Notes: generated by a model from the sequence alone, not told the origin. DNA of 64,000 nucleotides from an uncultured Pseudomonadales bacterium (GCA_964422035.1 CAYQZQ010000002.1:1612-65611), one strand, 5' to 3'; numbered from the stretch's first letter, positions 1-64,000 are shown. Numbers and translations: made by a program.

Positions 1-104
1 GCAAGCAGATTTTGATGGGAGGTTTTTTAAACAAGGTAGTTGAGAAGATTGAGGATAAGAAAGAAAAAGATAAAGCAAAAAAGTTGATGGAAGTTATAAT
101 GTGA
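1..104 (+). CDS. 3' end of an unidentified CDS that starts upstream of the window
   Basis: Frame 3 is open from the window edge to a TGA at 102-104. The translation (..KIEDKKEKDKAKKLMEVIM) has no recognisable domain. The stop overlaps the next gene's start. Confidence 0.25.
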   Translation, partial: KQILMGGFLNKVVEKIEDKKEKDKAKKLMEVIM

Positions 105-580
105 GTATGAGTGAAATAATAATTCGCCCATCAAAGATGGAGGATGTTAATGATCTGTGGAGGTATACGTATGAAGATAAAACAAGAGAAGAAGTAGAGG
201 TTTTAGTAAAAAGGTATATTAAGAAATATAAGAAGGAGTTGCGTTTAAGAGTAGTTGCTGAGGTAGATGGAAAGGTGATTGCGAGGAGTAGATTTAAGAA
301 GAAAAGACATGGATTAAAAAAGCATATAGTGAGAGGGTGGGGAGCTTATGTGAATGAAGAATATAGAGGGAAGGGTATTGCTGGCAAGATGTTTGATTTT
401 GGAGAAGAATGGATGCGAGAGAGGGGTGGTGAAAAATTGGTAATTACAGTAAGGGCGGGAACGGTTTCTGAGAAAGTTTTTAGGAGAAGAACGGGGTATA
501 AAGAATTTGGTAGATTGCCGGGCGGCTCTATAAAGGATGGTAAATATTGGGATGTAGTTTATTTATATAAAAATTTATGA
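101..580 (+). CDS. GNAT-family N-acetyltransferase
   Basis: 159-aa ORF with GTG at 101 and ATG at 107. It carries a GNAT acetyl-CoA-binding motif (R-G-K-G-I-A-G-K-M) and the typical beta-strand pattern. Its stop overlaps the sufS start. Confidence 0.55.
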   Translation: MSMSEIIIRPSKMEDVNDLWRYTYEDKTREEVEVLVKRYIKKYKKELRLRVVAEVDGKVIARSRFKKKRHGLKKHIVRGWGAYVNEEYRGKGIAGKMFDFGEEWMRERGGEKLVITVRAGTVSEKVFRRRTGYKEFGRLPGGSIKDGKYWDVVYLYKNL

Positions 581-1890
581 ATGGTGAGGTTAGTGATAAG
601 ATAGGGTCTATGAAAATTGATGAAATTCGAAAAGATTTTCCGATCTTGGAGAGAAAAATCAATGGCAACAATTTGGTTTATTTAGATAGTGCTGCTACGT
701 CTCAGAAGCCTGAAAAGGTTATAAAAGCAGTTGAGGATTTTTACAGACTACATAATGCAAACGTTCATAGAGGAATACATACCTTAAGTGATGAAGCGAC
801 TGGTTTGGTGGAGAAGTCTCGGGAAAAAGTGGCCCGGTTTGTGGGTGCTACTAGTAGTCGTGAGATTGTGTTTGTGAGAAATGCTTCTGAGGGCATTAAT
901 GTGGTTATGAATAGTTGGGGCAAAGAAAACATTAATAAGGGAGACGTGGTTTTGATAACGAAGATGGAGCACCACTCAAACTTGGTTCCATGGCAGATGT
1001 TATGCAAAAGAAAAGAAGCGGTGTTGAGGGTAATTTCAATAGATGATGAGGGTAGACTGGTGTGGAAGGGAAAGAAAAAAGAGGTTAAAAAAGGGGTGGA
1101 GGAGGGTGGCTTGAAGGAGTTGCTAGATGGAAAAGTTAAGTTATTGGCTATTAATCATGTAAGTAATGTGACGGGAGTAGTTAATCCTGTAGGAAAGATA
1201 ATTAAAGAAGTTAAGAAAAGATCTAAGTCAGCAAAGGTTTTGGTGGATGCTAGTCAATCTGTACCTCATATGCCAGTTGATGTTGATCACATAGGGGCAG
1301 ATTTTGTAGTGTTTTCAGGTCATAAAATGTTGGGCCCGACAGGTATAGGTGTTTTGTGGGGGAGAGAAGAAGTTTTGAAAAGAATGCCGCCTTTTTTGTA
1401 TGGAGGAGACATGATTAGCAAGGTGAAATTGGACGGTACAAGATTTAATGAATTGCCTTGGAAGTTTGAGGCGGGAACACCTAATATGGCAGGGATTGTT
1501 GGTATGGGGGCAGCGGTTAATTATTTATCTGATATTGGTATGGATAAAATTTGGGAGCATGGTCAAAAGTTGGTTGAATATAGTTTGAAAAAAATTAAAT
1601 CTTTGGTGGATGAAGGTTTAATTAAGATATATGGTCCTGTTGACATGAAAGAAAGGGCAGCGGTTATTGCTTTTAATGTTGAAGGAGTGCATGCGCATGA
1701 CACCGCCCAGATTTTAGATAATCAAGGGGTAGCTGTAAGAAGTGGTCAGCATTGTGCGGCTCCTTTAGTGGAAGGCTTAGGAGAGAAAGCAGTTAGTAGG
1801 GTAAGTTTTTATATTTACAATAATAAGGATGACGTTGAAAGTTGGATAAAAGGATTAAGTAAGGTTAAAAAAGTTTTTAAAATATCATGA
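577..1890 (+). CDS. sufS: Cysteine desulfurase, SufS/CsdA group (class V aminotransferase fold)
   Basis: 437 aa. Motifs HRGIHTLSDEAT, SGHKMLGPTGIGVLWG (PLP-lysine region) and the C-terminal RSGQHCA active-site cysteine loop. It overlaps sufU by 4 nt (ATGA). Confidence 0.85.
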   Translation: MNGEVSDKIGSMKIDEIRKDFPILERKINGNNLVYLDSAATSQKPEKVIKAVEDFYRLHNANVHRGIHTLSDEATGLVEKSREKVARFVGATSSREIVFVRNASEGINVVMNSWGKENINKGDVVLITKMEHHSNLVPWQMLCKRKEAVLRVISIDDEGRLVWKGKKKEVKKGVEEGGLKELLDGKVKLLAINHVSNVTGVVNPVGKIIKEVKKRSKSAKVLVDASQSVPHMPVDVDHIGADFVVFSGHKMLGPTGIGVLWGREEVLKRMPPFLYGGDMISKVKLDGTRFNELPWKFEAGTPNMAGIVGMGAAVNYLSDIGMDKIWEHGQKLVEYSLKKIKSLVDEGLIKIYGPVDMKERAAVIAFNVEGVHAHDTAQILDNQGVAVRSGQHCAAPLVEGLGEKAVSRVSFYIYNNKDDVESWIKGLSKVKKVFKIS

Positions 1891-2255
1891 AATACAGAGA
1901 AGAAGTAATTGATCATGCCAAGCACCCTAGGAATAGAGGTGTGTTTGAGGATGTTACACATAAAGGGAGGGCAACAAATGCTAGTTGTGGTGATGAGATG
2001 GGAGTGGGATTAAAGATTGAGGATGGTAAGATATTGCAGGCTAGATTTGAAGGAACAGGTTGTGCGTTGGCGGTTTCTGCGGCTAGTATGTTAACTGAGA
2101 AAATTGAAGGCATGTTAGTTGAAAAAGTGAGAGAAGAGGCGGAGAGGTTGATATTAGATTTTGAAAAAGAGGTAAGTCCGGGAAGAGTTAAGTGTGTAAG
2201 GTTGCCGTTGGAGGCCATGATGAAAGCGTTGAGAGTGAAGTATAATGACAGATAA
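1887..2255 (+). CDS. sufU: SufU/IscU-like Fe-S cluster scaffold (NifU N-terminal domain)
   Basis: 122 aa with three conserved cysteines in the contexts NASCGDEM, GTGCALAVSAASM and KCVRLPLEA. It is translationally coupled to the genes on both sides. Confidence 0.8.
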   Translation: MKYREEVIDHAKHPRNRGVFEDVTHKGRATNASCGDEMGVGLKIEDGKILQARFEGTGCALAVSAASMLTEKIEGMLVEKVREEAERLILDFEKEVSPGRVKCVRLPLEAMMKALRVKYNDR

Positions 2256-2956
2256 TGGGAGAAGCAAAGAAGTTTAAAGCTTTAGTAAAAGAGAAAGAGA
2301 ATTTAGCAGGTAATTTCTGGTGTTTGAAGCTTGAGCCTGAAAAAGAAGTATCTTATCAGTCAGGGCAGTATGTAAGTATGAGAGTTAATGAAGAAGATGA
2401 GAGGCGTAGTTATTCAATAGCTTCTTGTGCAGAAGAGGATAGTTTGGATCTTTTAATAGACGTGACACCAATGGGAAAGGGGAGTAAGTTTGTTTTGAAC
2501 TTAAAAGAGGGAGACAAAGTTGATCTGTTGGGTCCTATTGGAGGCTTTGTTATTAAAGAAAGAGAAGAGGCTAAAGGTTTTTTGTTGATAGGAACGGGAA
2601 GCGGGATAGTGCCCTTAAGAGCAATGATTTATGATCTTTTGAAGGTTAAAAAGGAAAAAAGACCGATTAGATTACAATGGGGGATGAGATATAAAAAGGA
2701 TCTGTTTTGGGTTGATTGTTTTAGAGATTTTGAGAATGAGTTTCCAAATTTTAAGGCTGATATTGTCTTGTCAAAAGAAAGTAATTGGGATGGATGCACT
2801 GGCCATGTTCAAGATTGTTTAAAAAAACATCAGAATAGTTGGAAGGGGTGGGAAGCTTTTGTGTGTGGAAATAAGAAGATGATTGAAGATGTAAAGGATT
2901 TGTTACAAAAGAAGGGGGTAGATGAAGAGTCGATTCATTTTGAGAAGTTTTATTAA
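2255..2956 (+). CDS. FNR-like FAD/NAD(P)-binding oxidoreductase (ferredoxin-NADP reductase family)
   Basis: 233 aa. RRSYSIAS is an RxYS FAD-binding motif, GTGSGIVPLRAM is an NAD(P)-binding motif, and a C-terminal aromatic residue is present. Confidence 0.6.
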   Translation: MGEAKKFKALVKEKENLAGNFWCLKLEPEKEVSYQSGQYVSMRVNEEDERRSYSIASCAEEDSLDLLIDVTPMGKGSKFVLNLKEGDKVDLLGPIGGFVIKEREEAKGFLLIGTGSGIVPLRAMIYDLLKVKKEKRPIRLQWGMRYKKDLFWVDCFRDFENEFPNFKADIVLSKESNWDGCTGHVQDCLKKHQNSWKGWEAFVCGNKKMIEDVKDLLQKKGVDEESIHFEKFY

Positions 2957-2982
2957 TAATTAAATTATGTTAGGTTAAATGT

Positions 2983-3249
2983 ATGGCAGATAAATATTCG
3001 AAAGGCTCGGAAAATAAGCCTGAAAAAACAAAGTACCAAGTTAAGGTTATTAATGATGGATGTATTGGGGCGGCGTCTTGTGTGGCGGTGGCTGAGATGA
3101 CTTTTAAGATGAATGATGAAAACATTGCAGAGATTATTGATCAAGATGGCAATGTTGATGAAGAAAAGCTTTTGGCGGCTCAGAGTTGTCCAACGGCGGC
3201 AGTGGAAGTGATTAATACTGAGACTGGTGAAGTGATCTGGCCAAAGTAG
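2983..3249 (+). CDS. Small ferredoxin (single Fe-S cluster type)
   Basis: 88 aa. Cysteines sit in CIGAASC and SCPTAAV contexts. The protein is acidic and lies directly downstream of the FNR-like gene. Confidence 0.55.
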   Translation: MADKYSKGSENKPEKTKYQVKVINDGCIGAASCVAVAEMTFKMNDENIAEIIDQDGNVDEEKLLAAQSCPTAAVEVINTETGEVIWPK

Positions 3250-3269
3250 AACTAAATTGGTACATTTTT

Positions 3270-3605
3270 TATGAGCATGCGTTTGATGCTGGTGTAGCAG
3301 CTGAGTCAGCTGGAGAGCAAGAAAAGTTTTGGGAGTATAAGAGTTTGTTGTTTGAGAGGCAAAATGAGTGGTCAGAAAGTAGAGATGTAAAGGATAAGTT
3401 TATTGAGTACGCTAGAGAGTTAAGTCTCGATAAAAAGTAGTTTATAACAGATCTGGACAGTTCAGAGTTTAAGGAAAGAGTAAAAAGTGATTATTAGTTG
3501 GCTTTGAGAGTGGGTGTAGAACCTACGCCGACAATTTTTGTAAATGGAGAAAAAGTGATGGAAAATGGGCTAGTAAAAGAGGTTCAAAGAAAGTTGAGTG
3601 AATAA
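3270..3605 (+). pseudogene. N-terminally truncated DsbA-like thiol:disulfide oxidoreductase remnant with two in-frame TAG codons
   Basis: One frame reads YEHAFDAGVAAESAGEQEKFWEYKSLLFERQNEW..DKK*FITDLDSSEFKERVKSDY*LALRVGVEPTPTIFVNGEKV..KLSE. The GV.PTPT.FVNGEK block is the C-terminal DsbA signature. There is no CxxC-bearing N-terminus because the ferredoxin gene ends only 20 nt upstream. TAG stops are at 3438-3440 and 3495-3497. Confidence 0.5.
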
Positions 3606-3669
3606 GGAAGTAGGGGTAAAATTGTAACTAGAGATAGTATTTTGGAAACTGAAGGGAGGTGAAGGAACG

Positions 3670-3864
3670 ATGATTTTAAGGGATAAAGATAAACCAGCAT
3701 TGGCTCAGTTTTTGATCAATTTAAGTGTGGTTTGTGTTATTTTGGCAGTGGTGGAGGCATTTGGAGTGGCATTGTATTTGGCTGCTACTCAGTGGATGTT
3801 GATTGGAATTGCTTTAGCAGTTTGGTCCATTTATTTAATGGTAGAGGCACATTTTAGGCTTTAA
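3670..3864 (+). CDS. Hypothetical small membrane protein (2 TM)
   Basis: 64-aa ORF with two hydrophobic helices. It sits inside the suf-like cluster. No recognisable domain. Confidence 0.3.
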   Translation: MILRDKDKPALAQFLINLSVVCVILAVVEAFGVALYLAATQWMLIGIALAVWSIYLMVEAHFRL

Positions 3865-3871
3865 TAGATAT

Positions 3872-4165
3872 ATGGAAGAAAAGATAAGAAAAGCTTTAAC
3901 AGAAGTAATTGACCCTGAGTTGGGGATTAGTATTGTTGATTTGGGTTTGGTGTATAAGATAGAGGCGAAAAAAGGGGAGGCAAAAATAGAGATGACGCTG
4001 ACAAGTCCGGGTTGTCCTTTGGCGGGGGTAATTGACAAGATGGTTAGAGAAGCAGTGTTGAGCTTGGAAGAAATAGAGAAGGTTGATTTGCAAGTGGTTT
4101 GGGATCCTCCTTGGACACCAGAGCATATGAGTGAGTCAGCTAAAGCTGAGTTGGGTTTTGATTAA
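3872..4165 (+). CDS. sufT: SufT/DUF59 (MIP18-family) Fe-S cluster assembly protein
   Basis: 97 aa. The pattern ALTEVIDPELGISIVDLGLVY...TLTSPGCPLAGVI is the DUF59 signature with the conserved cysteine. Confidence 0.65.
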   Translation: MEEKIRKALTEVIDPELGISIVDLGLVYKIEAKKGEAKIEMTLTSPGCPLAGVIDKMVREAVLSLEEIEKVDLQVVWDPPWTPEHMSESAKAELGFD

Positions 4166-4349
4166 CTTAAATAAGATTATTTCAGTATAAGTTTGTGATA
4201 AACTGGAAAAGTGTTGAGATTGTTGTCAGGCGGCAAGTTTATATAGATATTTAAATGGTTGATTGTTTAAACTGTCATGGTCTTTGGGTTTTGGAGCTGC
4301 GAGAGTTTGGTATATTGAATGTAGTTGATATTAATGTAAGGATATAAAA

Positions 4350-4790
4350 ATGAAGATATATTTAGGAACTGATCATGGAGGGTACAAGTTAAAAGAAAAG
4401 ATTAAGGTGTGGCTTGAAAAAAATGGTTATGAGGTTGAGGATGAAGGTGCTTATGAATATAACAAGAAGGATGACTTTGTTGATTTTGGAAAACGAGTTG
4501 TAGAAAAAATTACTAGTGAGAGCGGAAGAGGGGTAGTTTTGTGCAGGAATGGAGTAGGGATGGATATTGTAAGTAATAGATATAAGGGCGTGAGATGTGT
4601 GCTGGGTTTTGATAAAAGGCAGGTAAAAAAGGCTAGAGAAGATGATGATGTGAATGTGTTGAGTTTGCCGGCAGAATATTTAAGTTATAAAAAAGCACAA
4701 AGACTTATCAAGGTTTTTTTGGAGACTAAATTTAAAGATAAAAGGCGATTTAAGAGAAGATTGGAAAAGATTAGTAAGTTAGGGGTTTAG
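4350..4790 (+). CDS. rpiB: Ribose-5-phosphate isomerase B (RpiB/LacAB family)
   Basis: 146 aa. N-terminal MKIYLGTDHGGYKLKE and the catalytic loop VLCRNGVGMDIVSNRYKGVRC. Confidence 0.8.
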   Translation: MKIYLGTDHGGYKLKEKIKVWLEKNGYEVEDEGAYEYNKKDDFVDFGKRVVEKITSESGRGVVLCRNGVGMDIVSNRYKGVRCVLGFDKRQVKKAREDDDVNVLSLPAEYLSYKKAQRLIKVFLETKFKDKRRFKRRLEKISKLGV

Positions 4791-4818
4791 ATAAGATTAT
4801 ATATTTGACATAATTAAG

Positions 4819-5508
4819 TTGATGGTAAAAATAATACCGGCTATTTTAACTGAAGATTGGGAAGAGTTTGTGGCGAGGTTTGACGAGGTTAAGTCGATGG
4901 TTAATAGAGTACAGCTGGATGTTGGAGATGGGAAGTTTATTGATACGGTAACGGTGGCTCCAGAAGATTTAAATGAGATTGATACGATTGTTAAGTTTGA
5001 TGCTCATTTAATGGTTGAAGATCCTGAAGAATGGCTTGATAGATGTTTGCAGGGAGGATTTAGTAGGGTATTTGGGCATGTTGAGAAGATGGAGGATGTA
5101 GCAGAGTTTGTGGCTCAAGCAGAGCTGAGAGGATTTGAGGTGGGCCTGGCTTTGAATATAGATACACCAATTGGTGAGATTGAAGAGTATGTATGGAATA
5201 TTGATGGATTACTGCTTTTATCTGTTAATACTGGAAAGAGTGGTCAAGAGTTTAATGTTAGTGTTTTAAAAAAGATCAAAGAGGTTGAGAAATTAAGAGA
5301 TGATATTGTTGTGGTGGTTGATGGGGGGTTAAGTGAAAACGAGATCAAAGAGTGTTTGACAGCGCGTTGGGCTGAGGAGTTGGAAGAAGGAACTGATGTT
5401 CATCCCGGATTTGTTGAAATGGAGTTTGCTGTAGGTAGTCATCTGTGGAATTCGGAGGACTTGAAAGAGGAATTAAATAATTTGCAAACTTTAAAAACTC
5501 ATGAATAA
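4819..5508 (+). CDS. Ribulose-phosphate 3-epimerase-like TIM-barrel protein
   Basis: 229 aa. IIPAILTED...QLDVGDGKFIDTVTVAPE...DAHLMVEDPEEW resembles the Rpe pattern IAPSILSAD..H.DVMDG.FVPN..G..DVHLMV. The match is divergent but sits in pentose-phosphate context. Confidence 0.55.
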   Translation: MMVKIIPAILTEDWEEFVARFDEVKSMVNRVQLDVGDGKFIDTVTVAPEDLNEIDTIVKFDAHLMVEDPEEWLDRCLQGGFSRVFGHVEKMEDVAEFVAQAELRGFEVGLALNIDTPIGEIEEYVWNIDGLLLLSVNTGKSGQEFNVSVLKKIKEVEKLRDDIVVVVDGGLSENEIKECLTARWAEELEEGTDVHPGFVEMEFAVGSHLWNSEDLKEELNNLQTLKTHE

Positions 5509-6139
5509 AAAAGATTTTAAAATCATTAAGGGTGTTTCGATATTTGGTTATGCTGATACTCAACCAGGAGAAGAGTTGTATGAGGATGCGAAGGAAGTGA
5601 GTAGAGTTTTGGCTGAGCAGGGAATGACTATTATTAATGGAGGAGGTCCGGGGGTGATGAGGGCCAGTACAAAAGGAGCTCATGAGGGTGGAGGTAAGGC
5701 ATACGTGGCCACTTTTTATTCTGAACTGATGGAAACCTTTGAGGGTAAGGATCCTTTAAATGATGCTGATAAAGAACTAGCATTTGATAGTTATTTGGAG
5801 CGAACATTAAAGTTGTTAGAACTTGGCAATGCGTATGTAATATTCAATGGTGGTACGGGAACAGTAAGTGAATTTGGAATGGCTTGGGGATTGGCTAAGC
5901 TTTATTTGGGTCATCATAAGCCTTTAATTTTATATGGTGAGTTTTGGCATGAAATTATGGAAAGTTTTGCAAAGAATTTAAATATTAGACCGGCAGCCTT
6001 GAGGGTGTACAGAATTGCAACTAGCGCTGAGGAAGTTGTTGAATCTTTATGGTATTACGAGAAAGAGCTTAAAAGAGGCAAGCACGAAGTTGTTTATCCT
6101 GATGAGGAAAGCTTCGAAGAAGCATTTATAAATAAATAA
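5501..6139 (+). CDS. LOG-family (TIGR00730) Rossmann-fold nucleotide-binding protein / cytokinin riboside 5'-monophosphate phosphoribohydrolase-like
   Basis: 212 aa. GGGPGVMRA matches the GGGxGxMGA motif, and FNGGTGTVSEFGMAWG matches the PGGxGTxEE-type motif. Confidence 0.7.
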   Translation: MNKKDFKIIKGVSIFGYADTQPGEELYEDAKEVSRVLAEQGMTIINGGGPGVMRASTKGAHEGGGKAYVATFYSELMETFEGKDPLNDADKELAFDSYLERTLKLLELGNAYVIFNGGTGTVSEFGMAWGLAKLYLGHHKPLILYGEFWHEIMESFAKNLNIRPAALRVYRIATSAEEVVESLWYYEKELKRGKHEVVYPDEESFEEAFINK

Positions 6140-6145
6140 AAAAAT

Positions 6146-7429
6146 ATGAATAATGTTAGTAAACAAGAATTAAGAAAAGCACTTTTAGCTGAAAAGAAGA
6201 AACTTGAAGAGGTTGATGTACCAGTTATTACAGTATCTGCTAGTTTTCGCAAAGAAATTGTAGAGAAACATGAGGTAAAGTTGAACTCTAAAGGCGAGAT
6301 TATTTTTTCTCGGGGTCATTATTCTGAGGCGATTGCGGTAGTGGAGGCTGCAAGGCAAAAGGGTTTAAGTAGTTATTTGGTTGACCCGATGAATTTTGTA
6401 AGCCTAAAAGATTGGGGTAAGTTAGAATTTACTGAGGATATTGGAGAACTAACAGCTAGATATAAGATTTTGGCGAATTTGAAGCGAGTGGCTGAGCAGT
6501 TATTAAGAGGTAAGCTGCCGGTTAGTGAAGCAGTTAAGCCTGTGGTTTTGGAGCTGATTGAGGATATAAAAGTACCGATTGTTTCTGGCCATTATGAAGT
6601 GGGAAATGTTATTGCTCAGACAGATAAAAAGGTAGTGCAGATGGTAACTGACCCTCATGTTAGTGATCCGTATTTAAAGGTTTCAGATGAGAAAAATGTA
6701 AGTTGGGTGGTTTTTGATGAAGAGACTAAAAAACAGTTTGTTGATAAGGTTAAAAAGATGGATAAGAGTATTAATCAAGAGATGATCAGAGTAACTGGTC
6801 CAGGTGTTCATCCTAAGATTTTGGAGTTTGGTAAAAAAGGGAAGAAGTTGGATACTGAAAGACCATTACGATTGGGAATTACAACTGGTGGATTGGGGAC
6901 AAACAGGGGTGAGATTAAAAAAGTGTTGAATAATTTAGTTCCTTTTGTTGAAGAGCCGGAGAAGATTCAGTTGTTTTTGTATAGTTCAACTCATAAAGAC
7001 TTTCGAGAGATATTTGAGAAGTTTGCTGATGAGAATAACATAAGAATTGGAGATTTGGATAACAAAGAGGCCAAGCTAAGGGTGTTGCATGAAGACTCTA
7101 TGGTAGATGGCAATAGGAACTTGGTCGATTATATGTTTCCTTGGGTTGATGGTGTGATAACAAAGCCATCTGGAGATATGGCATATGATGTTTTGGGATC
7201 AGGTGCATTCGGACTTTATCTTGATCCTTGGGGAAGGTGGGAAGAGACTGTAAGGTCAAGAATGTTTGATTTTGGAGTAGGTAAAAATCTAGATATTGAA
7301 AACGCTGGAGAGGAAATTATGAAGATGAGGAAAAATGGAAAGTTAGCTGAGATGATGGATAAAGCAAACAAGTGGGCGAAAAACTCAGATGGGGCGAAAA
7401 AAATAGTTGAGTGGCAGCAAGAGTGGTAG
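6146..7429 (+). CDS. Hypothetical protein whose C-terminal region resembles the GT28 (MurG / MGDG-synthase) C-terminal fold
   Basis: 427 aa. VDGVITKPSGDMAYDVLGSGAFGLYLDPWGRWEE resembles the GT28 C-terminal block (ad.vItKpGG.t..Eal..g.P.i...p.pGQEe.N). The N-terminal half has no recognisable similarity. Confidence 0.35.
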   Translation: MNNVSKQELRKALLAEKKKLEEVDVPVITVSASFRKEIVEKHEVKLNSKGEIIFSRGHYSEAIAVVEAARQKGLSSYLVDPMNFVSLKDWGKLEFTEDIGELTARYKILANLKRVAEQLLRGKLPVSEAVKPVVLELIEDIKVPIVSGHYEVGNVIAQTDKKVVQMVTDPHVSDPYLKVSDEKNVSWVVFDEETKKQFVDKVKKMDKSINQEMIRVTGPGVHPKILEFGKKGKKLDTERPLRLGITTGGLGTNRGEIKKVLNNLVPFVEEPEKIQLFLYSSTHKDFREIFEKFADENNIRIGDLDNKEAKLRVLHEDSMVDGNRNLVDYMFPWVDGVITKPSGDMAYDVLGSGAFGLYLDPWGRWEETVRSRMFDFGVGKNLDIENAGEEIMKMRKNGKLAEMMDKANKWAKNSDGAKKIVEWQQEW

Positions 7430-7452
7430 TTGTTTTTTGGTAAAGTTAAACT

Positions 7453-8310
7453 ATGGACTTAAGTGAAGGTCAGATAATTGAGAAGGCGAGTCAGATTCGA
7501 GAGAGTATTATAAAGATGTTGGTTGAAGCGGGAAGTGGTCACAGCGCTGGTTCGCTTGGAACCGCAGATTTTTTTGCTAGTTTGTTTTTTGGTGATGAGT
7601 TTAACTTTAAAGCTGATGAGCCCTGGTGGGAAGGGAGAGACAGGTTGATATTAAGTGCAGGACATTTAGTGCCGGTTTTGTATGCTAGTTTGGCTGAGGC
7701 TGGATACTTTGATAAAAAAGAATTAGATACTTTAAGAGATATAAATTCACGTTTGCAGGGTCATCCGCATATGAGAAGTTTGCCAGGCATTGAAAATAGT
7801 TCTGGCCCTTTGGGGCAGGGGGTTAGTCAAGCTGTGGGAGTAGCAATGACGGGGAAGATGGATAAAAAAGATTGGCAGGTAGTTTGTTTTAGCAGTGATG
7901 GTGAACAACAAGAGGGGCAGGTGTGGGAAGCTTATATGACGGCAAGTAAGTATGAGTTAGGTAATTTGAGTTTTGTGATTGATAGAAATAATATTCAGAT
8001 TGATGGATTTACTGAGGAAGTAATGCCTTTGGAACCACTGCGATCAAAGTTGTCCGCTTTTGGTTTGGAAGTTATGGTAGTAGATGGTCATGATGTTGGA
8101 AGTATTTTGGGAGCTTTAAGAAAAGTGAAGATAAGTTTTAAACCATCTGTGATTATTTTAGAAACTGTGCCCGGTAAAGGGGTTGAGTTTATGGAGGGGT
8201 TACCGGAGTGGCATGGTAAGCCTCCGGATGTGGGAGAAACTGTTAAGGCTTTAAGTGATATTCATGAATTGCGAAGTTTGGGAGGGAAAATTATGACTGA
8301 ACATGATTAA
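7453..8310 (+). CDS. tkt: Transketolase, N-terminal (TPP-binding) subunit of a split enzyme
   Basis: 285 aa. GHSAGSLGTADFFASLFF, GHPHM, and GPLGQGVSQAVGVAM (TPP-binding). It overlaps the next gene by 8 nt. Confidence 0.85.
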   Translation: MDLSEGQIIEKASQIRESIIKMLVEAGSGHSAGSLGTADFFASLFFGDEFNFKADEPWWEGRDRLILSAGHLVPVLYASLAEAGYFDKKELDTLRDINSRLQGHPHMRSLPGIENSSGPLGQGVSQAVGVAMTGKMDKKDWQVVCFSSDGEQQEGQVWEAYMTASKYELGNLSFVIDRNNIQIDGFTEEVMPLEPLRSKLSAFGLEVMVVDGHDVGSILGALRKVKISFKPSVIILETVPGKGVEFMEGLPEWHGKPPDVGETVKALSDIHELRSLGGKIMTEHD

Positions 8311-9274
8311 CGAAAACCTACATTTACTGTTGAATTCCAGTGAAGTTAGCAAAAGACCAACAAGAGATGGTTATGGTAAAGGAGTGGTGGAAGCGGGTGA
8401 AAAAAATAAGCAGGTAGTAGTTTTGACGGGAGATTTGCGAGAGTCGACAAAAAGTCAGTGGTTTGCAGATAAATTTCCAGATAGGTTCTTTGATCTGGGA
8501 GTGGCAGAGCAAAATTTAATGGGGGTGGGTGCGGGAATGGCAATGGAGGGAAAAATACCGTTTGTAGCTTCTTATGCTGTGTTTAATCCGGGCAGGAATT
8601 GGGAGCAATTAAGAGTTTCAGTTTGTTATAGTGATTTGAATGTAAAAATTGCGGGTAGCCATGCTGGTATTACCGTTGGAGCAGATGGAGCCACCCACCA
8701 GGCACTGGAAGATATTGCGTTGACTAGAGTTTTGCCTAATATGACTGTGGTTAGCCCAATTGACTTTGAGCAAGCCAGGAAAGCAACTGTAGCGATATCA
8801 GAGAGGAAGGGGCCGGTTTACTTGCGCTTGCATAGAAATAAAACGCCGATTATAACAACTAGAATGACACCTTTTGAAATAGGAAAAGCTCAGGTATTGC
8901 GTAGGGGCAAAGATGTGGGACTGTTGGCGACTGGTCCGATGGCATATGAGGCTTTGATGGCAGCTGAGGAAGTGTCTGGTGATGTTGATGTTGAGGTTTT
9001 GAACATTCATACAATTAAACCCCTGGATGAAGGCGAGATTTTAAGAGTAGCTCAGAAAACTAAGAAGATTGTTACAGTTGAAGATCATCAGAAAGCTGGC
9101 GGTATGGGTTCGGCGGTTGCAGAGCTGTTGTCTGAAAAATATCCTGCGAAGTTAATAAGAATGGGAGTTGATGACAGTTTTGGAGAGAGTGGTGACCCGG
9201 TTGATTTATTGGACAAATATGGATTAAGCAGACAAGCTATAATGAAGGCAATCTTTCAAATTAGTGGGAAATAA
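8303..9274 (+). CDS. tkt: Transketolase, C-terminal (pyrimidine-binding/C-terminal domain) subunit
   Basis: 323 aa. FFDLGVAEQNLMGVGAGMAMEGKIPFVASYAVF matches the transketolase pyrimidine-binding domain. Confidence 0.85.
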   Translation: MINENLHLLLNSSEVSKRPTRDGYGKGVVEAGEKNKQVVVLTGDLRESTKSQWFADKFPDRFFDLGVAEQNLMGVGAGMAMEGKIPFVASYAVFNPGRNWEQLRVSVCYSDLNVKIAGSHAGITVGADGATHQALEDIALTRVLPNMTVVSPIDFEQARKATVAISERKGPVYLRLHRNKTPIITTRMTPFEIGKAQVLRRGKDVGLLATGPMAYEALMAAEEVSGDVDVEVLNIHTIKPLDEGEILRVAQKTKKIVTVEDHQKAGGMGSAVAELLSEKYPAKLIRMGVDDSFGESGDPVDLLDKYGLSRQAIMKAIFQISGK

Positions 9275-9299
9275 TAAAATTAATTAGATAAATTGTTTA

Positions 9300-10292
9300 A
9301 TGGGTAATTTTGAGGTAGTTACAATTGGTTCAGCAGTTTTAGACATAGCTGTTAAGTCAAAAGATTTTAAAGTTATGAAGAGTCATGAAATTGAAGGAGG
9401 TGTTGGGTTGTGCGAGGTTTATGGTGGAAAAACAGAAGTTGATTCGATGGAGATGGCAGTCGGAGGTGGGGGGACAAACACAGCAGTCTCATTGTCGGTT
9501 AAAGGGGTGCGTGTGGGCTGTGTTGCTAAGATAGGTACTGGTGATGTAGGAGATATGATTAGGAGGCGTTTAAAGAATTGGGGGCTGGATTCAAGAATGT
9601 TGATTGAGGCGGAGGATGGTCATTCTGCAATGAGTACGGTTTTGGTGGCTCCAGATGGAGGGCGATCGATTCTGACATATCGAGGAGTGAGTAAGGAAAT
9701 TGAATCAAAAGAGATTAACTGGAAGAAAGTGAAGAAGGCTGATTGGATAATGGTAACAAGTTTGGGAGGCAATATGTCTTTGATGGAGGATATTGTTTAT
9801 TTTGCCAAGAAAAATGATATCAAAGTTTTTTGGAATCCCGGGAAAAATGAACTATCTAAGGCTATGAGGCTGAGAAAAATTGCTCAAGAGGTTAGTGTTT
9901 TAGTGATGAATAGAATGGAGTTTGCTGAGCTTATGGGGGTGAGTTTTGAAGATCAGTTGGAAATTGATAGAGGTGCAGTGGGGTTTGGGCCAGGTCATTT
10001 GGTAATTACTGAAGGAAAAAGAGGTTCTGTGGTTTATAAGGATGATAGAAAAGTAAAAGTGGGTGCTTTTAAAAGTGATGGTGTGGATGAAACGGGGGCA
10101 GGTGATGCTTATGGTAGCGGTTTGTTGTATGGGTTGTATAAGGGATGGGATTTTGGAAAAGCGATGAAGGCAGGGGCGGCTAATGCGGCGGGAGTTGTTA
10201 AAAAAATTGGGGCTAAAAATGGTTTGTTAGATGAAAAAGAAATAGATAAGTGGATAGAAAAAGATTTGAAAGTGGTTGAAGAGAGATATTAG
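9300..10292 (+). CDS. PfkB-family carbohydrate/ribo-kinase
   Basis: 330 aa. N-terminal GG motif (AVGGGGTNTAVSLSVKG) and C-terminal DETGAGDAYGSGLLYGL (PfkB signature 2). Confidence 0.75.
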   Translation: MGNFEVVTIGSAVLDIAVKSKDFKVMKSHEIEGGVGLCEVYGGKTEVDSMEMAVGGGGTNTAVSLSVKGVRVGCVAKIGTGDVGDMIRRRLKNWGLDSRMLIEAEDGHSAMSTVLVAPDGGRSILTYRGVSKEIESKEINWKKVKKADWIMVTSLGGNMSLMEDIVYFAKKNDIKVFWNPGKNELSKAMRLRKIAQEVSVLVMNRMEFAELMGVSFEDQLEIDRGAVGFGPGHLVITEGKRGSVVYKDDRKVKVGAFKSDGVDETGAGDAYGSGLLYGLYKGWDFGKAMKAGAANAAGVVKKIGAKNGLLDEKEIDKWIEKDLKVVEERY

Positions 10293-10312
10293 GTGTTAAT
10301 ATAAAGTCAAAT

Positions 10313-10618
10313 ATGGCAAAGGAAAAACAGGGACAAATGAAGATTAAAGGTGGAGATCAAGAACAAGAGAGTGAAAAGAATGATAAAAAAGAAAAAGCAA
10401 GAAAGAAAAAAAATAAGTTAGGTGTTTTAATATTATTGATTGTGACGATTTTGGCAAGTTTGGCTTTTTCAATTAAAGCGAGGGGAGGAATAAGGGGGAT
10501 TTTTTCAAGAAAAAATGATAGCGAGCAAGTTGAGACTAATCAAATGGATGAAGTAAAGGAGTCAGAATCAAAAGACAGTTGGTGGCCTTTTGGTAAAAAA
10601 GTTTATGAGTTTGATTAG
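10313..10618 (+). CDS. Hypothetical membrane-anchored protein
   Basis: 101 aa with a Lys/Glu-rich N-terminus, one TM helix (LGVLILLIVTILASLAF) and an acidic C-terminus. No recognisable domain. Confidence 0.35.
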   Translation: MAKEKQGQMKIKGGDQEQESEKNDKKEKARKKKNKLGVLILLIVTILASLAFSIKARGGIRGIFSRKNDSEQVETNQMDEVKESESKDSWWPFGKKVYEFD

Positions 10619-10624
10619 GGATAT

Positions 10625-13078
10625 TTATTGTCTGGTTGTTGAAGCAGCGGGTGGGAGTCTTTTTGTTTCAGCCAGAGGTTGATTGCTGGGTGTTGTCTGT
10701 GGGGTAATAATGGCTTTAATTTGTTTTTGGGTGCAAGCAGTTTTGGGTTGAGTTCCTGTGGCAAAGGTTTCGAGTTTGGGGTTTGGACAAGCATCGCAGG
10801 TTAATGTATTTGTTAATGGACAGATGGCGACTTTTACAATAGTTTCAGGTGATGAGAATTGATGGATATTAGTGCGATTTTGTAGTGAAGAGCTAATTGT
10901 TTTGGCCCAGATGGGAGAAGCACCAGTAATGCCTGAAGCTACTTTGCTCATAGGTGTGTTGTCGTTGTTACCTACCCAAGTAACTACAAGATGATCGGAG
11001 GTGTAGCCAATAGCCCAGTTATCTCGAAGGTCATTTGAGGTCCCGGTTTTAACAGCAACCTGGTGTTGGGGAATATTAAGAATTGAGTTATAGCCGAATG
11101 CTGGAGCTCTGGCTTGACGGTCTGAGAGAATGTCGTTAATTAAAAAGGCTGTTGAGGGATTTATAACTTGTTTGGGTTGACATTTGGAGTCAGGACAAGG
11201 TGAGTATTGTAGTGATTGATTGTTGGAGTTTGTAACGGAGATTATGGGAGTTAGTTCAATATGGTTGCCTAAGTTGGCAAAGGTGCCATAGACTTCGGCC
11301 AGGTCTGTCATTTTTACTTCATTGCTGCCTAAAGTAAGGCTAAGTCCGTAGCGTGAAGGATCGTTCCAGGTGGTGATGCCCATTTTTTGAGCAAGAATAA
11401 CCATTTGAGTAATGCCGTTCCTGTTGAGTAATTTGATGGCTGGAATGTTGTAAGAAGAAGCAAGGGCAGTTCTTAATGTAACTTCTCCGTGGAATTTATT
11501 ATCGTAGTTTCTTGGAGTCCATGTTTTTTGATTGGGAAGACGGAAGGCAATGGGGGCGTCTTCGATGGTGGTGGAGGGGGTGAAGCCTTTTTCAAAAGCA
11601 AGGGCGTAGTTAATTGGCTTGATGGCGGATCCGGGTTGTCGCAGGCTGGTGGTGATGTTTACCTGCCCATCGATTTTGGGGTCAAAGTAATTTTTTGAGC
11701 CTACCATGGCTAGTATTTGGCCGGTTTGGGGATCTGTTATTAAGATGGCGCCGTTATTTACATTAAGGTTTTTAAGATTGTTCAGTTCTTCTCTGAGAAT
11801 TTCTTCGGCTTGATTTTGTATTTTTAAGTCTAATGTCGTGGTAATTTTTAAACCGCCTTGGGCTATGGTTTGAGGACTATATTGATCAGCAAGTTTTTGG
11901 TAAACGTACATTACAAAGTGTGGGGCTTTAATAGAGTTGGGATTTGGATTGTAGTTTAAGGGGGTATTGATGGCTTGTTGATATTGATCTTGAGTAATCA
12001 GTTGTTCTTTAAGCATCCGGTTGAGAACTGTAATTTGCCTAGCTTTAGCTTTTTGGGGATGAGAGAAAGGAGAGTATTTTGTAGGAGCTTGAGGTAGTCC
12101 AGCAAGAAGAGCTGCCTCGGCAAGATTTAGGTCTTGTGTGGTTTTTTTAAAGTAGTGATGTGAAGCAGCTTCAATTCCATAGACAGGTCCTCCGTAGGGG
12201 ATATGATTAAAGTACAGGGTGAGAATGGTCTCTTTGTCAAAAATAAGCTCTGTGTGAATGGCGAGAATTACTTCTTTAAGTTTGCGGGTGAGGGTTTTCT
12301 TGTTATTTAAAAGTGTGTTTTTAATAAGTTGTTGAGTTATAGTTGAGCCGCCTTGGAGCTGGTCATCAGTTAGATTGTGTTTGGCGGCTCTGAGAATACC
12401 TGATACGGAAAGACCTTGATGTTGATAGAATTTTTCATCTTCAGTAGCAAGGGTAGCGTCAATTACGTATTGAGGAATATTGTTTAGCTTGATAAGTTGT
12501 CTGTTTTGGTTGTTATAGAAAGTAAAGAGGAGTTCGCCGTTGCGATCGTAAATCTGGGTTGATAAGGGAAAATTGTTATTCTTAAGTTGATGAGGTGAGG
12601 GAAGGTCTTTTAAGATTTGGAAGTATATCAGGCTGGTTAGTGTTAGGAAAAATGTAAAGTAGATAAAAAAACGTTTTGGAAACTGTGGAGTTTTTAATTG
12701 AGGAATTGAAGGAGGTTGAATTTGGGGCAGTCGAGGGAGGGTTAGGTTAAAAGAGGGAAGAGATATTTTGGGTAGGGATGGGAGAGAAATTTTTAGGCTT
12801 GATGGAAGTTGTATTTTTTTGATGAGGCCAAAGGCGGAGGTTGTCAAACTAATTAAATTTGAGATGACAAGGATTAAAAGAAGGATTAAAAGATATAAAG
12901 GTCGGCCTAATAAATTGAACAAAAATATTACTTGTTTTATAGGTTTTAGTTTTAGCAAGGGGGAAAACGTTCTTGGGGTGTGTGTGGTGTGATTTAGTGT
13001 AGTGAAGTTTTTTATTTGATGCAGTTGTTTTTTTAATATTTTTCTAAGTTTGTTGAAACATAATGTCAACTGCACCAT
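10625..13078 (-). CDS. Class A penicillin-binding protein (bifunctional GT51 transglycosylase / transpeptidase)
   Basis: 817 aa. GT51 motifs (EDEKFYQH, GGSTITQQLIKN) and transpeptidase motifs SAIKP (SxxK), SYN (SxN) and KTGTSND (KTG). The N-terminal 170 aa are low-complexity with a KISLPSLPKISLPS repeat, so the true start may lie internally. Confidence 0.85.
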   Translation of the reverse strand: MVQLTLCFNKLRKILKKQLHQIKNFTTLNHTTHTPRTFSPLLKLKPIKQVIFLFNLLGRPLYLLILLLILVISNLISLTTSAFGLIKKIQLPSSLKISLPSLPKISLPSFNLTLPRLPQIQPPSIPQLKTPQFPKRFFIYFTFFLTLTSLIYFQILKDLPSPHQLKNNNFPLSTQIYDRNGELLFTFYNNQNRQLIKLNNIPQYVIDATLATEDEKFYQHQGLSVSGILRAAKHNLTDDQLQGGSTITQQLIKNTLLNNKKTLTRKLKEVILAIHTELIFDKETILTLYFNHIPYGGPVYGIEAASHHYFKKTTQDLNLAEAALLAGLPQAPTKYSPFSHPQKAKARQITVLNRMLKEQLITQDQYQQAINTPLNYNPNPNSIKAPHFVMYVYQKLADQYSPQTIAQGGLKITTTLDLKIQNQAEEILREELNNLKNLNVNNGAILITDPQTGQILAMVGSKNYFDPKIDGQVNITTSLRQPGSAIKPINYALAFEKGFTPSTTIEDAPIAFRLPNQKTWTPRNYDNKFHGEVTLRTALASSYNIPAIKLLNRNGITQMVILAQKMGITTWNDPSRYGLSLTLGSNEVKMTDLAEVYGTFANLGNHIELTPIISVTNSNNQSLQYSPCPDSKCQPKQVINPSTAFLINDILSDRQARAPAFGYNSILNIPQHQVAVKTGTSNDLRDNWAIGYTSDHLVVTWVGNNDNTPMSKVASGITGASPIWAKTISSSLQNRTNIHQFSSPETIVKVAICPLTNTLTCDACPNPKLETFATGTQPKTACTQKQIKAIITPQTTPSNQPLAETKRLPPAASTTRQ

Positions 13079-13148
13079 ACCTTTATATTACCAGAGTTAG
13101 AGGGTTACTTTAAAGAGGGAATTAGACCTTTGTGTCTCAGTAGTTGAT

Positions 13149-15665
13149 CTATTGTGATGTGTTATGAAGGGGTTCTATCTGTAGCCAGTTTGAGGGGGTT
13201 ATGGAACTAGCTTTAAAGGAATCGTAGTTGATTGTGTAACGAGGATATTGGGTTTTGCCAGTGGAAATAAGCTCTTGGGGATTGTCGGGATTGGGTTTTG
13301 TTTCTTGGGTATAAGGACAGTCGAGGCAAAAGTCTCTGATGAAAGGATCTGAGACTATCAGGTGTGTTTCTAAGTCAAGGTCAATGACTTCTTCGTCTGG
13401 CTGAGGTGGGAGTTTAGTATCCCTTTTTACCCAGATTTGTTTTTGTGTTGGGTAATTTGGTTGAGGTAATTTGTCTTTGATGAATAGTTCGGTCCTTGTT
13501 TCGCATTCACTTTCAGCGGTGGGAAGAAGGCCGGTTAAGATACAAATCTGTTGTGAGACTACTCCTTGAGGTTGTTTTGGTGGTTGGTTTTTTTCACCCC
13601 TGAGTGCATATGAAGTTATATCGTTCCAGATTGGAGAAGCACCGGTGACACCGGAGGCAACGTAGCTCATGGGTGTGTTGTCATTGTTGCCCACCCAAGT
13701 TGTTACAAGTAGATTGGGAGTGAAGCCTATGGTCCAGTTGTCGCGAAGATCATTGGTAGTACCAGTTTTTACACTAACTGTCTGTCCAGGGATGACTAGT
13801 TGAGAGCTTGGACCAAAAGCAGATTGGCGGGCGTTGTTGTCAAGAAGAATGTGTGAAATTATGTAAGCGACTTCTTCAGGCAAGACGGCAATAGGCTTGT
13901 CTGATTCAGGATTGGGTATATTTGATTGAAATTGTTCCCAGCTGAGTCTTTGACTGGAGGTTAGTTCGGACACTTCTTCTATGTCAATTTCTTCTAACAT
14001 ATTACCTTGATAATCTTCGACCTTTAGTATGGGGTTAAGAGGAACTTTTACTCCTCCGTTTGCGAAGGACCCGAAAGCAACTGCCATGTCAACCATGCGG
14101 ACTTCGCCACCTCCTAGAGTAAGTGAAAGTCCGTATTTTGATGGATCTTCCCAGCCTTTTATACCCATAGCTGATGCTGTGGCTATCATGGGTTCAACTC
14201 CGTTTAGGGCTAGTTGTTTTACGGCTGGAAGATTGTACGAGTTACCTAGGGCAAAGCGCATTTGGACTGGGCCGTGGAAAGTGGCATCGTAGTTTCTTGG
14301 GCAGTAGGCTTTTTGTCCAGTAACAGCAAAGCAGGTTGGTACGTCTAGATACATTGTTGAAGTAGGCCAGCCTTTTAAGAGGCCAACTGCGTAGTTGATT
14401 GGTTTTATAGATGAGCCTGGTTGTCGGGAACGAAGAGTGATATTTACATTGCCGTCATTTTCTATGTCAAAGTAATCGTGAGATCCGATCATGGCAAGTA
14501 CTTCTCCTGTTGGTGGTCTGGTAACAAGAGCGGCACCGTTGCCAACTCGGAGTCTTTGCAAATTGTCAATTTCAGCTGAAAGCGAGGCTTGAGCGGCTTG
14601 CTGTAGATCATAGTCTAAGCTAGTGGTAACTCGAAGGCCTCCTAAGTTGACTTTGTTTTCACCGTAACGTTCAACAAGAATATCTTTAATCCAGAAAACA
14701 AAGTGAGGAGCGCTAATGCTATTTTCAGGTTGGTTATATTCCAGGGGTTTGCTGGAAATTGTTTCCAATTGTTGTTGAGAAATGTATCCATCCTGATACA
14801 TACGTTTTAGTACTTGTTTTTGGCGTGATTTGGCTAGTTCAGGGTGGGCGCCAAAAGGTGAGTATCTGGTGGGAGCTTGAGGTAAGCCGGCAAGTAGTGC
14901 GGCTTCTGAGAGGTTTAGTTGTGAGGCTGGTTTATTAAAGTACTGGTGGGCTGCAGACTCAATGCCGTAAGCAGTACCTCCGTATGGGGCGTGATTAAGA
15001 TACATCTCAAGAATTTGTTCTTTTGAGTAAATTACCTCAGTGATGACAGCTAGGGCGGCTTCTCTGATTTTTCTAGTTAGGGTACGTGAAGGATCATTTA
15101 AAAGGGCGATTTTAATTAACTGTTGAGTGATTGTTGACCCACCCTCAAGACCTTGTCCGGTGATAGTTCTATAAGCAGCTCGAGTAATGCCCTTAAGATC
15201 AAGGCCGTGATGTTGATAGAAGTGTTGATCTTCAATGGCAATGGTGGCTTTGAGTAGGTGATCGGGCATGTTTTGGATGTTAATGGGAGAACGGTTTTTG
15301 TCGGCGTATATTTCATAGAGTAATTGGCCATTTCGGTCTAGAATTTGGGTTGAAACAGGGGCAGGTTGGCGGGTAAGTTTAGTGGGATTGGGTACGTCTT
15401 TGAAAAGCCATATTATTGAGGAAATGAAGATTAGTATTAGGGTGGGGACTGCGATCTTGACAGCTTTTTTATCGAGTTTGGGAAAAGAAATTTTTTTAAG
15501 TAGCGGGGTGGGGTTGATTTTTTTTAGAAATGAGAGAGCTGCTTTTGCATATGGTTGAAGATTTAATTGCTTTATTTTCTTTAAAGCAATTTGAAGTTTT
15601 GAGGCGGAATAATCTTTGAGTGATTTAAAGTAGTCATCGATTTGTTTGCGAAGTTTTTTGGACAT
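13149..15665 (-). CDS. Class A penicillin-binding protein, tandem paralogue
   Basis: 838 aa. EDQHFYQH, GGSTITQQLIKI, SSIKP, SYN and KTGTTND. It has the same architecture as the downstream paralogue, including a Cys-rich C-terminal extension. Confidence 0.85.
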   Translation of the reverse strand: MSKKLRKQIDDYFKSLKDYSASKLQIALKKIKQLNLQPYAKAALSFLKKINPTPLLKKISFPKLDKKAVKIAVPTLILIFISSIIWLFKDVPNPTKLTRQPAPVSTQILDRNGQLLYEIYADKNRSPINIQNMPDHLLKATIAIEDQHFYQHHGLDLKGITRAAYRTITGQGLEGGSTITQQLIKIALLNDPSRTLTRKIREAALAVITEVIYSKEQILEMYLNHAPYGGTAYGIESAAHQYFNKPASQLNLSEAALLAGLPQAPTRYSPFGAHPELAKSRQKQVLKRMYQDGYISQQQLETISSKPLEYNQPENSISAPHFVFWIKDILVERYGENKVNLGGLRVTTSLDYDLQQAAQASLSAEIDNLQRLRVGNGAALVTRPPTGEVLAMIGSHDYFDIENDGNVNITLRSRQPGSSIKPINYAVGLLKGWPTSTMYLDVPTCFAVTGQKAYCPRNYDATFHGPVQMRFALGNSYNLPAVKQLALNGVEPMIATASAMGIKGWEDPSKYGLSLTLGGGEVRMVDMAVAFGSFANGGVKVPLNPILKVEDYQGNMLEEIDIEEVSELTSSQRLSWEQFQSNIPNPESDKPIAVLPEEVAYIISHILLDNNARQSAFGPSSQLVIPGQTVSVKTGTTNDLRDNWTIGFTPNLLVTTWVGNNDNTPMSYVASGVTGASPIWNDITSYALRGEKNQPPKQPQGVVSQQICILTGLLPTAESECETRTELFIKDKLPQPNYPTQKQIWVKRDTKLPPQPDEEVIDLDLETHLIVSDPFIRDFCLDCPYTQETKPNPDNPQELISTGKTQYPRYTINYDSFKASSITPSNWLQIEPLHNTSQ

Positions 15666-15735
15666 GAGGGTATTTTATCAGTTTCTATTTTTTCTCAAGC
15701 TTGATGATAGTATTGTGGGTTGTTAAGATTAGGGC

Positions 15736-16269
15736 ATGTTAAAAGAAAAGAAGTGGTACCAGTTTTTAGATGAACCGATGAAGATGTGGGTTGATCAAGC
15801 ATATTATCTTTTAGATAGGGAAGAAATGAGCGGGTCAAGATTTTTGGATTATGGTTTTGTGGTTTTTCCGATGGCTAAAGCCTATGAAGGGTTTGTTAAA
15901 AAATTTTTGTTCGAGACAGGGTTTATTGATGAGAAAACTTATAAAGATAAGCATTTTAGAATTGGGAAAAGCTTGAATCCTGATTTGCCCAAAAAGTATC
16001 AAGATAAACGATGGGTGTTTGAAAAATTAAGAATTTGGTATGAGAAAACGGGGGAAGATAGTTTGGCGAGACAGATGTGGAAAGCTTGGAAAAAAGGAAG
16101 AAATAGGGTATTTCATTATTTTGCTGGTAAAGAGAGAAGATTGAGCTTGGAGGAAGCCAGGGAAAGGGTAGAGGCGTTTGAGCGAGCTATGGAAAAAGCA
16201 ATAACTTGTCAGAATGAGGTTGACAGTGGAGAAGAAAAAAAGAACAATGGAGTTAATGAAGTTAGATAA
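15736..16269 (+). CDS. Hypothetical protein (Trp/Lys-rich, cytoplasmic)
   Basis: 177-aa ORF. No recognisable domain. Its 3' end overlaps the start region of the following membrane-protein gene. Confidence 0.4.
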   Translation: MLKEKKWYQFLDEPMKMWVDQAYYLLDREEMSGSRFLDYGFVVFPMAKAYEGFVKKFLFETGFIDEKTYKDKHFRIGKSLNPDLPKKYQDKRWVFEKLRIWYEKTGEDSLARQMWKAWKKGRNRVFHYFAGKERRLSLEEARERVEAFERAMEKAITCQNEVDSGEEKKNNGVNEVR

Positions 16270-16873
16270 AGGTTGGAAGAGAGTTTGGTTTTATTATCTT
16301 TACTTATGGATTGGATGGGGTTTGTTTAGGTGGTTATTTAATTTACCTGAAGCTATTGAGGAGTTATGGATTAAGCCGGTGATATGGTTGTTGCCGATCT
16401 GGTTTATTAGAGCTAAGCAGAAAAAGAGGATTAATTGGTTTGAGGGAAATGGCTTAAAAGCGATTTTGGCAGGATTGGGATTGGGGGTTTTGTATAGTGG
16501 AGTGACGATTTTGAGCAAGATGAAAGCAGGAGTGGGTTTTGAGGGGTGGTTTGGAGTTGAGGGCTGGTGGATGATTGGTGTGGGTTTGGCAACAGCAATT
16601 GTGGAACAATTAGCTTTTACGGGCTTTATTTTTTACAATCTAAAAGATAAGTTTGAAAGTCGATGGGGGCTGGCAGTGTTGATCGGTTTGATGTTTGGCC
16701 TAATGCATATTCCGATAGGTGTTTCAATGTATGGTTTGCAAGGATGGGGTTTGTTTTTGATCGTGGGATTGTTTAGTCTGATTCAGATTGGAAATGTTTG
16801 GCTGGTTAGTGTAACAGGAAGTGTTATTTCGGCAATTATTACTCATTGGTTGGTGGGAATTTGGTGGGGGTAG
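16247..16873 (+). CDS. Polytopic membrane protein, possible CPBP (CAAX protease / bacteriocin-processing) family intramembrane metalloprotease
   Basis: 6-7 TM helices. EQLAFTGFIF (EExxxR-like motif 1, partial), LMHIPIG (FxxxH-like) and ITHWLVG (HxxxN/D-like). The first plausible Met inside ORF 16214..16873 was used. Confidence 0.4.
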   Translation: MELMKLDKGWKRVWFYYLYLWIGWGLFRWLFNLPEAIEELWIKPVIWLLPIWFIRAKQKKRINWFEGNGLKAILAGLGLGVLYSGVTILSKMKAGVGFEGWFGVEGWWMIGVGLATAIVEQLAFTGFIFYNLKDKFESRWGLAVLIGLMFGLMHIPIGVSMYGLQGWGLFLIVGLFSLIQIGNVWLVSVTGSVISAIITHWLVGIWWG

Positions 16874-16936
16874 AATAAGCATTTTAGCCTCAAAAACTTT
16901 ACATTTGTGATTACAATTGTTAAGATTTGAAAGCTT

Positions 16937-18163
16937 ATGTATGAACTGAGTAAAAGCTTAGGAAATAAAATCAGTAAACAAGTTGAGGAGAATTTTGACG
17001 AGCAAGTAGATTTTTTGCAGGAGCTGGTTAAGACGAAAAGTGTTAACCCGGGTAGTGATGTTAAGCGTAGTGCTGAAGTTGAGTTGGGTGTGGCAAGAAT
17101 TATAAGAAAGAGATTGAAGGATTTAGGACTTTATCCTCGTTATTTGCGAGCCAGAAGTGGGCGTCCAAATATTAGAGTTGTATGGGGTCCAACAAGAGCT
17201 AGAAAGAGTTTGTTATTAGTTGGGCACATGGATACAGCAAAGCCCAGAGAAGAAGTGGCTACTCCTTTTTCGGGATTGGTGAGAGAAGGCAAGATGTATG
17301 GAACAGGAGTTATGGACATGAAGGCAAGTCTGGCCGTGTATGTTTATGCATATAAGGCATTGCGAGATCTGGGTATTGAGCTTGATGGAAAGTTGAGAAT
17401 GGCATTTGTTGTTGATGGTAAAAATGAGGAGGTTAGCAAGATCGGATTAAGATATCTTTTAAATAAAGGGCTGGAGGCAAAAACAGCCATTTTAGGTAAG
17501 CCTGGATCTAGTAGAATTGGTATTGGACACAGAGGCGGATACCGTTTTTCTTTGACGGCTCTGGGTGAAAGTATTGAGACAGGCAAAAGAGATTGGGAAA
17601 CAGGCCAGAGAGGTAAAAATGCGATAACAGAGATGTCAAAAGCAATCAATGCTTTGCAGGATTTTGATTTACCTTATAAATCTTCAAGAGCTTTTCCAAA
17701 TCGTAGTCCTGTTTTTACTTTCCCGATTAAGATTGACGGTGGTGTAAGTATGGAGATGATTCCTGATCAATGTACTGCCTGGGGGGATGCGAGATTGATG
17801 CCGGGGAATACTGATAAGCAGGTTAAGTTGTGGATGGATGACAAGCTATCCGAGATTGACGGTTTGGAATATAGAGTTGAAGATTTGTTATTCGTGCCAT
17901 CTATGGAAATTGATAAAAATGAGAAGATTGTTCAGATGTTGTCCGAACAGGCGAAAGAGGAGATGGGAAGTAAGCCAAAACTTGAGGGTGAAGGTTCTTG
18001 GAATGATGCTTGGATGTTGACAGAGCGAGATATTCCGTGTGTGGCTGGGTTTGGTCCAGATGGAGGGCAAGACAGAGAGGGTGAGTGGGTGGATATTGAG
18101 AGTGTAAAGAAAGTTACAGCTGTATATGCAAGAACTATTCTCGATTACTTGGGAGAAAAGTAA
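16937..18163 (+). CDS. M20-family metallopeptidase (ArgE/DapE/Cpg2-like deacylase)
   Basis: 408 aa. LLLVGHMDTAKP (HxD metal ligand), GTGVMDMKASLAV (D-x-K/G motif), and a dimerisation-domain insertion. Confidence 0.7.
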   Translation: MYELSKSLGNKISKQVEENFDEQVDFLQELVKTKSVNPGSDVKRSAEVELGVARIIRKRLKDLGLYPRYLRARSGRPNIRVVWGPTRARKSLLLVGHMDTAKPREEVATPFSGLVREGKMYGTGVMDMKASLAVYVYAYKALRDLGIELDGKLRMAFVVDGKNEEVSKIGLRYLLNKGLEAKTAILGKPGSSRIGIGHRGGYRFSLTALGESIETGKRDWETGQRGKNAITEMSKAINALQDFDLPYKSSRAFPNRSPVFTFPIKIDGGVSMEMIPDQCTAWGDARLMPGNTDKQVKLWMDDKLSEIDGLEYRVEDLLFVPSMEIDKNEKIVQMLSEQAKEEMGSKPKLEGEGSWNDAWMLTERDIPCVAGFGPDGGQDREGEWVDIESVKKVTAVYARTILDYLGEK

Positions 18164-18202
18164 TCAACTTTGACAGATGTGGTGATATGGTAAACTAGAT
18201 TT

Positions 18203-18826
18203 ATGAAAGTTAAGTTACATTCTTTGTTAGTTGCGGCAAGTTTAGTCTTTGGAGGAGTCATTTTATCAGTTTCGATTGCGAAAGGAGTAGAGTTGGGAGT
18301 ACTGGCTCAAGAGGTTACTATGGAGCAGGAAGAGATGCAGATGGAGGAGAGTGAGATTGATGTTGATGATGATATTGAGGAGCAAGCAGCAAATTACCAC
18401 CTTCCTTATCCAGGAATTTTACCCGATCACCCTCTTTATATTGTAAAGATGGTTAGGGACAGGCTAGTTGAGTGGCTGACCTTTGATAGGTTGAAAAAAG
18501 CTGAGTTGTTTGAGATGTATGCAGATAAAAGAATGGGAGCGGCTAGGGCGCTAATTGAGGGGGGGCAAGCTGAATTAGGGGTAGAGACAGCCAGGAAAGC
18601 AGTAAGGTATCAAGAAAGAGCAATTGAGAAGACGGAGGAGATGAAAAGAGACGGTCGTGACGTAGGAGATGTTGCTAATATGATTGAAAAGGCAACAGCA
18701 AAGCATGAACAAGTCTTATCTACAATTGAGCAGAAAGCGGCTAAACAAGGGCAAGAAGGAATAAGTAAAGTGCAAGAAAAAGTAAGAGAGAATAGAAGAG
18801 TGGTCTTAGAGGTTTTGGACAGATAA
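18203..18826 (+). CDS. Hypothetical secreted/anchored protein with an acidic tract and a coiled-coil C-terminus
   Basis: 207 aa. N-terminal signal/anchor MKVKLHSLLVAASLVFGGVILSVSIA, then EQEEMQMEESEIDVDDDIEEQ, then a helical Ala/Glu/Lys-rich domain. Confidence 0.4.
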   Translation: MKVKLHSLLVAASLVFGGVILSVSIAKGVELGVLAQEVTMEQEEMQMEESEIDVDDDIEEQAANYHLPYPGILPDHPLYIVKMVRDRLVEWLTFDRLKKAELFEMYADKRMGAARALIEGGQAELGVETARKAVRYQERAIEKTEEMKRDGRDVGDVANMIEKATAKHEQVLSTIEQKAAKQGQEGISKVQEKVRENRRVVLEVLDR

Positions 18827-18882
18827 ATGTAGCTTAGCCTTGGTGAGTAATTTTGATATAGTAACGAAGGGGTAATATCTAG

Positions 18883-18935
18883 TTGACATACCATAGGTAG
18901 TGTTTTAGGGTAGTAGATGTCACCATAGATGGTGG
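18883..18935 (+). promoter_or_regulatory. Two tandem NrdR-box-like palindromes overlapping a putative promoter (perfect -35 TTGACA at 18883-18888) upstream of nrdR-nrdJ
   Basis: Box 1 at 18888-18903 (ATACCATAGGTAGTGT) and box 2 at 18920-18935 (TCACCATAGATGGTGG). Each matches the NrdR consensus acaCwAtATaTwGtgt at about 11 of 16 positions. Their centres are 32 bp apart, which is the usual tandem NrdR-box spacing. Confidence 0.6.
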
Positions 18936-18963
18936 TTATAAAAACAATTTAATTTGTTAGAAT

Positions 18964-19413
18964 ATGCGTTGTCCATATTGTGGTCATGAAGAAAGTGGGG
19001 TAATAGAGAGCAGACCTACGGGTGGTGGTGAGGCAATTAGGCGCCGCAGAGAGTGTGAAGATTGTAATAAACGATTTACCACTTATGAGAGAGTGGGGAA
19101 TATTGATTTGGAGGTTAAAAAAAGAAATGGTGGTCAAGAAGAGTTTGATAGAGCAAAACTGGAGAAAGGGATTGTCAAAGCTTGTTGGAAGAGGGGCGTA
19201 GATGAGGAGCAAATTGAAGAGTTGGTTGATGAGATTGAGATGGGATTGCTGAACAAAAGATCTACGGTGGTGGAAAGTACTGATATAGGGAAAATGGTTT
19301 TGGAAAGATTAAAGGAGATAGATGGTGTAGCCTATTTGAGGTTTGCTAGTGTGTATCTGGATTTTGAAAATCTTGATGACTTTAAGGAAGTGATCAAAAA
19401 AGTGAACGATTGA
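18964..19413 (+). CDS. nrdR: Transcriptional repressor NrdR (zinc ribbon + ATP cone)
   Basis: 149 aa. MRCPYCG...ECEDCNKRFTTYERV zinc ribbon followed by an ATP-cone domain. Confidence 0.9.
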   Translation: MRCPYCGHEESGVIESRPTGGGEAIRRRRECEDCNKRFTTYERVGNIDLEVKKRNGGQEEFDRAKLEKGIVKACWKRGVDEEQIEELVDEIEMGLLNKRSTVVESTDIGKMVLERLKEIDGVAYLRFASVYLDFENLDDFKEVIKKVND

Positions 19414-19434
19414 ATTAAAAATTAATTAAAAATA

Positions 19435-21957
19435 ATGTCTGTATCTGCAACTGTATATAAAAAAACTGAGGAAAATAATAATGATAACTCTGGTCTAGAT
19501 AATATGGTTAAAGAGCTAAAAGAGATGTCAAGTAGTGATAGCAGGCAAGAAGCTAGAGATAAATATAACGAGATCATAAAAGAAATTAAAGAAAAGATTG
19601 GTGAAATGCCTAAGATGCCCTCTGGTTTACCAAAAGGGAAATGGACAAAGCAAGCAATAAAAGTTTTAAAAGAGAGGTATTTGGATAGAGATAAGAATGG
19701 TGAAGTTATAGAGACTCCCGAGGAGATGATATGGAGAGTTTCTTGGGAGATTGCTAGTGCAGAAGCAAGGTGGGGAGCTGATAGAGATCAAGTTTTAAAA
19801 CAAGCCAAAACCTTTTTCAAATTATTAGTTTCGCGAAATTTTTTACCTAATTCGCCGACTTTGATGAATGCCGGTAAGGGGAACAATCTGCAGTACTCTG
19901 CGTGTTTTGTTCTTCCAGTTGAGGATAGCTTGGAGGGAATATTTGATGCTATTAAGTGGCAAGGATTAATTCATCAATCAGGTGGAGGAACAGGTTTTAG
20001 TTTTTCGAGATTGCGTTCGCAGGGTAGTTTGGTAAGTAGTTCTCGCGGGGTTGCTTCTGGTCCGGTATCATTTATGAAGATCTTTGATTCGGCAACACAG
20101 CAAGTTAAGCAGGGAGGAACAAGAAGAGGGGCTAATATGGGTATGTTGAGAATTGATCATCCAGATATCAGAGAGTTTATTACCTGCAAACTTGAAGGTG
20201 GAATTACAAATTTTAATATTTCTGTTTTGGCAACTGATGAGTTTATGAAGGCTTTGGATAGTGATGAAGAATATGATTTGATTGATCCAAGTACAGAAAA
20301 GCCGGTTGGGAAAGAGAAGGCAAGAGAAGTTTTTGAAGAAATTTGTCAGGCAGCTTGGCAGTCGGGTGATCCGGGAATGGTATTTGTGGATAAAATAAAT
20401 GATGGTTCTGCTAATCCGGTACCAGCTTTGGGTCCTGTGGAAAGCACGAATCCTTGTGGTGAGCAACCGTTATATCCTTTTGATGCTTGTAATTTGGGGA
20501 GTATATTTTTGAGATACTATGTTAAGGATGATGATGGAGAATCTAAAGTTGATTGGGATAAGTTAAAAGAAAGTGTTCATACTTCAGTTAGATTTTTAGA
20601 TAATGTTATTGAAGTAAATCCCTATCCTTTACCTCAGATTTGGAAAACTGTGCGAGGTTTGAGAAGAATTGGATTGGGGATTGGTGGTTGGTCTGATATG
20701 TTGTTTAAATTAGGCATTACCTATGATTCACAAGAAGCTTTTGAGTTAGCAGAGAAAATAATGGAGTTTATTCGTGATGAGGGTCACAAAGCGAGTAATA
20801 AGTTAGCAGAGGAGAGAGGAAGTTTTCCTTTGTGGGAGCAAAGTATATACGTGGATGAGAAGCCAATGAGGAATGCAACAGTGACAACTATTGCACCTAC
20901 AGGGACGATATCGATTATTGCAAATAATAGTAGTGGAGTAGAGCCGATATTTGCTTTAGCTTATATACACCATGTTAAGGATGAGCACCTAGATAGGAAG
21001 TTGACTTTTGTGAACCCCGTGTTTGAAGAGATAGCGAAAAAAGAGGGTTTTTGGAGTGATGATTTGAAGAAAAAAGTAGCTAAAACAGGAACTGTTAAGG
21101 ATATTGATGAAGTGCCTGAAAAATGGCAGGAGATTTTTATGACAAGTCATCAGATAAAACCAGATAGTCACGTAAAAATGCAGGCTGCCTGGCAGAAATA
21201 TACTGATAATGCGGTGAGTAAAACAATAAACTTGCCATTTGAGGCAGAAGTTGAAGATGTAGCCAAGGCATATCTTAAGGCGTATAGATTGGGATGTATG
21301 GGAATAACGGTATATCGTGATGGAAGTAAAGACCAACAAGTATTGAATGTGGGAAGTGAAGATGAAGAAAAGTCTGTAGAGGTTAAAAAATCAGGTATTA
21401 AGGATCAAGTGGCAGAGTTAAGAAGAAGACCCGAGAAGCTAGAGGGAAGCACATATAAGGTGAGAACACCAATTGGAAATGCCTATGTTTCGATTAATAG
21501 TGATGAGATGGGTAATCCATTTGAGGTGTTTATTACAGTAGGGAAGGCTGGTACCGATGTAATGGCGGATGCTGAAGCAATTGGCAGACTAGTGTCGTTG
21601 TCTTTGCGAATTCCAACTGAGCTGCCGGCGGAAACTATTGCTGAGCAGGTAGTAGAACAACTGGCTGGAATTGGAGGGTCGGGTTCGGTGGGATTTGGAA
21701 ACGGTAAAGTAAGATCGCTGGCAGATGGGGTGGCAAAGGCCTTAAGAGAGCATTTGGATGGAAAGAAGGTAAGTAAAGGAAATGGAGTTGAGGTTGAAAT
21801 TAAGCAGTCTGAGAGAGAGATGGAGATGATTGGGCAGCAAGCAGCACTGCCACTTACCAAGAAAAGACATGATATTTGTCCAGAATGTGGTCAAGCAAGT
21901 CTGGTATTAGAAGAAGGGTGCTCCAAGTGTTATGTTTGCGGGCATAGTAAATGCTGA
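19435..21957 (+). CDS. nrdJ: Class II (adenosylcobalamin-dependent) ribonucleoside-diphosphate/triphosphate reductase
   Basis: 840 aa. NLQYSACFVLPVEDSLEGIFD, the active-site NPCGEQPLYPFDACNLGS and the class II C-terminal zinc ribbon CPECG...CSKCYVCG. Confidence 0.85.
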   Translation: MSVSATVYKKTEENNNDNSGLDNMVKELKEMSSSDSRQEARDKYNEIIKEIKEKIGEMPKMPSGLPKGKWTKQAIKVLKERYLDRDKNGEVIETPEEMIWRVSWEIASAEARWGADRDQVLKQAKTFFKLLVSRNFLPNSPTLMNAGKGNNLQYSACFVLPVEDSLEGIFDAIKWQGLIHQSGGGTGFSFSRLRSQGSLVSSSRGVASGPVSFMKIFDSATQQVKQGGTRRGANMGMLRIDHPDIREFITCKLEGGITNFNISVLATDEFMKALDSDEEYDLIDPSTEKPVGKEKAREVFEEICQAAWQSGDPGMVFVDKINDGSANPVPALGPVESTNPCGEQPLYPFDACNLGSIFLRYYVKDDDGESKVDWDKLKESVHTSVRFLDNVIEVNPYPLPQIWKTVRGLRRIGLGIGGWSDMLFKLGITYDSQEAFELAEKIMEFIRDEGHKASNKLAEERGSFPLWEQSIYVDEKPMRNATVTTIAPTGTISIIANNSSGVEPIFALAYIHHVKDEHLDRKLTFVNPVFEEIAKKEGFWSDDLKKKVAKTGTVKDIDEVPEKWQEIFMTSHQIKPDSHVKMQAAWQKYTDNAVSKTINLPFEAEVEDVAKAYLKAYRLGCMGITVYRDGSKDQQVLNVGSEDEEKSVEVKKSGIKDQVAELRRRPEKLEGSTYKVRTPIGNAYVSINSDEMGNPFEVFITVGKAGTDVMADAEAIGRLVSLSLRIPTELPAETIAEQVVEQLAGIGGSGSVGFGNGKVRSLADGVAKALREHLDGKKVSKGNGVEVEIKQSEREMEMIGQQAALPLTKKRHDICPECGQASLVLEEGCSKCYVCGHSKC

Positions 21958-22487
21958 AGATGAAAAATAAAAAGGGATTGGTTTACGTTTTTACTGGAGA
22001 GGGAAAAGGGAAAACTAGCGTTGCAATGTGGACAGCAATTAGAGCAGCTGCTTGGGATAAGAGTGTATTGGTGATTGCTTGGTATAAAGAGAAAAAGTGG
22101 CCTACGGCGATGCAAAAGGTAAATAAAAAATTTAATAATCTTGAAATTAAAGTGGTTGGTAAGGGGTTTTATAAATTGCCAACTGATCATGCGACTGAGG
22201 ATGAACACAAAAAATCGGCAGTTGAGGGATTGAGAGAAGTTGTAAATAGTTTGGGTAAAATGGATGTTTTAGTTTTAGATGAGGTGATTAATGCTGTTGA
22301 TGACGGATTGATTGATAAAGAAGAGTTACTTGATGTTTTGGAAAAAAGAGGTGAAACCCATGTTGTATTGACGGGTAGGGGAGTTTTTGAAGAACTGGAG
22401 AAAGAGGCAGATTTGATAACGGAGATGAGAAAAGTTAAGCACCCTTTTGATAGGGGTATTAAAGCTGTAAAAGGGTTGGATTTTTAA
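21951..22487 (+). CDS. Cob(I)yrinic acid a,c-diamide / cob(I)alamin adenosyltransferase (CobO/BtuR, P-loop type)
   Basis: 178 aa. P-loop VFTGEGKGKTSVAMW, then VLVLDEV (Walker B-like), matching CobA/BtuR. It overlaps the nrdJ stop, consistent with supplying AdoCbl to NrdJ. Confidence 0.65.
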   Translation: MLKMKNKKGLVYVFTGEGKGKTSVAMWTAIRAAAWDKSVLVIAWYKEKKWPTAMQKVNKKFNNLEIKVVGKGFYKLPTDHATEDEHKKSAVEGLREVVNSLGKMDVLVLDEVINAVDDGLIDKEELLDVLEKRGETHVVLTGRGVFEELEKEADLITEMRKVKHPFDRGIKAVKGLDF

Positions 22488-22520
22488 AGCAAGATAGGTT
22501 TGGCGTGATATATTAAGTAT

Positions 22521-22877
22521 ATGGCAAGAAAAGAGATTGAGAAAAGAAAACAGTCATCAGAAGATCAGGCACGTGAGCAAGTAGAGAGCTATATTGAGAA
22601 AGTTGAAAAAAGACCTGAAATTGATGAGGGGGATCAAACAGGGATGAAAAAAGGTGCTGATGATGTACAGATGCCCAAGCAGATAATAGACGAGGATAAT
22701 CAGATAGTTGCGGAATCTGTTGTAGAAGAACCAAAGATTGACCTACCATTGACTGAAGAAGAGGTAAGTGAGGGTTTGCATCACAAGATTGCGGATAGTG
22801 TGAAGTGGTTATCAGAGTGGTGTGTTTATGTTATTAAAAAATATCCTGGAAGGGTTTTTTACAAAGAAGATAAATAG
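22521..22877 (+). CDS. Hypothetical acidic protein
   Basis: 118-aa ORF rich in Glu/Asp/Lys. Its stop abuts the start of the ATPase gene at 22878. No recognisable domain. Confidence 0.35.
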   Translation: MARKEIEKRKQSSEDQAREQVESYIEKVEKRPEIDEGDQTGMKKGADDVQMPKQIIDEDNQIVAESVVEEPKIDLPLTEEEVSEGLHHKIADSVKWLSEWCVYVIKKYPGRVFYKEDK

Positions 22878-25208
22878 ATGGAAAATATAGCACAGTTATC
22901 CAGCTTAATTCAATGGGTGTTCGGGGCGGTACTTGTGTTGGGGGTATTTGTTTTGATAGTGGTGGGTTTGGGAATTTTGGTAATGCAGTGGATACGATAC
23001 AGGAACAGAGAAGAGGTGAGTTTAAATTTTGTGGTTATGGAGATTGAGGTACCTAGAGATAATGAGGTCAAGATCGATGCAGCAGAGCAGATGTTCTCTT
23101 CTTTATATTCAATTAAAAAGGGAGGATTTTGGCAGAAATTTAAGGCTCAACAGCATTTAAGCTTTGAGATCGTTGCCAAGAAGGAGGAGATAAGGTTTTA
23201 TGTTGCTTGCCATGAGGACTTGGCTTCTCTAATTGATAAACAAGTATCAGCTGTATATCCAGGAGCACAGGTTAAAAGAGTAGAAGAGCCAAATATTTTT
23301 AATGAAGAAGGTAAGGTTGAGTTTGCCCAGTTACAGTTATCTGAGAAGAGCTTTTATCCAATTAAGACTTATCAAGATTTAGCAACAGATCCGTTAAGTT
23401 CAATTACTTCCAGTTTGGCTGAATTAGAAGAAAATGAAGCTGCTGCTATTCAAGTGATTGTTACGCCAGCAGATAGTGACTGGAGCTCCAGCGGAGAAAA
23501 GTTTTTATCTGAAAGAAAGAGAGCGGAATCGGATCCGGAGAAGGCAGATTTTAAAATGAGTCCGGAGGATATGAAGTCTATTGATGAAAAGACGGATAAG
23601 CCTGGATTTTTAACTACGATAAGACTTGTGAGTATGGCAGAGAATAAATCTCAAGCAAAGGCTAATTTAAAAAATATGCAACGCTCTTTTGCTCAGTTTA
23701 GCTCTGATCAAAATAGATTTACTAAAAAGAAGATTTTTTTAAAAAGATCTTTTGTAATTGATTTTATATATCGCTATCAACCACTTTTTGGAGAAAATAG
23801 TTTACTGAACACTGAGGAGTTAGCCAGTGTTTGGCATATGCCTAACAAGACTGTTGAGACCCCTCATATTAAATGGTTGCCGGCTAAGATGGCTCCGGCT
23901 ACAGGAGGAATTCCAAATGAAGGATTGTATTTAGGAAAAAGTATATACAGGGGGCAGAAGAGAAAAATATATTTGTCTGACGAGGATAGGATGAAGCACA
24001 TGTATGTTTTAGGCAGAACAGGTACAGGTAAGACAGAGTTTCTTAAAAGTTTAATAATTCAAGATATGAGAGAAGGGAAAGGCATGTGCTTTTTGGAACC
24101 ACATGGTGAAGGTATTGAGGAGTTGTTGGAGTTAGTACCTCCAGAAAGGGCAGAAGATGTAATAGTTTTTGATCCGTCAGATACAGAGAGGCCAATGGGT
24201 TTTAATTTGCTGGAGGTAAATAATCCTGAAGAGATGCACTTTGTGGCTTCTTCGGTAATTAATTTAATGTATAAATTGTATGATCCTCACAAAACAGGGA
24301 TTATTGGTCCTCGGTTTGAACACGCGATAAGAAATGCCATGCTGACAGCCAGTGTTATTGAAGGGGCAACTTTTATTGAAGTAGTGAGAATATTGCAGAA
24401 TCAAGAATTTGTAAAAGAGTTGTTGCCTCGAATTGAAGATCCGATTGTGAAAAGCTATTGGACTGAACAGATTGCTCAAACAAGTGATTTCCATAAGAGT
24501 GAAGTTTTGGACTATATTGTCAGCAAGTTTGGTAGATTTATTACCAACAAGGTGATGCGCAACATTATTGGGCAAAGTGAAAGTGCTTTTAGTTTTAGGA
24601 AGGCAATGGATGATGGAAAGATTCTGTTTTTGAAGTTAGCCAAGGGGTTATTAGGAGAAGAAGATGCGAATTTTTTAGGATTGGTATTGGTACCAAAAAT
24701 TTTAGCAGCTGCTTTGTCCAGGCAGGATGTTCCCAAAGAAGAAAGAAAACCGTTTTACTTCTATGTTGATGAGTTTCAGAACTTTGCGACACCAGATTTT
24801 GCCCAGATTTTATCAGAGGCTAGAAAATACAGGTTAAGTCTGGCGGTAGCTAATCAGTTCGTAGGTCAGATTGATGAGGAGGTAAAGAATGCAATTTTTG
24901 GAAATGTAGGAAGTATGGTGGTGTTTAGAATGGGAGTTAGTGATGCTAATATCATGGAGCAGGAGTTTCAACCTGTGTTTAATCAGTCTGATTTGACTAA
25001 TATTCCGGCTCAGACAACGTATGTGAAGACCATAGTGCATGGAACGCCCGTTCCTCCGTTTTCGATGGATGTTTGGAGAGATCTAGAGGCTGAGAAGGAG
25101 CAGGGTAGTAAAAAGGTGGCTGAGATGGTGAAGGAGCTTTCGAGGTTGAAATATGGGCGAGATAGGGAAGAAGTTGAGAGAGAGATCAGAAGACGGGGTC
25201 AAATGTAA
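22878..25208 (+). CDS. Membrane-anchored P-loop ATPase of the TraD/TrwB/VirD4 type-IV coupling-protein-like family
   Basis: 776 aa. N-terminal TM helix. Walker A HMYVLGRTGTGKTEFLKS and Walker B FYFYVDEFQNF, followed by ARKYRLSLAVANQ and AIFGNVGSMVVFRMGVSDAN, which resemble the conserved T4CP C-terminal blocks. Confidence 0.5.
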   Translation: MENIAQLSSLIQWVFGAVLVLGVFVLIVVGLGILVMQWIRYRNREEVSLNFVVMEIEVPRDNEVKIDAAEQMFSSLYSIKKGGFWQKFKAQQHLSFEIVAKKEEIRFYVACHEDLASLIDKQVSAVYPGAQVKRVEEPNIFNEEGKVEFAQLQLSEKSFYPIKTYQDLATDPLSSITSSLAELEENEAAAIQVIVTPADSDWSSSGEKFLSERKRAESDPEKADFKMSPEDMKSIDEKTDKPGFLTTIRLVSMAENKSQAKANLKNMQRSFAQFSSDQNRFTKKKIFLKRSFVIDFIYRYQPLFGENSLLNTEELASVWHMPNKTVETPHIKWLPAKMAPATGGIPNEGLYLGKSIYRGQKRKIYLSDEDRMKHMYVLGRTGTGKTEFLKSLIIQDMREGKGMCFLEPHGEGIEELLELVPPERAEDVIVFDPSDTERPMGFNLLEVNNPEEMHFVASSVINLMYKLYDPHKTGIIGPRFEHAIRNAMLTASVIEGATFIEVVRILQNQEFVKELLPRIEDPIVKSYWTEQIAQTSDFHKSEVLDYIVSKFGRFITNKVMRNIIGQSESAFSFRKAMDDGKILFLKLAKGLLGEEDANFLGLVLVPKILAAALSRQDVPKEERKPFYFYVDEFQNFATPDFAQILSEARKYRLSLAVANQFVGQIDEEVKNAIFGNVGSMVVFRMGVSDANIMEQEFQPVFNQSDLTNIPAQTTYVKTIVHGTPVPPFSMDVWRDLEAEKEQGSKKVAEMVKELSRLKYGRDREEVEREIRRRGQM

Positions 25209-25262
25209 TTGGGACTTTAGGCTGAAATTTGGTGAATATCAGGTATAATATTGATAGTTATT

Positions 25263-25335
25263 GGGCGGCTAGCTCAATGGTAGAGCGGTTGTCTTATATG
25301 CAACTGGTTCCAGGTTCGAATCCTGGGTCGCCCAC
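25263..25335 (+). tRNA. tRNA-Ile with anticodon UAU (reads AUA); CCA not encoded
   Basis: Manual cloverleaf: acceptor GGGCGGC/GUCGCCC, D arm GCUC-AAUGGUA-GAGC, anticodon stem GUUGU/GCAAC, loop C-U-UAU-A-U, T arm CCAGG-UUCGAAU-CCUGG, discriminator A. Confidence 0.8.
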
Positions 25336-25378
25336 TTAATAGTCATGAGAATAATGATTGAGTTTTTAGATTGAGAAA

Positions 25379-25738
25379 ATGAATAAAAAAAAAGATAAGA
25401 AAAAAACAGACCGAGTTTTATCAGGTAAGAATTCTCCTCTAGCGGGGGAGTTGTTCGTTGATTTAGATGATAAAGGGGGGAAAGAGGATGTGATGATGAG
25501 TGGGGAGCTTGATATTGGTAAAAAGGGGAATCCGGTAACGATTATTATTAGAGATGAGAAGGAAGGCTCAGAGATTGAGTTTAATAATGTTAATCAAGCA
25601 TGGTTAATGTTAGAGGAGAAAAGAAAATCTTCGACTGGATGGTTGTCTCTAATTATTGGAGATGTGGGGAAAATAGTCGATGTCTTAAGGTTTGTTGCCA
25701 AAGCAACAGTTGAGGAATTAAAACAGTTGGTATCCTAA
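25379..25738 (+). CDS. Hypothetical protein
   Basis: 119-aa ORF with a Lys-rich N-terminus, lying between tRNA-Ile and the recombinase gene. No recognisable domain. Confidence 0.35.
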   Translation: MNKKKDKKKTDRVLSGKNSPLAGELFVDLDDKGGKEDVMMSGELDIGKKGNPVTIIIRDEKEGSEIEFNNVNQAWLMLEEKRKSSTGWLSLIIGDVGKIVDVLRFVAKATVEELKQLVS

Positions 25739-25746
25739 ATTGGAGT

Positions 25747-26622
25747 TTAAAGCTCTTTGAGTTGGGGTTTGTCTTGTTCGTCTTGGTCAATATCGATGTA
25801 TTTAAGGTAGCGTTCTGTGGTAGAAAGACGTTTATGGCCGACGATTTTAGAGACATAAACTAGGGGAGTGCCGCTTTTAAGTTGTTGGGCTATGAATGTG
25901 TGGCGTAGATCATTTACTTTTGCATCTTCAATGCCGGCAATACGGAAATAACGATCGATTGAGCTTCTGATGTTTCTGACAAGAAATTGATTGCCAGTTT
26001 TTGTTAAGAATACATGTTGATCATCACTTTTTGGTCGTACTTCTAGATATTCTCTTATAGCTTCTTTGGCTGGTTGGGTTAAAGGAACAGTGCGGCCCTC
26101 ATGTGATTCATAAGCCCTAATGGTAATTTTGTTGTTTTTTAAATTAAGGTCGTCTAGTTTAAGACTGGCAAGTTCTCCGATGCGAATACCGGCTTGAAGT
26201 AGGAGTTCTATAATTGCGCTGAGGCGTTTGTCGTCTCGGCATGCGTCACGAAGAGCTCTGTATTCAAGCTTGGAAAGAATGCGAGGGGGTTTCAGTTCGT
26301 ATTTGGGGTGACTTACGTCAGAAGCAGGATTTTTATCTAAAATATCTTTTGAGTTTAAAAAACGGAAAAATGATTTTATAGAATTGACTTTACGTGAAAT
26401 TGATTTAGCGGTGTAGTCTTGTTTGTTAAGTTCTTCTTTGAAACTGTCGATGTCTTGAGTACTGATTTCTTCAAGTTTGGTTTTGTCTTTATTAGTAACA
26501 AATTCCAGAAGTTGTTCAACGTCTTTGGTGTAGGCGAGTATAGTGGCAGTAGCTCGGCCTTTTTCTTCAAGGTGATTTTCGAAATCTTTATGATACTGGT
26601 TAAAAGGATTTGATTGATCCAT
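25747..26622 (-). CDS. Tyrosine site-specific recombinase, XerC/XerD-like
   Basis: 291 aa. N-terminal SAM-like core-binding domain (ILAYTKDVEQLLEF). Catalytic residues lie in AGIRIGELASLK (Arg), NDLRHTFIAQQ (His-x-x-Arg) and GHKRLSTTERYLKY (His ... Tyr). Confidence 0.75.
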   Translation of the reverse strand: MDQSNPFNQYHKDFENHLEEKGRATATILAYTKDVEQLLEFVTNKDKTKLEEISTQDIDSFKEELNKQDYTAKSISRKVNSIKSFFRFLNSKDILDKNPASDVSHPKYELKPPRILSKLEYRALRDACRDDKRLSAIIELLLQAGIRIGELASLKLDDLNLKNNKITIRAYESHEGRTVPLTQPAKEAIREYLEVRPKSDDQHVFLTKTGNQFLVRNIRSSIDRYFRIAGIEDAKVNDLRHTFIAQQLKSGTPLVYVSKIVGHKRLSTTERYLKYIDIDQDEQDKPQLKEL

Positions 26623-26736
26623 GAGGTTTTTTTAAATGCTTAATAATTGTCTGTTAAATTCAGATTATCGGATATAATAATATCATGATGTTATGGGGGT
26701 GTCAAGCTGAGATAATAAATTTGATAGGCTTAATAT

Positions 26737-27096
26737 ATGGATAGTAAATGGCAGATAAAAATTTTTAAAATTGTTGGTTTGGTGCTTGGTGTGGGCATGG
26801 TAATTAGTTTAGGGAGAGGGTTGTGGCAGTTATATCAGGCTAGGGGAAGGTTAGAGAAAGCTAAAGAGAGCTATCTTGAGGTTGAAGATGAAAATCTTAA
26901 GTTAGAGAAAAGGATGGTGGAGGTAAAAAGTGATGGGTTTGTGGAAACTCAGGCACGAAACAAGCTTAACATGAAACTATCGGAAGAAACTATTTTGGTC
27001 GTGCCTGAAGATTTCAAGCTTGAAACTATTGAAAGTCTGGATAATGGTGAAAGTGAGAGAGCCAATTGGAAGAAGTGGTGGGAGTTGTTTAAATAA
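26737..27096 (+). CDS. FtsB/DivIC-like septum formation initiator
   Basis: 119 aa. N-terminal TM helix, a coiled coil (LEKAKESYLEVEDENLKLEKRMVEVK), then DGFVETQARNKLNMKLSEETILVV, matching the FtsB C-terminal motif (d.iEe.AR..L.m....E.v). Confidence 0.5.
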   Translation: MDSKWQIKIFKIVGLVLGVGMVISLGRGLWQLYQARGRLEKAKESYLEVEDENLKLEKRMVEVKSDGFVETQARNKLNMKLSEETILVVPEDFKLETIESLDNGESERANWKKWWELFK

Positions 27097-27125
27097 AAAA
27101 CCACTCCTTTGTGGAATGGTTTAGT

Positions 27126-27200
27126 GGTTGCGGGCCCAGGGAATTGAACCCTGGTTAAGTGAGATTATGAGCCTCACGAGATACCTACCTCCCGCCCGCA
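27126..27200 (-). tRNA. tRNA with anticodon CAU (Met, fMet or Ile2-lysidine type); CCA encoded
   Basis: Minus-strand fold: acceptor UGCGGGC/GCCCGCA, D stem GAGG/UCUC with a short loop, anticodon stem UGAGG/UCUCA, loop C-U-CAU-A-A, T arm CCAGGG-UUCAAUU-CCCUGG, then A + CCA. Neither a 6-bp T stem nor a 5-bp T stem with one extra nucleotide gives a standard cloverleaf. Confidence 0.7.
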
Positions 27201-27292
27201 TGTTAATGTCTTGCAACAAGTATAATCTTACCACGAGGCTGGATTGAGCTCAAGTTATTAGATAGATGGTAAAATAGTAGTGTGATTTTCTG

Positions 27293-27366
27293 GCAGGGTA
27301 GCTCAGTTGGTTAGAGCGAAGGAATCATAAACCTTAGGTCGGGAGTTCGAATCTCCCCCCTGCCAC
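27293..27366 (+). tRNA. tRNA with anticodon CAU (Met, fMet or Ile2-lysidine type)
   Basis: Acceptor GGCAGGG/CCCUGCC, D arm GCUC-AGUUGGUUA-GAGC, anticodon stem AAGGA/ACCUU (A31-A39 mismatch), loop A-U-CAU-A-A, T arm GGGAG-UUCGAAU-CUCCC, discriminator A. Confidence 0.85.
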
Positions 27367-27395
27367 ACAATAAAAGTTATAAAAATTAAAAAAAT

Positions 27396-28406
27396 ATGAC
27401 TAAAGATATACAGAGAGTACTATCAGGGATTAAGCCTACTGGGAGCAATTTGCATATTGCAAATTACTTTGGGGCGGTGAAACCTCACATCAAGTTGCAG
27501 GATGAGGTTGATGAAGCCTTTTATTTTATTGCTGATTTGCATGCTTTGACTACGGTGCAGGATAGAAAGAGACTAGAAGAGAATATCAGGTCAGTAACGC
27601 TTGATTATCTGGCTTTGGGACTAGATCCTGACAAATGTGTGTTTTTCAGACAGTCTGATATTGCAGAGCATGGTCAGTTGGCAGCGATTTTGGCTAATTA
27701 TGTATCTTTGGGAAGAATGAAGAGGATGCACGCTTACAAGGATATTGTTGAGGATGGAGCAGAGCAGGAATCAATTAATATGGGTCTATTTAATTATCCG
27801 ATTTTGATGGCGGCTGACATTCTGCTTTATAAACCTGATGGGGTGCCGGTAGGCGATGATCAGAGACAGCACGTTGAAGTGACAAGAGATATAGCTCGAA
27901 GATTTAATCATGTCTATGACAGAGAAGTTTTTCCGGTTGTCGAGCTAATGGTTGAGAAGAGGGCTCAAAGAATTATTGGAACAGATGGAGAAAATAAAAT
28001 GAGCAAGTCAAAAAATAATATTATTGAGATATTTGCTGACGAGGAAAAAATTAAGGATCAAATTATGAGTAGTTATACTGATCCGAATCGTATGAAAGCC
28101 AGTGATCCGGGAACGGTGGAAGGGAATCCGGTATTTGTTTATCATGATTTGATGAATGATGATAAAGAGGAGGTTGAAGATCTTAAGGAGAGATATAAAA
28201 AGGGGAAAGTGGGAGATGTTGAGGTGAAAGAGAAGTTGTTTGCAGCTCACAAGAGATTATTTGAGGGCGCAAGAGAGAAAAGAGAAGAGCTGGAAAAATC
28301 TGGAAATGTTGATGAAGTTTTAAAGAAGGGTAGTATGAGAGCTGGAAAAATTGCTAAAAAGACGATGAGTGAAGTTTATGAAACTATTGGAGTTAATTTA
28401 AAATAA
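27396..28406 (+). CDS. trpS: Tryptophanyl-tRNA synthetase
   Basis: 336 aa. HIGH-region variant GSNLHIANY and KMSKSKNN (KMSKS). Confidence 0.9.
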   Translation: MTKDIQRVLSGIKPTGSNLHIANYFGAVKPHIKLQDEVDEAFYFIADLHALTTVQDRKRLEENIRSVTLDYLALGLDPDKCVFFRQSDIAEHGQLAAILANYVSLGRMKRMHAYKDIVEDGAEQESINMGLFNYPILMAADILLYKPDGVPVGDDQRQHVEVTRDIARRFNHVYDREVFPVVELMVEKRAQRIIGTDGENKMSKSKNNIIEIFADEEKIKDQIMSSYTDPNRMKASDPGTVEGNPVFVYHDLMNDDKEEVEDLKERYKKGKVGDVEVKEKLFAAHKRLFEGAREKREELEKSGNVDEVLKKGSMRAGKIAKKTMSEVYETIGVNLK

Positions 28407-28449
28407 TAAATTTTGGTAAAAGAGGCTGAGAGGTGATAAGATAGGAGGC

Positions 28450-30324
28450 GTGGCGGCACAAAAGAAGAAAATTCCAAATGTTCCTAAAAAAAAGATGGAG
28501 TTGAAGTTTAATTTCAATTTAAAGAAGCTGTTGATTTGGGGATTGATATTGATGTTGTTTTTCCCTTTTGTGGTGAGTCTATTTGATCCGACAGCCTTTT
28601 TGGAGGAGATTAGTATTTCGCAAGCTATATCTGATGTAAAGCAGGAGAAAGTTGAAGAGATTAAGTTGCAAGGAGACAAGCTGGTTTTAAGTTATGGAGA
28701 TGATGAAGTGAAAGTTTCGAGAAAAGAAGAGGGGGTAAGTATGGTGGAGATTTTACAGAGAGAGGAAATAGATCCGGCCAAGATTAATATAGAAGTTGGC
28801 TCTCAGGCGCTGGGAGAGACGGTGACAGCTTTGTTGGTTAATATTTTGCCAATTGTTGGTTTTGGAGCAATTTTATATTTTATGATGCGGCAGTCTAGAG
28901 GGGCACAGAGCGGTTTGTTTGGTTTTGGAAAAAGTAAGGCAAAGTTGTTTTCAAAAGGTAAGCAGGATGTAACTTTCGATGATGTAGCAGGTGTTGATGA
29001 GGCAAAAAATGAGATGGAGGAAGTGGTAGATTTTTTGAAGAATCCTAAAAAATACAAAAAGGTGGGAGCTAGGACACCCAAAGGTGTACTTTTGATTGGT
29101 CCTTCTGGTGTTGGTAAAACTTTGTTGGCTCGGGCAGTAGCTGGTCAGGCGGATGTGCCCTTCTTTTCGATGGCGGGATCAGAGTTTATGGAAATGTTGG
29201 TAGGTGTGGGAGCATCAAGAGTGAGAGATTTATTTGAAACAGCTAAAAAAGCTGGTCCTTCGATAATTTTTATTGATGAATTGGATGCTATTGGCAGAAA
29301 GAGAGGTGTTGGGTCTATGGGAGGTCATGATGAAAGAGAGCAGACTTTAAATCAGATTTTGGTAGAAATGGATGGTTTCACACCAAATGATCAAGTGGTC
29401 ATTATTGGAGCAACAAACAGACCTGATGTACTGGATCCGGCATTGGTGAGACCTGGAAGGTTTGATAGAAGAATATCTTTAGACCTGCCGGATATTGAAG
29501 GAAGAAAAGAAATTTTGAAGATTCATGCAAAAGGGAAACCTTTCGATGATGAAGTAGATTGGGAAGTGATAGCTAAGAGAACGGTTGGTTTCTCGGGTGC
29601 TGATATAGAGAATATGTTGAATGAGGCGGCAATTCTGGCGGCTAGACGGAGTAAAGATGAGATTGATATGGATGATATCAGCGAGGCAGCTTTGAGAGTT
29701 AAGTTAGGTCCAGAGAAAAGGAGACTACAAAGTGATTATGAGAGAAAGTTAACAGCCTATCATGAGGGTGGACATGCAGTGGTTGGGCATATGTTACCAG
29801 GTGCAGATCCGGTACATAGGGTGAGTATTGTTTCGAGAATGAGAAGTTTGGGGCAGACTTTGGCAATGCCGGATAGAGATAAATATCAGCAGACGAGAGA
29901 AGAGTTGGTTGATCAGTTGGCTATGGTGATGGGAGGCAGGGCGGCAGAAAATCTAATTTTTGATGAGATGACAGTAGGGGCGGCGAGTGATATTGAAAAA
30001 GCAACTAAGTTAGCACGCAAGATGGTGGTTGATTGGGGTATGACTAAGTTGGGTCCGATTGCTTTGGGGCCGATGTGGCAGTCAACTGAATGGGGACGAA
30101 GTTATATGGAGCCGGTACAAATCAGTGAAGAGATGAAGGGTGAAGTGGATAAGGAGATTAAAAAATTGGTTGATGCGGCCTTGAATAAAGCAGAGGAGGT
30201 TTTGAAGGATAACAGAGACAAGTTGGATAAATTGGTTGATGTTTTATTGGAAAGAGAGACTGTAGAGCTGGAGGAGTTTAAGGACATCATGGGGGTTGAC
30301 AAGGCTAAGAAGGAATATGAGTAA
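28450..30324 (+). CDS. ftsH: ATP-dependent zinc metalloprotease FtsH
   Basis: 624 aa. N-terminal TM, AAA Walker A GPSGVGKTLLARAVAG, SRH region, and the zinc-binding HEGGHAVVG. Confidence 0.9.
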   Translation: MAAQKKKIPNVPKKKMELKFNFNLKKLLIWGLILMLFFPFVVSLFDPTAFLEEISISQAISDVKQEKVEEIKLQGDKLVLSYGDDEVKVSRKEEGVSMVEILQREEIDPAKINIEVGSQALGETVTALLVNILPIVGFGAILYFMMRQSRGAQSGLFGFGKSKAKLFSKGKQDVTFDDVAGVDEAKNEMEEVVDFLKNPKKYKKVGARTPKGVLLIGPSGVGKTLLARAVAGQADVPFFSMAGSEFMEMLVGVGASRVRDLFETAKKAGPSIIFIDELDAIGRKRGVGSMGGHDEREQTLNQILVEMDGFTPNDQVVIIGATNRPDVLDPALVRPGRFDRRISLDLPDIEGRKEILKIHAKGKPFDDEVDWEVIAKRTVGFSGADIENMLNEAAILAARRSKDEIDMDDISEAALRVKLGPEKRRLQSDYERKLTAYHEGGHAVVGHMLPGADPVHRVSIVSRMRSLGQTLAMPDRDKYQQTREELVDQLAMVMGGRAAENLIFDEMTVGAASDIEKATKLARKMVVDWGMTKLGPIALGPMWQSTEWGRSYMEPVQISEEMKGEVDKEIKKLVDAALNKAEEVLKDNRDKLDKLVDVLLERETVELEEFKDIMGVDKAKKEYE

Positions 30325-30338
30325 AGTATAATAATTTT

Positions 30339-31307
30339 ATGGCAGAAGACGAAAAAAAGTTGGTTTTAATTGATGCAATGAGTTTGTTGCATCGAGCCTA
30401 TCACGCATATCCCCAAAGTCTAAGTACAAAAGAAGGTGAGTTAACAAATGCAGTGTATGGATTTACTAGTATGTTGTTGTCGGTGATGGAGAAGCTGAAA
30501 CCTACTCATATGGCTGTAGCCTGGGATGTTGGTAAGCCAACTTTTAGACATGATGAGTATGAAGGATATAAGGAAAGTAGAGAAAAACCTGACGAAGAAC
30601 TGTTGGGTCAGATAGAGAGAACAGAGGAAGTAGTTGGTGTGTTGAATATTCCCCAGTTTGGATTGGAGGGGTATGAGGCGGATGACTTGATTGGCTCGTT
30701 AAGCAAGCAGGGAGCAGATGAGAAAGATGCGGAGGTGGTAATAGTAACGGGAGACAGAGATGTCTTGCAGTTGGTTGAAGATGACAAGGTTAAGGTATGG
30801 ATGCCGGCTGCGCCAGGTAGATATAGTAAGAACAGAGGGCCAAAAATTTATAATAAAGAGGCTGTGAAGGCCAAGTATGGTTTAGATCCTGAACAATTGA
30901 TTGATTTGAAGGCTTTAATGGGTGATAGTAGCGATGATATTCCAGGTATTAAAGGTATTGGTACGGTTACAGCGACGAAGTTGATGAAAAAATTTGGAAG
31001 TTTGGATAGTATTTATGAAGCATTAGAATCTGATGAGGGAAAAAAAGAAATTGAAGATTTGATTGGATCAAGATTTGCAGGTCTATTGGAGAAAGGCAGA
31101 GAAAGTGCTTATATGTCCCAGATGTTGGGTGAGATTAAACGAGATGTGCCGATTGAGCTTTCTTGGTTGGATTGTAAGGTGGTGGATTATGATAAAGACA
31201 AGGCGGGTGAGTTGTTTTCAAAATTGGAATTTAGGAGCCTCTTGAGTAAGTTGCCAGCTGATAGTTGGGATAAGGATTTGGAGGAGGTATTTTCAACAGA
31301 AGAATGA
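30339..31307 (+). CDS. Stand-alone 5'-3' exonuclease / flap endonuclease (Pol I 5'-nuclease domain, H3TH)
   Basis: 322 aa. LVLIDAMSLLHRAYHA, an acidic metal-binding cluster (VIVTGDRDVLQL) and an H3TH motif (GIKGIGTVTATKLMKKFGS). No polymerase domain follows. Confidence 0.8.
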   Translation: MAEDEKKLVLIDAMSLLHRAYHAYPQSLSTKEGELTNAVYGFTSMLLSVMEKLKPTHMAVAWDVGKPTFRHDEYEGYKESREKPDEELLGQIERTEEVVGVLNIPQFGLEGYEADDLIGSLSKQGADEKDAEVVIVTGDRDVLQLVEDDKVKVWMPAAPGRYSKNRGPKIYNKEAVKAKYGLDPEQLIDLKALMGDSSDDIPGIKGIGTVTATKLMKKFGSLDSIYEALESDEGKKEIEDLIGSRFAGLLEKGRESAYMSQMLGEIKRDVPIELSWLDCKVVDYDKDKAGELFSKLEFRSLLSKLPADSWDKDLEEVFSTEE

Positions 31308-32413
31308 AGATAGCTTTAGTTCATGACTATATTAAAGAGTTTGGGGGAGCAGAGAGGGTGTTGAGAGTTTTGGCGGATATGTATCCAGAAGCTCCAATAT
31401 ATACGGCTTTTTTAAAGAGAAACTCAGTGGCTTATGAAAAATTCAAAGATAAAGAAATAAATGAGAGTTTTCTGGGGCCTATTTTGAAGATATGGAAGTT
31501 ATATAGTCCTTTGAGGTTTTTATCTCCAATGATCTGGAGGAGCATGGACTTGTCTGATTATGATGTGGTGATAACATCAGCAAGCTGGTATATTACGCGA
31601 GGTTTTAAGACTAGTGAAAACACCAAGGTGATTTGTTATTGTCATACACCGCCAAGATATTTGTATGGGTATCAAACCAGTATTAATTGGCAAAAATATG
31701 GAGTAGTGCGATTGTATGCCAGTATTGTTAATTATTTTTTGAGGATTTTTGATTGGAATAGTGCTCAAGAAGTTGACCAGTGGGTAGTTAATTCTAAAAA
31801 TGTTAAGAAAAGAGTAAAAAAGTTTTATCGTCAAGACTCTCAAGTGATATATCCCCCTGTGGAAGTAAAAAGGTTTATCAAGGCAGCGGAAAAGGTAGAA
31901 AAAGAAAATTATTTTTTAATTGTGTCTAGATTAGTTGGAGGGAAAGGGTTGGAAGAAGCGGTTGAGGCGGCAACAGAGCTTGGTTTCAATTTAAAGATAG
32001 TTGGAAGTCAGGCTGGTTTTTCTAAAGTGGCGGAAAGTATCAAGAGACAGGCAGGAGAAAAGGTTGAGTTTTTAGGAAGAGTTGAGGATGATGAGCTAAC
32101 TGATCTGTATGCAAGAGCGAAGGGTTTTATTGCTTTGGCTAAGGAAGAGGATTTTGGAATAACACCGGTTGAGTCTATGGCGGCGGGTACGCCGGTAATT
32201 GCATATAAAGGGGGTGGTTTTAAGGAGACTGTTATTGATGATGAGACGGGAGTGTTTGTAACTGATACAAGTGTGGAAAGTTTGAAGGCAGCGGTTAGTA
32301 AGATAAATGGTAATGATTGGGACAAGAAAGCACTGCAAAAACAGGCTAAGAAATTTGGCAGAGAAAGATTTGAGAAAAAGGTAAGGGAAGAAGTAGGCAA
32401 GATGATGTCTTGA
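31304..32413 (+). CDS. Glycosyltransferase family 4
   Basis: 369 aa. C-terminal GT4 signature EDFGITPVESMAAGTPVIA. It overlaps the upstream gene by 4 nt. Confidence 0.75.
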   Translation: MKIALVHDYIKEFGGAERVLRVLADMYPEAPIYTAFLKRNSVAYEKFKDKEINESFLGPILKIWKLYSPLRFLSPMIWRSMDLSDYDVVITSASWYITRGFKTSENTKVICYCHTPPRYLYGYQTSINWQKYGVVRLYASIVNYFLRIFDWNSAQEVDQWVVNSKNVKKRVKKFYRQDSQVIYPPVEVKRFIKAAEKVEKENYFLIVSRLVGGKGLEEAVEAATELGFNLKIVGSQAGFSKVAESIKRQAGEKVEFLGRVEDDELTDLYARAKGFIALAKEEDFGITPVESMAAGTPVIAYKGGGFKETVIDDETGVFVTDTSVESLKAAVSKINGNDWDKKALQKQAKKFGRERFEKKVREEVGKMMS

Positions 32414-32426
32414 TATACTGTGGGGT

Positions 32427-33299
32427 ATGCCAGAGTTGCCCGAGGTAGAAACAATAGCTAGACAGTTGGATGAAAAATTGAGGGGGAAGAAAGTGGTTGA
32501 TATTGAGGTTTTAAGAGAAAGAAGCTTTAAGGGAAATGAGGATTTACTGGAGGGTAAGAAGATTGATGGTGTGAATAGGAGGGCAAAGTTATTGATAATT
32601 GAGTTTGAAGATTGGGACAGGGTGGTGTTGGTTCATTTGAAAATGACGGGGCAGTTTGTATGGAGGCCGAGTAATTGGGAGAAAGGGGAGTGGAGAGAGG
32701 AGTTAGCGGGCGGTCACCCAACTGATGATTGGTTAAATGAGCTACCAAGTTCTCATACTCGGGTAATGTGGAGTTTTGAGGATGATTCGAAGTTGTTTTT
32801 TAATGACATGCGTGTATTTGGATGGATGAAGATTGAGAAAGTTGAAGAATGGGAGAAGGAAAAGGAAAAAATGCCACCAGATGTAGTAGATAATGATTTT
32901 ACTTTGGAATATTTTAAGAGCTTTCTTTCTAGTACAAGGAGAATGGTGAAAACGGCAATTATGGATCAAAAAAAGATTGGAGGAGTAGGAAATATTTATG
33001 CTTGTGATGCTTTGTGGAAAGCTAAAATACATCCTGAGAGAAGGGCTAATAATTTGAGTGAGGAAGAGGTTGGGAGACTTTATGGCGCGATCGTGAGAGT
33101 GATAAATAAAGGTATTAAGATGGGTGGAGCTACTTATTCTGATTTTAAAGATACTCAGGGGTTGGGAGGAAGTTATCAAGATCATTTCTTGGTTTATGAT
33201 AGGGAAGGAGAGGAGTGTAAAAGGTGTAGAGAGAAAATTAAAAAGATAAAGGTAGGGGGGAGAGGAACATATTTTTGCCCTGTTTGTCAGTCTAAGTAG
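32427..33299 (+). CDS. mutM: Formamidopyrimidine-DNA glycosylase (Fpg/MutM; Fpg/Nei family)
   Basis: 290 aa. N-terminal MPELPEVE with catalytic Pro2/Glu3, an H2TH region, and a C-terminal zinc finger CKRC...CPVCQ. Confidence 0.85.
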   Translation: MPELPEVETIARQLDEKLRGKKVVDIEVLRERSFKGNEDLLEGKKIDGVNRRAKLLIIEFEDWDRVVLVHLKMTGQFVWRPSNWEKGEWREELAGGHPTDDWLNELPSSHTRVMWSFEDDSKLFFNDMRVFGWMKIEKVEEWEKEKEKMPPDVVDNDFTLEYFKSFLSSTRRMVKTAIMDQKKIGGVGNIYACDALWKAKIHPERRANNLSEEEVGRLYGAIVRVINKGIKMGGATYSDFKDTQGLGGSYQDHFLVYDREGEECKRCREKIKKIKVGGRGTYFCPVCQSK

Positions 33300-33320
33300 C
33301 ATTGAGGTATAATTTAAGTA

Positions 33321-34382
33321 GTGAAGTTGAAGAAATTTAGTCTGAAAGATTTTCGAAATTATGAAGAGAGAGATATTGAGTTGGGTGAGGGTGTGACGGT
33401 AGTTTTGGGTCCTAATGCAGTTGGAAAAACAAATATTTTAGAAGCCATTAGACTGGTGTCAACTGGAAACAGTTTTAGGGCAAGCAGAATTGAGGAGATG
33501 ATCAGGTTTGAACAGGAGTGGGGTAAGGTTGAGGTTTTTATGGATGATGAAGATGATGAGGAAGTTAAATTAACGGTAATGTTGACAAGAGGAGAGTTAA
33601 AGGGAAAAAGAGTTAACAAACGCAGATATATGATTAATGATAATGGGAAGAGAAAAAAGGATTTTGTAGGAAGAATGCCGTCAGTTGTGTTTCGTCCTCA
33701 AGATTTAGACATGATTGAAGGGTCCCCGTATTTGAGGCGAGGTTGGTTGGATGATATGTTAAGCCAAGCAGAAGTTGGATATGAGAGAAGTTTGAAGTCA
33801 TACAACAAGGCTTTGAGAAGAAGAAATAAAATTTTGGAGGCAATAAGGGAGGGAGAGGCTAGCAAATATCAATTGACTTTTTGGGATGGGTTGTTGATTA
33901 AGCATGGTCAAGAGCTTATAGAGAAAAGAGAAGAACTGGTGAGTTATGTTAATGAAATCTTTCGCAAAAGTGAGTTATTTTCACAGTTGAAGCTTGTTTA
34001 TGATAAAAATGTGGTTAGTGAAAGAAGACTGGATCAGTATGAGAAAGAGGAGGTGGCGGCAGGTCATACTTTGGTTGGTCCCCACAAAGATGATGTAATA
34101 GTTTTGTCTTTGGATGATAAAGAGAGGGATTTGGGTATTTATGGTTCGAGAGGTGAACAAAGAATGTCTGTTTTGGGGATGAAGATGGGTGAGCTTTTAT
34201 TTTTAGAAGAAAAATTAAAAAGAGTACCAATTTTATTGTTAGATGATATTTTTTCAGAACTTGATGAAGAGCATAGTGGTGAGGTGTATAAGGTGATGAA
34301 GGGTAGGCAAGCAGTAGTTACTACCACAGATGAAGAAAGAGTGGGTGATTTTGATGAAAAAAGAGTTGTAAAATTAAAGTAA
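33321..34382 (+). CDS. recF: DNA replication and repair protein RecF
   Basis: 353 aa. Walker A GPNAVGKTNILEAI, an SMC-like signature region, and Walker B LLLDDIFSELD. Confidence 0.85.
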   Translation: MKLKKFSLKDFRNYEERDIELGEGVTVVLGPNAVGKTNILEAIRLVSTGNSFRASRIEEMIRFEQEWGKVEVFMDDEDDEEVKLTVMLTRGELKGKRVNKRRYMINDNGKRKKDFVGRMPSVVFRPQDLDMIEGSPYLRRGWLDDMLSQAEVGYERSLKSYNKALRRRNKILEAIREGEASKYQLTFWDGLLIKHGQELIEKREELVSYVNEIFRKSELFSQLKLVYDKNVVSERRLDQYEKEEVAAGHTLVGPHKDDVIVLSLDDKERDLGIYGSRGEQRMSVLGMKMGELLFLEEKLKRVPILLLDDIFSELDEEHSGEVYKVMKGRQAVVTTTDEERVGDFDEKRVVKLK

Positions 34383-35254
34383 TGAGAGAAATTTTTGATA
34401 AAGAAAAAATTAAGGACTTGTGGGTTCCTGATAGTGAAAGGTCTAAATTTGATGCGGGTCAGGTAGTTATTATTGGAGGAAGTCGGTTATTTCATGGAGC
34501 ACCATTTTTGGCTTTAAAGGCAGCTTCACGAATTGTAGATATGGTTTATTTTTCTAGTTTTGAAGAAGATAAAGAAGTAGCTAATAATATTAAAACTGGA
34601 CTATCCTCATTTATCTGGGTTACTCGCGAGGAAGTTGGAGAGTATATAGAAAAATCAGACGCAGTTTTGATTGGTCCTGGATTGATGCGCTATGAAAAGG
34701 AGGATGGTCAAAAAGGAGACAGGATTGATGGGGAAGGACGCAAGACTCGTGAGCTTACAAGGAAACTGCTGGAGAGGTATAAAGAAAAGAGATGGGTGGT
34801 TGATGGAGGGAGTTTGCAAGTGATAGAACCAGAGCTTATACCTTCAGGAGCTGTGGTGACTCCTAATCAGAAAGAGTTTGAGATGCTATTTGGGGAAAAA
34901 GTAGATGTGAAGAATGAAGATGAGATGGTTTTAAAAGCTTCAAATCAGGCGAGTCGGCATGAGTGTGTGGTGGTGTTGAAGGGACCATCTTCTGTTGTAA
35001 CTAATGGAGAAAAGAGTTATTTGATAAGGGGTGGAAGTTCTGGATTGGCAAAAGGAGGTACGGGTGATGTTTTAGCAGGCTTGATTGTGGGACTGATGGC
35101 TAGGAATGAGAGTGTTTTGGCGGCTTGTGTTGCAAATTGGTTAATAAAAAGAGCAGGTGAGAGGTTGGAAGAAGAAAGAGGAGAGATGTTTAATGCAGAT
35201 GATGTGGCAGACATGGTGACTTTAGTATGGGGAAAAGTTATGAGCTCTTTTTAG
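34382..35254 (+). CDS. ADP-dependent NAD(P)H-hydrate dehydratase (YjeF C-terminal / Nnr family)
   Basis: 290 aa. GGSRLFHGAPFLALKAA and GGTGDVLAGLIVGLMA, the ribokinase-like YjeF-C signatures. Its start overlaps the recF stop. Confidence 0.75.
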   Translation: MREIFDKEKIKDLWVPDSERSKFDAGQVVIIGGSRLFHGAPFLALKAASRIVDMVYFSSFEEDKEVANNIKTGLSSFIWVTREEVGEYIEKSDAVLIGPGLMRYEKEDGQKGDRIDGEGRKTRELTRKLLERYKEKRWVVDGGSLQVIEPELIPSGAVVTPNQKEFEMLFGEKVDVKNEDEMVLKASNQASRHECVVVLKGPSSVVTNGEKSYLIRGGSSGLAKGGTGDVLAGLIVGLMARNESVLAACVANWLIKRAGERLEEERGEMFNADDVADMVTLVWGKVMSSF

Positions 35255-35531
35255 GGTTTTTTAGTCGGTTTTGAATCCTGGTGAGCTGCAGAGTAACTAG
35301 AATGGCTAGAGTGGTGACTATGATGGCGTAGATAAGTAGTGAAATGATGTTAGCACTTTGGGGAAGATAAGGAGTAACGTAGGTTTTGATAAATTCTTTG
35401 ACAACTTCGTTCCAAGCTAAGGCGGCTACTAATCCGAAGGCTGAGGTGGCAAGGGAAAGTATTTGTTCGATAATGGACACGGGCAGACTTTTGAAGTTTT
35501 CTGGGGCTTTAATTTTTTGAGCCATAAGCAT
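35238..35531 (-). CDS. Hypothetical small membrane protein (2 TM)
   Basis: 97-aa ORF with two hydrophobic helices. It is convergent with the nnr-like gene. No recognisable domain. Confidence 0.4.
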   Translation of the reverse strand: MLMAQKIKAPENFKSLPVSIIEQILSLATSAFGLVAALAWNEVVKEFIKTYVTPYLPQSANIISLLIYAIIVTTLAILVTLQLTRIQNRLKNPKKSS

Positions 35532-35584
35532 ATTTTATCAGTAGGCGGATTGATAATTCCTGCATAATTTGCAATAATTAGGGC

Positions 35585-36700
35585 ATGCTTGAGCCTGAGT
35601 ATCAAATAACGAATGAAATTTTGAAAAATATTGGTGTGATTGAGGCGGCAAAGGAGGTTATTAATAACGCTCCATTGGTGCCGGCTTGGGAAGCAAGATT
35701 TAAGGAAGAGGCAAGGGTAAAAACGGTACATTATGGCACACATGTTGAAGGTAATGATTTAACGTTTGAGCAGGCCCAGAAAATTGTTCAAGAAAAGTCA
35801 GAAAGAGATGAAAATGCTATGGAGGTGGCAAGGAGAGCCAGAGTGGTGGCTAGAGATAGAGATGTCCAAGAGGTAATAAATTATCGCAATGTGTTGGATT
35901 ACATTGATAGGAAAGTGAAAGAGTCTAGGGAGTTAGAAAAGGATGGGTTTGAATACACTAAAAGGCAAATGTTGGAGATGCATGCTCTAAGTGTGGAAAA
36001 GATTATGTCAGTTGATGAGGTGGGTGTTTTTCGTGATAAGCAAGTAGTTATTAGAGGAGTTAGAAAGGGCGATATTGTAAGGAGGCCGCCTAACGCAGTC
36101 GAGGTTCCTTATCAAGTTGAAGCATTTTTTAAATGGCTTAATAGTGAGGAAGCCAATAAGATACATCCGGTTTTAAGAGCAGGAATAGTTCATTATGAGT
36201 TATCCAGAATTCATCCATTTACAGAAGGTAATGGAAGGACGGCAAGAGGAATGGTTTTGCTTTTGTTGGCGATTGAGAACATTGATGCTAGAAGATTTTT
36301 TAGTATCGAAGAACATTTTGATAAGAATATAGTTGACTATTACGATGCTTTTATAAAAGTGGAAGAAGCGGGGGGAGAGATGACAGAGTGGTTGGAGTTT
36401 TTTAGTAAAGCTTTGGCAGTTGAGATGGAAAAGGTTAAAGAGAGAATAAAAAGAATTTCTATGGATAGTAGATTAAGAGGAAAGATGGGAAAACAAGTAG
36501 CTTTGAAAGAAAGGCAGATTAAGCTGATTGAGTATTTGGAGTCACATGAATGGTTGAGGATGAGTGAGGCAAGAAAAATCTTGCCGATGGTAAGTGATGA
36601 TACAATCTTGCGTGATATTAAGGATTTAATGGATAAGGATTTATTGAAGAAAAAGGGGAAGACTAAAGGTGCTCGTTATGCGTTAAAATCATTATCATGA
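35585..36700 (+). CDS. Fic/DOC-family protein (predicted AMPylase) with a C-terminal winged-helix domain
   Basis: 371 aa. Canonical Fic motif HPFTEGNGRTARGM (HPFx[DE]GNGRxxR). The C-terminal about 70 aa look like wHTH. Its stop overlaps the ligase start (ATGA). Confidence 0.85.
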   Translation: MLEPEYQITNEILKNIGVIEAAKEVINNAPLVPAWEARFKEEARVKTVHYGTHVEGNDLTFEQAQKIVQEKSERDENAMEVARRARVVARDRDVQEVINYRNVLDYIDRKVKESRELEKDGFEYTKRQMLEMHALSVEKIMSVDEVGVFRDKQVVIRGVRKGDIVRRPPNAVEVPYQVEAFFKWLNSEEANKIHPVLRAGIVHYELSRIHPFTEGNGRTARGMVLLLLAIENIDARRFFSIEEHFDKNIVDYYDAFIKVEEAGGEMTEWLEFFSKALAVEMEKVKERIKRISMDSRLRGKMGKQVALKERQIKLIEYLESHEWLRMSEARKILPMVSDDTILRDIKDLMDKDLLKKKGKTKGARYALKSLS

Positions 36701-38397
36701 AGATAGGAAAACTTGCAGAGAAATTACAGACGATAGAAAATACAGACTCGCGAAATGAGATGATCGTGCTTTTGGCTGATTTATTTGAAGAAGCTGATGT
36801 GGAAGAGGTGGATAAATTGGTCTATTTGAGTTTGGGTAGGTTAGGCTCTTTATTTGATAATCCGGAGTTTAATTTGGCTGAAAAACAAGTTCAAAAAGCA
36901 ATAACAAGAGCATATGAAAAAGATCTGAAGAGCGTAAATGAGCTGTATAAAGATATTGGGGATTTGGGGAAGGTAGCTGAAAAATTGGCATCAGACGATG
37001 AGGGTAATGGTTTTAGTGTTACGGAGGTGTGGGAGAGTTTAAAAAGAATAGCAGATGATAAGGGTGAGGGTAGTCAAGATAGGAAGATTCAAAATCTAGC
37101 TGACTTGTTAGATAAGATTGAGCCATTGGCGGCTAGATATGTGGTGAGAGTGGTAATTGGTAAATTGAGATTGGGGTTTTCTGATAAGACGGTTTTAGAT
37201 GCAGTTTCGTGGATGAAAAGAGGAGATAAAAGTGCCAAGGGTGAGTTAAAAAGAGCTTATCAAGTTCATCCTGATGTAGGTCGAGTTATTTATATGGCAA
37301 AGAAAGTCGGTATTGAAAAAACTGTGGAAGACACAAAGCTTGAGTTGGGAGTGCCGATAAGTCCGATGCTGTGCCAAAGATTGAAGACTACTAAAGAGAT
37401 GGTTGAGAAGATGGGTAAAGTGGCGGTGGAGCCTAAGTTTGATGGTCAAAGAGTTCAGATTCACTTTAAAAGAGATGGGAAAAAATGGAAAGCAAGAGCA
37501 TACACAAGAAACTTGGAGGAAATAAGCCATATGTTGCCTGAGTTGGACAGGTTGAGTGAGGAGGTAGAAGTGGATGAGTTAATTTTGGACAGTGAAGCGG
37601 TGGGATATGATCCTGAAACAGGTGAGATGTTGTCTTTTCAGAAAACTATGACGAGAAAAAGAAAACATGAAGTTCAAAGTCAGGCGGATAAGATTCCTTT
37701 AAAGTTTTATGTTTTTGATGTTTTATATATTGATGGAGAGAGCCTGGTTGACAAAGGTTATCAAGAAAGAAGGAAAAGGTTACAAGAGGTTGTTGGTAAA
37801 GGAGATTTGTTAATTGTTGATGAGCATTGGGAGACTGATGATGCAGATGCAATTAGAGAGCGTCATCATCAACTGGTCAATAGAGGACTGGAGGGAGTAA
37901 TTGTGAAAAAACTTGATAGTAAGTATGTGCCAGGCAGAACAGGCTGGAGATGGGTGAAGATGAAAGAAGATGAAGATTCTCACGCGAAGTTGATTGATAC
38001 TGTTGATTGTGTGGTGATGGGTTATTACAAGGGAAAGGGAAAAAGAGCGCAGTTTGGAGTGGGGGCCTTTTTGGCAGGGGTGAGAAAAGAGAAAGACATT
38101 GTAACTATTACAAAAGTGGGAACGGGATTGACGGATGATCAATTTAAGGATTTAAAAGATAGGCTTGATAAATTAGAGGTGAAAGATAAACCTAAAGAAT
38201 ACAAAGTTGATAAGAATATGGAGCCTGATGTCTGGGTTTCAGCTGATTTGATGGTTGAGCTTGCGGCTGATGAGGTGACAAAAAGTCCTATACATACTGC
38301 GGGCGTAGCACTTCGTTTTCCAAGACTGATTCGATTTAGGGATGATAAAAATGTTGATCAAGCAACTTCTTTGGAGGAAGTTGAGAGCATGAGTTAA
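36697..38397 (+). CDS. ATP-dependent DNA ligase
   Basis: 566 aa. Adenylation motif I VEPKFDGQRVQIH (KxDGxR), motif III/IV region (FYVFDVLYIDGE), motif V (EGVIVKK) and an OB-fold C-terminus. Confidence 0.85.
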   Translation: MKIGKLAEKLQTIENTDSRNEMIVLLADLFEEADVEEVDKLVYLSLGRLGSLFDNPEFNLAEKQVQKAITRAYEKDLKSVNELYKDIGDLGKVAEKLASDDEGNGFSVTEVWESLKRIADDKGEGSQDRKIQNLADLLDKIEPLAARYVVRVVIGKLRLGFSDKTVLDAVSWMKRGDKSAKGELKRAYQVHPDVGRVIYMAKKVGIEKTVEDTKLELGVPISPMLCQRLKTTKEMVEKMGKVAVEPKFDGQRVQIHFKRDGKKWKARAYTRNLEEISHMLPELDRLSEEVEVDELILDSEAVGYDPETGEMLSFQKTMTRKRKHEVQSQADKIPLKFYVFDVLYIDGESLVDKGYQERRKRLQEVVGKGDLLIVDEHWETDDADAIRERHHQLVNRGLEGVIVKKLDSKYVPGRTGWRWVKMKEDEDSHAKLIDTVDCVVMGYYKGKGKRAQFGVGAFLAGVRKEKDIVTITKVGTGLTDDQFKDLKDRLDKLEVKDKPKEYKVDKNMEPDVWVSADLMVELAADEVTKSPIHTAGVALRFPRLIRFRDDKNVDQATSLEEVESMS

Positions 38398-38418
38398 GTT
38401 TAAAAAAGATGATGTATA

Positions 38419-40989
38419 TTGAATAGTATGGATAAGTGGCTTGAGGGTCTAAGTTCTAATGAAGCAAAAAAGAGAATTGGTGAGTATGGTGAAAATAAGA
38501 TTGCTGGCAAAAAGAGGTTGGTGGGATTAAAGATATTTTTAAATCAGTTTAAGTCACCTCTGGTTTATGTTTTACTTTTTGCTGCTATAGTAACGTTTTT
38601 TTTGGGAGAGTATATTGATACAGGGGTAATTCTGTTTGCAGTAGTGGTGAATACAGTTTTAGGTTTTATTCAAGAATATCGAGCAGAAAAGAGCTTGGAA
38701 GCTTTGAAAGATGTTTTATCTCCTAAAGCTCAAGTATATCGAGATGGGGAATTAAAAATGATTGAGGTGGAAAAGTTAGTTCCAGGTGATGTGGTGTTTT
38801 TATCAGATGAGCACAAAGTACCAGCTGATGGGGTTTTAATTAAGGAAGACGGATTGTTTACTGGTGAAGCAGTTTTGACAGGTGAGAGTGCACCGGTTGA
38901 GAAATTTGATTGTGAAGATGAGAAGTGTAAAGGGGTTGAAGAAATTGAGAAATTAAGGGGATTTTTTGATCAAATTGACAACAAGTACTTGGCTTTTATG
39001 GGTACGGAGGTAAAAATGGGAGTAGGAAAGATGCTAGTGGTGAGGACTGGCGGAGAGACGGAGATGGGGAAGGTTGCTAGTTCAATTAAAGAAGCTCCTG
39101 AAGAAAAAACTCCTTTGCAAGAGAAGGTGGCAAAGTTAAGTAGGCAATTGGCAATTTTGGTTGGAATAATTTCAACAGCTGTTTTGGTGATTGGCTTGTC
39201 AGTAGGTGATGAGTTGGCTGAGATTTTTCCTACGGCTGTAGCTTTGGCGGTGGCAGCCATTCCTGAAGGATTGGTTGTGTCGTTGACAGTAATATTGGCA
39301 ATTGGAATGCAGAAAATACTAAAAAGGAATGCTGTGGTGAGAAAGTTAACTGCAGCTGAGACCTTGGGAAGTGTGGACGTTATTTGTGCTGATAAGACAG
39401 GAACATTAACAGAGGGCAAGATGAGAGTTACGCAAGCAATTACTGGTTTGAGTGGAGAAGAAGAGAGTGATGTTCGAGAGCTAGTTAAAGCAACAGTTTT
39501 ATGTAATGACCATCGTGATCCATTGGAGGTGGGTATGAGTGAGTGGGCGCATAGAAAAGGTAAAGAGCTTGAGATAAATGTATCTTCTTTAGACGAAGAG
39601 TATAGCAGAGTTGATGGTATTCCTTTTACATCTAAAAATCGCTATAAGGCCACTTTAAATGAATATGAGGATAAACAAAGATTTTATATTAGCGGGGCTC
39701 CAGAGTTAGTTGTTGAAAAAACAACACTAAGTGATGATGAGAAGAAGAAGTGGAAAGAAAGATTTGCTGCTATGGGAAGTAAAGGATATCGATTGGTTGG
39801 TTTTGGTTATAAAGATGTAGAAGGAGAAAAAAAAGTTTTAGAGGATAAGTTGAAGGATATGAAGTGGATGGGGTTTTTGGCTTATGAAGATCCGGTTAGA
39901 GAAGGAGTGGAAAGGGTAATTGAGGATGTTCAAAAGGCGGGAATATCGGTTAAGGTAATAACGGGAGACTATCGAGAGACAGCTGTGGCTATATTGCGTC
40001 AGATTGGCTTGTTGGGCGATGATGTGGAAGGGAAGGTTGTTGAGGGATCTGAGCTGGAGGGGTTAAGTAGTAAAGAGTTGGCTAAGTTGATCGATGAGGT
40101 GGTTTTGTTTGCTAGAACAAGCCCTGAACAGAAGTTGAAAATAGTGAAAGCTCTCAAGGAGAAAGATCATGTTGTGGCGATGACGGGAGATGGTGTGAAT
40201 GATGCTCCAGCTTTGAAAAGAGCTGATATTGGAATTGTAGTAAGTAGTGCTAGCGATGTTAGTCAAGAAACTGCTGATATGGTTCTTTTAGATAACAACT
40301 TTAAAACTATTGTGGCAGCTATAAAGGAGGGGCGAGGAATTTATGATAATTTAAAGAAGATTATTGTTTATCTTTTATCTGATGCTTTTGCTGAGATTAT
40401 TGTAGTAACAGTAAGTATAGCTTTAGGATGGCCTTTGCCGTTAGTGGCGGTTCAGATCTTGTGGATTAATTTGGTAAGTGATGGTTTTCCTGATTTGGCT
40501 TTGACTGTTGAACCAAGTGAGCGAGATGTTTTGGCTGATCCACCTAGGAAAAAAAGTGAACATATTATTGATAGTGAAGTTTTGACTTTAATTATCTTGA
40601 TATCAATTGTGGCTTCATTGACAACTTTGGGAGCGTTCTTTTATTTCTGGCATGGACTAGATGCAGAAGTGATACATGCAAGAACGGTCGCATTTGCGAT
40701 GTTAGGTGTTAATTCGTTGTTTTATGTCTTTTCTTCACGCAGTTTGTCTCAGCCGGTGTGGCGAGTAAGAATTGGAAGGAATAAGTGGTTGCTTTGGGCA
40801 GTGTTAGTAGGTTTGATTTTGCAGGTATCAGTGATATACGTGCCTGTTTTACAGCATGTGTTTCAAACAGTGGCTTTGGGATGGTTTGAATGGGGAGTTG
40901 TGGTGGGAGGGTCACTTTTATTGATGGCTGTGGTTGAGGGTGTGAAGTTTGCTTATACAAGTGATAAATGGTTGAATAAAAAAAGATGA
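38419..40989 (+). CDS. P-type cation-transporting ATPase (type IIA Ca2+-ATPase-like)
   Basis: 856 aa. TGES, the phosphorylation site ICADKTGTLT, the hinge MTGDGVNDAPALKRADIG, and 10 predicted TM helices. Confidence 0.85.
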   Translation: MNSMDKWLEGLSSNEAKKRIGEYGENKIAGKKRLVGLKIFLNQFKSPLVYVLLFAAIVTFFLGEYIDTGVILFAVVVNTVLGFIQEYRAEKSLEALKDVLSPKAQVYRDGELKMIEVEKLVPGDVVFLSDEHKVPADGVLIKEDGLFTGEAVLTGESAPVEKFDCEDEKCKGVEEIEKLRGFFDQIDNKYLAFMGTEVKMGVGKMLVVRTGGETEMGKVASSIKEAPEEKTPLQEKVAKLSRQLAILVGIISTAVLVIGLSVGDELAEIFPTAVALAVAAIPEGLVVSLTVILAIGMQKILKRNAVVRKLTAAETLGSVDVICADKTGTLTEGKMRVTQAITGLSGEEESDVRELVKATVLCNDHRDPLEVGMSEWAHRKGKELEINVSSLDEEYSRVDGIPFTSKNRYKATLNEYEDKQRFYISGAPELVVEKTTLSDDEKKKWKERFAAMGSKGYRLVGFGYKDVEGEKKVLEDKLKDMKWMGFLAYEDPVREGVERVIEDVQKAGISVKVITGDYRETAVAILRQIGLLGDDVEGKVVEGSELEGLSSKELAKLIDEVVLFARTSPEQKLKIVKALKEKDHVVAMTGDGVNDAPALKRADIGIVVSSASDVSQETADMVLLDNNFKTIVAAIKEGRGIYDNLKKIIVYLLSDAFAEIIVVTVSIALGWPLPLVAVQILWINLVSDGFPDLALTVEPSERDVLADPPRKKSEHIIDSEVLTLIILISIVASLTTLGAFFYFWHGLDAEVIHARTVAFAMLGVNSLFYVFSSRSLSQPVWRVRIGRNKWLLWAVLVGLILQVSVIYVPVLQHVFQTVALGWFEWGVVVGGSLLLMAVVEGVKFAYTSDKWLNKKR

Positions 40990-42023
40990 CTACGTTGACG
41001 GTTTTGAAAATTTTACTGATGATGATGGGGGCTTTTATCTTGATTAAGGCATCTAATATTGTGGTTAAGGGTCTGAATCGTTTGTCAAAAACGGCTCATT
41101 GGAGGAAGTTTGGGATAGCAGCTGTAATTTTAGCTTTATCGACCAGTTTACCGGAGTTGTCGGTAGGGATTATTACTGCAATTAATAAAACACCCGCCTT
41201 AAGTTTGGGGAATGTGGTGGGAAGTAATGTGGCAAATATTTCACTTGTAATGGGTGGGGCGGCTTTGATGTCGGGTAGTGTGGCGGTGATAGGAAGTTAC
41301 TTAAAAAGAGATTTTATTTTGGCTTTTTTGGCGGGCAGTTTACCACTTTTGTTGTTGATGGATGGAAAGCTGGGAAGAGTGGACGGGGTTATTTTGTTAT
41401 CTGCATATGGATATTATCTTTTTTCTGTGGTTCACAAAAAACATGTTAAGGCAATGAGGACAGATAAAGAGGGTTTAATGGGAAGGTTTTTAAGAAAATT
41501 TGAAGTATTGGGTAAGTCGTCAGTGAGAAAGTCAATGGTGCAGGTCATGTTAGGATTGGGGCTCCTATTGTTTTCGGGTCAGGTTATTGTGAGGTTGGGT
41601 ATTCAGGTAGCTGAGGATTTACATATGCCAGTACTATTGGTAGGTTTATTTATAGTGGCGGTCGGAACTAGTTTGCCAGAATTGGTTTTGGCGACAAAAG
41701 CGATTGCTGAAAAGGAGGTTGCGTTAGTTTTTGGGAACTTATTGGGAAGCACGGTTGCTAATTCGACATTGATTATTGGTTTGGTGGCAGTTTTGTCTCC
41801 GATTGAAATTGTTGCGGTTCGTTCTTATTTTTTGGCTACGATTGCTTATATTATCTTATTTTGGCTTTTTTGGTTGTTTACAAAAACAAAGAAAAGGCTG
41901 GATAGATGGGAAGGTGCTTTGTTGCTAGTGGGTTATTTGTTGTTTTTAGGGTTGGAGTTGATAAAAGAGAATGGATGGGGGTTGGGGCTACCGAATTGGT
42001 TTCAGTGGATATTGGGAAGGTAG
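40986..42023 (+). CDS. Ca2+/cation antiporter (CaCA family, YrbG-like)
   Basis: 345 aa. Two alpha-repeat signatures, GNVVGSNVANISLVMG and GNLLGSTVANSTLIIG. It overlaps the ATPase gene stop by 4 nt. Confidence 0.8.
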   Translation: MTTLTVLKILLMMMGAFILIKASNIVVKGLNRLSKTAHWRKFGIAAVILALSTSLPELSVGIITAINKTPALSLGNVVGSNVANISLVMGGAALMSGSVAVIGSYLKRDFILAFLAGSLPLLLLMDGKLGRVDGVILLSAYGYYLFSVVHKKHVKAMRTDKEGLMGRFLRKFEVLGKSSVRKSMVQVMLGLGLLLFSGQVIVRLGIQVAEDLHMPVLLVGLFIVAVGTSLPELVLATKAIAEKEVALVFGNLLGSTVANSTLIIGLVAVLSPIEIVAVRSYFLATIAYIILFWLFWLFTKTKKRLDRWEGALLLVGYLLFLGLELIKENGWGLGLPNWFQWILGR

Positions 42024-42027
42024 AAAT

Positions 42028-43434
42028 TTATTTGGATTTTTTGTTTTTCAGGAAAAAATAACCTAGAGATGAGATGAGCATGGTGATGCCTGAGATTAGC
42101 CAGGTTGAACCAGGAATGCGAGAGATTCCTTTTAGTTTTTTGGAAGTTTTGGGAAAGGGTTTTTTGGTTCTGCTTTGAAGCTGATTGATTTTGTTTATAA
42201 GAAAGTCTTTTGTTTTGCCGGTAGTGACTTTTGTAGTTAAGTTGATTAGGGTGTTTTTTTGTTTTTGAGTGGGGGTTGGTTTTTGTACAATTAATTTTTG
42301 ATATGCAAGAGTGGTTTTTTTAACTATGTTTGACCAGCTGAGCTTAGAGACACGGTCTTGTGCGTTTTGGCAAAGATTTTTATATTCCTGATCTGATAAT
42401 TGGCAGACTCGTTGGATTTTTTGGGCAAATTCTTGAGGAGAGGTGTTTATATCGAGTTTATAACCAACGTCTTTATTGATGAGTTGGTCAATCGTTTCGT
42501 TTGAAAGTCCAAGTACGGGTGTGCCGGAAGCTAGGGACTCGATTACTGCCAGGCTTTGAACCTCTTTTTTTGATGCTGAAACGAAAAGATGAGAGTTTGA
42601 GAGGTAGTGGGGAATTTTATCATGATCAACTTTGCCAAGGAATTTAACATTGTCTAGATTATTATCTTGGCAGTACTTTTTTAATTTATCGGCAAAGTTA
42701 GGATTAAGTGGGGTTCCAAGGAGTTGAAGTTGGTAGTTTTTTGGTAGAAACTTCATGACTTTAATTAAAAAATCTTGATTTTTTCGCTCTGCTAGGTAGC
42801 CGATGAAGATTAGAGTTTTTTGTTTTTGCTTTATATCTGGAAAGTTTAGTGATCGGTATTTTTCGAGGTTTCTGCCATTAGGAATCATAAATATTTTCCC
42901 TTTGTAATTGAATTGGCGGATTGATTCGGCCGCGATTTGATTGAGGGCGATTAGGGCATCACAGTTTTTATAGAAATCGGAAAGAATTCTTTTGGTGATA
43001 GCTTCACTGAAAGATTCAGGAATAATTTTGATGTTTAGGGCTTCATTGGTGCCAAATTCAAGCGCTTTTGAGGGAAGAATGTGAGCTGTGTGAACAAAGG
43101 GGACTAGATTCATTTTTGCCCATATTTGTCCGATTAGGCCTAGTAGGACAGGGTCGTGGGCGTGTATTACATCAGGTTGAAAATCATTTAGAAAGTTAAA
43201 TATCTCTTTGACTGTTTTTTGGGAAAGATTGGGGAAGTGAATATCTTTTTGTTCTGCACTTTTGACTCCAAAAGATTTAAGACCGTGCTTGGTTGTTTGT
43301 AGGCCGGTTTCTTGAGCGGGGTAGATTATTGCTGTTTGGTGGGATTTGGCAAAACTTTGAGCAAGTTCGTGAGCTACTCTACCTGCTCCACCACCGGTTT
43401 CCTCTTTAAATTGAGATGTGAATACTACTTTCAT
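42028..43434 (-). CDS. Glycosyltransferase family 4 with a C-terminal Lys/Thr-rich extension and a TM anchor
   Basis: 468 aa. N-terminal GT4 donor/acceptor domain (GGAGRVAHELAQSF) and a C-terminal GT4 core (LASGTPVLG). The last about 90 aa are low-complexity plus one TM helix. Confidence 0.7.
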   Translation of the reverse strand: MKVVFTSQFKEETGGGAGRVAHELAQSFAKSHQTAIIYPAQETGLQTTKHGLKSFGVKSAEQKDIHFPNLSQKTVKEIFNFLNDFQPDVIHAHDPVLLGLIGQIWAKMNLVPFVHTAHILPSKALEFGTNEALNIKIIPESFSEAITKRILSDFYKNCDALIALNQIAAESIRQFNYKGKIFMIPNGRNLEKYRSLNFPDIKQKQKTLIFIGYLAERKNQDFLIKVMKFLPKNYQLQLLGTPLNPNFADKLKKYCQDNNLDNVKFLGKVDHDKIPHYLSNSHLFVSASKKEVQSLAVIESLASGTPVLGLSNETIDQLINKDVGYKLDINTSPQEFAQKIQRVCQLSDQEYKNLCQNAQDRVSKLSWSNIVKKTTLAYQKLIVQKPTPTQKQKNTLINLTTKVTTGKTKDFLINKINQLQSRTKKPFPKTSKKLKGISRIPGSTWLISGITMLISSLGYFFLKNKKSK

Positions 43435-43471
43435 TGCTGGTATTGCATCGAATAATTATTTACAATTGTAC

Positions 43472-43990
43472 ATGATGATGTTGGTTATAGGTTTGGGCAA
43501 TCCAGGTGAGAAATATAAAGGCACAAGGCATAATGTGGGTTGTATGGTTGTTGATAAGTTAAGTGAGGAGTTGGGCTTGAAATTTTCAGAAAAGGGGAAG
43601 TTTAATGCTGAAATTGCAAAAGGGGAAGAAATGGTTTTGGTTAAGTCGTTGAGTTTTATGAATAAGTCAGGAGAAGTAGTTAGTAGGTTAGTGAATTTTT
43701 ATAAAGTGTCTTTGGATGATGTTGTGGTGGTGTTTGATGATCTTGATTTGAGACTGGGAAGTTTTAAGATTCAAAAGAAAAAAGGGCCAGGAGATCATAA
43801 TGGTTTGCTTTCTATTGAGCGACAACTTGGTGATGATGATTTTTGGAGAATAAGAATGGGAATAGATAATAGAGAGAACCGGGAGATGGAGGGGAAGGAT
43901 TATGTGCTTGATAGGTTTGCAAAAGATGAAAAAGAGAAAATTGGTAAAGTGATAGAAGAGGTTGTTGATGAATTAATGAAAAGAAGATAA
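43472..43990 (+). CDS. pth: Peptidyl-tRNA hydrolase
   Basis: Motifs LVIGLGNPGEKYKGTRHNVG and FKIQKKKGPGDHNGL. Start was placed at the MMM run inside ORF 43418..43990. Confidence 0.85.
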   Translation: MMMLVIGLGNPGEKYKGTRHNVGCMVVDKLSEELGLKFSEKGKFNAEIAKGEEMVLVKSLSFMNKSGEVVSRLVNFYKVSLDDVVVVFDDLDLRLGSFKIQKKKGPGDHNGLLSIERQLGDDDFWRIRMGIDNRENREMEGKDYVLDRFAKDEKEKIGKVIEEVVDELMKRR

Positions 43991-45204
43991 TGCATTTGGG
44001 TCCTTTAGATATACATTTTGGGTGGAGGCAAAAAAGAATTAGTGGTTTGCAAGCGTTTTATTGGAATATTTTGTTTAGGTCTTTGGCTATGGGGTTGATT
44101 GGGGTATTTGCTCCAGTGTTTGTTTTTTTGACGATGAAGGGTGTGGGGGGTAGTTGGATTGTTGGAGTGAGGTGGGTGATGGTGTTTGTATTGGTGCAGC
44201 GGGTTGTTGTTTGGCTGGGAGCGATTAAAACTGGTCAGATTATTGAAAAAATTGGATATAGGTGGGGAATATTGTGGGGAGTAGTTTTCCAGATATTGAT
44301 GTTGTTGTTTTTATTGGTGTCTGAGGGAGATCATAGATGGTTGTTGGTGGCGGCAATTATGTCTGGAATGGTAATTTTGTTTTACTGGATTTCTCGCTTG
44401 TCTCTATTTTCAGATGATGGAGTTGAGGAGGAGTTTGGAGAAGAGATGGGAGTGGTAACAATGCTAGAAAGAGGGTCCTCTATTTTGGCACCATTTTTGG
44501 GTGGGGTAATTATTGCGGGGTTTGGTTTTAGGATGTTGTTTGCGTTGGGAGTGGTGTTGCTGCTTGTGTCGATAGTTCCTTTGTTTTTCATGCCATATCA
44601 TGAACATGCGGATGGGATTTCATGGAGTCACTTTGTAAAGTTTTTGAAGAAAAAGAATAATAAAAAGTTAGTTCTTGGTTTTTTTGGAAGAGGAATGGAG
44701 GATTTGGTCACAATCTGGATCTGGCCTTTATTTGCATTTATCATCATTGGCACCTTTGAAGGATTAGGAGCAGTTACCTCAATAGTAATGGTGGTATCGT
44801 TATTGACGGCTTTTATGGTTGGTAAGTTGTTTGATAGAAATAGAGCCAAAGGAGGACTTGAGGATGAAAAAATTTATTGGATAGGAAGTGTAGTTACAGC
44901 TGTGACAAGATTTACAAGAAGTTTTGCCAGTTCAATGTGGGGTGTGGTGGGTTGGGATTCTTTAACTAAGATTGCAGCTCCGTTTTATTGGATCCCGTTT
45001 GGTAGCTATAGAGCTGTGGCAGCGGGAAAGGTCTCTCCAGTTGAGTTTTTTAGCTATCGAGCAATGATTTATTCGTTGGGTAGTGCAGCAATGGCTTTGT
45101 TGTCGGTACTGATGATTGGTTGGTCGGCAGGTTGGAGTTGGATATTTGGAGTAGGAGCATTAGGAGTGCTTTTGGGATTGGGAATGAGTCAAGAGAGTAA
45201 TTGA
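43990..45204 (+). CDS. Polytopic membrane protein, possibly an MFS-like transporter
   Basis: 404 aa with about 10-12 hydrophobic helices in two halves separated by a charged loop (KKKNNKK). No diagnostic motif found. Confidence 0.35.
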   Translation: MHLGPLDIHFGWRQKRISGLQAFYWNILFRSLAMGLIGVFAPVFVFLTMKGVGGSWIVGVRWVMVFVLVQRVVVWLGAIKTGQIIEKIGYRWGILWGVVFQILMLLFLLVSEGDHRWLLVAAIMSGMVILFYWISRLSLFSDDGVEEEFGEEMGVVTMLERGSSILAPFLGGVIIAGFGFRMLFALGVVLLLVSIVPLFFMPYHEHADGISWSHFVKFLKKKNNKKLVLGFFGRGMEDLVTIWIWPLFAFIIIGTFEGLGAVTSIVMVVSLLTAFMVGKLFDRNRAKGGLEDEKIYWIGSVVTAVTRFTRSFASSMWGVVGWDSLTKIAAPFYWIPFGSYRAVAAGKVSPVEFFSYRAMIYSLGSAAMALLSVLMIGWSAGWSWIFGVGALGVLLGLGMSQESN

Positions 45205-45213
45205 TAAAAATAT

Positions 45214-45555
45214 ATGGTTAATAAAAAAAACAAGAAAGACGAAAAAGAGAGAGGCGGAGAGGTAAAGAGTATAAGCAATATCTTGGATAATTATACGGTT
45301 GAGAAAGAGAAGCAGAGGAGGATCAGTCAGGAGTTTCAAGATTATGCTTATAGATTGGCTTTAGAGCTTGATGATGAGAAGCACAAGAGCTTGTATATGA
45401 AATTAGCCAAAGAAAAGGATAGAGCCTTACTGGAAGAGGTTAAAAGCTTTGTTAAGGGGGCATCAGATGTTGAAAATAAGGGAGCTCTGTTTATGTGGAA
45501 GTTAAAGCATTTGGAACAGGAAAGAAAAAAGAAAAAAGAAAATGAGATTGAGTAG
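45214..45555 (+). CDS. Hypothetical Lys/Glu-rich coiled-coil protein
   Basis: 113-aa ORF. It overlaps the downstream glycosylase gene start. No recognisable domain. Confidence 0.35.
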   Translation: MVNKKNKKDEKERGGEVKSISNILDNYTVEKEKQRRISQEFQDYAYRLALELDDEKHKSLYMKLAKEKDRALLEEVKSFVKGASDVENKGALFMWKLKHLEQERKKKKENEIE

Positions 45556-46048
45556 AGATTTTTATAAAAAAAATGTGATTGAGGTAGCTGAGAATTTATT
45601 GGGAAAGAAGTTGGTTAGGGAATTTGAGAGCGGAGAGAGATTTGAAGATTTGATAGCGGAGGTTGAGGCATATGGCGGAGAAGAAGACCTGGCTTCTCAT
45701 GCAAGATTTGGCAAGACGGATAGAAATAAAATTATGTATGACAAGCCGGGATTGGTGTATGTGTATTTGATTTATGGAATGCACTGGATGCTTAATGTGG
45801 TAACTGGAAAGGAAGGTGGCGCGCAAGCAGTTTTAATAAGGGGAACAAAGAAAATATCTGGACCAGGCAAATTGGGTAATAAGCTTGAGCTGGACAGGAG
45901 TTTTTATGGTGAAGATCTGGTGGAAAGTAGTAGGATCTGGCTTGAGGAGGGAGAGGGGGTAGGTGATGATGAAATTAGTCGTAAATTGAGGGTAGGGGTA
46001 GATTATGCGGGAGAATGGGCCATGAAAAAGTGGCGATTGGTATGGTAG
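45542..46048 (+). CDS. DNA-3-methyladenine glycosylase (Mpg/AAG family)
   Basis: 168 aa. IAEVEAYGGEEDLASHARFGKTDRNKIMYDKPGLVYVYLIYGMHWMLNVV matches the Mpg core (ETEAY.G..D.ASH...G.T.RN..MF...G..YVY..YG.H..NV). Confidence 0.75.
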   Translation: MRLSRDFYKKNVIEVAENLLGKKLVREFESGERFEDLIAEVEAYGGEEDLASHARFGKTDRNKIMYDKPGLVYVYLIYGMHWMLNVVTGKEGGAQAVLIRGTKKISGPGKLGNKLELDRSFYGEDLVESSRIWLEEGEGVGDDEISRKLRVGVDYAGEWAMKKWRLVW

Positions 46049-46057
46049 ACTAAAAAA

Positions 46058-46951
46058 GTGAGTAAAGTGAAGAAAGCAGTTATCCCAGCAGCAGGATTTG
46101 GCACGAGATTTTTGCCCCAAACCAAAGCTATGCCTAAAGAGATGCTTCCGATAGTGGACAAGCCGGTAATTCAGTATGTTGTAGAGGAGTTGGTTGAGGC
46201 TGGTATTAGAGATATCATTATGGTGACTGGATATCATAAAAGAAGTATTGAGGATCATTTTGATGAGCCAAGCGATGCTTTGGTTGATAATTTAAAAATG
46301 GCTGGGGATAGAAAGAAACACTTACTGGAGGATGTTAAAGAGGTTTCAAATTTGGCCAACTTTGTTTATGTAAGACAAAAAGGTCCTTATGGTAATGGAA
46401 CTCCTCTTTTGAATGTGAGACATTTGATTGGTGATGAGCCATTTATTTATACCTGGAGTGATGACTTTATTTGGTCAGAGAAGGGTCAGACTAAGCAATT
46501 AATTGAAGCTTATGAAAAGTATGGAGTAAGTTGTATGGCTAGTATTAAAGCTGAGGAAGACGAGGATTATAATCGATATGGATTTGCGGGAGGGCATGAG
46601 ATAGAGGAGGGAATAATTGATATAGATAAGATTGTCGAGAAGCCTGGCAAGGATAAGGCTCCGTCTGATTTGGCTAATGTGAGCGGGCACTTGTTTACAC
46701 CTCAGATATTTGATTATTTGGAGCCGGCTCTAAAGAGTAGGGGTGAGGGAGAAGAGCTGTATTATAATGATGCTTTAAAGTTGATGCTTGAAGATGGAAT
46801 TAGAATACTGGCGGTAGAGATTCAAGGAGGGACTTATTACGATACGGGTAATAAGTTGGAGTATTTGAAAACAGTGGTGGATTTTGCACTAAGACATGAG
46901 AAGATTAATGGAAGGTTTAGAAAATTTTTGGAAAAAGTAGTGAGTGAGTGA
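46058..46951 (+). CDS. galU: UTP--glucose-1-phosphate uridylyltransferase
   Basis: 297 aa. N-terminal KAVIPAAGFGTRFLPQTKAMPKEMLPIVDKPVIQY (GalU signature). Confidence 0.85.
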   Translation: MSKVKKAVIPAAGFGTRFLPQTKAMPKEMLPIVDKPVIQYVVEELVEAGIRDIIMVTGYHKRSIEDHFDEPSDALVDNLKMAGDRKKHLLEDVKEVSNLANFVYVRQKGPYGNGTPLLNVRHLIGDEPFIYTWSDDFIWSEKGQTKQLIEAYEKYGVSCMASIKAEEDEDYNRYGFAGGHEIEEGIIDIDKIVEKPGKDKAPSDLANVSGHLFTPQIFDYLEPALKSRGEGEELYYNDALKLMLEDGIRILAVEIQGGTYYDTGNKLEYLKTVVDFALRHEKINGRFRKFLEKVVSE

Positions 46952-47531
46952 TAAGCTTAGCTTAATGACAAATTGGGGTAAGGAAAGAAAGTTAATAGCT
47001 CATCAATTGGTTTTATTTGGTGTTTTGTTGTCTTTGACTGGTTGGAGGCTGTTGACGGATAAGTGGAACTTGGGAATGGATGTATATAAGTGGTGGATGG
47101 GGGCTGTGGTGGGGTTTTTGTTTGTATTTACTGACAGGCTGGTTTGGGCATTTTGGCAGAAACCGGATGAGACTTTGGCAGTAAAGATGAAGGAGTTGTT
47201 TTCGGGTGGAAAGTTGTTGGAGGGGTTGATTTTATCTTTAGAAGAGAGGCGAGAGCAGAAAAAGATGATGATCAGGAGTATTTTGTTTTTGGTGATTTGG
47301 ATTGTGCTGACGATTTTGGTGTTAACGAGTACTGTTAGAAGTTTTCCCAGAGGGTTTATGTTGGGGATGGGTTTGCATTTAGGATTTGATTTGATCAGTG
47401 ATTATCTAGGTAAGGGAAGAGATGTTAAGTGGTGGATGTGGCAAGTAAAGGGGGAGTGGGGAGATAGAGAGATAAACTGGATTGTATGGGGGTATATGTT
47501 TTTCTTGGTTGTTTTGGGGCTTTCTTTGTAG
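46944..47531 (+). CDS. Hypothetical membrane protein (4 TM)
   Basis: 195-aa Trp-rich ORF that overlaps the galU stop. No recognisable domain. Confidence 0.35.
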   Translation: MSDKLSLMTNWGKERKLIAHQLVLFGVLLSLTGWRLLTDKWNLGMDVYKWWMGAVVGFLFVFTDRLVWAFWQKPDETLAVKMKELFSGGKLLEGLILSLEERREQKKMMIRSILFLVIWIVLTILVLTSTVRSFPRGFMLGMGLHLGFDLISDYLGKGRDVKWWMWQVKGEWGDREINWIVWGYMFFLVVLGLSL

Positions 47532-47594
47532 GGCTTGACAGCTAATACCCCAAGGGGTATATAATAATGAATGGAGATTAATTTATTTTAAAAA

Positions 47595-47837
47595 ATGAAA
47601 GAAGAAGAACAAAAAAGATTACAACAGATGTTAAGAAGAATTCAGGGGCAGGTCGGGGGTATAGAAAAGATGCTTGATAAGGGTAGAAGCTGTGAGGACT
47701 TATTGACTCAACTTTCAGCGTCGATGAGTTCTTTAAAGACAGTGGCTCGAACAATTTTGGCTGAGGAGGCAACAAAATGCAATAAGTCAGAAGAGGCAAA
47801 GAAAGATTATGCGGCTTTGTTGAGAAGATTTTTCTAG
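47595..47837 (+). CDS. CsoR/RcnR/FrmR-family metal- or stress-sensing transcriptional repressor (DUF156)
   Basis: 80 aa. LRRIQGQVGGIEKMLDKGRSCEDLLTQLSA has the conserved Cys in the W-x-y-z sensing position. A second Cys (KCNKSE) lies near the C-terminus. Confidence 0.65.
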   Translation: MKEEEQKRLQQMLRRIQGQVGGIEKMLDKGRSCEDLLTQLSASMSSLKTVARTILAEEATKCNKSEEAKKDYAALLRRFF

Positions 47838-47880
47838 ATGGTAAAGTAGATAATTGTGATTATTAATTTACAAAAATTCT

Positions 47881-48201
47881 ATGGCAGTTAAAAAAATTGA
47901 AGACGCAAATTTTCAAGAAGAAGTTTTGAAGTCAGATGTTCCGGTGTTAGTTGATTATTATGCAGATTGGTGTGGTCCATGTAAGATGGCAGCTCCGATT
48001 ATTGAAGAGCTAGCTGAGGAATATGAAGGTAAAGTAAAAATTGGAAAGCTTGATGTTGACCAAAACCAGCAAACAGCTGCCAAGTATGGAGTAATGAGTA
48101 TTCCTACAGTGGTGATGTTTAAAGATGGTGAGGAAGTTGATAGATTAGTAGGTTTTAGAGGGCGAGAGGGTTATGAGAGCATGATTGAAAAGCAAGTCTA
48201 G
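47881..48201 (+). CDS. trxA: Thioredoxin
   Basis: 106 aa. WCGPCKM active site and a thioredoxin-fold length. Confidence 0.85.
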   Translation: MAVKKIEDANFQEEVLKSDVPVLVDYYADWCGPCKMAAPIIEELAEEYEGKVKIGKLDVDQNQQTAAKYGVMSIPTVVMFKDGEEVDRLVGFRGREGYESMIEKQV

Positions 48202-48223
48202 AATTAATAATTGCTTTTTTAAA

Positions 48224-49198
48224 ATGAACGAGACTAAAGATGTAGTTGTAATTGGTGGAGGTCCGGCGGGGTTATCGGCGGCTATATATCTGGGAAGAGC
48301 AAAGCTTAAAACACTTGTTTTAGCTGGAGAAGAAGCTGGTGGGCAGTTGATGTTAACTACTGATGTAGAGAACTACCCTGGTTTTTCCGAGGGGATTCAG
48401 GGTCCTGAGTTGATGGAAGAGATGAGAAAGCAAGCAGAAAGATTTGGTGCTGAGATTGTAAATAAAGATGTTGAAGAGATGGAAGTCGATGGTGGGGTAA
48501 AAATAGTTAAGGTGAGAGGAGAAGAATACAAAGCAAAGACGCTGGTTGTAACAACAGGAGCAAAAGCAAGAATGTTGGAGATAGGTGAAGAGGATCTTTT
48601 GGGCAAGGGTGTTAGCACTTGTGCGGTTTGTGATGCAGCCTTTTTTAAAGGGAAAAAGACTTTTGTAGTCGGAGGAGGAGATGCAGCTATGGAGGATGCC
48701 CTAGCTTTAAAAAAACATGCTGATGAGGTGACTATTATTCACAGAAGAGATAAGTTGCGGGCAAGTAAGATAATGGAGGAGAGAGTTTTGGAAGAAGCTG
48801 GTATTCCAGTTATGTGGAATAGTGAGGTTGTTGATGTTAAGGGTGAGAATAGGCTTGAGAAGATTAAGACTGTTAATAAGGAGAATGGTGAAGAGGAGTG
48901 GCTAGGTGCAGATGGTTTGTTCTTGGCAATAGGTCATCTACCAGCTACTGATTTTATTGGTGACAAATTAGAAAGAGATAATCATGGGTATTTGGTAACC
49001 CGAATGGTTAAAGATGGAATTGAGCAAAAGAAGGAGTGGTTGGAAGGATATCCAACGCAGACTAATGTGGAAGGAGTATTTGGAGCTGGTGATGTGGTTG
49101 ATTTTAGATACAGACAAGCGGTGACGGCTGCAGGGCAAGGAGTGATGGCGGCGTTGGATGTAGAAAAGTTTTTAACTGGTGAGATTAGTGGTTGGTAA
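48224..49198 (+). CDS. trxB: Thioredoxin-disulfide reductase
   Basis: VVVIGGGPAGLSAAIY (FAD), redox CAVCD (CxxC), GGGDAAMEDA (NADPH). Start was placed at MNETKD inside ORF 48185..49198. Confidence 0.85.
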   Translation: MNETKDVVVIGGGPAGLSAAIYLGRAKLKTLVLAGEEAGGQLMLTTDVENYPGFSEGIQGPELMEEMRKQAERFGAEIVNKDVEEMEVDGGVKIVKVRGEEYKAKTLVVTTGAKARMLEIGEEDLLGKGVSTCAVCDAAFFKGKKTFVVGGGDAAMEDALALKKHADEVTIIHRRDKLRASKIMEERVLEEAGIPVMWNSEVVDVKGENRLEKIKTVNKENGEEEWLGADGLFLAIGHLPATDFIGDKLERDNHGYLVTRMVKDGIEQKKEWLEGYPTQTNVEGVFGAGDVVDFRYRQAVTAAGQGVMAALDVEKFLTGEISGW

Positions 49199-49287
49199 AT
49201 CTGATTGTGTGGATTTATTTATAAAGTTTCTAGGAAGTTGTATTTGTTTTTTTGAAAAGCCGAAAAATAGTAAGCTATAATATAGGC

Positions 49288-50772
49288 ATGTCAAAAGGAA
49301 GATTAGGTCAAATCATTACAGAAAGAAAAGAGAAAATTAAAGACTTGCGCTCTATGGGCATTAATCCCTATCCAGCTCAGAGCGAGCGCGATGAAAAAAT
49401 TGGGAAAGTAGTGGATGAATTTGAGAAGTTTGAAGGGGAGAAGATGATTTTGGTAGGTAGATTGGTGGGGTGGAGAGAGCACGGCAAGGTAGTGTTTGGC
49501 GATTTGATGGATGAGACAGGGAAGATGCAATTGTTCATCAAAGAAGGTGTTATGGGAGAAACTCGGGTTGAAGAGGGGTTTTTAGGTTTTGAAGATTTAC
49601 GACTTGTTGATGTGGGAGATTTTGTCCAAGTTAGAGGCGAGGTTGTTAAAACTCAAACAGGTGAGATTTCACTATTAGTTGAAGATTTGAAGATGTTGAC
49701 TAAGTCGTTGAGGCCGTTGCCTGAAAAATGGGAGGGAATTAAGGATTCAGAGACAAGAATGAGAAAAAGATATCTAGATTTGTTAATGGATGAAAAGAAA
49801 AGAGACAGGTTTGTCAGAAAGGCGAAGTTTTGGCAAGCTAACCAAAGGTTTTTAGAAGATAATGGCTTTATTAAAGTTGAAGTGCCTGTTTTGGAACATG
49901 TGACGGGAGGAGCTGATGCTCGCCCTTTTGAGACACACATGAATGTTTTAGATGAGGAGTTTTATTTGAGAATTTCAACTGAATTGAAGCAAAAAAGGTT
50001 GTTGGCAGCGGGAATGGAGAAGGTATATACTTTGGGTCCTAATTTTAGAAACGAAGGAATCGATGATGAACATTTGCCAGAGTATCATCAGGTTGAGTGG
50101 TACTGGGCGTATGCTGATTATAAAGACAACATGGATTTTGTGAAGAAGTGTTTTAGATATATTGCTGAAGAGGTATATGGGAAAACTGAGTTTAAGACAA
50201 GAGGTCATGAGTTTGATTTGAGTGATGAGTGGGAAGAGATTGATTACGTAAAAGTGATTGAAGAAAGGTTGGGTGTAGATATTTGGGAGGATGATGATGA
50301 GAAGATGCTGGGAGTGATAAATGAGCATGGAGTTGATTTAAATGAAGGGCAGATTAATAAAAACAGGTTGGTAGATAATTTGTGGAAGATAATCAGAAAA
50401 GATATTTCAGGGCCAGCTTTTTTGATGAATGTGCCTAAGTTTATGTCGCCTTTGGCTAAAGAGAAAAGTGATGATGAAAAACTGACAGAGCGTTTTCAGG
50501 TGGTGATTGCCGGGAGTGAGCTGGGTAATGGCTACAGTGAGTTAAATGATCCGGTTGATCAAAGAGAGCGATTTGAGGACCAGCAAAAGAAAAGAGAAGA
50601 GGGAGATGAAGAAGCGCAGATGATGGATGAGGGTTTTGTGGAGATGCTTGAATATGGAATGCCGCCGGCATCTGGATGGGGTCATAGTGAAAGACTGTTT
50701 TGGTATTTGGAGGATGTGTCGGCTAAAGAAGGGGTGTTGTTTGTGCCTTTGAAGAGGAAGGAGAGTTTATAG
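49288..50772 (+). CDS. lysS: Lysyl-tRNA synthetase (class II)
   Basis: N-terminal OB anticodon-binding domain and class II motifs 1-3 (FIKVEVPVLE, YLRISTELKQKRL, GWGHSERL). Start was placed at MSKGRLGQ inside ORF 49252..50772. Confidence 0.9.
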   Translation: MSKGRLGQIITERKEKIKDLRSMGINPYPAQSERDEKIGKVVDEFEKFEGEKMILVGRLVGWREHGKVVFGDLMDETGKMQLFIKEGVMGETRVEEGFLGFEDLRLVDVGDFVQVRGEVVKTQTGEISLLVEDLKMLTKSLRPLPEKWEGIKDSETRMRKRYLDLLMDEKKRDRFVRKAKFWQANQRFLEDNGFIKVEVPVLEHVTGGADARPFETHMNVLDEEFYLRISTELKQKRLLAAGMEKVYTLGPNFRNEGIDDEHLPEYHQVEWYWAYADYKDNMDFVKKCFRYIAEEVYGKTEFKTRGHEFDLSDEWEEIDYVKVIEERLGVDIWEDDDEKMLGVINEHGVDLNEGQINKNRLVDNLWKIIRKDISGPAFLMNVPKFMSPLAKEKSDDEKLTERFQVVIAGSELGNGYSELNDPVDQRERFEDQQKKREEGDEEAQMMDEGFVEMLEYGMPPASGWGHSERLFWYLEDVSAKEGVLFVPLKRKESL

Positions 50773-50793
50773 AGTTATTAAATAGTTGATATT

Positions 50794-52005
50794 ATGAATA
50801 ATATATGGTCTGATCTAAAATGGAGAGGTTTGGTCTATGACGCTACTGCGGATCTTGAGGAGCAGTTGAAAGATGGTGTTACCTTGTATTATGGAATTGA
50901 TCCAACAGGTAAGAGTTTGCATATTGGTCACCTTTTGGGAGTTAGTTTGTTGAAAAGATTTTGGGAATCAGGACATAAGGTAATTGTGGTTATGGGAGGA
51001 GGGACAGCAATGATTGGTGATCCTTCTGGAAAAGATGAAGAGAGACCTGTTGTGGCTAAAGACAAGGTTGAGAGTAATAAGAAAAAAATTAAAAAGCAAC
51101 TTGAGAGTTTTTTGGATTTTGATAATGAAGAAGTAATCATGGTTGATAATGCGGACTGGCTTGAAGAGGTAAGATTGATTGATTTTTTGAGAAAGGTGGG
51201 TAAAAACATGCCAGTTAATTCAATGTTAAGCAAAGAATCGGTTAAAACTAGATTAGAGAGAGAGCAGGGGATGTCTTATGCCGAGTTTTCATATCAGTTA
51301 CTGCAGTCTTATGATTATTGGAAGTTGTTTGATGAGTACGGATGTAACCTACAAATTGGTGGTTCTGATCAGTGGGGGAATATTCTACAAGGAGTGGATT
51401 TGATTAGGAGGGCAGAGGAAGAGCAAGTTCATGGTTTGGCATATCCATTAATTGTTGATCCTTCGACAGGTAAGAAGTTTGGTAAGACGGCAGATGGAGC
51501 AGCTATTTGGTTAGATGAGGATAAAACGCACCCCTTTGATTTATATCAATTTTTAGTTAATGTAAGTGACGATTTGGTTGAGGATTTGATAAAGTACTAT
51601 TCGTTCAAAAAGCAGGAGGAAATTGAGAAGATTATTTCATTTTGGAGGGGTAAAGAGCATGAGAGGTTGTTACAGAGAGAATTGGCATTTGAAATTGTCA
51701 GTTTAGTGCATGGAAAGAAAGTGGCAGAGAGAGTAAGAAAGATAAGTCAGGTTTTGTATGAAAAAGGGAAAGATGAGTTGGGAGAAGGAGATTTTAAGTT
51801 ACTGGAAGAGGTTCTGGGGATAGTGGAAGTGAGTGAAAAAGATGTTGATATGATTAAGGCTTTGACTGAGACTGGATTAGCTTCATCAAATAGTGAGGCT
51901 ATGAGGTTGATTAAACAGAGCGCAGTGGAGATTAATTGGTATACAGATAAGTACGGATTGATAAGGAAGGGAAAGAGAGAATACGGTATAGTTAGAAAAA
52001 ATTGA
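50794..52005 (+). CDS. tyrS: Tyrosyl-tRNA synthetase
   Basis: 403 aa. HIGH (LHIGHLLG), KMSKS-equivalent KFGKT, and a C-terminal S4-like domain. Confidence 0.9.
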   Translation: MNNIWSDLKWRGLVYDATADLEEQLKDGVTLYYGIDPTGKSLHIGHLLGVSLLKRFWESGHKVIVVMGGGTAMIGDPSGKDEERPVVAKDKVESNKKKIKKQLESFLDFDNEEVIMVDNADWLEEVRLIDFLRKVGKNMPVNSMLSKESVKTRLEREQGMSYAEFSYQLLQSYDYWKLFDEYGCNLQIGGSDQWGNILQGVDLIRRAEEEQVHGLAYPLIVDPSTGKKFGKTADGAAIWLDEDKTHPFDLYQFLVNVSDDLVEDLIKYYSFKKQEEIEKIISFWRGKEHERLLQRELAFEIVSLVHGKKVAERVRKISQVLYEKGKDELGEGDFKLLEEVLGIVEVSEKDVDMIKALTETGLASSNSEAMRLIKQSAVEINWYTDKYGLIRKGKREYGIVRKN

Positions 52006-52033
52006 GCAGGGTAGGTTGTTTTTGAAAGATAAT

Positions 52034-52042
52034 TGGTATAAT
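52034..52042 (+). promoter_or_regulatory. Extended -10 promoter element (TGGTATAAT) upstream of the 7TM / ATP-grasp operon
   Basis: TGG at 52034-52036 plus TATAAT at 52037-52042, with a weak TTGTTT about 15 nt upstream. The ATG of the 7TM gene is at 52095. Confidence 0.4.
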
Positions 52043-52094
52043 TAAGAAAAGGTCCGCCTGATGATTGTGTTATCAATTTAATAAGAATTTGCCT

Positions 52095-52982
52095 ATGAGA
52101 AAGTCCTTTTTCATATTTTTATTGGTTATTTTACCTTTTTTTAGTTTAGGCACGATTTGGGCTCAAGAGCCGGATGATGCTAATTTATCTACTGAAGTAG
52201 CAACTGAGGCAGGATCTGCAAGCTCTTCAGCGGTGGTAATTATAGAGGAAAAAGAGAACTTAACTGAGCCTAAGCAGTCAAAAAGCAGGCTGGAAAGAGT
52301 GTTGGAGTCAAAGGATGTGGGAGAGTTGAGTGTAACTAATTTTTTACAGGTTGCGATAAGAAGAGCTGTTAGCCAGGGTGTGCCTGCAAATACGATTGTT
52401 TTGATGCTTTTGTTTCCTTTGGTGGCTGCGATTATTGCTGCGGCCAGGCATATTGTGGGGTTGAAAGGTTTTGGTATTTTTACTCCGGCTGTTATCTCGG
52501 TAGCGTTTCTGTCTACTGGTGTGGGTGTGGGTGTGTTGTTGTTTTTGGGGATTATTGTGGTAGCTACTTTAGGGCGAATGATTATTCGTAAGATGAGGCT
52601 GCCTTCTTTGCCCAGGCTGGCTTTGCTTTTGTGGTTTGTGTCATTGGGAGTGTTGGGGTTGATACTGGCTTCGCCCTGGTTGAATTTGAATAGCTTGATA
52701 ACCATCAGCATTTTCCCTATTTTGCTTTTGGTGCTGTTGGCTGAGACGTTTATCAGAGTTCAGATCACTAGAAGTTTCAGAGAAGCAATGAGGCAGACAT
52801 TCCAGACGTTTGTGTTGGCCTTGTTATCGTTTTTGGTGATGAGTACGCAAGCTTTGCAGGAATGGGTGCTTTTAAACCCGGAAATTTCGGTAATTATGAT
52901 TGCGGTGTTAAATATCATGATTGCCAAGTACGGTGGGCTAAGACTTTTGGAGATGTGGCGTTTTAGAAAGATAATTAAGTAA
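52095..52982 (+). CDS. Secreted N-domain + 7TM membrane protein, candidate 7TM module of an ATP-grasp amidoligase system (7TM_transglut-like)
   Basis: Signal peptide MRKSFFIFLLVILPFFSLGTIWAQE, an extracytoplasmic region of about 80 aa, then seven hydrophobic helices. Its stop is 4 nt before the ATP-grasp gene start. Start was placed at the signal-peptide Met inside ORF 52065..52982. Confidence 0.55.
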   Translation: MRKSFFIFLLVILPFFSLGTIWAQEPDDANLSTEVATEAGSASSSAVVIIEEKENLTEPKQSKSRLERVLESKDVGELSVTNFLQVAIRRAVSQGVPANTIVLMLLFPLVAAIIAAARHIVGLKGFGIFTPAVISVAFLSTGVGVGVLLFLGIIVVATLGRMIIRKMRLPSLPRLALLLWFVSLGVLGLILASPWLNLNSLITISIFPILLLVLLAETFIRVQITRSFREAMRQTFQTFVLALLSFLVMSTQALQEWVLLNPEISVIMIAVLNIMIAKYGGLRLLEMWRFRKIIK

Positions 52983-52986
52983 GGCA

Positions 52987-54321
52987 ATGGCCAAGTTAAG
53001 TGATATTCTAGGAATCAATGCGAGAAGTAAACATTATCTGAGACTGAATTACAAGCAGTCTCGGAGAATGGCGGATAGTAAGTTAAAATCCAAACTGTTT
53101 TTGGAAAAACATGACATTCCAGTTCCTGAGACGTATGCTTTGTTTGAGGATAGGGAAGAGGTTGATGAGTTTGACTGGTTAAGTCTAAATGGCGCTTTTG
53201 TAATAAAGCCGGTAAATGGACTAGGTGGTGAAGGAATTTTAGTGGTTAAGAAAAAAGCTAAATATGCAGGTGAGTGGTATTTGATGGATGGGAATAAGAT
53301 TAATTTTGAAGATTTGAAGTTGCACGCCAATGATGTTTTACAGGGAAGGTATAGTAAGAACAATTTACCTGATAAGGCTCTGGTTGAGAGAAGAATTAAG
53401 ATTCACCCAAAGTTTGGGAAAATTGCTAAAGGGGGTACTCCTGATATTAGGACGATTGTCTATAACAAAGTGCCTGTTATGGCAATGTTGAGGATACCAA
53501 CGGAGGAGAGTAAGGGAAAAAGTAACTTGCATCAGGGGGCTATTGGTTTAGGGGTGGATATGGCAACTGGAATTACTACCTATGGAGTGTGGCATGATAA
53601 TTTAATTAAGTATTTTCCGGGTACAAAAAAGAAGGTGAATGGTATTGTGGTTCCGCACTGGACGAAGATATTGGAGATAAGTAGTAAGATTCAACACGAA
53701 AGGCCTTGCCTGGGATATTTTGGAGCAGATATCTTGATTGATAAAGATGAGGGACCTCAGGTGATTGAGTTGAATGACCAACCAGGCTTGTCTATTCAGA
53801 TTTGTAATAAGGCAGGACTAAGAAGAAGGTTGGAGAGAGTAGAAGGATTGTATGTCGAGACGGTTGAGAAAGGAGTTAAAGTTACTAAAACTTTGTTTGC
53901 TAGTGGATTTGCCAGGAAAGTTAAGAGTGTGGGTGAAAGACCTACTATTGGAATTTTTGAGACGGCTAGAATTAAGCCAGGAGGGAAAAGAAAGAAGCGA
54001 GTGGATGTGTCGGTTAAAATTGATACCGGTGCGTATAGCAGTAGTATTGATAGGGAGTTGGCTAAGAGATTTAAGTTACTGAAGGATGAAAATGTATTAT
54101 ATGAGAAAACTTTTAAATCTTCGTTGGGCAGGGAGGAGAGAAAAGTAATAATGGTGGATTTGAAATTACGAGGGAAAAGAGTGAGAGCTAGAGCAAGTGT
54201 TACAGATCGATCTGGTTTGAGAAGGAAGATGATTTTAGGCAGAAGAGATTTAAGAGATTTTCTTGTTGATCCAGCACAGTTTAAGCCTCGAGATAGGTAT
54301 GGGGAGAAGATTGAAAAATAA
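52987..54321 (+). CDS. Fusion of an alpha-L-glutamate-ligase-related (RimK-like, 'sugar-transfer-associated') ATP-grasp domain and a C-terminal retropepsin-like DTGA aspartic-protease-like domain
   Basis: 444 aa. N-terminal ILGINARSKHYLRLNYKQSRRMADSKLKSKLFLEKHDIPVPETY, FVIKPVNGLGGEGILVV, DIRTIVYNKVPVMAMLRIPTEESKGKSNLHQGAIGLGVDMATGIT and ELNDQPGLSIQ are ATP-grasp blocks of the RimK-related family. The C-terminal 140 aa carry KIDTGAYSSSID (D-T-G-A), as in the RimK-associated putative-protease family. Confidence 0.7.
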   Translation: MAKLSDILGINARSKHYLRLNYKQSRRMADSKLKSKLFLEKHDIPVPETYALFEDREEVDEFDWLSLNGAFVIKPVNGLGGEGILVVKKKAKYAGEWYLMDGNKINFEDLKLHANDVLQGRYSKNNLPDKALVERRIKIHPKFGKIAKGGTPDIRTIVYNKVPVMAMLRIPTEESKGKSNLHQGAIGLGVDMATGITTYGVWHDNLIKYFPGTKKKVNGIVVPHWTKILEISSKIQHERPCLGYFGADILIDKDEGPQVIELNDQPGLSIQICNKAGLRRRLERVEGLYVETVEKGVKVTKTLFASGFARKVKSVGERPTIGIFETARIKPGGKRKKRVDVSVKIDTGAYSSSIDRELAKRFKLLKDENVLYEKTFKSSLGREERKVIMVDLKLRGKRVRARASVTDRSGLRRKMILGRRDLRDFLVDPAQFKPRDRYGEKIEK

Positions 54322-54328
54322 GATGTAG

Positions 54329-55213
54329 TTACTGGTTGTGTCTTTTTTCAAAGTGTTTGATGATGCTTAGAGCAATGTTGTGTTGGGTGTATTTTTCTAA
54401 GCCAGTGAACTGGGGACCTCTGTTTACTTCTAATACGTAAGGCTTGTTTGTTTGCTGGTGAAGCATAATGTCTATGCCGGCTATTTCGGTGTGAAGAAGT
54501 CGAGAGGTTTTTTCAGCGAGTTGCTTTATTTTGGGGTTGTCCTGTAGGGGGAAAGGTTTGGCGGTGCCTCCTTGGGAGATATTGGATTTAAAACTGTCAT
54601 TGGGTGGGATACGGTGCATGACACCTATGGCTTGATAGCCGACGGTGAAGACTCTAATGTCTCCGTTGTTGGGAATAAACTCTCTGAACATAAATGATTT
54701 TGATTTTTTGTTTTGGTTTATGATGTTGATTGCCTGCTCTTTGCTTTCTACTTTATATACTCCCTGCCCTCTTTGGCCGCCGGTTTTGATAATTAGAGGA
54801 AATCTGTGGTTTTTTAGAGCAGCATCTGCTTGATCTGGTGAAAGAATGGTTGTGGTATAGGGAAAGTTAATATCGTTTTGTTTTTGTTTTAAGAGTTCGT
54901 GGATAGGGGTAAAAAATAGGTTGTAGCTGGGGTCAATATATTTTTGTTCTATGATGGTTGTGTGGTGTGTTTGGTGAAGGTAATGGCAGGTAAGATACCA
55001 AGGCCATTTTCTTTTTCCTACAGCGAGCAGGTAGATAAGATCAAAGTTTTTTAGAGATTTATTGCTAATGGTGGGGTGAAATTTTTTATTGGATGAGTGA
55101 ATGATTAGATCTTTTGAGCTACAGTTTATAAGTTGATGATTGCGTTTTTCCCCTTCTTGTTTGAGGCGATTGAAGTTGCTACTAGTTGTTTTGCCGACAA
55201 CTAAAATTTTCAT
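54329..55213 (-). CDS. RimK/LysX-like ATP-grasp ligase, second ATP-grasp enzyme of the locus, convergent
   Basis: 295 aa from MKILVVGK. FPLIIKTGGQRGQGVYKV (ATP-binding loop), FMFREFIPNNGDIRVFTVGYQAIGVMHRIPPNDSFKSNISQGGT and GIDIMLHQQTNKPYVLEVNRGPQF (Mg/ATP-grasp C-terminal motif). The upstream in-frame extension to 55369 was rejected because it overlaps mnmA. Confidence 0.7.
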   Translation of the reverse strand: MKILVVGKTTSSNFNRLKQEGEKRNHQLINCSSKDLIIHSSNKKFHPTISNKSLKNFDLIYLLAVGKRKWPWYLTCHYLHQTHHTTIIEQKYIDPSYNLFFTPIHELLKQKQNDINFPYTTTILSPDQADAALKNHRFPLIIKTGGQRGQGVYKVESKEQAINIINQNKKSKSFMFREFIPNNGDIRVFTVGYQAIGVMHRIPPNDSFKSNISQGGTAKPFPLQDNPKIKQLAEKTSRLLHTEIAGIDIMLHQQTNKPYVLEVNRGPQFTGLEKYTQHNIALSIIKHFEKRHNQ

Positions 55214-55293
55214 TGAATTTATTATACAGTGATAACAATGATATTTTGTCAGACAGGGATGTTTTTGGGATCGTCTGTGATAAAATATGGCCT

Positions 55294-56376
55294 GTGAATC
55301 AGACAAAAGATAAACGACTAGAAGTTGCAGTAGGCCTGTCTGGAGGTGTTGATAGTGCTGTGAGTGCATATCTTTTAAAGCAACAAGGATATGAAGTGGT
55401 TGGTGTGTATTTGAAGTGTTGGGATGAGGGTCCTGAGTGTCAAGCGAGGCAGGACAGGAAAGATGCTCTCAGGGTGGCTATGAAGCTTGAGATTCCAGTT
55501 AAGGTGTTGGATTTTGAGAAGGAATATAGAGAAAGAGTAATTGATAGGTTTTATGAGGCTTACAAGAAAGGTTTTACTCCAAATCCTGATGTGTGGTGCA
55601 ACAGTGAGATAAAGTTTGGTTTGTTTTTAGATTGGGCAAAAAGTGAGGGTTTTGACAAGATTGGAACAGGCCATTATGCAAAAAAGGGAGAGACAGATGG
55701 GGGTTATAAATTGTTAAGACCAAAAGACAAAAGTAAAGATCAAACGTATTTTTTATATCAACTTAATCAAGAACAATTGAAGAGTGCGTTGTTTCCTTTG
55801 GGAGAGAAAGAGAAAAGTTGGGTAAGAGAAAAGGCTGGAGAAATTGATTTGCCGGTAGCTGACAAAAAAGACAGTCAGGGAATTTGTTTTGTGGGAGATG
55901 TGGATGTGCAAGAGTTTTTAAGAAGAAGATTAGAAGAAGAGAAGGGTGAGGTGGTTAATAGTAAAGGAGAAAGGATTGGTGTTCATCAAGGAGTCTGGTT
56001 TTATACTATCGGGCAGAGAGGTGGTTGGCAGATAGATAGGGAGTTTCAGCAAAATTATCAAGGAGAGATGCCAGTGTTTTATGTTGTAGACAAAGATATT
56101 GAGAGTAATAAGTTAATAGTGGGGGAGAGAGAAGAGTTGGGTACAACAAACTTTAAGGTAAGTGATTTGAGTTGGATAAGAGAGTTGAATGATGAGTTGT
56201 CTGATGACGATTTAAAGGTAAGAATACGTAATTTAGGAGAGTTGGTGGATTGTAGTGTGAGTGTGGCAGATGAATTGGCTGTTGAGGTTGAAGATGAACT
56301 AGAGGGAGTTGCGTGTGGGCAAGCGGCAGTCTTTTATTTGAACGATGAGTGCTTGGGTGGAGGGGTGATTAAATAA
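55294..56376 (+). CDS. mnmA: tRNA-specific 2-thiouridylase MnmA
   Basis: PP-loop VAVGLSGGVDSAVSAYLL, catalytic Cys in NPDVWCNSEIKF and SQGICFVGD. Start was assigned to the in-frame GTG at 55294; ORF 55186 has no in-frame ATG near the conserved N-terminus. Confidence 0.8.
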   Translation: MNQTKDKRLEVAVGLSGGVDSAVSAYLLKQQGYEVVGVYLKCWDEGPECQARQDRKDALRVAMKLEIPVKVLDFEKEYRERVIDRFYEAYKKGFTPNPDVWCNSEIKFGLFLDWAKSEGFDKIGTGHYAKKGETDGGYKLLRPKDKSKDQTYFLYQLNQEQLKSALFPLGEKEKSWVREKAGEIDLPVADKKDSQGICFVGDVDVQEFLRRRLEEEKGEVVNSKGERIGVHQGVWFYTIGQRGGWQIDREFQQNYQGEMPVFYVVDKDIESNKLIVGEREELGTTNFKVSDLSWIRELNDELSDDDLKVRIRNLGELVDCSVSVADELAVEVEDELEGVACGQAAVFYLNDECLGGGVIK

Positions 56377-56411
56377 ATTCTGAGGTTGTTTTTTGGGAGA
56401 AATGATGGTTT

Positions 56412-57599
56412 ATGATAAAATTAGTGGGTGTTGAAAGAAAGGAGACACTATATTTGACAAAAAAACAAAAAACCAAAGCGAAAAAGAAAAACTCGGATAA
56501 GGGTGGCGTTAAGGCTACTTCAATGGATGAGTTGTTGGATAAGACTGGGCATAGAATTAATGCCCCCCAAAAGGGAGATGTTGTTAAGGGAATGGTTACT
56601 CAAGCCAGTAATAACCTCGTTTTAGTGGATATTGGAGCTAAGACTGAGGGTATGGTTATTGGTAAAGAGCTGGATGTGGCTAAGGATTTGATTGAGGATT
56701 TAAGTGTTGGAGATGAGATTGAGGTTTATGTTAAGGATCCAGAAAATGATTATGGTCAGATTTTATTAAGTTTACGTCAGGCAGCTGAAGACAGGAGATG
56801 GGAGAAGTTTACTGAGTGGTTGGAGACAGGGCAGGCAATTGAGGTTACTGGTATAGAAACTAATAAGGGTGGTCTTATTGTCAGTGTTGATGGAAGAAGA
56901 GGTTTTGTACCTTCAAGTCAGTTTAGTCAGGAGTATTTAGGTAAACAAGAGGCTTTGGTGGGTAAGAATTTTAAAGTACAGGTGATTGAGGTAGATAGAG
57001 AACAAAACAGATTAATCTTCTCTGAGAAGGCAGTAAGTGAGGCTTCTGAAGAAGCAATGAAGGATGAAGCTTTAAAGAAGGTAGAGAAGGGAGATGTTTT
57101 AGAGGGAGTGGTAAGTGGAATTATGCCTTTTGGAGTGTTTGCTACGGTTAGTGTTCCTTTGGCTGGTAAGGATGAAGATGAAGGAAGGCTTGAAGGATTG
57201 ATTCATATAAGTGAGATTTCATGGGAGAAGGTAGATGATCCAAATAAGCATTTTAGTGTAGGAAATGAGGTAGAAGTTGAAGTTATTGGAGTCGATGGAG
57301 ATACTGGTAAGTTGAATTTATCCATAAAGAGATTAAAGGATGATCCCTGGGATGATATCAAGGATAAATATACTGAGGGAACCAAGCATACTGGTAAAGT
57401 GGTTCGAATGGCACCTTTTGGAGTGTTTGTTAATTTTGAAGCTGGAATTGATGGCTTGATTCATATTTCTAAGATGCCGGCTGATAGGGAGTTTGAGGTG
57501 GGCGAAGAGGTGGATGTGTATGTTGAAAAATTAGATGTTGAGAATCGTAGAATGAGTTTGGGAGTAGTTTTGCATGAGGTACCGGTTGGATACAAGTAG
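56412..57599 (+). CDS. rpsA: Ribosomal protein S1-like protein (four S1 domains)
   Basis: 395 aa. Repeated S1 OB-fold units (GDVVKGMV..., GQAIEVTGIETNKGGLIVSVDG..., GDVLEGVVSGIMPFGVFATV..., GKVVRMAPFGVFVNFEAGIDGLIHISK). Confidence 0.75.
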   Translation: MIKLVGVERKETLYLTKKQKTKAKKKNSDKGGVKATSMDELLDKTGHRINAPQKGDVVKGMVTQASNNLVLVDIGAKTEGMVIGKELDVAKDLIEDLSVGDEIEVYVKDPENDYGQILLSLRQAAEDRRWEKFTEWLETGQAIEVTGIETNKGGLIVSVDGRRGFVPSSQFSQEYLGKQEALVGKNFKVQVIEVDREQNRLIFSEKAVSEASEEAMKDEALKKVEKGDVLEGVVSGIMPFGVFATVSVPLAGKDEDEGRLEGLIHISEISWEKVDDPNKHFSVGNEVEVEVIGVDGDTGKLNLSIKRLKDDPWDDIKDKYTEGTKHTGKVVRMAPFGVFVNFEAGIDGLIHISKMPADREFEVGEEVDVYVEKLDVENRRMSLGVVLHEVPVGYK

Positions 57600-57608
57600 A
57601 AAAATAGA

Positions 57609-58931
57609 TTAGAAAAGTTCGGAGGAAAGTTTTTTAAGAGTTGAGAAGTCTTGGTGGTGGAAAAGCTGTTTGTAGCCTAAAGTTTTGGCTTCTTTGAGTC
57701 TTTTGTCAAAATAGGGGACTGGTCTGATTTCTCCAAGCAAACCTAGTTCTCCGATACTAAGTGAATTTAATGGTAGGGGTTTGTCTTTGTAGCTACTTAA
57801 GATTGCTAGAGCGATAGCTAGATCAGCAGCAGGATCGGAAAGGTTAAGTCCGCCAGTGACGTTTACGAAGACATCTCTTTGTCCCAGTTTAAGATTTAGA
57901 TGTTTGGTTAGAACAGCGCAGATGAGCTGTAGTTTGGATTTTGAAATTCCTTGCCCAACACGTCGAGGGATGTTTAGTTCGGTGTAGACGGTTAGGGCTT
58001 GGATTTCGACCAGTAGGGGTCTAGTACCCTCCATGATAAGGCTTAGGGCTGATCCTGGATTCTTCTGACTAGAGTCTGAGAGGAAGGCTTGACCGGGGTT
58101 TTGTATTTCTTTTAGGCCTTTGGAGCTCATTTTAAAAAGACCGGTTTCGTCTGTTGGTCCAAAGCGGTTTTTAAGGCCTCGAAGAAGTCTTAAATCATGA
58201 TGGCGGTTGCCTTCAAGCTCTAGGACAACGTCAACCATGTGTTCTAGAAGTTTTGGTCCTGCAATGGTGCCTGATTTTGTAACATGGCCAACTAAGATAA
58301 TGGGAAGTTGGGTTGATTTGGCTAGATTGATTAGTTTTTTGGCGCTGGTGCGAATTTGGGATGGTGTGCCGGGGGATGAGGACAAGCCAGGATTGGTAAG
58401 AGATTGGATGGAATCGACGATTAAAAGATCTATATCGTGGTGATTTTTTTGAACGTGCTTGATTATGTCAGGAGTGGAGCTGGTTTCTAGTAATTTGATT
58501 GAGTCAGAGTCTGATTTAGGGGAAAGTCGTTTGATGCGTTTTGATACTTGGTAGTTATTTTCTTCAGAGCAGATATATAAAGTGCTTTCTTTAGGTGATA
58601 ACTTGATTGAGAGTTGGGATAGAAGGGTAGATTTGCCGATACCTGGTTGCCCAGCAAGAAGAATGACGGATCCGGCGGTTAAGCCACCACCTAGTACACG
58701 ATCCAGTTCTTTGATTTGGGTGGATTGCTGATCAAAGTCGCTTTTTTCTAGTGTTTGTTTGGGGGTGGTGGCTTTGGGAGCTTTAGTTGGGGAGAAGTCT
58801 TGAGGATCAGAGGTGTCTATTTGAAGAGGTCTGATGGTATTCCAGTTTTTACAGATGGGACATTGGCCTGACCACTTGGGAAATTCATTGCCGCAGTCAT
58901 CACAGATATAGATGGTATCTTTGTTGGACAT
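57609..58931 (-). CDS. radA: DNA repair protein RadA/Sms
   Basis: 440 aa. N-terminal zinc finger CDDCG...CPICKNWN, Walker A GQPGIGKSTLLSQL, the RadA KNRFGP motif, and a Lon-protease-like C-terminal domain. Confidence 0.9.
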   Translation of the reverse strand: MSNKDTIYICDDCGNEFPKWSGQCPICKNWNTIRPLQIDTSDPQDFSPTKAPKATTPKQTLEKSDFDQQSTQIKELDRVLGGGLTAGSVILLAGQPGIGKSTLLSQLSIKLSPKESTLYICSEENNYQVSKRIKRLSPKSDSDSIKLLETSSTPDIIKHVQKNHHDIDLLIVDSIQSLTNPGLSSSPGTPSQIRTSAKKLINLAKSTQLPIILVGHVTKSGTIAGPKLLEHMVDVVLELEGNRHHDLRLLRGLKNRFGPTDETGLFKMSSKGLKEIQNPGQAFLSDSSQKNPGSALSLIMEGTRPLLVEIQALTVYTELNIPRRVGQGISKSKLQLICAVLTKHLNLKLGQRDVFVNVTGGLNLSDPAADLAIALAILSSYKDKPLPLNSLSIGELGLLGEIRPVPYFDKRLKEAKTLGYKQLFHHQDFSTLKKLSSELF

Positions 58932-59097
58932 ATTTTTAGTATACAGTGTTTATTAGTGGGGGAGAAAGGGTGTTTTAAAGTTATCCACAGGAAATATTTT
59001 TTGTGAATTTGAGTTAGAAAAGATTGGTGTAGGGGGATAACAGATACTATTGATAATTATAGGATTATGGTGAAATAAGTGAAGTTAATATTACAGG

Positions 59098-59125
59098 TTG
59101 ATTTTTTAGGAAAGATTGCTATAAT
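59098..59125 (+). promoter_or_regulatory. Sigma70-like promoter: -35 TTGATT (59098-59103), 16-nt spacer, extended -10 TGCTATAAT (59117-59125)
   Basis: Perfect TATAAT with an upstream TGn, good spacing and an AT-rich upstream tract. It sits in a 470-bp gap between two minus-strand genes and has no plus-strand ORF downstream. Confidence 0.45.
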
Positions 59126-59132
59126 TTGGATA

Positions 59133-59378
59133 CATAGGTGAAACCTTCAGAAAGCACATAAAAAAGTCAAGACAAATAGAAAAGCATCACTACCGCAGGC
59201 GATGCTCGAATAGTGATGCCTTTCTGTGATTGACTGCTCCAGGACAGGTGGCAGCAGTCTGATGAAACTGTAGCAGATGAATATTTATTTTGTCAACTTA
59301 TAGTTTCATGGCCCTGAAAGGGGTTTGGTGACTAGTTGGGCAGGCAAGTCACCAACCCGCTTTTGGGGCTTTTTTTAT
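59133..59378 (+). ncRNA. Candidate small non-coding RNA (about 245 nt), family unassigned
   Basis: It runs from the predicted TSS (about 7 nt after the -10) to a stem-loop plus U7 terminator. Internal hairpins include GCAUCACUA...UAGUGAUGC (9 bp) and GACUGCU...AGCAGUC (7 bp). No ORF of 60 aa or more lies in the region. Confidence 0.4.
59322..59377 (+). terminator. Putative Rho-independent terminator (12-bp bulged stem, GGUGACU/AGUCACC core, followed by CCC..GGGG C + U7)
   Basis: Stem 59322-59334 pairs with 59348-59359. U-tract at 59371-59377. Oriented for plus-strand transcription. Confidence 0.4.
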
Positions 59379-59399
59379 GGTTTGACTTGAAATTTGAGA

Positions 59400-62123
59400 C
59401 TACTTTTTTTGTTTGGGTTGATGAAAAATGAGAAGGATAGGAAGTATAATGAGGGCAGCGAAACCAAGATATTGGATTAATTGGGGTTGATAGATGATAA
59501 GTAGATTTGATTGACCGGAGGGAAGTAGCCAGCTATTGGCCCAGTTGTTTGCTTGTTGGTGAGTAGGAAGAGGTTGGAGCATGGTTGATAGAGCGTATTG
59601 TTTCCAGACAGGAAGTAAAGTGGTTTTTGAGGGAATTAGATAGGCTTTCCAGCCCTTATCAAAGCTTTGATTTAGGGTGATTAGAGAACGGGGGTGAGGT
59701 GAGTTTGCAGAGATAGTGTAGAGGGTTGGAGAGTGTTTCTTAACGGAGGTGATGTCTGTGTATGGATAAGAAGATGGTTGAGTAGCGATGTCAAATTGAG
59801 AGGCGGGAAGAGGAGTGATCTGGATTTTTTTCCAGGAGTTTTTAGTTTCTGTTTGGCCTATGGAGTAGTTGTAGAGATGGAGGGTGTAGCCGTATTTTTC
59901 AGGTTGCATTGGGGGAAGAGTTATGGTGTCTTTGTGCCAGTCGGCTGATTTGTCCAGATATTGATATATAAGGCAGTTTTTTGATGTGTATGACTCAAGA
60001 CAGAGCGAGAAGGGAAAGCCGGAGTGATTGCGATGCTCAATATTGATTTGATAGCCGTATGAATGAGGTAGTGAGGAGAAGTTGAAGTGGTCGCAGGTGT
60101 TAGCATCGGTGGCGGTGTAAGTAACTTGATCTGAAAGGATTTGTTTATCAAAATATTGAGAGTTGAACTGATCGCAGTTTTTAGATTGGTCTTCTATGGC
60201 GGAGTTGTTGTCTTGAGGGGTTTGAGTGATGATTTGTGGAGCCGGTTGGGGTGAATCAGGTAGAAGGTTGTTGGTTGAAGACAGTTTTTGGGTGTTGATG
60301 AAGCTTTTGGGCTGGGTGGGAAGAGAAAGTGAGTAGAGGGTAAGATGATCAAAGGTTTTTTGATTGGTTACAAGTGAGCTTTGAGAAAGCAGGGACTTTA
60401 GTTGGTCAGTATAGAGGGCAGTTTGATCTTGGGAGGCGGGGATAGTAACTGAGTGATCGATTAGAAGCCAGTTAATTTGGTATTTTTCAAGTAGATGTTC
60501 TAGATAGGGGAGGTTTTGTGAATAAAGAGCAGTTCTGATTTCTTGGTAGTAGTCTTGATTGTAGGGAGACCAGACATCAAAAGCTCTGTCTAGGGTAGCT
60601 TGGGGTATGCCGTACCAGATAAAACCTGATCCTCTATACCCCCACTGGTAGAAGTGCCACCCCCAGAGGGTATGTTGAGGAAAGTTGGCTAGTCTGGTGT
60701 TGTGATCTTGATTGTCTAGGTATTCAAATAACTGAAAGTAGCTTTGGGGTATGGAGGTCTTTAAAGGAGAGTAGATTAGGTGGCCCTGAAAGGCGGGAGA
60801 AGAGAGTAATATTAAGGCTAAAGCTAGTGTGAATGAGGTAAGTAGGGGGGTTAGTTTGAAGTGAAGCATGGAGAAGAGGTCAAGTAGAAAGACGGTGGCA
60901 ACAGAGAAGAAAAGAGAGAAGCTTAGGGCAGCAGGTGTACCCCATTTGGTAAAAGGTGAGCGAAAGGCTTGATTAAGTAAGGGTAGGTGTTGTTGGAAAG
61001 ACTGATAAAGCGAGAGGAAGGGTGGGTTTAGATTGATAAGGAAAAATATGGATATAAGGGATAAAATTACAAGTGGTATAGCGGTGTAGAGTTTTTTTAT
61101 CAGAGAGTAAATTAAGCCAATAAGAGTGAGGGCAAAGATGGTGTAGCCGATGAAGTCGATAACAGGGTGGGACAGGTGTTCTATCCAAGGTTGCATAATG
61201 AGTTGAAACTTATTTTCTGAGAGATTAAGGTCGGTGTATTGAAAGTTGAAGCTTTTGAGTAGGGCCAGGTTTGAGATTTGACCAAACTCTTGATTTCGGG
61301 CAGTTATCTCTGGTGTTGAGATTTGATTTTGTAAGGCTGTGGGAAGTTGGTTGGCTGAAGAGAGAGTAAAGTGTGAGTTAGGGAGGAGCCAGTAAGCTTG
61401 AGTGATAATTATGGTTAAGGTGAGTATGAAGAGTTGTTTTAGAGTGGAAAAAGAAAGGTTGGTGACAAGATGATGGATGAGAAAAGGAATAAGAGAGATG
61501 ATAAAGACTATGAATAATGTTTGAACATAGAAAGTGGGGGTGGAGGCTATAAGTATAAGAGTTAAAAAGATAAAGGTTTTTTTAGAAGGCTGGTTAAGAT
61601 ATTTGATTGAGGAGTAAAGAAGCCAAGGAAGAAAGGCATAGAAATAGGTAAAGGTCTCAAAAGGAAGATAGAAAACTTGAACAGTGTTTAGGTTAAGCAG
61701 ATAGGCAAGGGCAGCAAAGAAAGCAGCAATTTTTTTGGCTTGAGGGTCGAGTTTGTCTAGAATGGTTTTTGAGGCAAGAAAATAAACACCTAAGGGGCCT
61801 AGGGTTAGAGTAATAAAGGTAAGTAGGTAGCGGATGAAATTAAGAGGGAAAATTAAAGATAATAGGTATGCAGTGAGGGTTCTTGTTAAATCTGCAGAGT
61901 GAGCCATGCCGGCTAGTAAGCCAAGACCTCGATATTGCTGCCAGATGGATAAGTATCGCTTGAAGTGAAGGGGGAAGTTAAATTCTGAGTGAATGTTGTC
62001 CCAGCCGGTTAGCCAAGTATTTGGTTGGTAGTTGAGAAAAGAAAGGGAAGAGGTGATGAAGATAATAGCAATTATCGGCCAGTAAGGTAAAGCTTTACTG
62101 AAGATCGATTTTAGTTGTTTCAT
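59400..62123 (-). CDS. Large polytopic membrane protein with a C-terminal extracytoplasmic domain, GT-C-fold-like (YfhO/ArnT-like) candidate glycosyltransferase
   Basis: 907 aa. About 13 TM helices in the first 450 aa, then a soluble Cys-containing domain of about 450 aa. It lies immediately downstream of a GT2 gene, as in csbB-yfhO-type pairs. Confidence 0.4.
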   Translation of the reverse strand: MKQLKSIFSKALPYWPIIAIIFITSSLSFLNYQPNTWLTGWDNIHSEFNFPLHFKRYLSIWQQYRGLGLLAGMAHSADLTRTLTAYLLSLIFPLNFIRYLLTFITLTLGPLGVYFLASKTILDKLDPQAKKIAAFFAALAYLLNLNTVQVFYLPFETFTYFYAFLPWLLYSSIKYLNQPSKKTFIFLTLILIASTPTFYVQTLFIVFIISLIPFLIHHLVTNLSFSTLKQLFILTLTIIITQAYWLLPNSHFTLSSANQLPTALQNQISTPEITARNQEFGQISNLALLKSFNFQYTDLNLSENKFQLIMQPWIEHLSHPVIDFIGYTIFALTLIGLIYSLIKKLYTAIPLVILSLISIFFLINLNPPFLSLYQSFQQHLPLLNQAFRSPFTKWGTPAALSFSLFFSVATVFLLDLFSMLHFKLTPLLTSFTLALALILLSSPAFQGHLIYSPLKTSIPQSYFQLFEYLDNQDHNTRLANFPQHTLWGWHFYQWGYRGSGFIWYGIPQATLDRAFDVWSPYNQDYYQEIRTALYSQNLPYLEHLLEKYQINWLLIDHSVTIPASQDQTALYTDQLKSLLSQSSLVTNQKTFDHLTLYSLSLPTQPKSFINTQKLSSTNNLLPDSPQPAPQIITQTPQDNNSAIEDQSKNCDQFNSQYFDKQILSDQVTYTATDANTCDHFNFSSLPHSYGYQINIEHRNHSGFPFSLCLESYTSKNCLIYQYLDKSADWHKDTITLPPMQPEKYGYTLHLYNYSIGQTETKNSWKKIQITPLPASQFDIATQPSSYPYTDITSVKKHSPTLYTISANSPHPRSLITLNQSFDKGWKAYLIPSKTTLLPVWKQYALSTMLQPLPTHQQANNWANSWLLPSGQSNLLIIYQPQLIQYLGFAALIILPILLIFHQPKQKK

Positions 62124-62133
62124 GGGGTAATCT

Positions 62134-63015
62134 TTAACTTTGTTTGGCTAGTTGAAGATTAGCTTTAAGATTGTGCAGTTTGATTTGAGGGAAGGTGAAG
62201 CCGAAGATAATAGAGTAGAGAGGATAGATTAATTTTTTAGGGAAGATCAAAATAACTATTAATATTAATTTGTTTTGTATTTTGGTTAAAAAAGTTGGCT
62301 GGTAGTTATAGTTTTTTCTAGCGTTTTGTCTGATTTTATAGGCATCGAGGTAGGTATGGAGAGGATCTTTTAAGGAAAGGCCTTGTGGATTCTGTCGGTA
62401 TTTGATTATGGTGTCTGAAAGATTGGCAGCTTTTCCGTATTGAAAAAGCTTGAAGTATAGATCCAGATCTTCGGAGGATACTTGATCGGAGTGGTACCAA
62501 GAAAATTTTTTAGGAAGTAGACTGGTATTGATCATTACAGCTGGGTGTTGAAGAGGAGAGCGAATAAAGGCTAGTTGGTAGATTTGTTGGTGGTCTGTGG
62601 GGAAGGTTTTTTTACCGATTATTTTGTCTTGGGTGTCTATGAGTTGGCACTGGCCACCCACAATGATGGTTTTGGGGTGTTTTAGAAGGTATTTAAGCTG
62701 TTTTTGGAGCCTGTCTGGGAGCATGATGTCATCTGCATCCATGCGAGCTACGTACTGGCCTTGGACGTGCTTTAAAGCTTTGTTTAAAGTGTGGGCAATA
62801 CCCTGGTTGGGAGTGTGGGAGAAGACTTTAATTTTGGAGCTTTTTTTGGCGTATGAATTGAGGATGTTTAAAGAGTGATCGGTTGAAGCATCATCGATGG
62901 CGATTAACTCCCAGTTTGAATAAGTTTGGGTTAAGACACTATCTAGAGCTTGCTTTAAATACGCAGAGGAGTTGTAGACGGGAAGGATGATGGATATTAA
63001 AGGTTGTTTGTTCAT
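62134..63015 (-). CDS. Glycosyltransferase family 2 (polyprenyl-phosphate sugar transferase-like, with a C-terminal TM segment)
   Basis: 293 aa. ISIILPVYNSSAYLKQALDSVLTQTYSNWELIAIDDASTDHS and the DxD-type YVARMDADDIMLPDRL. C-terminal hydrophobic helix LILIVILIFPKKLIYPLYSIIFGF. Confidence 0.75.
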   Translation of the reverse strand: MNKQPLISIILPVYNSSAYLKQALDSVLTQTYSNWELIAIDDASTDHSLNILNSYAKKSSKIKVFSHTPNQGIAHTLNKALKHVQGQYVARMDADDIMLPDRLQKQLKYLLKHPKTIIVGGQCQLIDTQDKIIGKKTFPTDHQQIYQLAFIRSPLQHPAVMINTSLLPKKFSWYHSDQVSSEDLDLYFKLFQYGKAANLSDTIIKYRQNPQGLSLKDPLHTYLDAYKIRQNARKNYNYQPTFLTKIQNKLILIVILIFPKKLIYPLYSIIFGFTFPQIKLHNLKANLQLAKQS

Positions 63016-63111
63016 AAGTTTAAAGAAAAAGACACAGCTAGAATAAGGATTGAGTAATAAGAAGGGGGTGGTTCGCTCGGAACCAGAATTTGGATCTGAG
63101 CGAGGATGAGA

Positions 63112-63294
63112 CTATTTTTGAAGAACGAAGTGGATGAAGGCGCTTAGAGTCAAGCCAAAACCTGTGATTGCAACGCCTGTAAGACTGATGGTGAGAGCTA
63201 AGTTGCTACCTTCTAGGGTGGTGGGGTTTTCAAAAATAGTACCAAAGATAATGGTAAAAATGCCGATGAAGATAAGGATGCGGGCAAGCTTCAT
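63112..63294 (-). CDS. Hypothetical small membrane protein (2 TM)
   Basis: 60-aa ORF with two hydrophobic helices. A strong SD (AGGAG) lies 6 nt upstream of its ATG on the minus strand. The overlapping plus-strand ORF 63134..63358 is less plausible. Confidence 0.4.
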   Translation of the reverse strand: MKLARILIFIGIFTIIFGTIFENPTTLEGSNLALTISLTGVAITGFGLTLSAFIHFVLQK

Positions 63295-63337
63295 ATTAAT
63301 CTCCTATATATCTAGCTGTGTTAATGTACAAGTCCAC

Positions 63338-63427
63338 TGTAAAGATTCAAGTTTTTGAATCCTTAGGGGTGGTCCGGAACACTTAGAGGTTAGCAGCAGT
63401 AGGCTGCAACGTAAGTGTTCCGGGACC
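63338..63427. repeat. Two adjacent hairpin-forming inverted repeats in the gap between two minus-strand genes
   Basis: GATTCAA-GTTT-TTGAATC (63338-63355) and a long bulged inverted repeat GGTCCGGAACACTTA...TAAGTGTTCCGGGACC (63371-63427) that encloses a GCAGC/GCTGC inner hairpin. No flanking U-tract on either strand. Confidence 0.4.
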
Positions 63428-63432
63428 GGAAA

Positions 63433-64000
63433 TTAGGGGATTGGTTTGATTTGGACACCGTCAGGTGGTTGGATGACTTTTTCAGCAAGATCAGGGCAGC
63501 CCTCTTGGGTAAAGAAGGTGCATTCACCAAGATCGTTGGTGTCAAGCCAGAGATGCATGTAAGCATGCTGGCCTTTGACTGGTGGCCATACGTAGAAGTA
63601 ATTATCCAGTTTGGCCAGATCTGTGGCGGTTAACTGATTGCTGTAAAAGATGAGATGGCGATAGCTGCTTTCAAGCTTGTTGATAGCAGGATTGCCATCA
63701 GGGATGCTCCAACAGGTACCAACCTGACCTTGGGGGAAGGTGATTTGTTCATCATCCATAAGGAAGACAAACCCTTCGTTGCCAAAGTTTGGTGGATAGC
63801 CATCCTTGTACCATTCACAAACAGCAGGACCTTTGAAAGTAAAGGGGCCGTTCCATTTTTGGGTTTGGCCATACTTGGTGTCAGCTAAGACCCAAGCGAA
63901 GCTGTTGTCGGTGACGGTAGTTGGTTCGGGGGGTGTAGAAGTAGGTGGCTGAGTGGTTGGGCACTCAACGTCAGTGGGATGGGGTTCGTCTTGACTAGCT
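63433..64000 (-). CDS. 3' portion of a gene for a secreted or surface protein with a Pro/Thr-rich linker; the 5' end lies beyond the window
   Basis: The minus-strand frame is open from the window edge to TAA at 63433-63435. Translation: ...VECPTTQPPTSTPPEPTTVTDNSFAWVLADTKYGQTQKWNGPFTFKGPAVCEWYKDGYPPNFGNEGFVFLMDDEQITF...IKPIP. No recognisable domain. Confidence 0.45.
   Translation of the reverse strand, partial: ASQDEPHPTDVECPTTQPPTSTPPEPTTVTDNSFAWVLADTKYGQTQKWNGPFTFKGPAVCEWYKDGYPPNFGNEGFVFLMDDEQITFPQGQVGTCWSIPDGNPAINKLESSYRHLIFYSNQLTATDLAKLDNYFYVWPPVKGQHAYMHLWLDTNDLGECTFFTQEGCPDLAEKVIQPPDGVQIKPIP

Follow-up and report, generated by a model that had tools for sequence, protein, structure and literature searches.

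What is encoded in the 468-bp gap (58932–59399) that separates radA from a 907-amino-acid open reading frame (ORF)? The gap lies in a window of 64,000 nucleotides (64 kb), by which we mean the whole stretch of DNA that was analysed. A preliminary description, made from this one sequence, had placed in the gap a discrete RNA of unknown family, encoded on the plus strand between a promoter and a terminator. The analysis presented here indicates that the locus is very probably a genuine new structured non-coding RNA (ncRNA) gene. The kind of RNA that it specifies, and the way in which this RNA might act, have to be weighed against several other readings of the same locus.

A promoter, a stable fold and a terminator beside radA

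The features of the locus are collected in Table 1. Pfam domains confirm the identification of radA on one side of the gap. The gene on the other side, described as encoding a large membrane protein, is a minus-strand ORF with at least eight hydrophobic segments but no Pfam match. The gap had been called free of ORFs, and indeed no ORF of 60 aa or more was found in the RNA interval, the longest plus-strand ORF touching it having 31 aa.

The near-ideal plus-strand promoter is present where it had been placed. Its -35 hexamer, TTGATT, and its extended -10 element, TGcTATAAT, are separated by 16 nt and match 10 of 12 consensus positions in addition to the TG. About 240 nt downstream, a bulged hairpin is followed directly by seven T residues. 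The hairpin and U tract of the proposed terminator are therefore both found, but the 12-bp stem ascribed to it is only the inner part of a helix of approximately 25 bp (H4 in Table 1). A simple terminator scan overlooked this hairpin because its apical loop exceeds 8 nt.

The predicted RNA (59132–59378) has a minimum free energy (MFE) of -92.6 kcal/mol, compared with -63.3 ± 4.8 kcal/mol for shuffled sequences (z = -6.1), and none of 200 shuffles folds as well; the minus strand of the same interval gives a z value of -5.3. The promoter match, taken alone in a single sequence, is at chance level and not significant (six promoter-like sites in 2.5 kb against 4.0 ± 2.1 expected). This count is the one point in favour of the simplest alternative, that chance motifs and hairpins of an AT-rich spacer, or a region coding for a small protein, have been mistaken for an RNA gene. 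Since the single-sequence promoter match is no better than chance, the case for the gene is made comparatively.

Table 1 Features of the RNA locus and its flanking genes, in window coordinates
Feature	Position	Strand	Description
radA	57609–58931	minus	Pfam Zn-ribbon, RecA-like ATPase and ChlI/Lon-like domains
DnaA-box consensus TTATCCACA	58981–58989	+	Upstream of the RNA promoter
Upstream TAYRGG copy, TATAGG	59058–59063	+	
TACAGG fused to -35 hexamer TTGATT	59092–59103	+	
RNA gene	59098–59376	+	Span including promoter and U7
-35 hexamer TTGATT	59098–59103	+	
Extended -10, TGcTATAAT	59117–59125	+	
Variable 5′ leader	59132–59179	+	Predicted transcription start near 59132
Conserved core, H1 to H4	59180–59376	+	About 200 nt
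Hairpin H1	59180–59223	+	13-bp stem; invariant ACCG-Y-AG...CU-CGAAU internal loop/helix; variable apex
Hairpin H2	59232–59259	+	Loop A-GGACAG-GU (59241–59249); family pattern N-GGACAG-NNN
UAGCA	59271–59275	+	Single-stranded; invariant in 16 aligned members
UUGUCAA	59290–59296	+	59290–59294 can pair with GACAG (59243–59247) of the H2 loop
Hairpin H4	59311–59369	+	About 25 bp; invariant apical loop GUUGGGCAGGC (59335–59345)
U7 tract	59370–59376	+	Intrinsic terminator tail; U tract after H4 in most relatives
907-aa ORF	59400–62123	minus	

Homologous loci in Microgenomates

The RadA protein of the window shares at most 63% identity with anything else in a collection of 5.8 billion proteins. Since its named relatives are Patescibacteria, Woesebacteria and Collierbacteria, the window is assigned to a Microgenomates-type bacterium of the CPR. 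Homologues of the RNA were sought in the DNA around these RadA relatives with nhmmer and a covariance model, R1. The RNA is found beside radA in 10 of the 11 RadA-anchored loci that have a testable flank (RadA identity 52–63%): the window, L018, L021, L022, L023, L025, L027, L054 (Woesebacteria-type), L056 (Collierbacteria-type) and L058. It was not found beside radA at L019, and L024, whose contig breaks off 57 nt from radA, stands outside the 11 loci.

A scan of metagenomes with the pattern TAGCA-N11-19-TGTCAA-N32-62-GTTGGGCAGGC returned 25 matches. Thirteen are true members, of which three duplicate another match or L018, and 10 are new loci; the other 12 matches were rejected as GC-rich chance matches without GGACAG. 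The scan under-sampled the family because the UAGCA on which its pattern relies is not invariant: its counterpart in the Woesebacteria-type locus is UAACA, and the Collierbacteria-type locus has the motif in a shifted position. Altogether, 20 distinct loci are available, all from Microgenomates/Patescibacteria including the Woesebacteria and Collierbacteria relatives, and the R1 model scores its members at 111–204 bits. A blastn search of a phage collection gave no match; a pattern scan of IMG/VR gave a single GC-rich chance match, which the covariance model rejected; and a scan of GTDB genomes with RadA peptides reached only distant phyla, at about 40% identity. As judged from the loci recovered, the family is conserved across the Microgenomates (Patescibacteria/CPR).

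Covarying hairpins and invariant loops

A model-based alignment of 18 sequences (A6) comprises 43 modelled pairs. Within it, 93.4% of the cells are paired, compared with 34–48% when the 3′ partners are slid by one to three columns, compensatory changes on both sides occur in 26 of the 43 pairs, and none of 500 column shuffles reaches any observed measure; these values are generous, because related sequences were compared in an alignment fitted to the model, and the shuffle controls overstate independence. Folded one by one, independently of the alignment, all 18 members nevertheless form H4, and most of them form H2. The alignment also bears on strand: it contains 67 G-U against 28 A-C cells, and 93.4% of cells are paired on this strand against 88.3% on the other. 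The plus-strand sense agrees with the orientation of the promoter and of the U tract.

Hairpin H1 accounts for 17 of the modelled pairs, 10 of them with compensatory changes and 92% of their cells paired. The 9-bp stem noticed in the single sequence, GCAUCACUA/UAGUGAUGC, is real and forms the core of this conserved hairpin. The alternative partner suggested for its 5′ arm, a closer GAUGC, did not hold up beyond the window since that apical loop varies among relatives, one of which carries a 20-nt insertion in the apex. A resemblance of the H1 apex to 5S rRNA (GCCGAACUC) was dismissed as coincidence for the same variability of the apex.

All six modelled pairs of H2 show compensatory changes. 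When the 18 sequences are folded independently, most of them give a hairpin of 9–13 bp here, and the invariant GGACAG is in every case in or at its loop. GGACAG faces a candidate pseudoknot partner in the downstream UUGUCAA segment. Four of the pairs between them are invariant in 18/18 members; the fifth is formed by G-C in 10 members and by G-U in 5, and is open in the other 3. RNAalifold independently proposed the same pairing between the H2 loop and UGUC. A pseudoknot is a plausible candidate here, as a modelled contact whose invariant pairs carry no covariation.

A variable spacer of 10–60 nt leads from UUGUCAA to H4, which forms a helix of 22–28 bp in all members. Its 12 modelled inner pairs include 10 with compensatory changes, and 96% of their cells are paired. 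The only exception to the invariant apical loop is GUCGGGCAGGC in L058, a U to C substitution by which a predicted U-G pair becomes C-G. Closed by G-C, U-G and U-G, the loop leaves GGGCA, which would fit the GNR(N)A pattern of pentaloops that serve as docking or peptide-binding modules. Within the window, targets complementary to the H4 loop occur at chance level.

Several other elements of the window were set aside. The helix 59262–59309 of the MFE structure and the A8/U7 closing helix are not conserved in relatives, and the same is true of a hammerhead-like CUGAUGA...GAAA. Pairing of the H1 apex (GCCUAAC) with the H4 loop (GUUGGGC) as kissing loops was likewise dropped as a general property of the family, since the two are complementary in only approximately half of the members.

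The preservation of promoter, helices, loops and U tract in 20 loci, together with covariation, is the decisive evidence at the level of sequence comparison, and it bears out the proposal of a promoter-to-terminator RNA. The same comparative data refute the chance and coding alternatives. Motifs and compensatory changes recur at all 20 homologous loci, and the stability of the fold lies far from that of shuffled sequences. With regard to coding, there is no conserved frame, substitutions are paired rather than codon-periodic, and the invariant bases sit in loops. The RNA gene is predicted to be transcribed.

A promoter module with a DnaA box

The promoter belongs to a larger conserved module. 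TAYAGG(N)TTG, in which the TAYAGG element adjoins the -35 hexamer, lies upstream of the RNA, or of a small ORF and the RNA, in 20/20 loci. It matches perfectly only once in the 64-kb window, and the TAYAGG element is absent from tRNA promoters. An extended -10 of the form TGnTATAnT is kept at 16–18 nt spacing in most relatives, so that the full pattern TAYAGG-TTGAnn-(16–18)-TGnTATAnT can be made out in most loci, and a second motif of the TATAGG/TATGGG/TACGGG type stands 25–40 nt upstream of the promoter-proximal TAYAGG in most loci.

Further upstream, the DnaA-box consensus TTATCCACA of the locus is one of two perfect copies in the window. A box with at most one mismatch, TTATCCACA or TTTTCCACA, is found on the RNA strand 100–111 nt upstream of TAYAGG in 13 of the 20 loci, and two further loci have a copy that is shifted or has two mismatches. 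An extra, reverse box-like site 14–49 nt upstream is present in 7 loci, where about one would be expected by chance. The DnaA box holds its position in tandem loci, where it lies downstream of radA, and therefore forms part of the RNA unit and not of the radA promoter. By the near-universal DnaA-box consensus, TTATCCACA is a putative DnaA site. That DnaA controls the RNA promoter is a tentative proposal, to which we would give a little less than an even chance.

A variable 5′ leader and, in some loci, a small ORF

The interval from predicted start to terminator is roughly 245 nt long, as had been estimated, but the conserved core makes up only about 200 nt of it (59180–59376), and the remaining 45-nt 5′ leader varies. 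The leader measures 60–90 nt in close relatives and is essentially absent in tandem loci; across relatives it ranges over approximately 0–95 nt, with neither its sequence nor its length conserved. At loci of the L046 type, the promoter abuts H1. Since the leader is variable, the functional unit would extend from H1 to H4, and this core may be released from longer transcripts by processing. A small RNA acting through a seed pairing region is also unlikely, because the 5′ region is the least conserved part.

Five loci (L027, L029, L050, L054 and L056) have between promoter and H1 a basic, conserved ORF of 44–47 aa that ends in ...KMGxxGQQLVVMSR* and shows the third-codon-position variation typical of coding sequence. 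It matches no Pfam or NCBIfam family and has three homologues in the databases. The ORF is missing from the window and from most members, and the RNA persists without it. In this subgroup, a single predicted transcript would encode the basic protein of 44–47 aa and carry the RNA in its 3′ part, and some role in cis is possible there.

Neighbouring genes

Of the neighbouring genes, radA alone is constant, though not in its orientation. It is divergent (5′ to 5′) from the RNA in the window and in L018, L021, L025, L027, L050, L051, L054, L056 and L058; a MOSC gene stands between radA and the RNA in L022 and L023; and radA lies upstream on the RNA strand, in tandem, in L036, L038, L046 and L049. 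In most loci the RNA and radA are thus on opposite strands; elsewhere the RNA follows radA on its 3′ side, so that no locus places it in the radA 5′ UTR. The constant proximity to radA may have a functional meaning, or it may reflect only strong local synteny, rpsA being conserved nearby too.

On the other side of the RNA, the next gene is convergent in the window and in L018, L025, L027, L051, L056 and L058, consistent with the earlier observation that no plus-strand gene follows that the RNA could serve. At window-type loci this convergent neighbour is an ORF of 900–1245 aa without a Pfam match. At tandem loci, a gene starts approximately 10–65 nt after H4, and some role in cis is likewise possible there. 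Same-strand downstream genes are, however, unrelated to one another: Rho in L046 and, elsewhere, proteins that match no Pfam family, the protein in L052 differing from Rho despite a near-identical RNA.

These arrangements bear on the possibility that the RNA is a cis-regulatory element, that is, a riboswitch or leader of a downstream gene, an element in the 3′ UTR of the small ORF, or a control of radA. Several features would suit such an element: an intricate fold with a possible pseudoknot, invariant bases in its junctions and loops, a 3′ hairpin resembling a terminator, the gene starts shortly after H4 in tandem loci, the ORF predicted to be co-transcribed upstream in five loci and the constant proximity of radA. 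However, with downstream genes either convergent, as in the window and at least six relatives, or unrelated even between near-identical RNAs, there is no defined gene for which the RNA could be a riboswitch or leader. The loop of the terminator hairpin is invariant, unlike that of an expression platform, the small ORF does not accompany the RNA consistently, and the RNA has no place in the radA 5′ UTR. A cis-regulatory function is therefore judged quite unlikely for the family.

Comparison with known RNA families

Eight members, including the window, were compared with the 4227 covariance models of Rfam 15 at gathering and lenient (E ≤ 10) thresholds. The window region gives no match at the gathering threshold, and at E ≤ 10 the eight members give only unrelated miRNA and snoRNA hairpin matches, which differ between members; no Rfam family is therefore found at any boundary of the RNA. 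ARAGORN finds three tRNAs and no tmRNA in the window. tmRNA, RNase P RNA, SRP RNA and 6S RNA, whose hallmarks had not been recognized by eye, are absent from the Rfam matches of the eight members as well. A search of the literature on ncRNAs of the CPR, on 6S and SRP RNAs in the CPR and on radA-linked RNAs found nothing relevant, and no lineage-specific ncRNA for the CPR was found in Rfam 15 or in the literature searched.

A highly diverged housekeeping RNA (6S, SRP/4.5S, RNase P or tmRNA) might still have been missed by Rfam in the CPR. Conservation at the level of a class and a strong promoter would suit such an RNA, a length of about 200 nt is typical of 6S RNA, and canonical copies of these housekeeping RNAs are missing from the 64-kb window. 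The CAGG and AGCA tetranucleotides of the locus also recall, in what we take to be a resemblance to SRP RNA, the symmetric loop of helix 8. The evidence against this explanation differs from one RNA to another. SRP RNA is marked by a helix 8 that has a GNRA tetraloop and conserved symmetric and asymmetric loops; no SRP model matches at E ≤ 10, and the covariation of the H2 stem excludes the CAGG/AGCA reading: it puts GGACAG in a hairpin loop, incompatible with a strand of the helix-8 internal loop. For 6S RNA, which the preliminary description had offered as a candidate, the conserved fold consists of three separate hairpins and a possible pseudoknot in place of a rod with a large central bubble and a terminal stem-loop, and there is no Rfam 6S match. 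A 5′–3′ closing stem is, moreover, impossible at L046-type loci because the promoter abuts H1. The likeness to 6S RNA (ssrS) accordingly extends to size, promoter strength, broad conservation within a lineage and the trans, protein-binding mode proposed below, and ends at the architecture. Bacterial RNase P RNA has a P4 core with CR-I, CR-IV and CR-V and a length of 300 nt or more, and tmRNA combines a tRNA-like domain with a tag reading frame. The RNase P models, including those of minimal types, give no match, the core motifs of the two RNAs are missing, and a core of only about 200 nt is far too short for either RNA. A diverged housekeeping RNA is for these reasons very unlikely.

A structure backed by compensatory substitutions and a conserved promoter and intrinsic terminator of its own, both found at the locus, are marks of an independent ncRNA gene.

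Strand asymmetry and a possible replication origin

The putative DnaA site raises a further possibility, namely that the locus initiates replication and the RNA is a DnaA-box-linked primer or regulator of a unidirectional origin, loosely similar to RNA II and RNA I of ColE1. In that plasmid, RNA II is the replication primer and RNA I its antisense regulator. Like them, the RNA described here is highly structured and has a strong promoter, with a DnaA box in its vicinity. The box keeps a fixed distance from the promoter, and some loci have extra box-like sites. The GC skew of the whole window is +0.28 to +0.57 regardless of gene orientation, the RNA is always on the G-rich strand, and neither dnaA nor dnaN was found in the 64 kb.

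No flip of GC skew occurs at the RNA locus. In UBA1400 Microgenomates, a one-strand G/C disparity like that of the window extends over the whole genome, and the explanation proposed for it is unidirectional replication, with an origin that is still unlocated (PMC7143001). The missing flip therefore does not speak against an origin in this lineage. The proposal of unidirectional replication for the host replicon (PMC7143001) adds to the similarity with ColE1.

Other features of the locus speak against an origin. H4 and U7, an intrinsic terminator, end the RNA, and the convergent coding sequence begins 24 nt on, leaving no room for a downstream origin, whereas a primer of the ColE1 type would continue into the origin unterminated and form a persistent RNA–DNA hybrid. 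No antisense partner gene and no sequence relationship link the RNA to RNA II or RNA I. There is usually one strong DnaA box, with no evident DnaA-trio or AT-rich unwinding element, and members of the family are also present where the genome is little skewed (L046 and L025). Finally, invariant loops and covarying helices suit a stable folded RNA better than a primer. An initiation locus is thus highly improbable.

Discussion

The explanation that we favour for the locus as a whole is an undescribed, trans-acting structured ncRNA gene, conserved in Microgenomates and recognized by a partner, a reading that we hold to be somewhat better than evenly supported by the sequences compared. In this model, a dedicated extended -10 promoter, with its TAYAGG element and a DnaA box approximately 100 nt upstream, would drive transcription of the RNA. 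An intrinsic terminator would end the transcript, with its hairpin, H4, serving as a functional domain in its own right. Once mature, the core of about 200 nt would consist of H1, H2 and the long rod of H4, the H2 loop probably being paired with UGUC in a pseudoknot.

The folded RNA would then act in trans. Its invariant unpaired surfaces, the ACCG/CGAAU internal loop, GGACAG, UGUCAA and the GUUGGGCAGGC loop, would be read by a conserved cellular partner, most likely a protein, so that the RNA would be part of a ribonucleoprotein or a regulatory RNA rather than a base-pairing small RNA or a riboswitch. Recognition by a partner is preferred to a seed because the 5′ leader is variable and the invariant bases are in loops. 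Action in trans is preferred to action in cis because the downstream gene is convergent, or unrelated between near-identical RNAs. Considered by itself, this trans, partner-binding mode appears to us about evenly balanced.

Orphan large structured ncRNAs of bacteria, such as the raiA motif RNA and OLE RNA, both of which are in Rfam, offer the closest frame of comparison in several respects. Like the present RNA, they are encoded by stand-alone genes that have a promoter and an intrinsic terminator of their own, they are about 200 nt long or more, and they have several covarying helices with a pseudoknot candidate and many invariant unpaired bases. They also share restriction to one bacterial lineage, the lack of a regulated downstream gene and a function that cannot be deduced from sequence. 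However, the present RNA matches neither in sequence or structure. Its three hairpins with a 25-bp terminal rod, its Microgenomates/CPR host, its adjacency to radA and its DnaA-box/TAYAGG promoter module set it apart from both.

Dual-function or ORF-linked small RNAs such as SR1/SR1P and RNAIII/hld show a more limited likeness. In five relatives, a single transcript would similarly carry the 44–47 aa ORF and the structured RNA, but this ORF is upstream of the core and not inside it, and it is missing from the window and most members. The general category, a stand-alone structured small RNA gene, is thus familiar; the family itself is new, and its biology possibly is as well.

The DnaA box, the TAYAGG promoter some 100 nt from it and the constant position of this module beside the recombination gene radA allow a further and more speculative proposal, that a DnaA-controlled RNA feeds back on chromosome replication or repair in Microgenomates. 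We regard this as unlikely on present sequence comparisons. At the extreme, the RNA would be part of the unlocated origin of the unidirectionally replicating, strand-disparate chromosomes of UBA1400-type lineages. If a DnaA-controlled feedback RNA did exist here, the CPR would have in it their first housekeeping RNA specific to the lineage, with a link to replication control.

The CPR, or Patescibacteria, account for a large part of the diversity of bacteria; their genomes are tiny, and hardly any of them have been cultured. An RNA kept class-wide in such reduced genomes very likely has an important role, and the invariant 11-nt loop, the dedicated promoter, the conserved DnaA box and the position beside radA all point in this direction. 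New RNA families are regularly found; one that is class-wide and linked to a DnaA box in the CPR is unusual. The family offers a new RNA class for structural and biochemical study and a potential marker gene for Microgenomates, and its DnaA box provides a testable handle on replication control in a lineage with an unexplained one-strand G/C disparity.

Small open reading frames adjoining the RNA

A conserved basic open reading frame (ORF) of 44–47 residues, ending in the C-terminal sequence ...KMGxxGQQLVVMSR*, lies between the TAYAGG element, which is fused to the −35 hexamer of the promoter, and the structured RNA in five of the related loci (see table). This ORF is not present in the window; it matches no family in Pfam or NCBIfam, and its sole annotation, in Collierbacteria, is as hypothetical. 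The encoded protein is a possible partner of the RNA.

On the other side of the RNA, ORFs of 75–80 residues carrying a ...GWELV... motif start 8–25 nt from its 3′ end in three loci. We take these to be DUF4177-like in appearance; a Pfam search with one of the three gave no match.

Gene neighbourhood and other genes of the window

The large multi-pass membrane ORF of the window follows GT2 glycosyltransferase genes, and L018, L025, L027, L051, L056 and L058 contain syntenic ORFs of 899–1,245 residues that resemble it in size and position. In the Woesebacteria-type locus L054, a gene of the 23S_rRNA_IVP family (bAvd-like) is found between radA and the RNA unit. Elsewhere in the window, RimK-like or ATP-grasp genes form a cluster adjoining a 7TM transglutaminase-like gene, an arrangement also kept in L018. 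The tRNA genes called by ARAGORN in the window include a tRNA-Ile with the anticodon UAU, which is uncommon among bacteria, and a tRNA-Met that is missing from the Rfam gathering-threshold scan.

Coordinates of features in the window and related loci
Feature	Locus	Position	Strand	Remark
Basic ORF, 44–47 aa	L029	935–1072	+	
Basic ORF, 44–47 aa	L054	4294–4431	-	
Basic ORF, 44–47 aa	L056	4516–4653	-	
Basic ORF, 44–47 aa	L027	3732–3863	-	
Basic ORF, 44–47 aa	L050	2429–2569	-	
...GWELV... ORF, 75–80 aa	L054	3796–4026	-	
...GWELV... ORF, 75–80 aa	L056	3991–4218	-	
...GWELV... ORF, 75–80 aa	L022	~1157–1400	-	
23S_rRNA_IVP-family gene	L054	4604–4972		
DnaA-box consensus	window	58981–58989		sequence match
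Membrane ORF, 907 aa	window	59400–62123	-	without Pfam family
RimK-like/ATP-grasp cluster	window	52065–55369		
DNA-repair gene run	window	30339–38397	+	
tRNA-Ile (UAU)	window	25263–25335	+	ARAGORN
tRNA-Met	window	27125–27200	-	ARAGORN

DnaA-box consensus and strand composition

Of the 20 distinct loci, 13 have a DnaA-box consensus (TTATCCACA or TTTTCCACA) at a constant spacing from the RNA promoter. These are the window and L018, L021, L025, L034, L036, L039, L044, L046, L049, L050, L051 and L058; in the related loci the consensus lies ~100 nt upstream of TAYAGG. Some loci contain additional reverse DnaA-box-like sites, and L044 has three DnaA-box-like sites inside 80 nt.

The DNA-repair run of the window comprises genes for a 5′–3′ exonuclease, Fpg, an SMC_N ATPase resembling RecF, and an ATP-dependent DNA ligase, and a gene with a Fic domain is interspersed among them; neither dnaA nor dnaN adjoins the recF-like gene there.

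Every 2-kb bin of the window (1–64000) shows a GC skew of +0.28 to +0.57, independent of gene strand. The related loci display an equal pattern, and the RNA is on the G-rich strand in all cases. This skew matches the genome-wide, one-strand G/C disparity published for UBA1400 Microgenomates, whose replication has been proposed to be unidirectional (PMC7143001).
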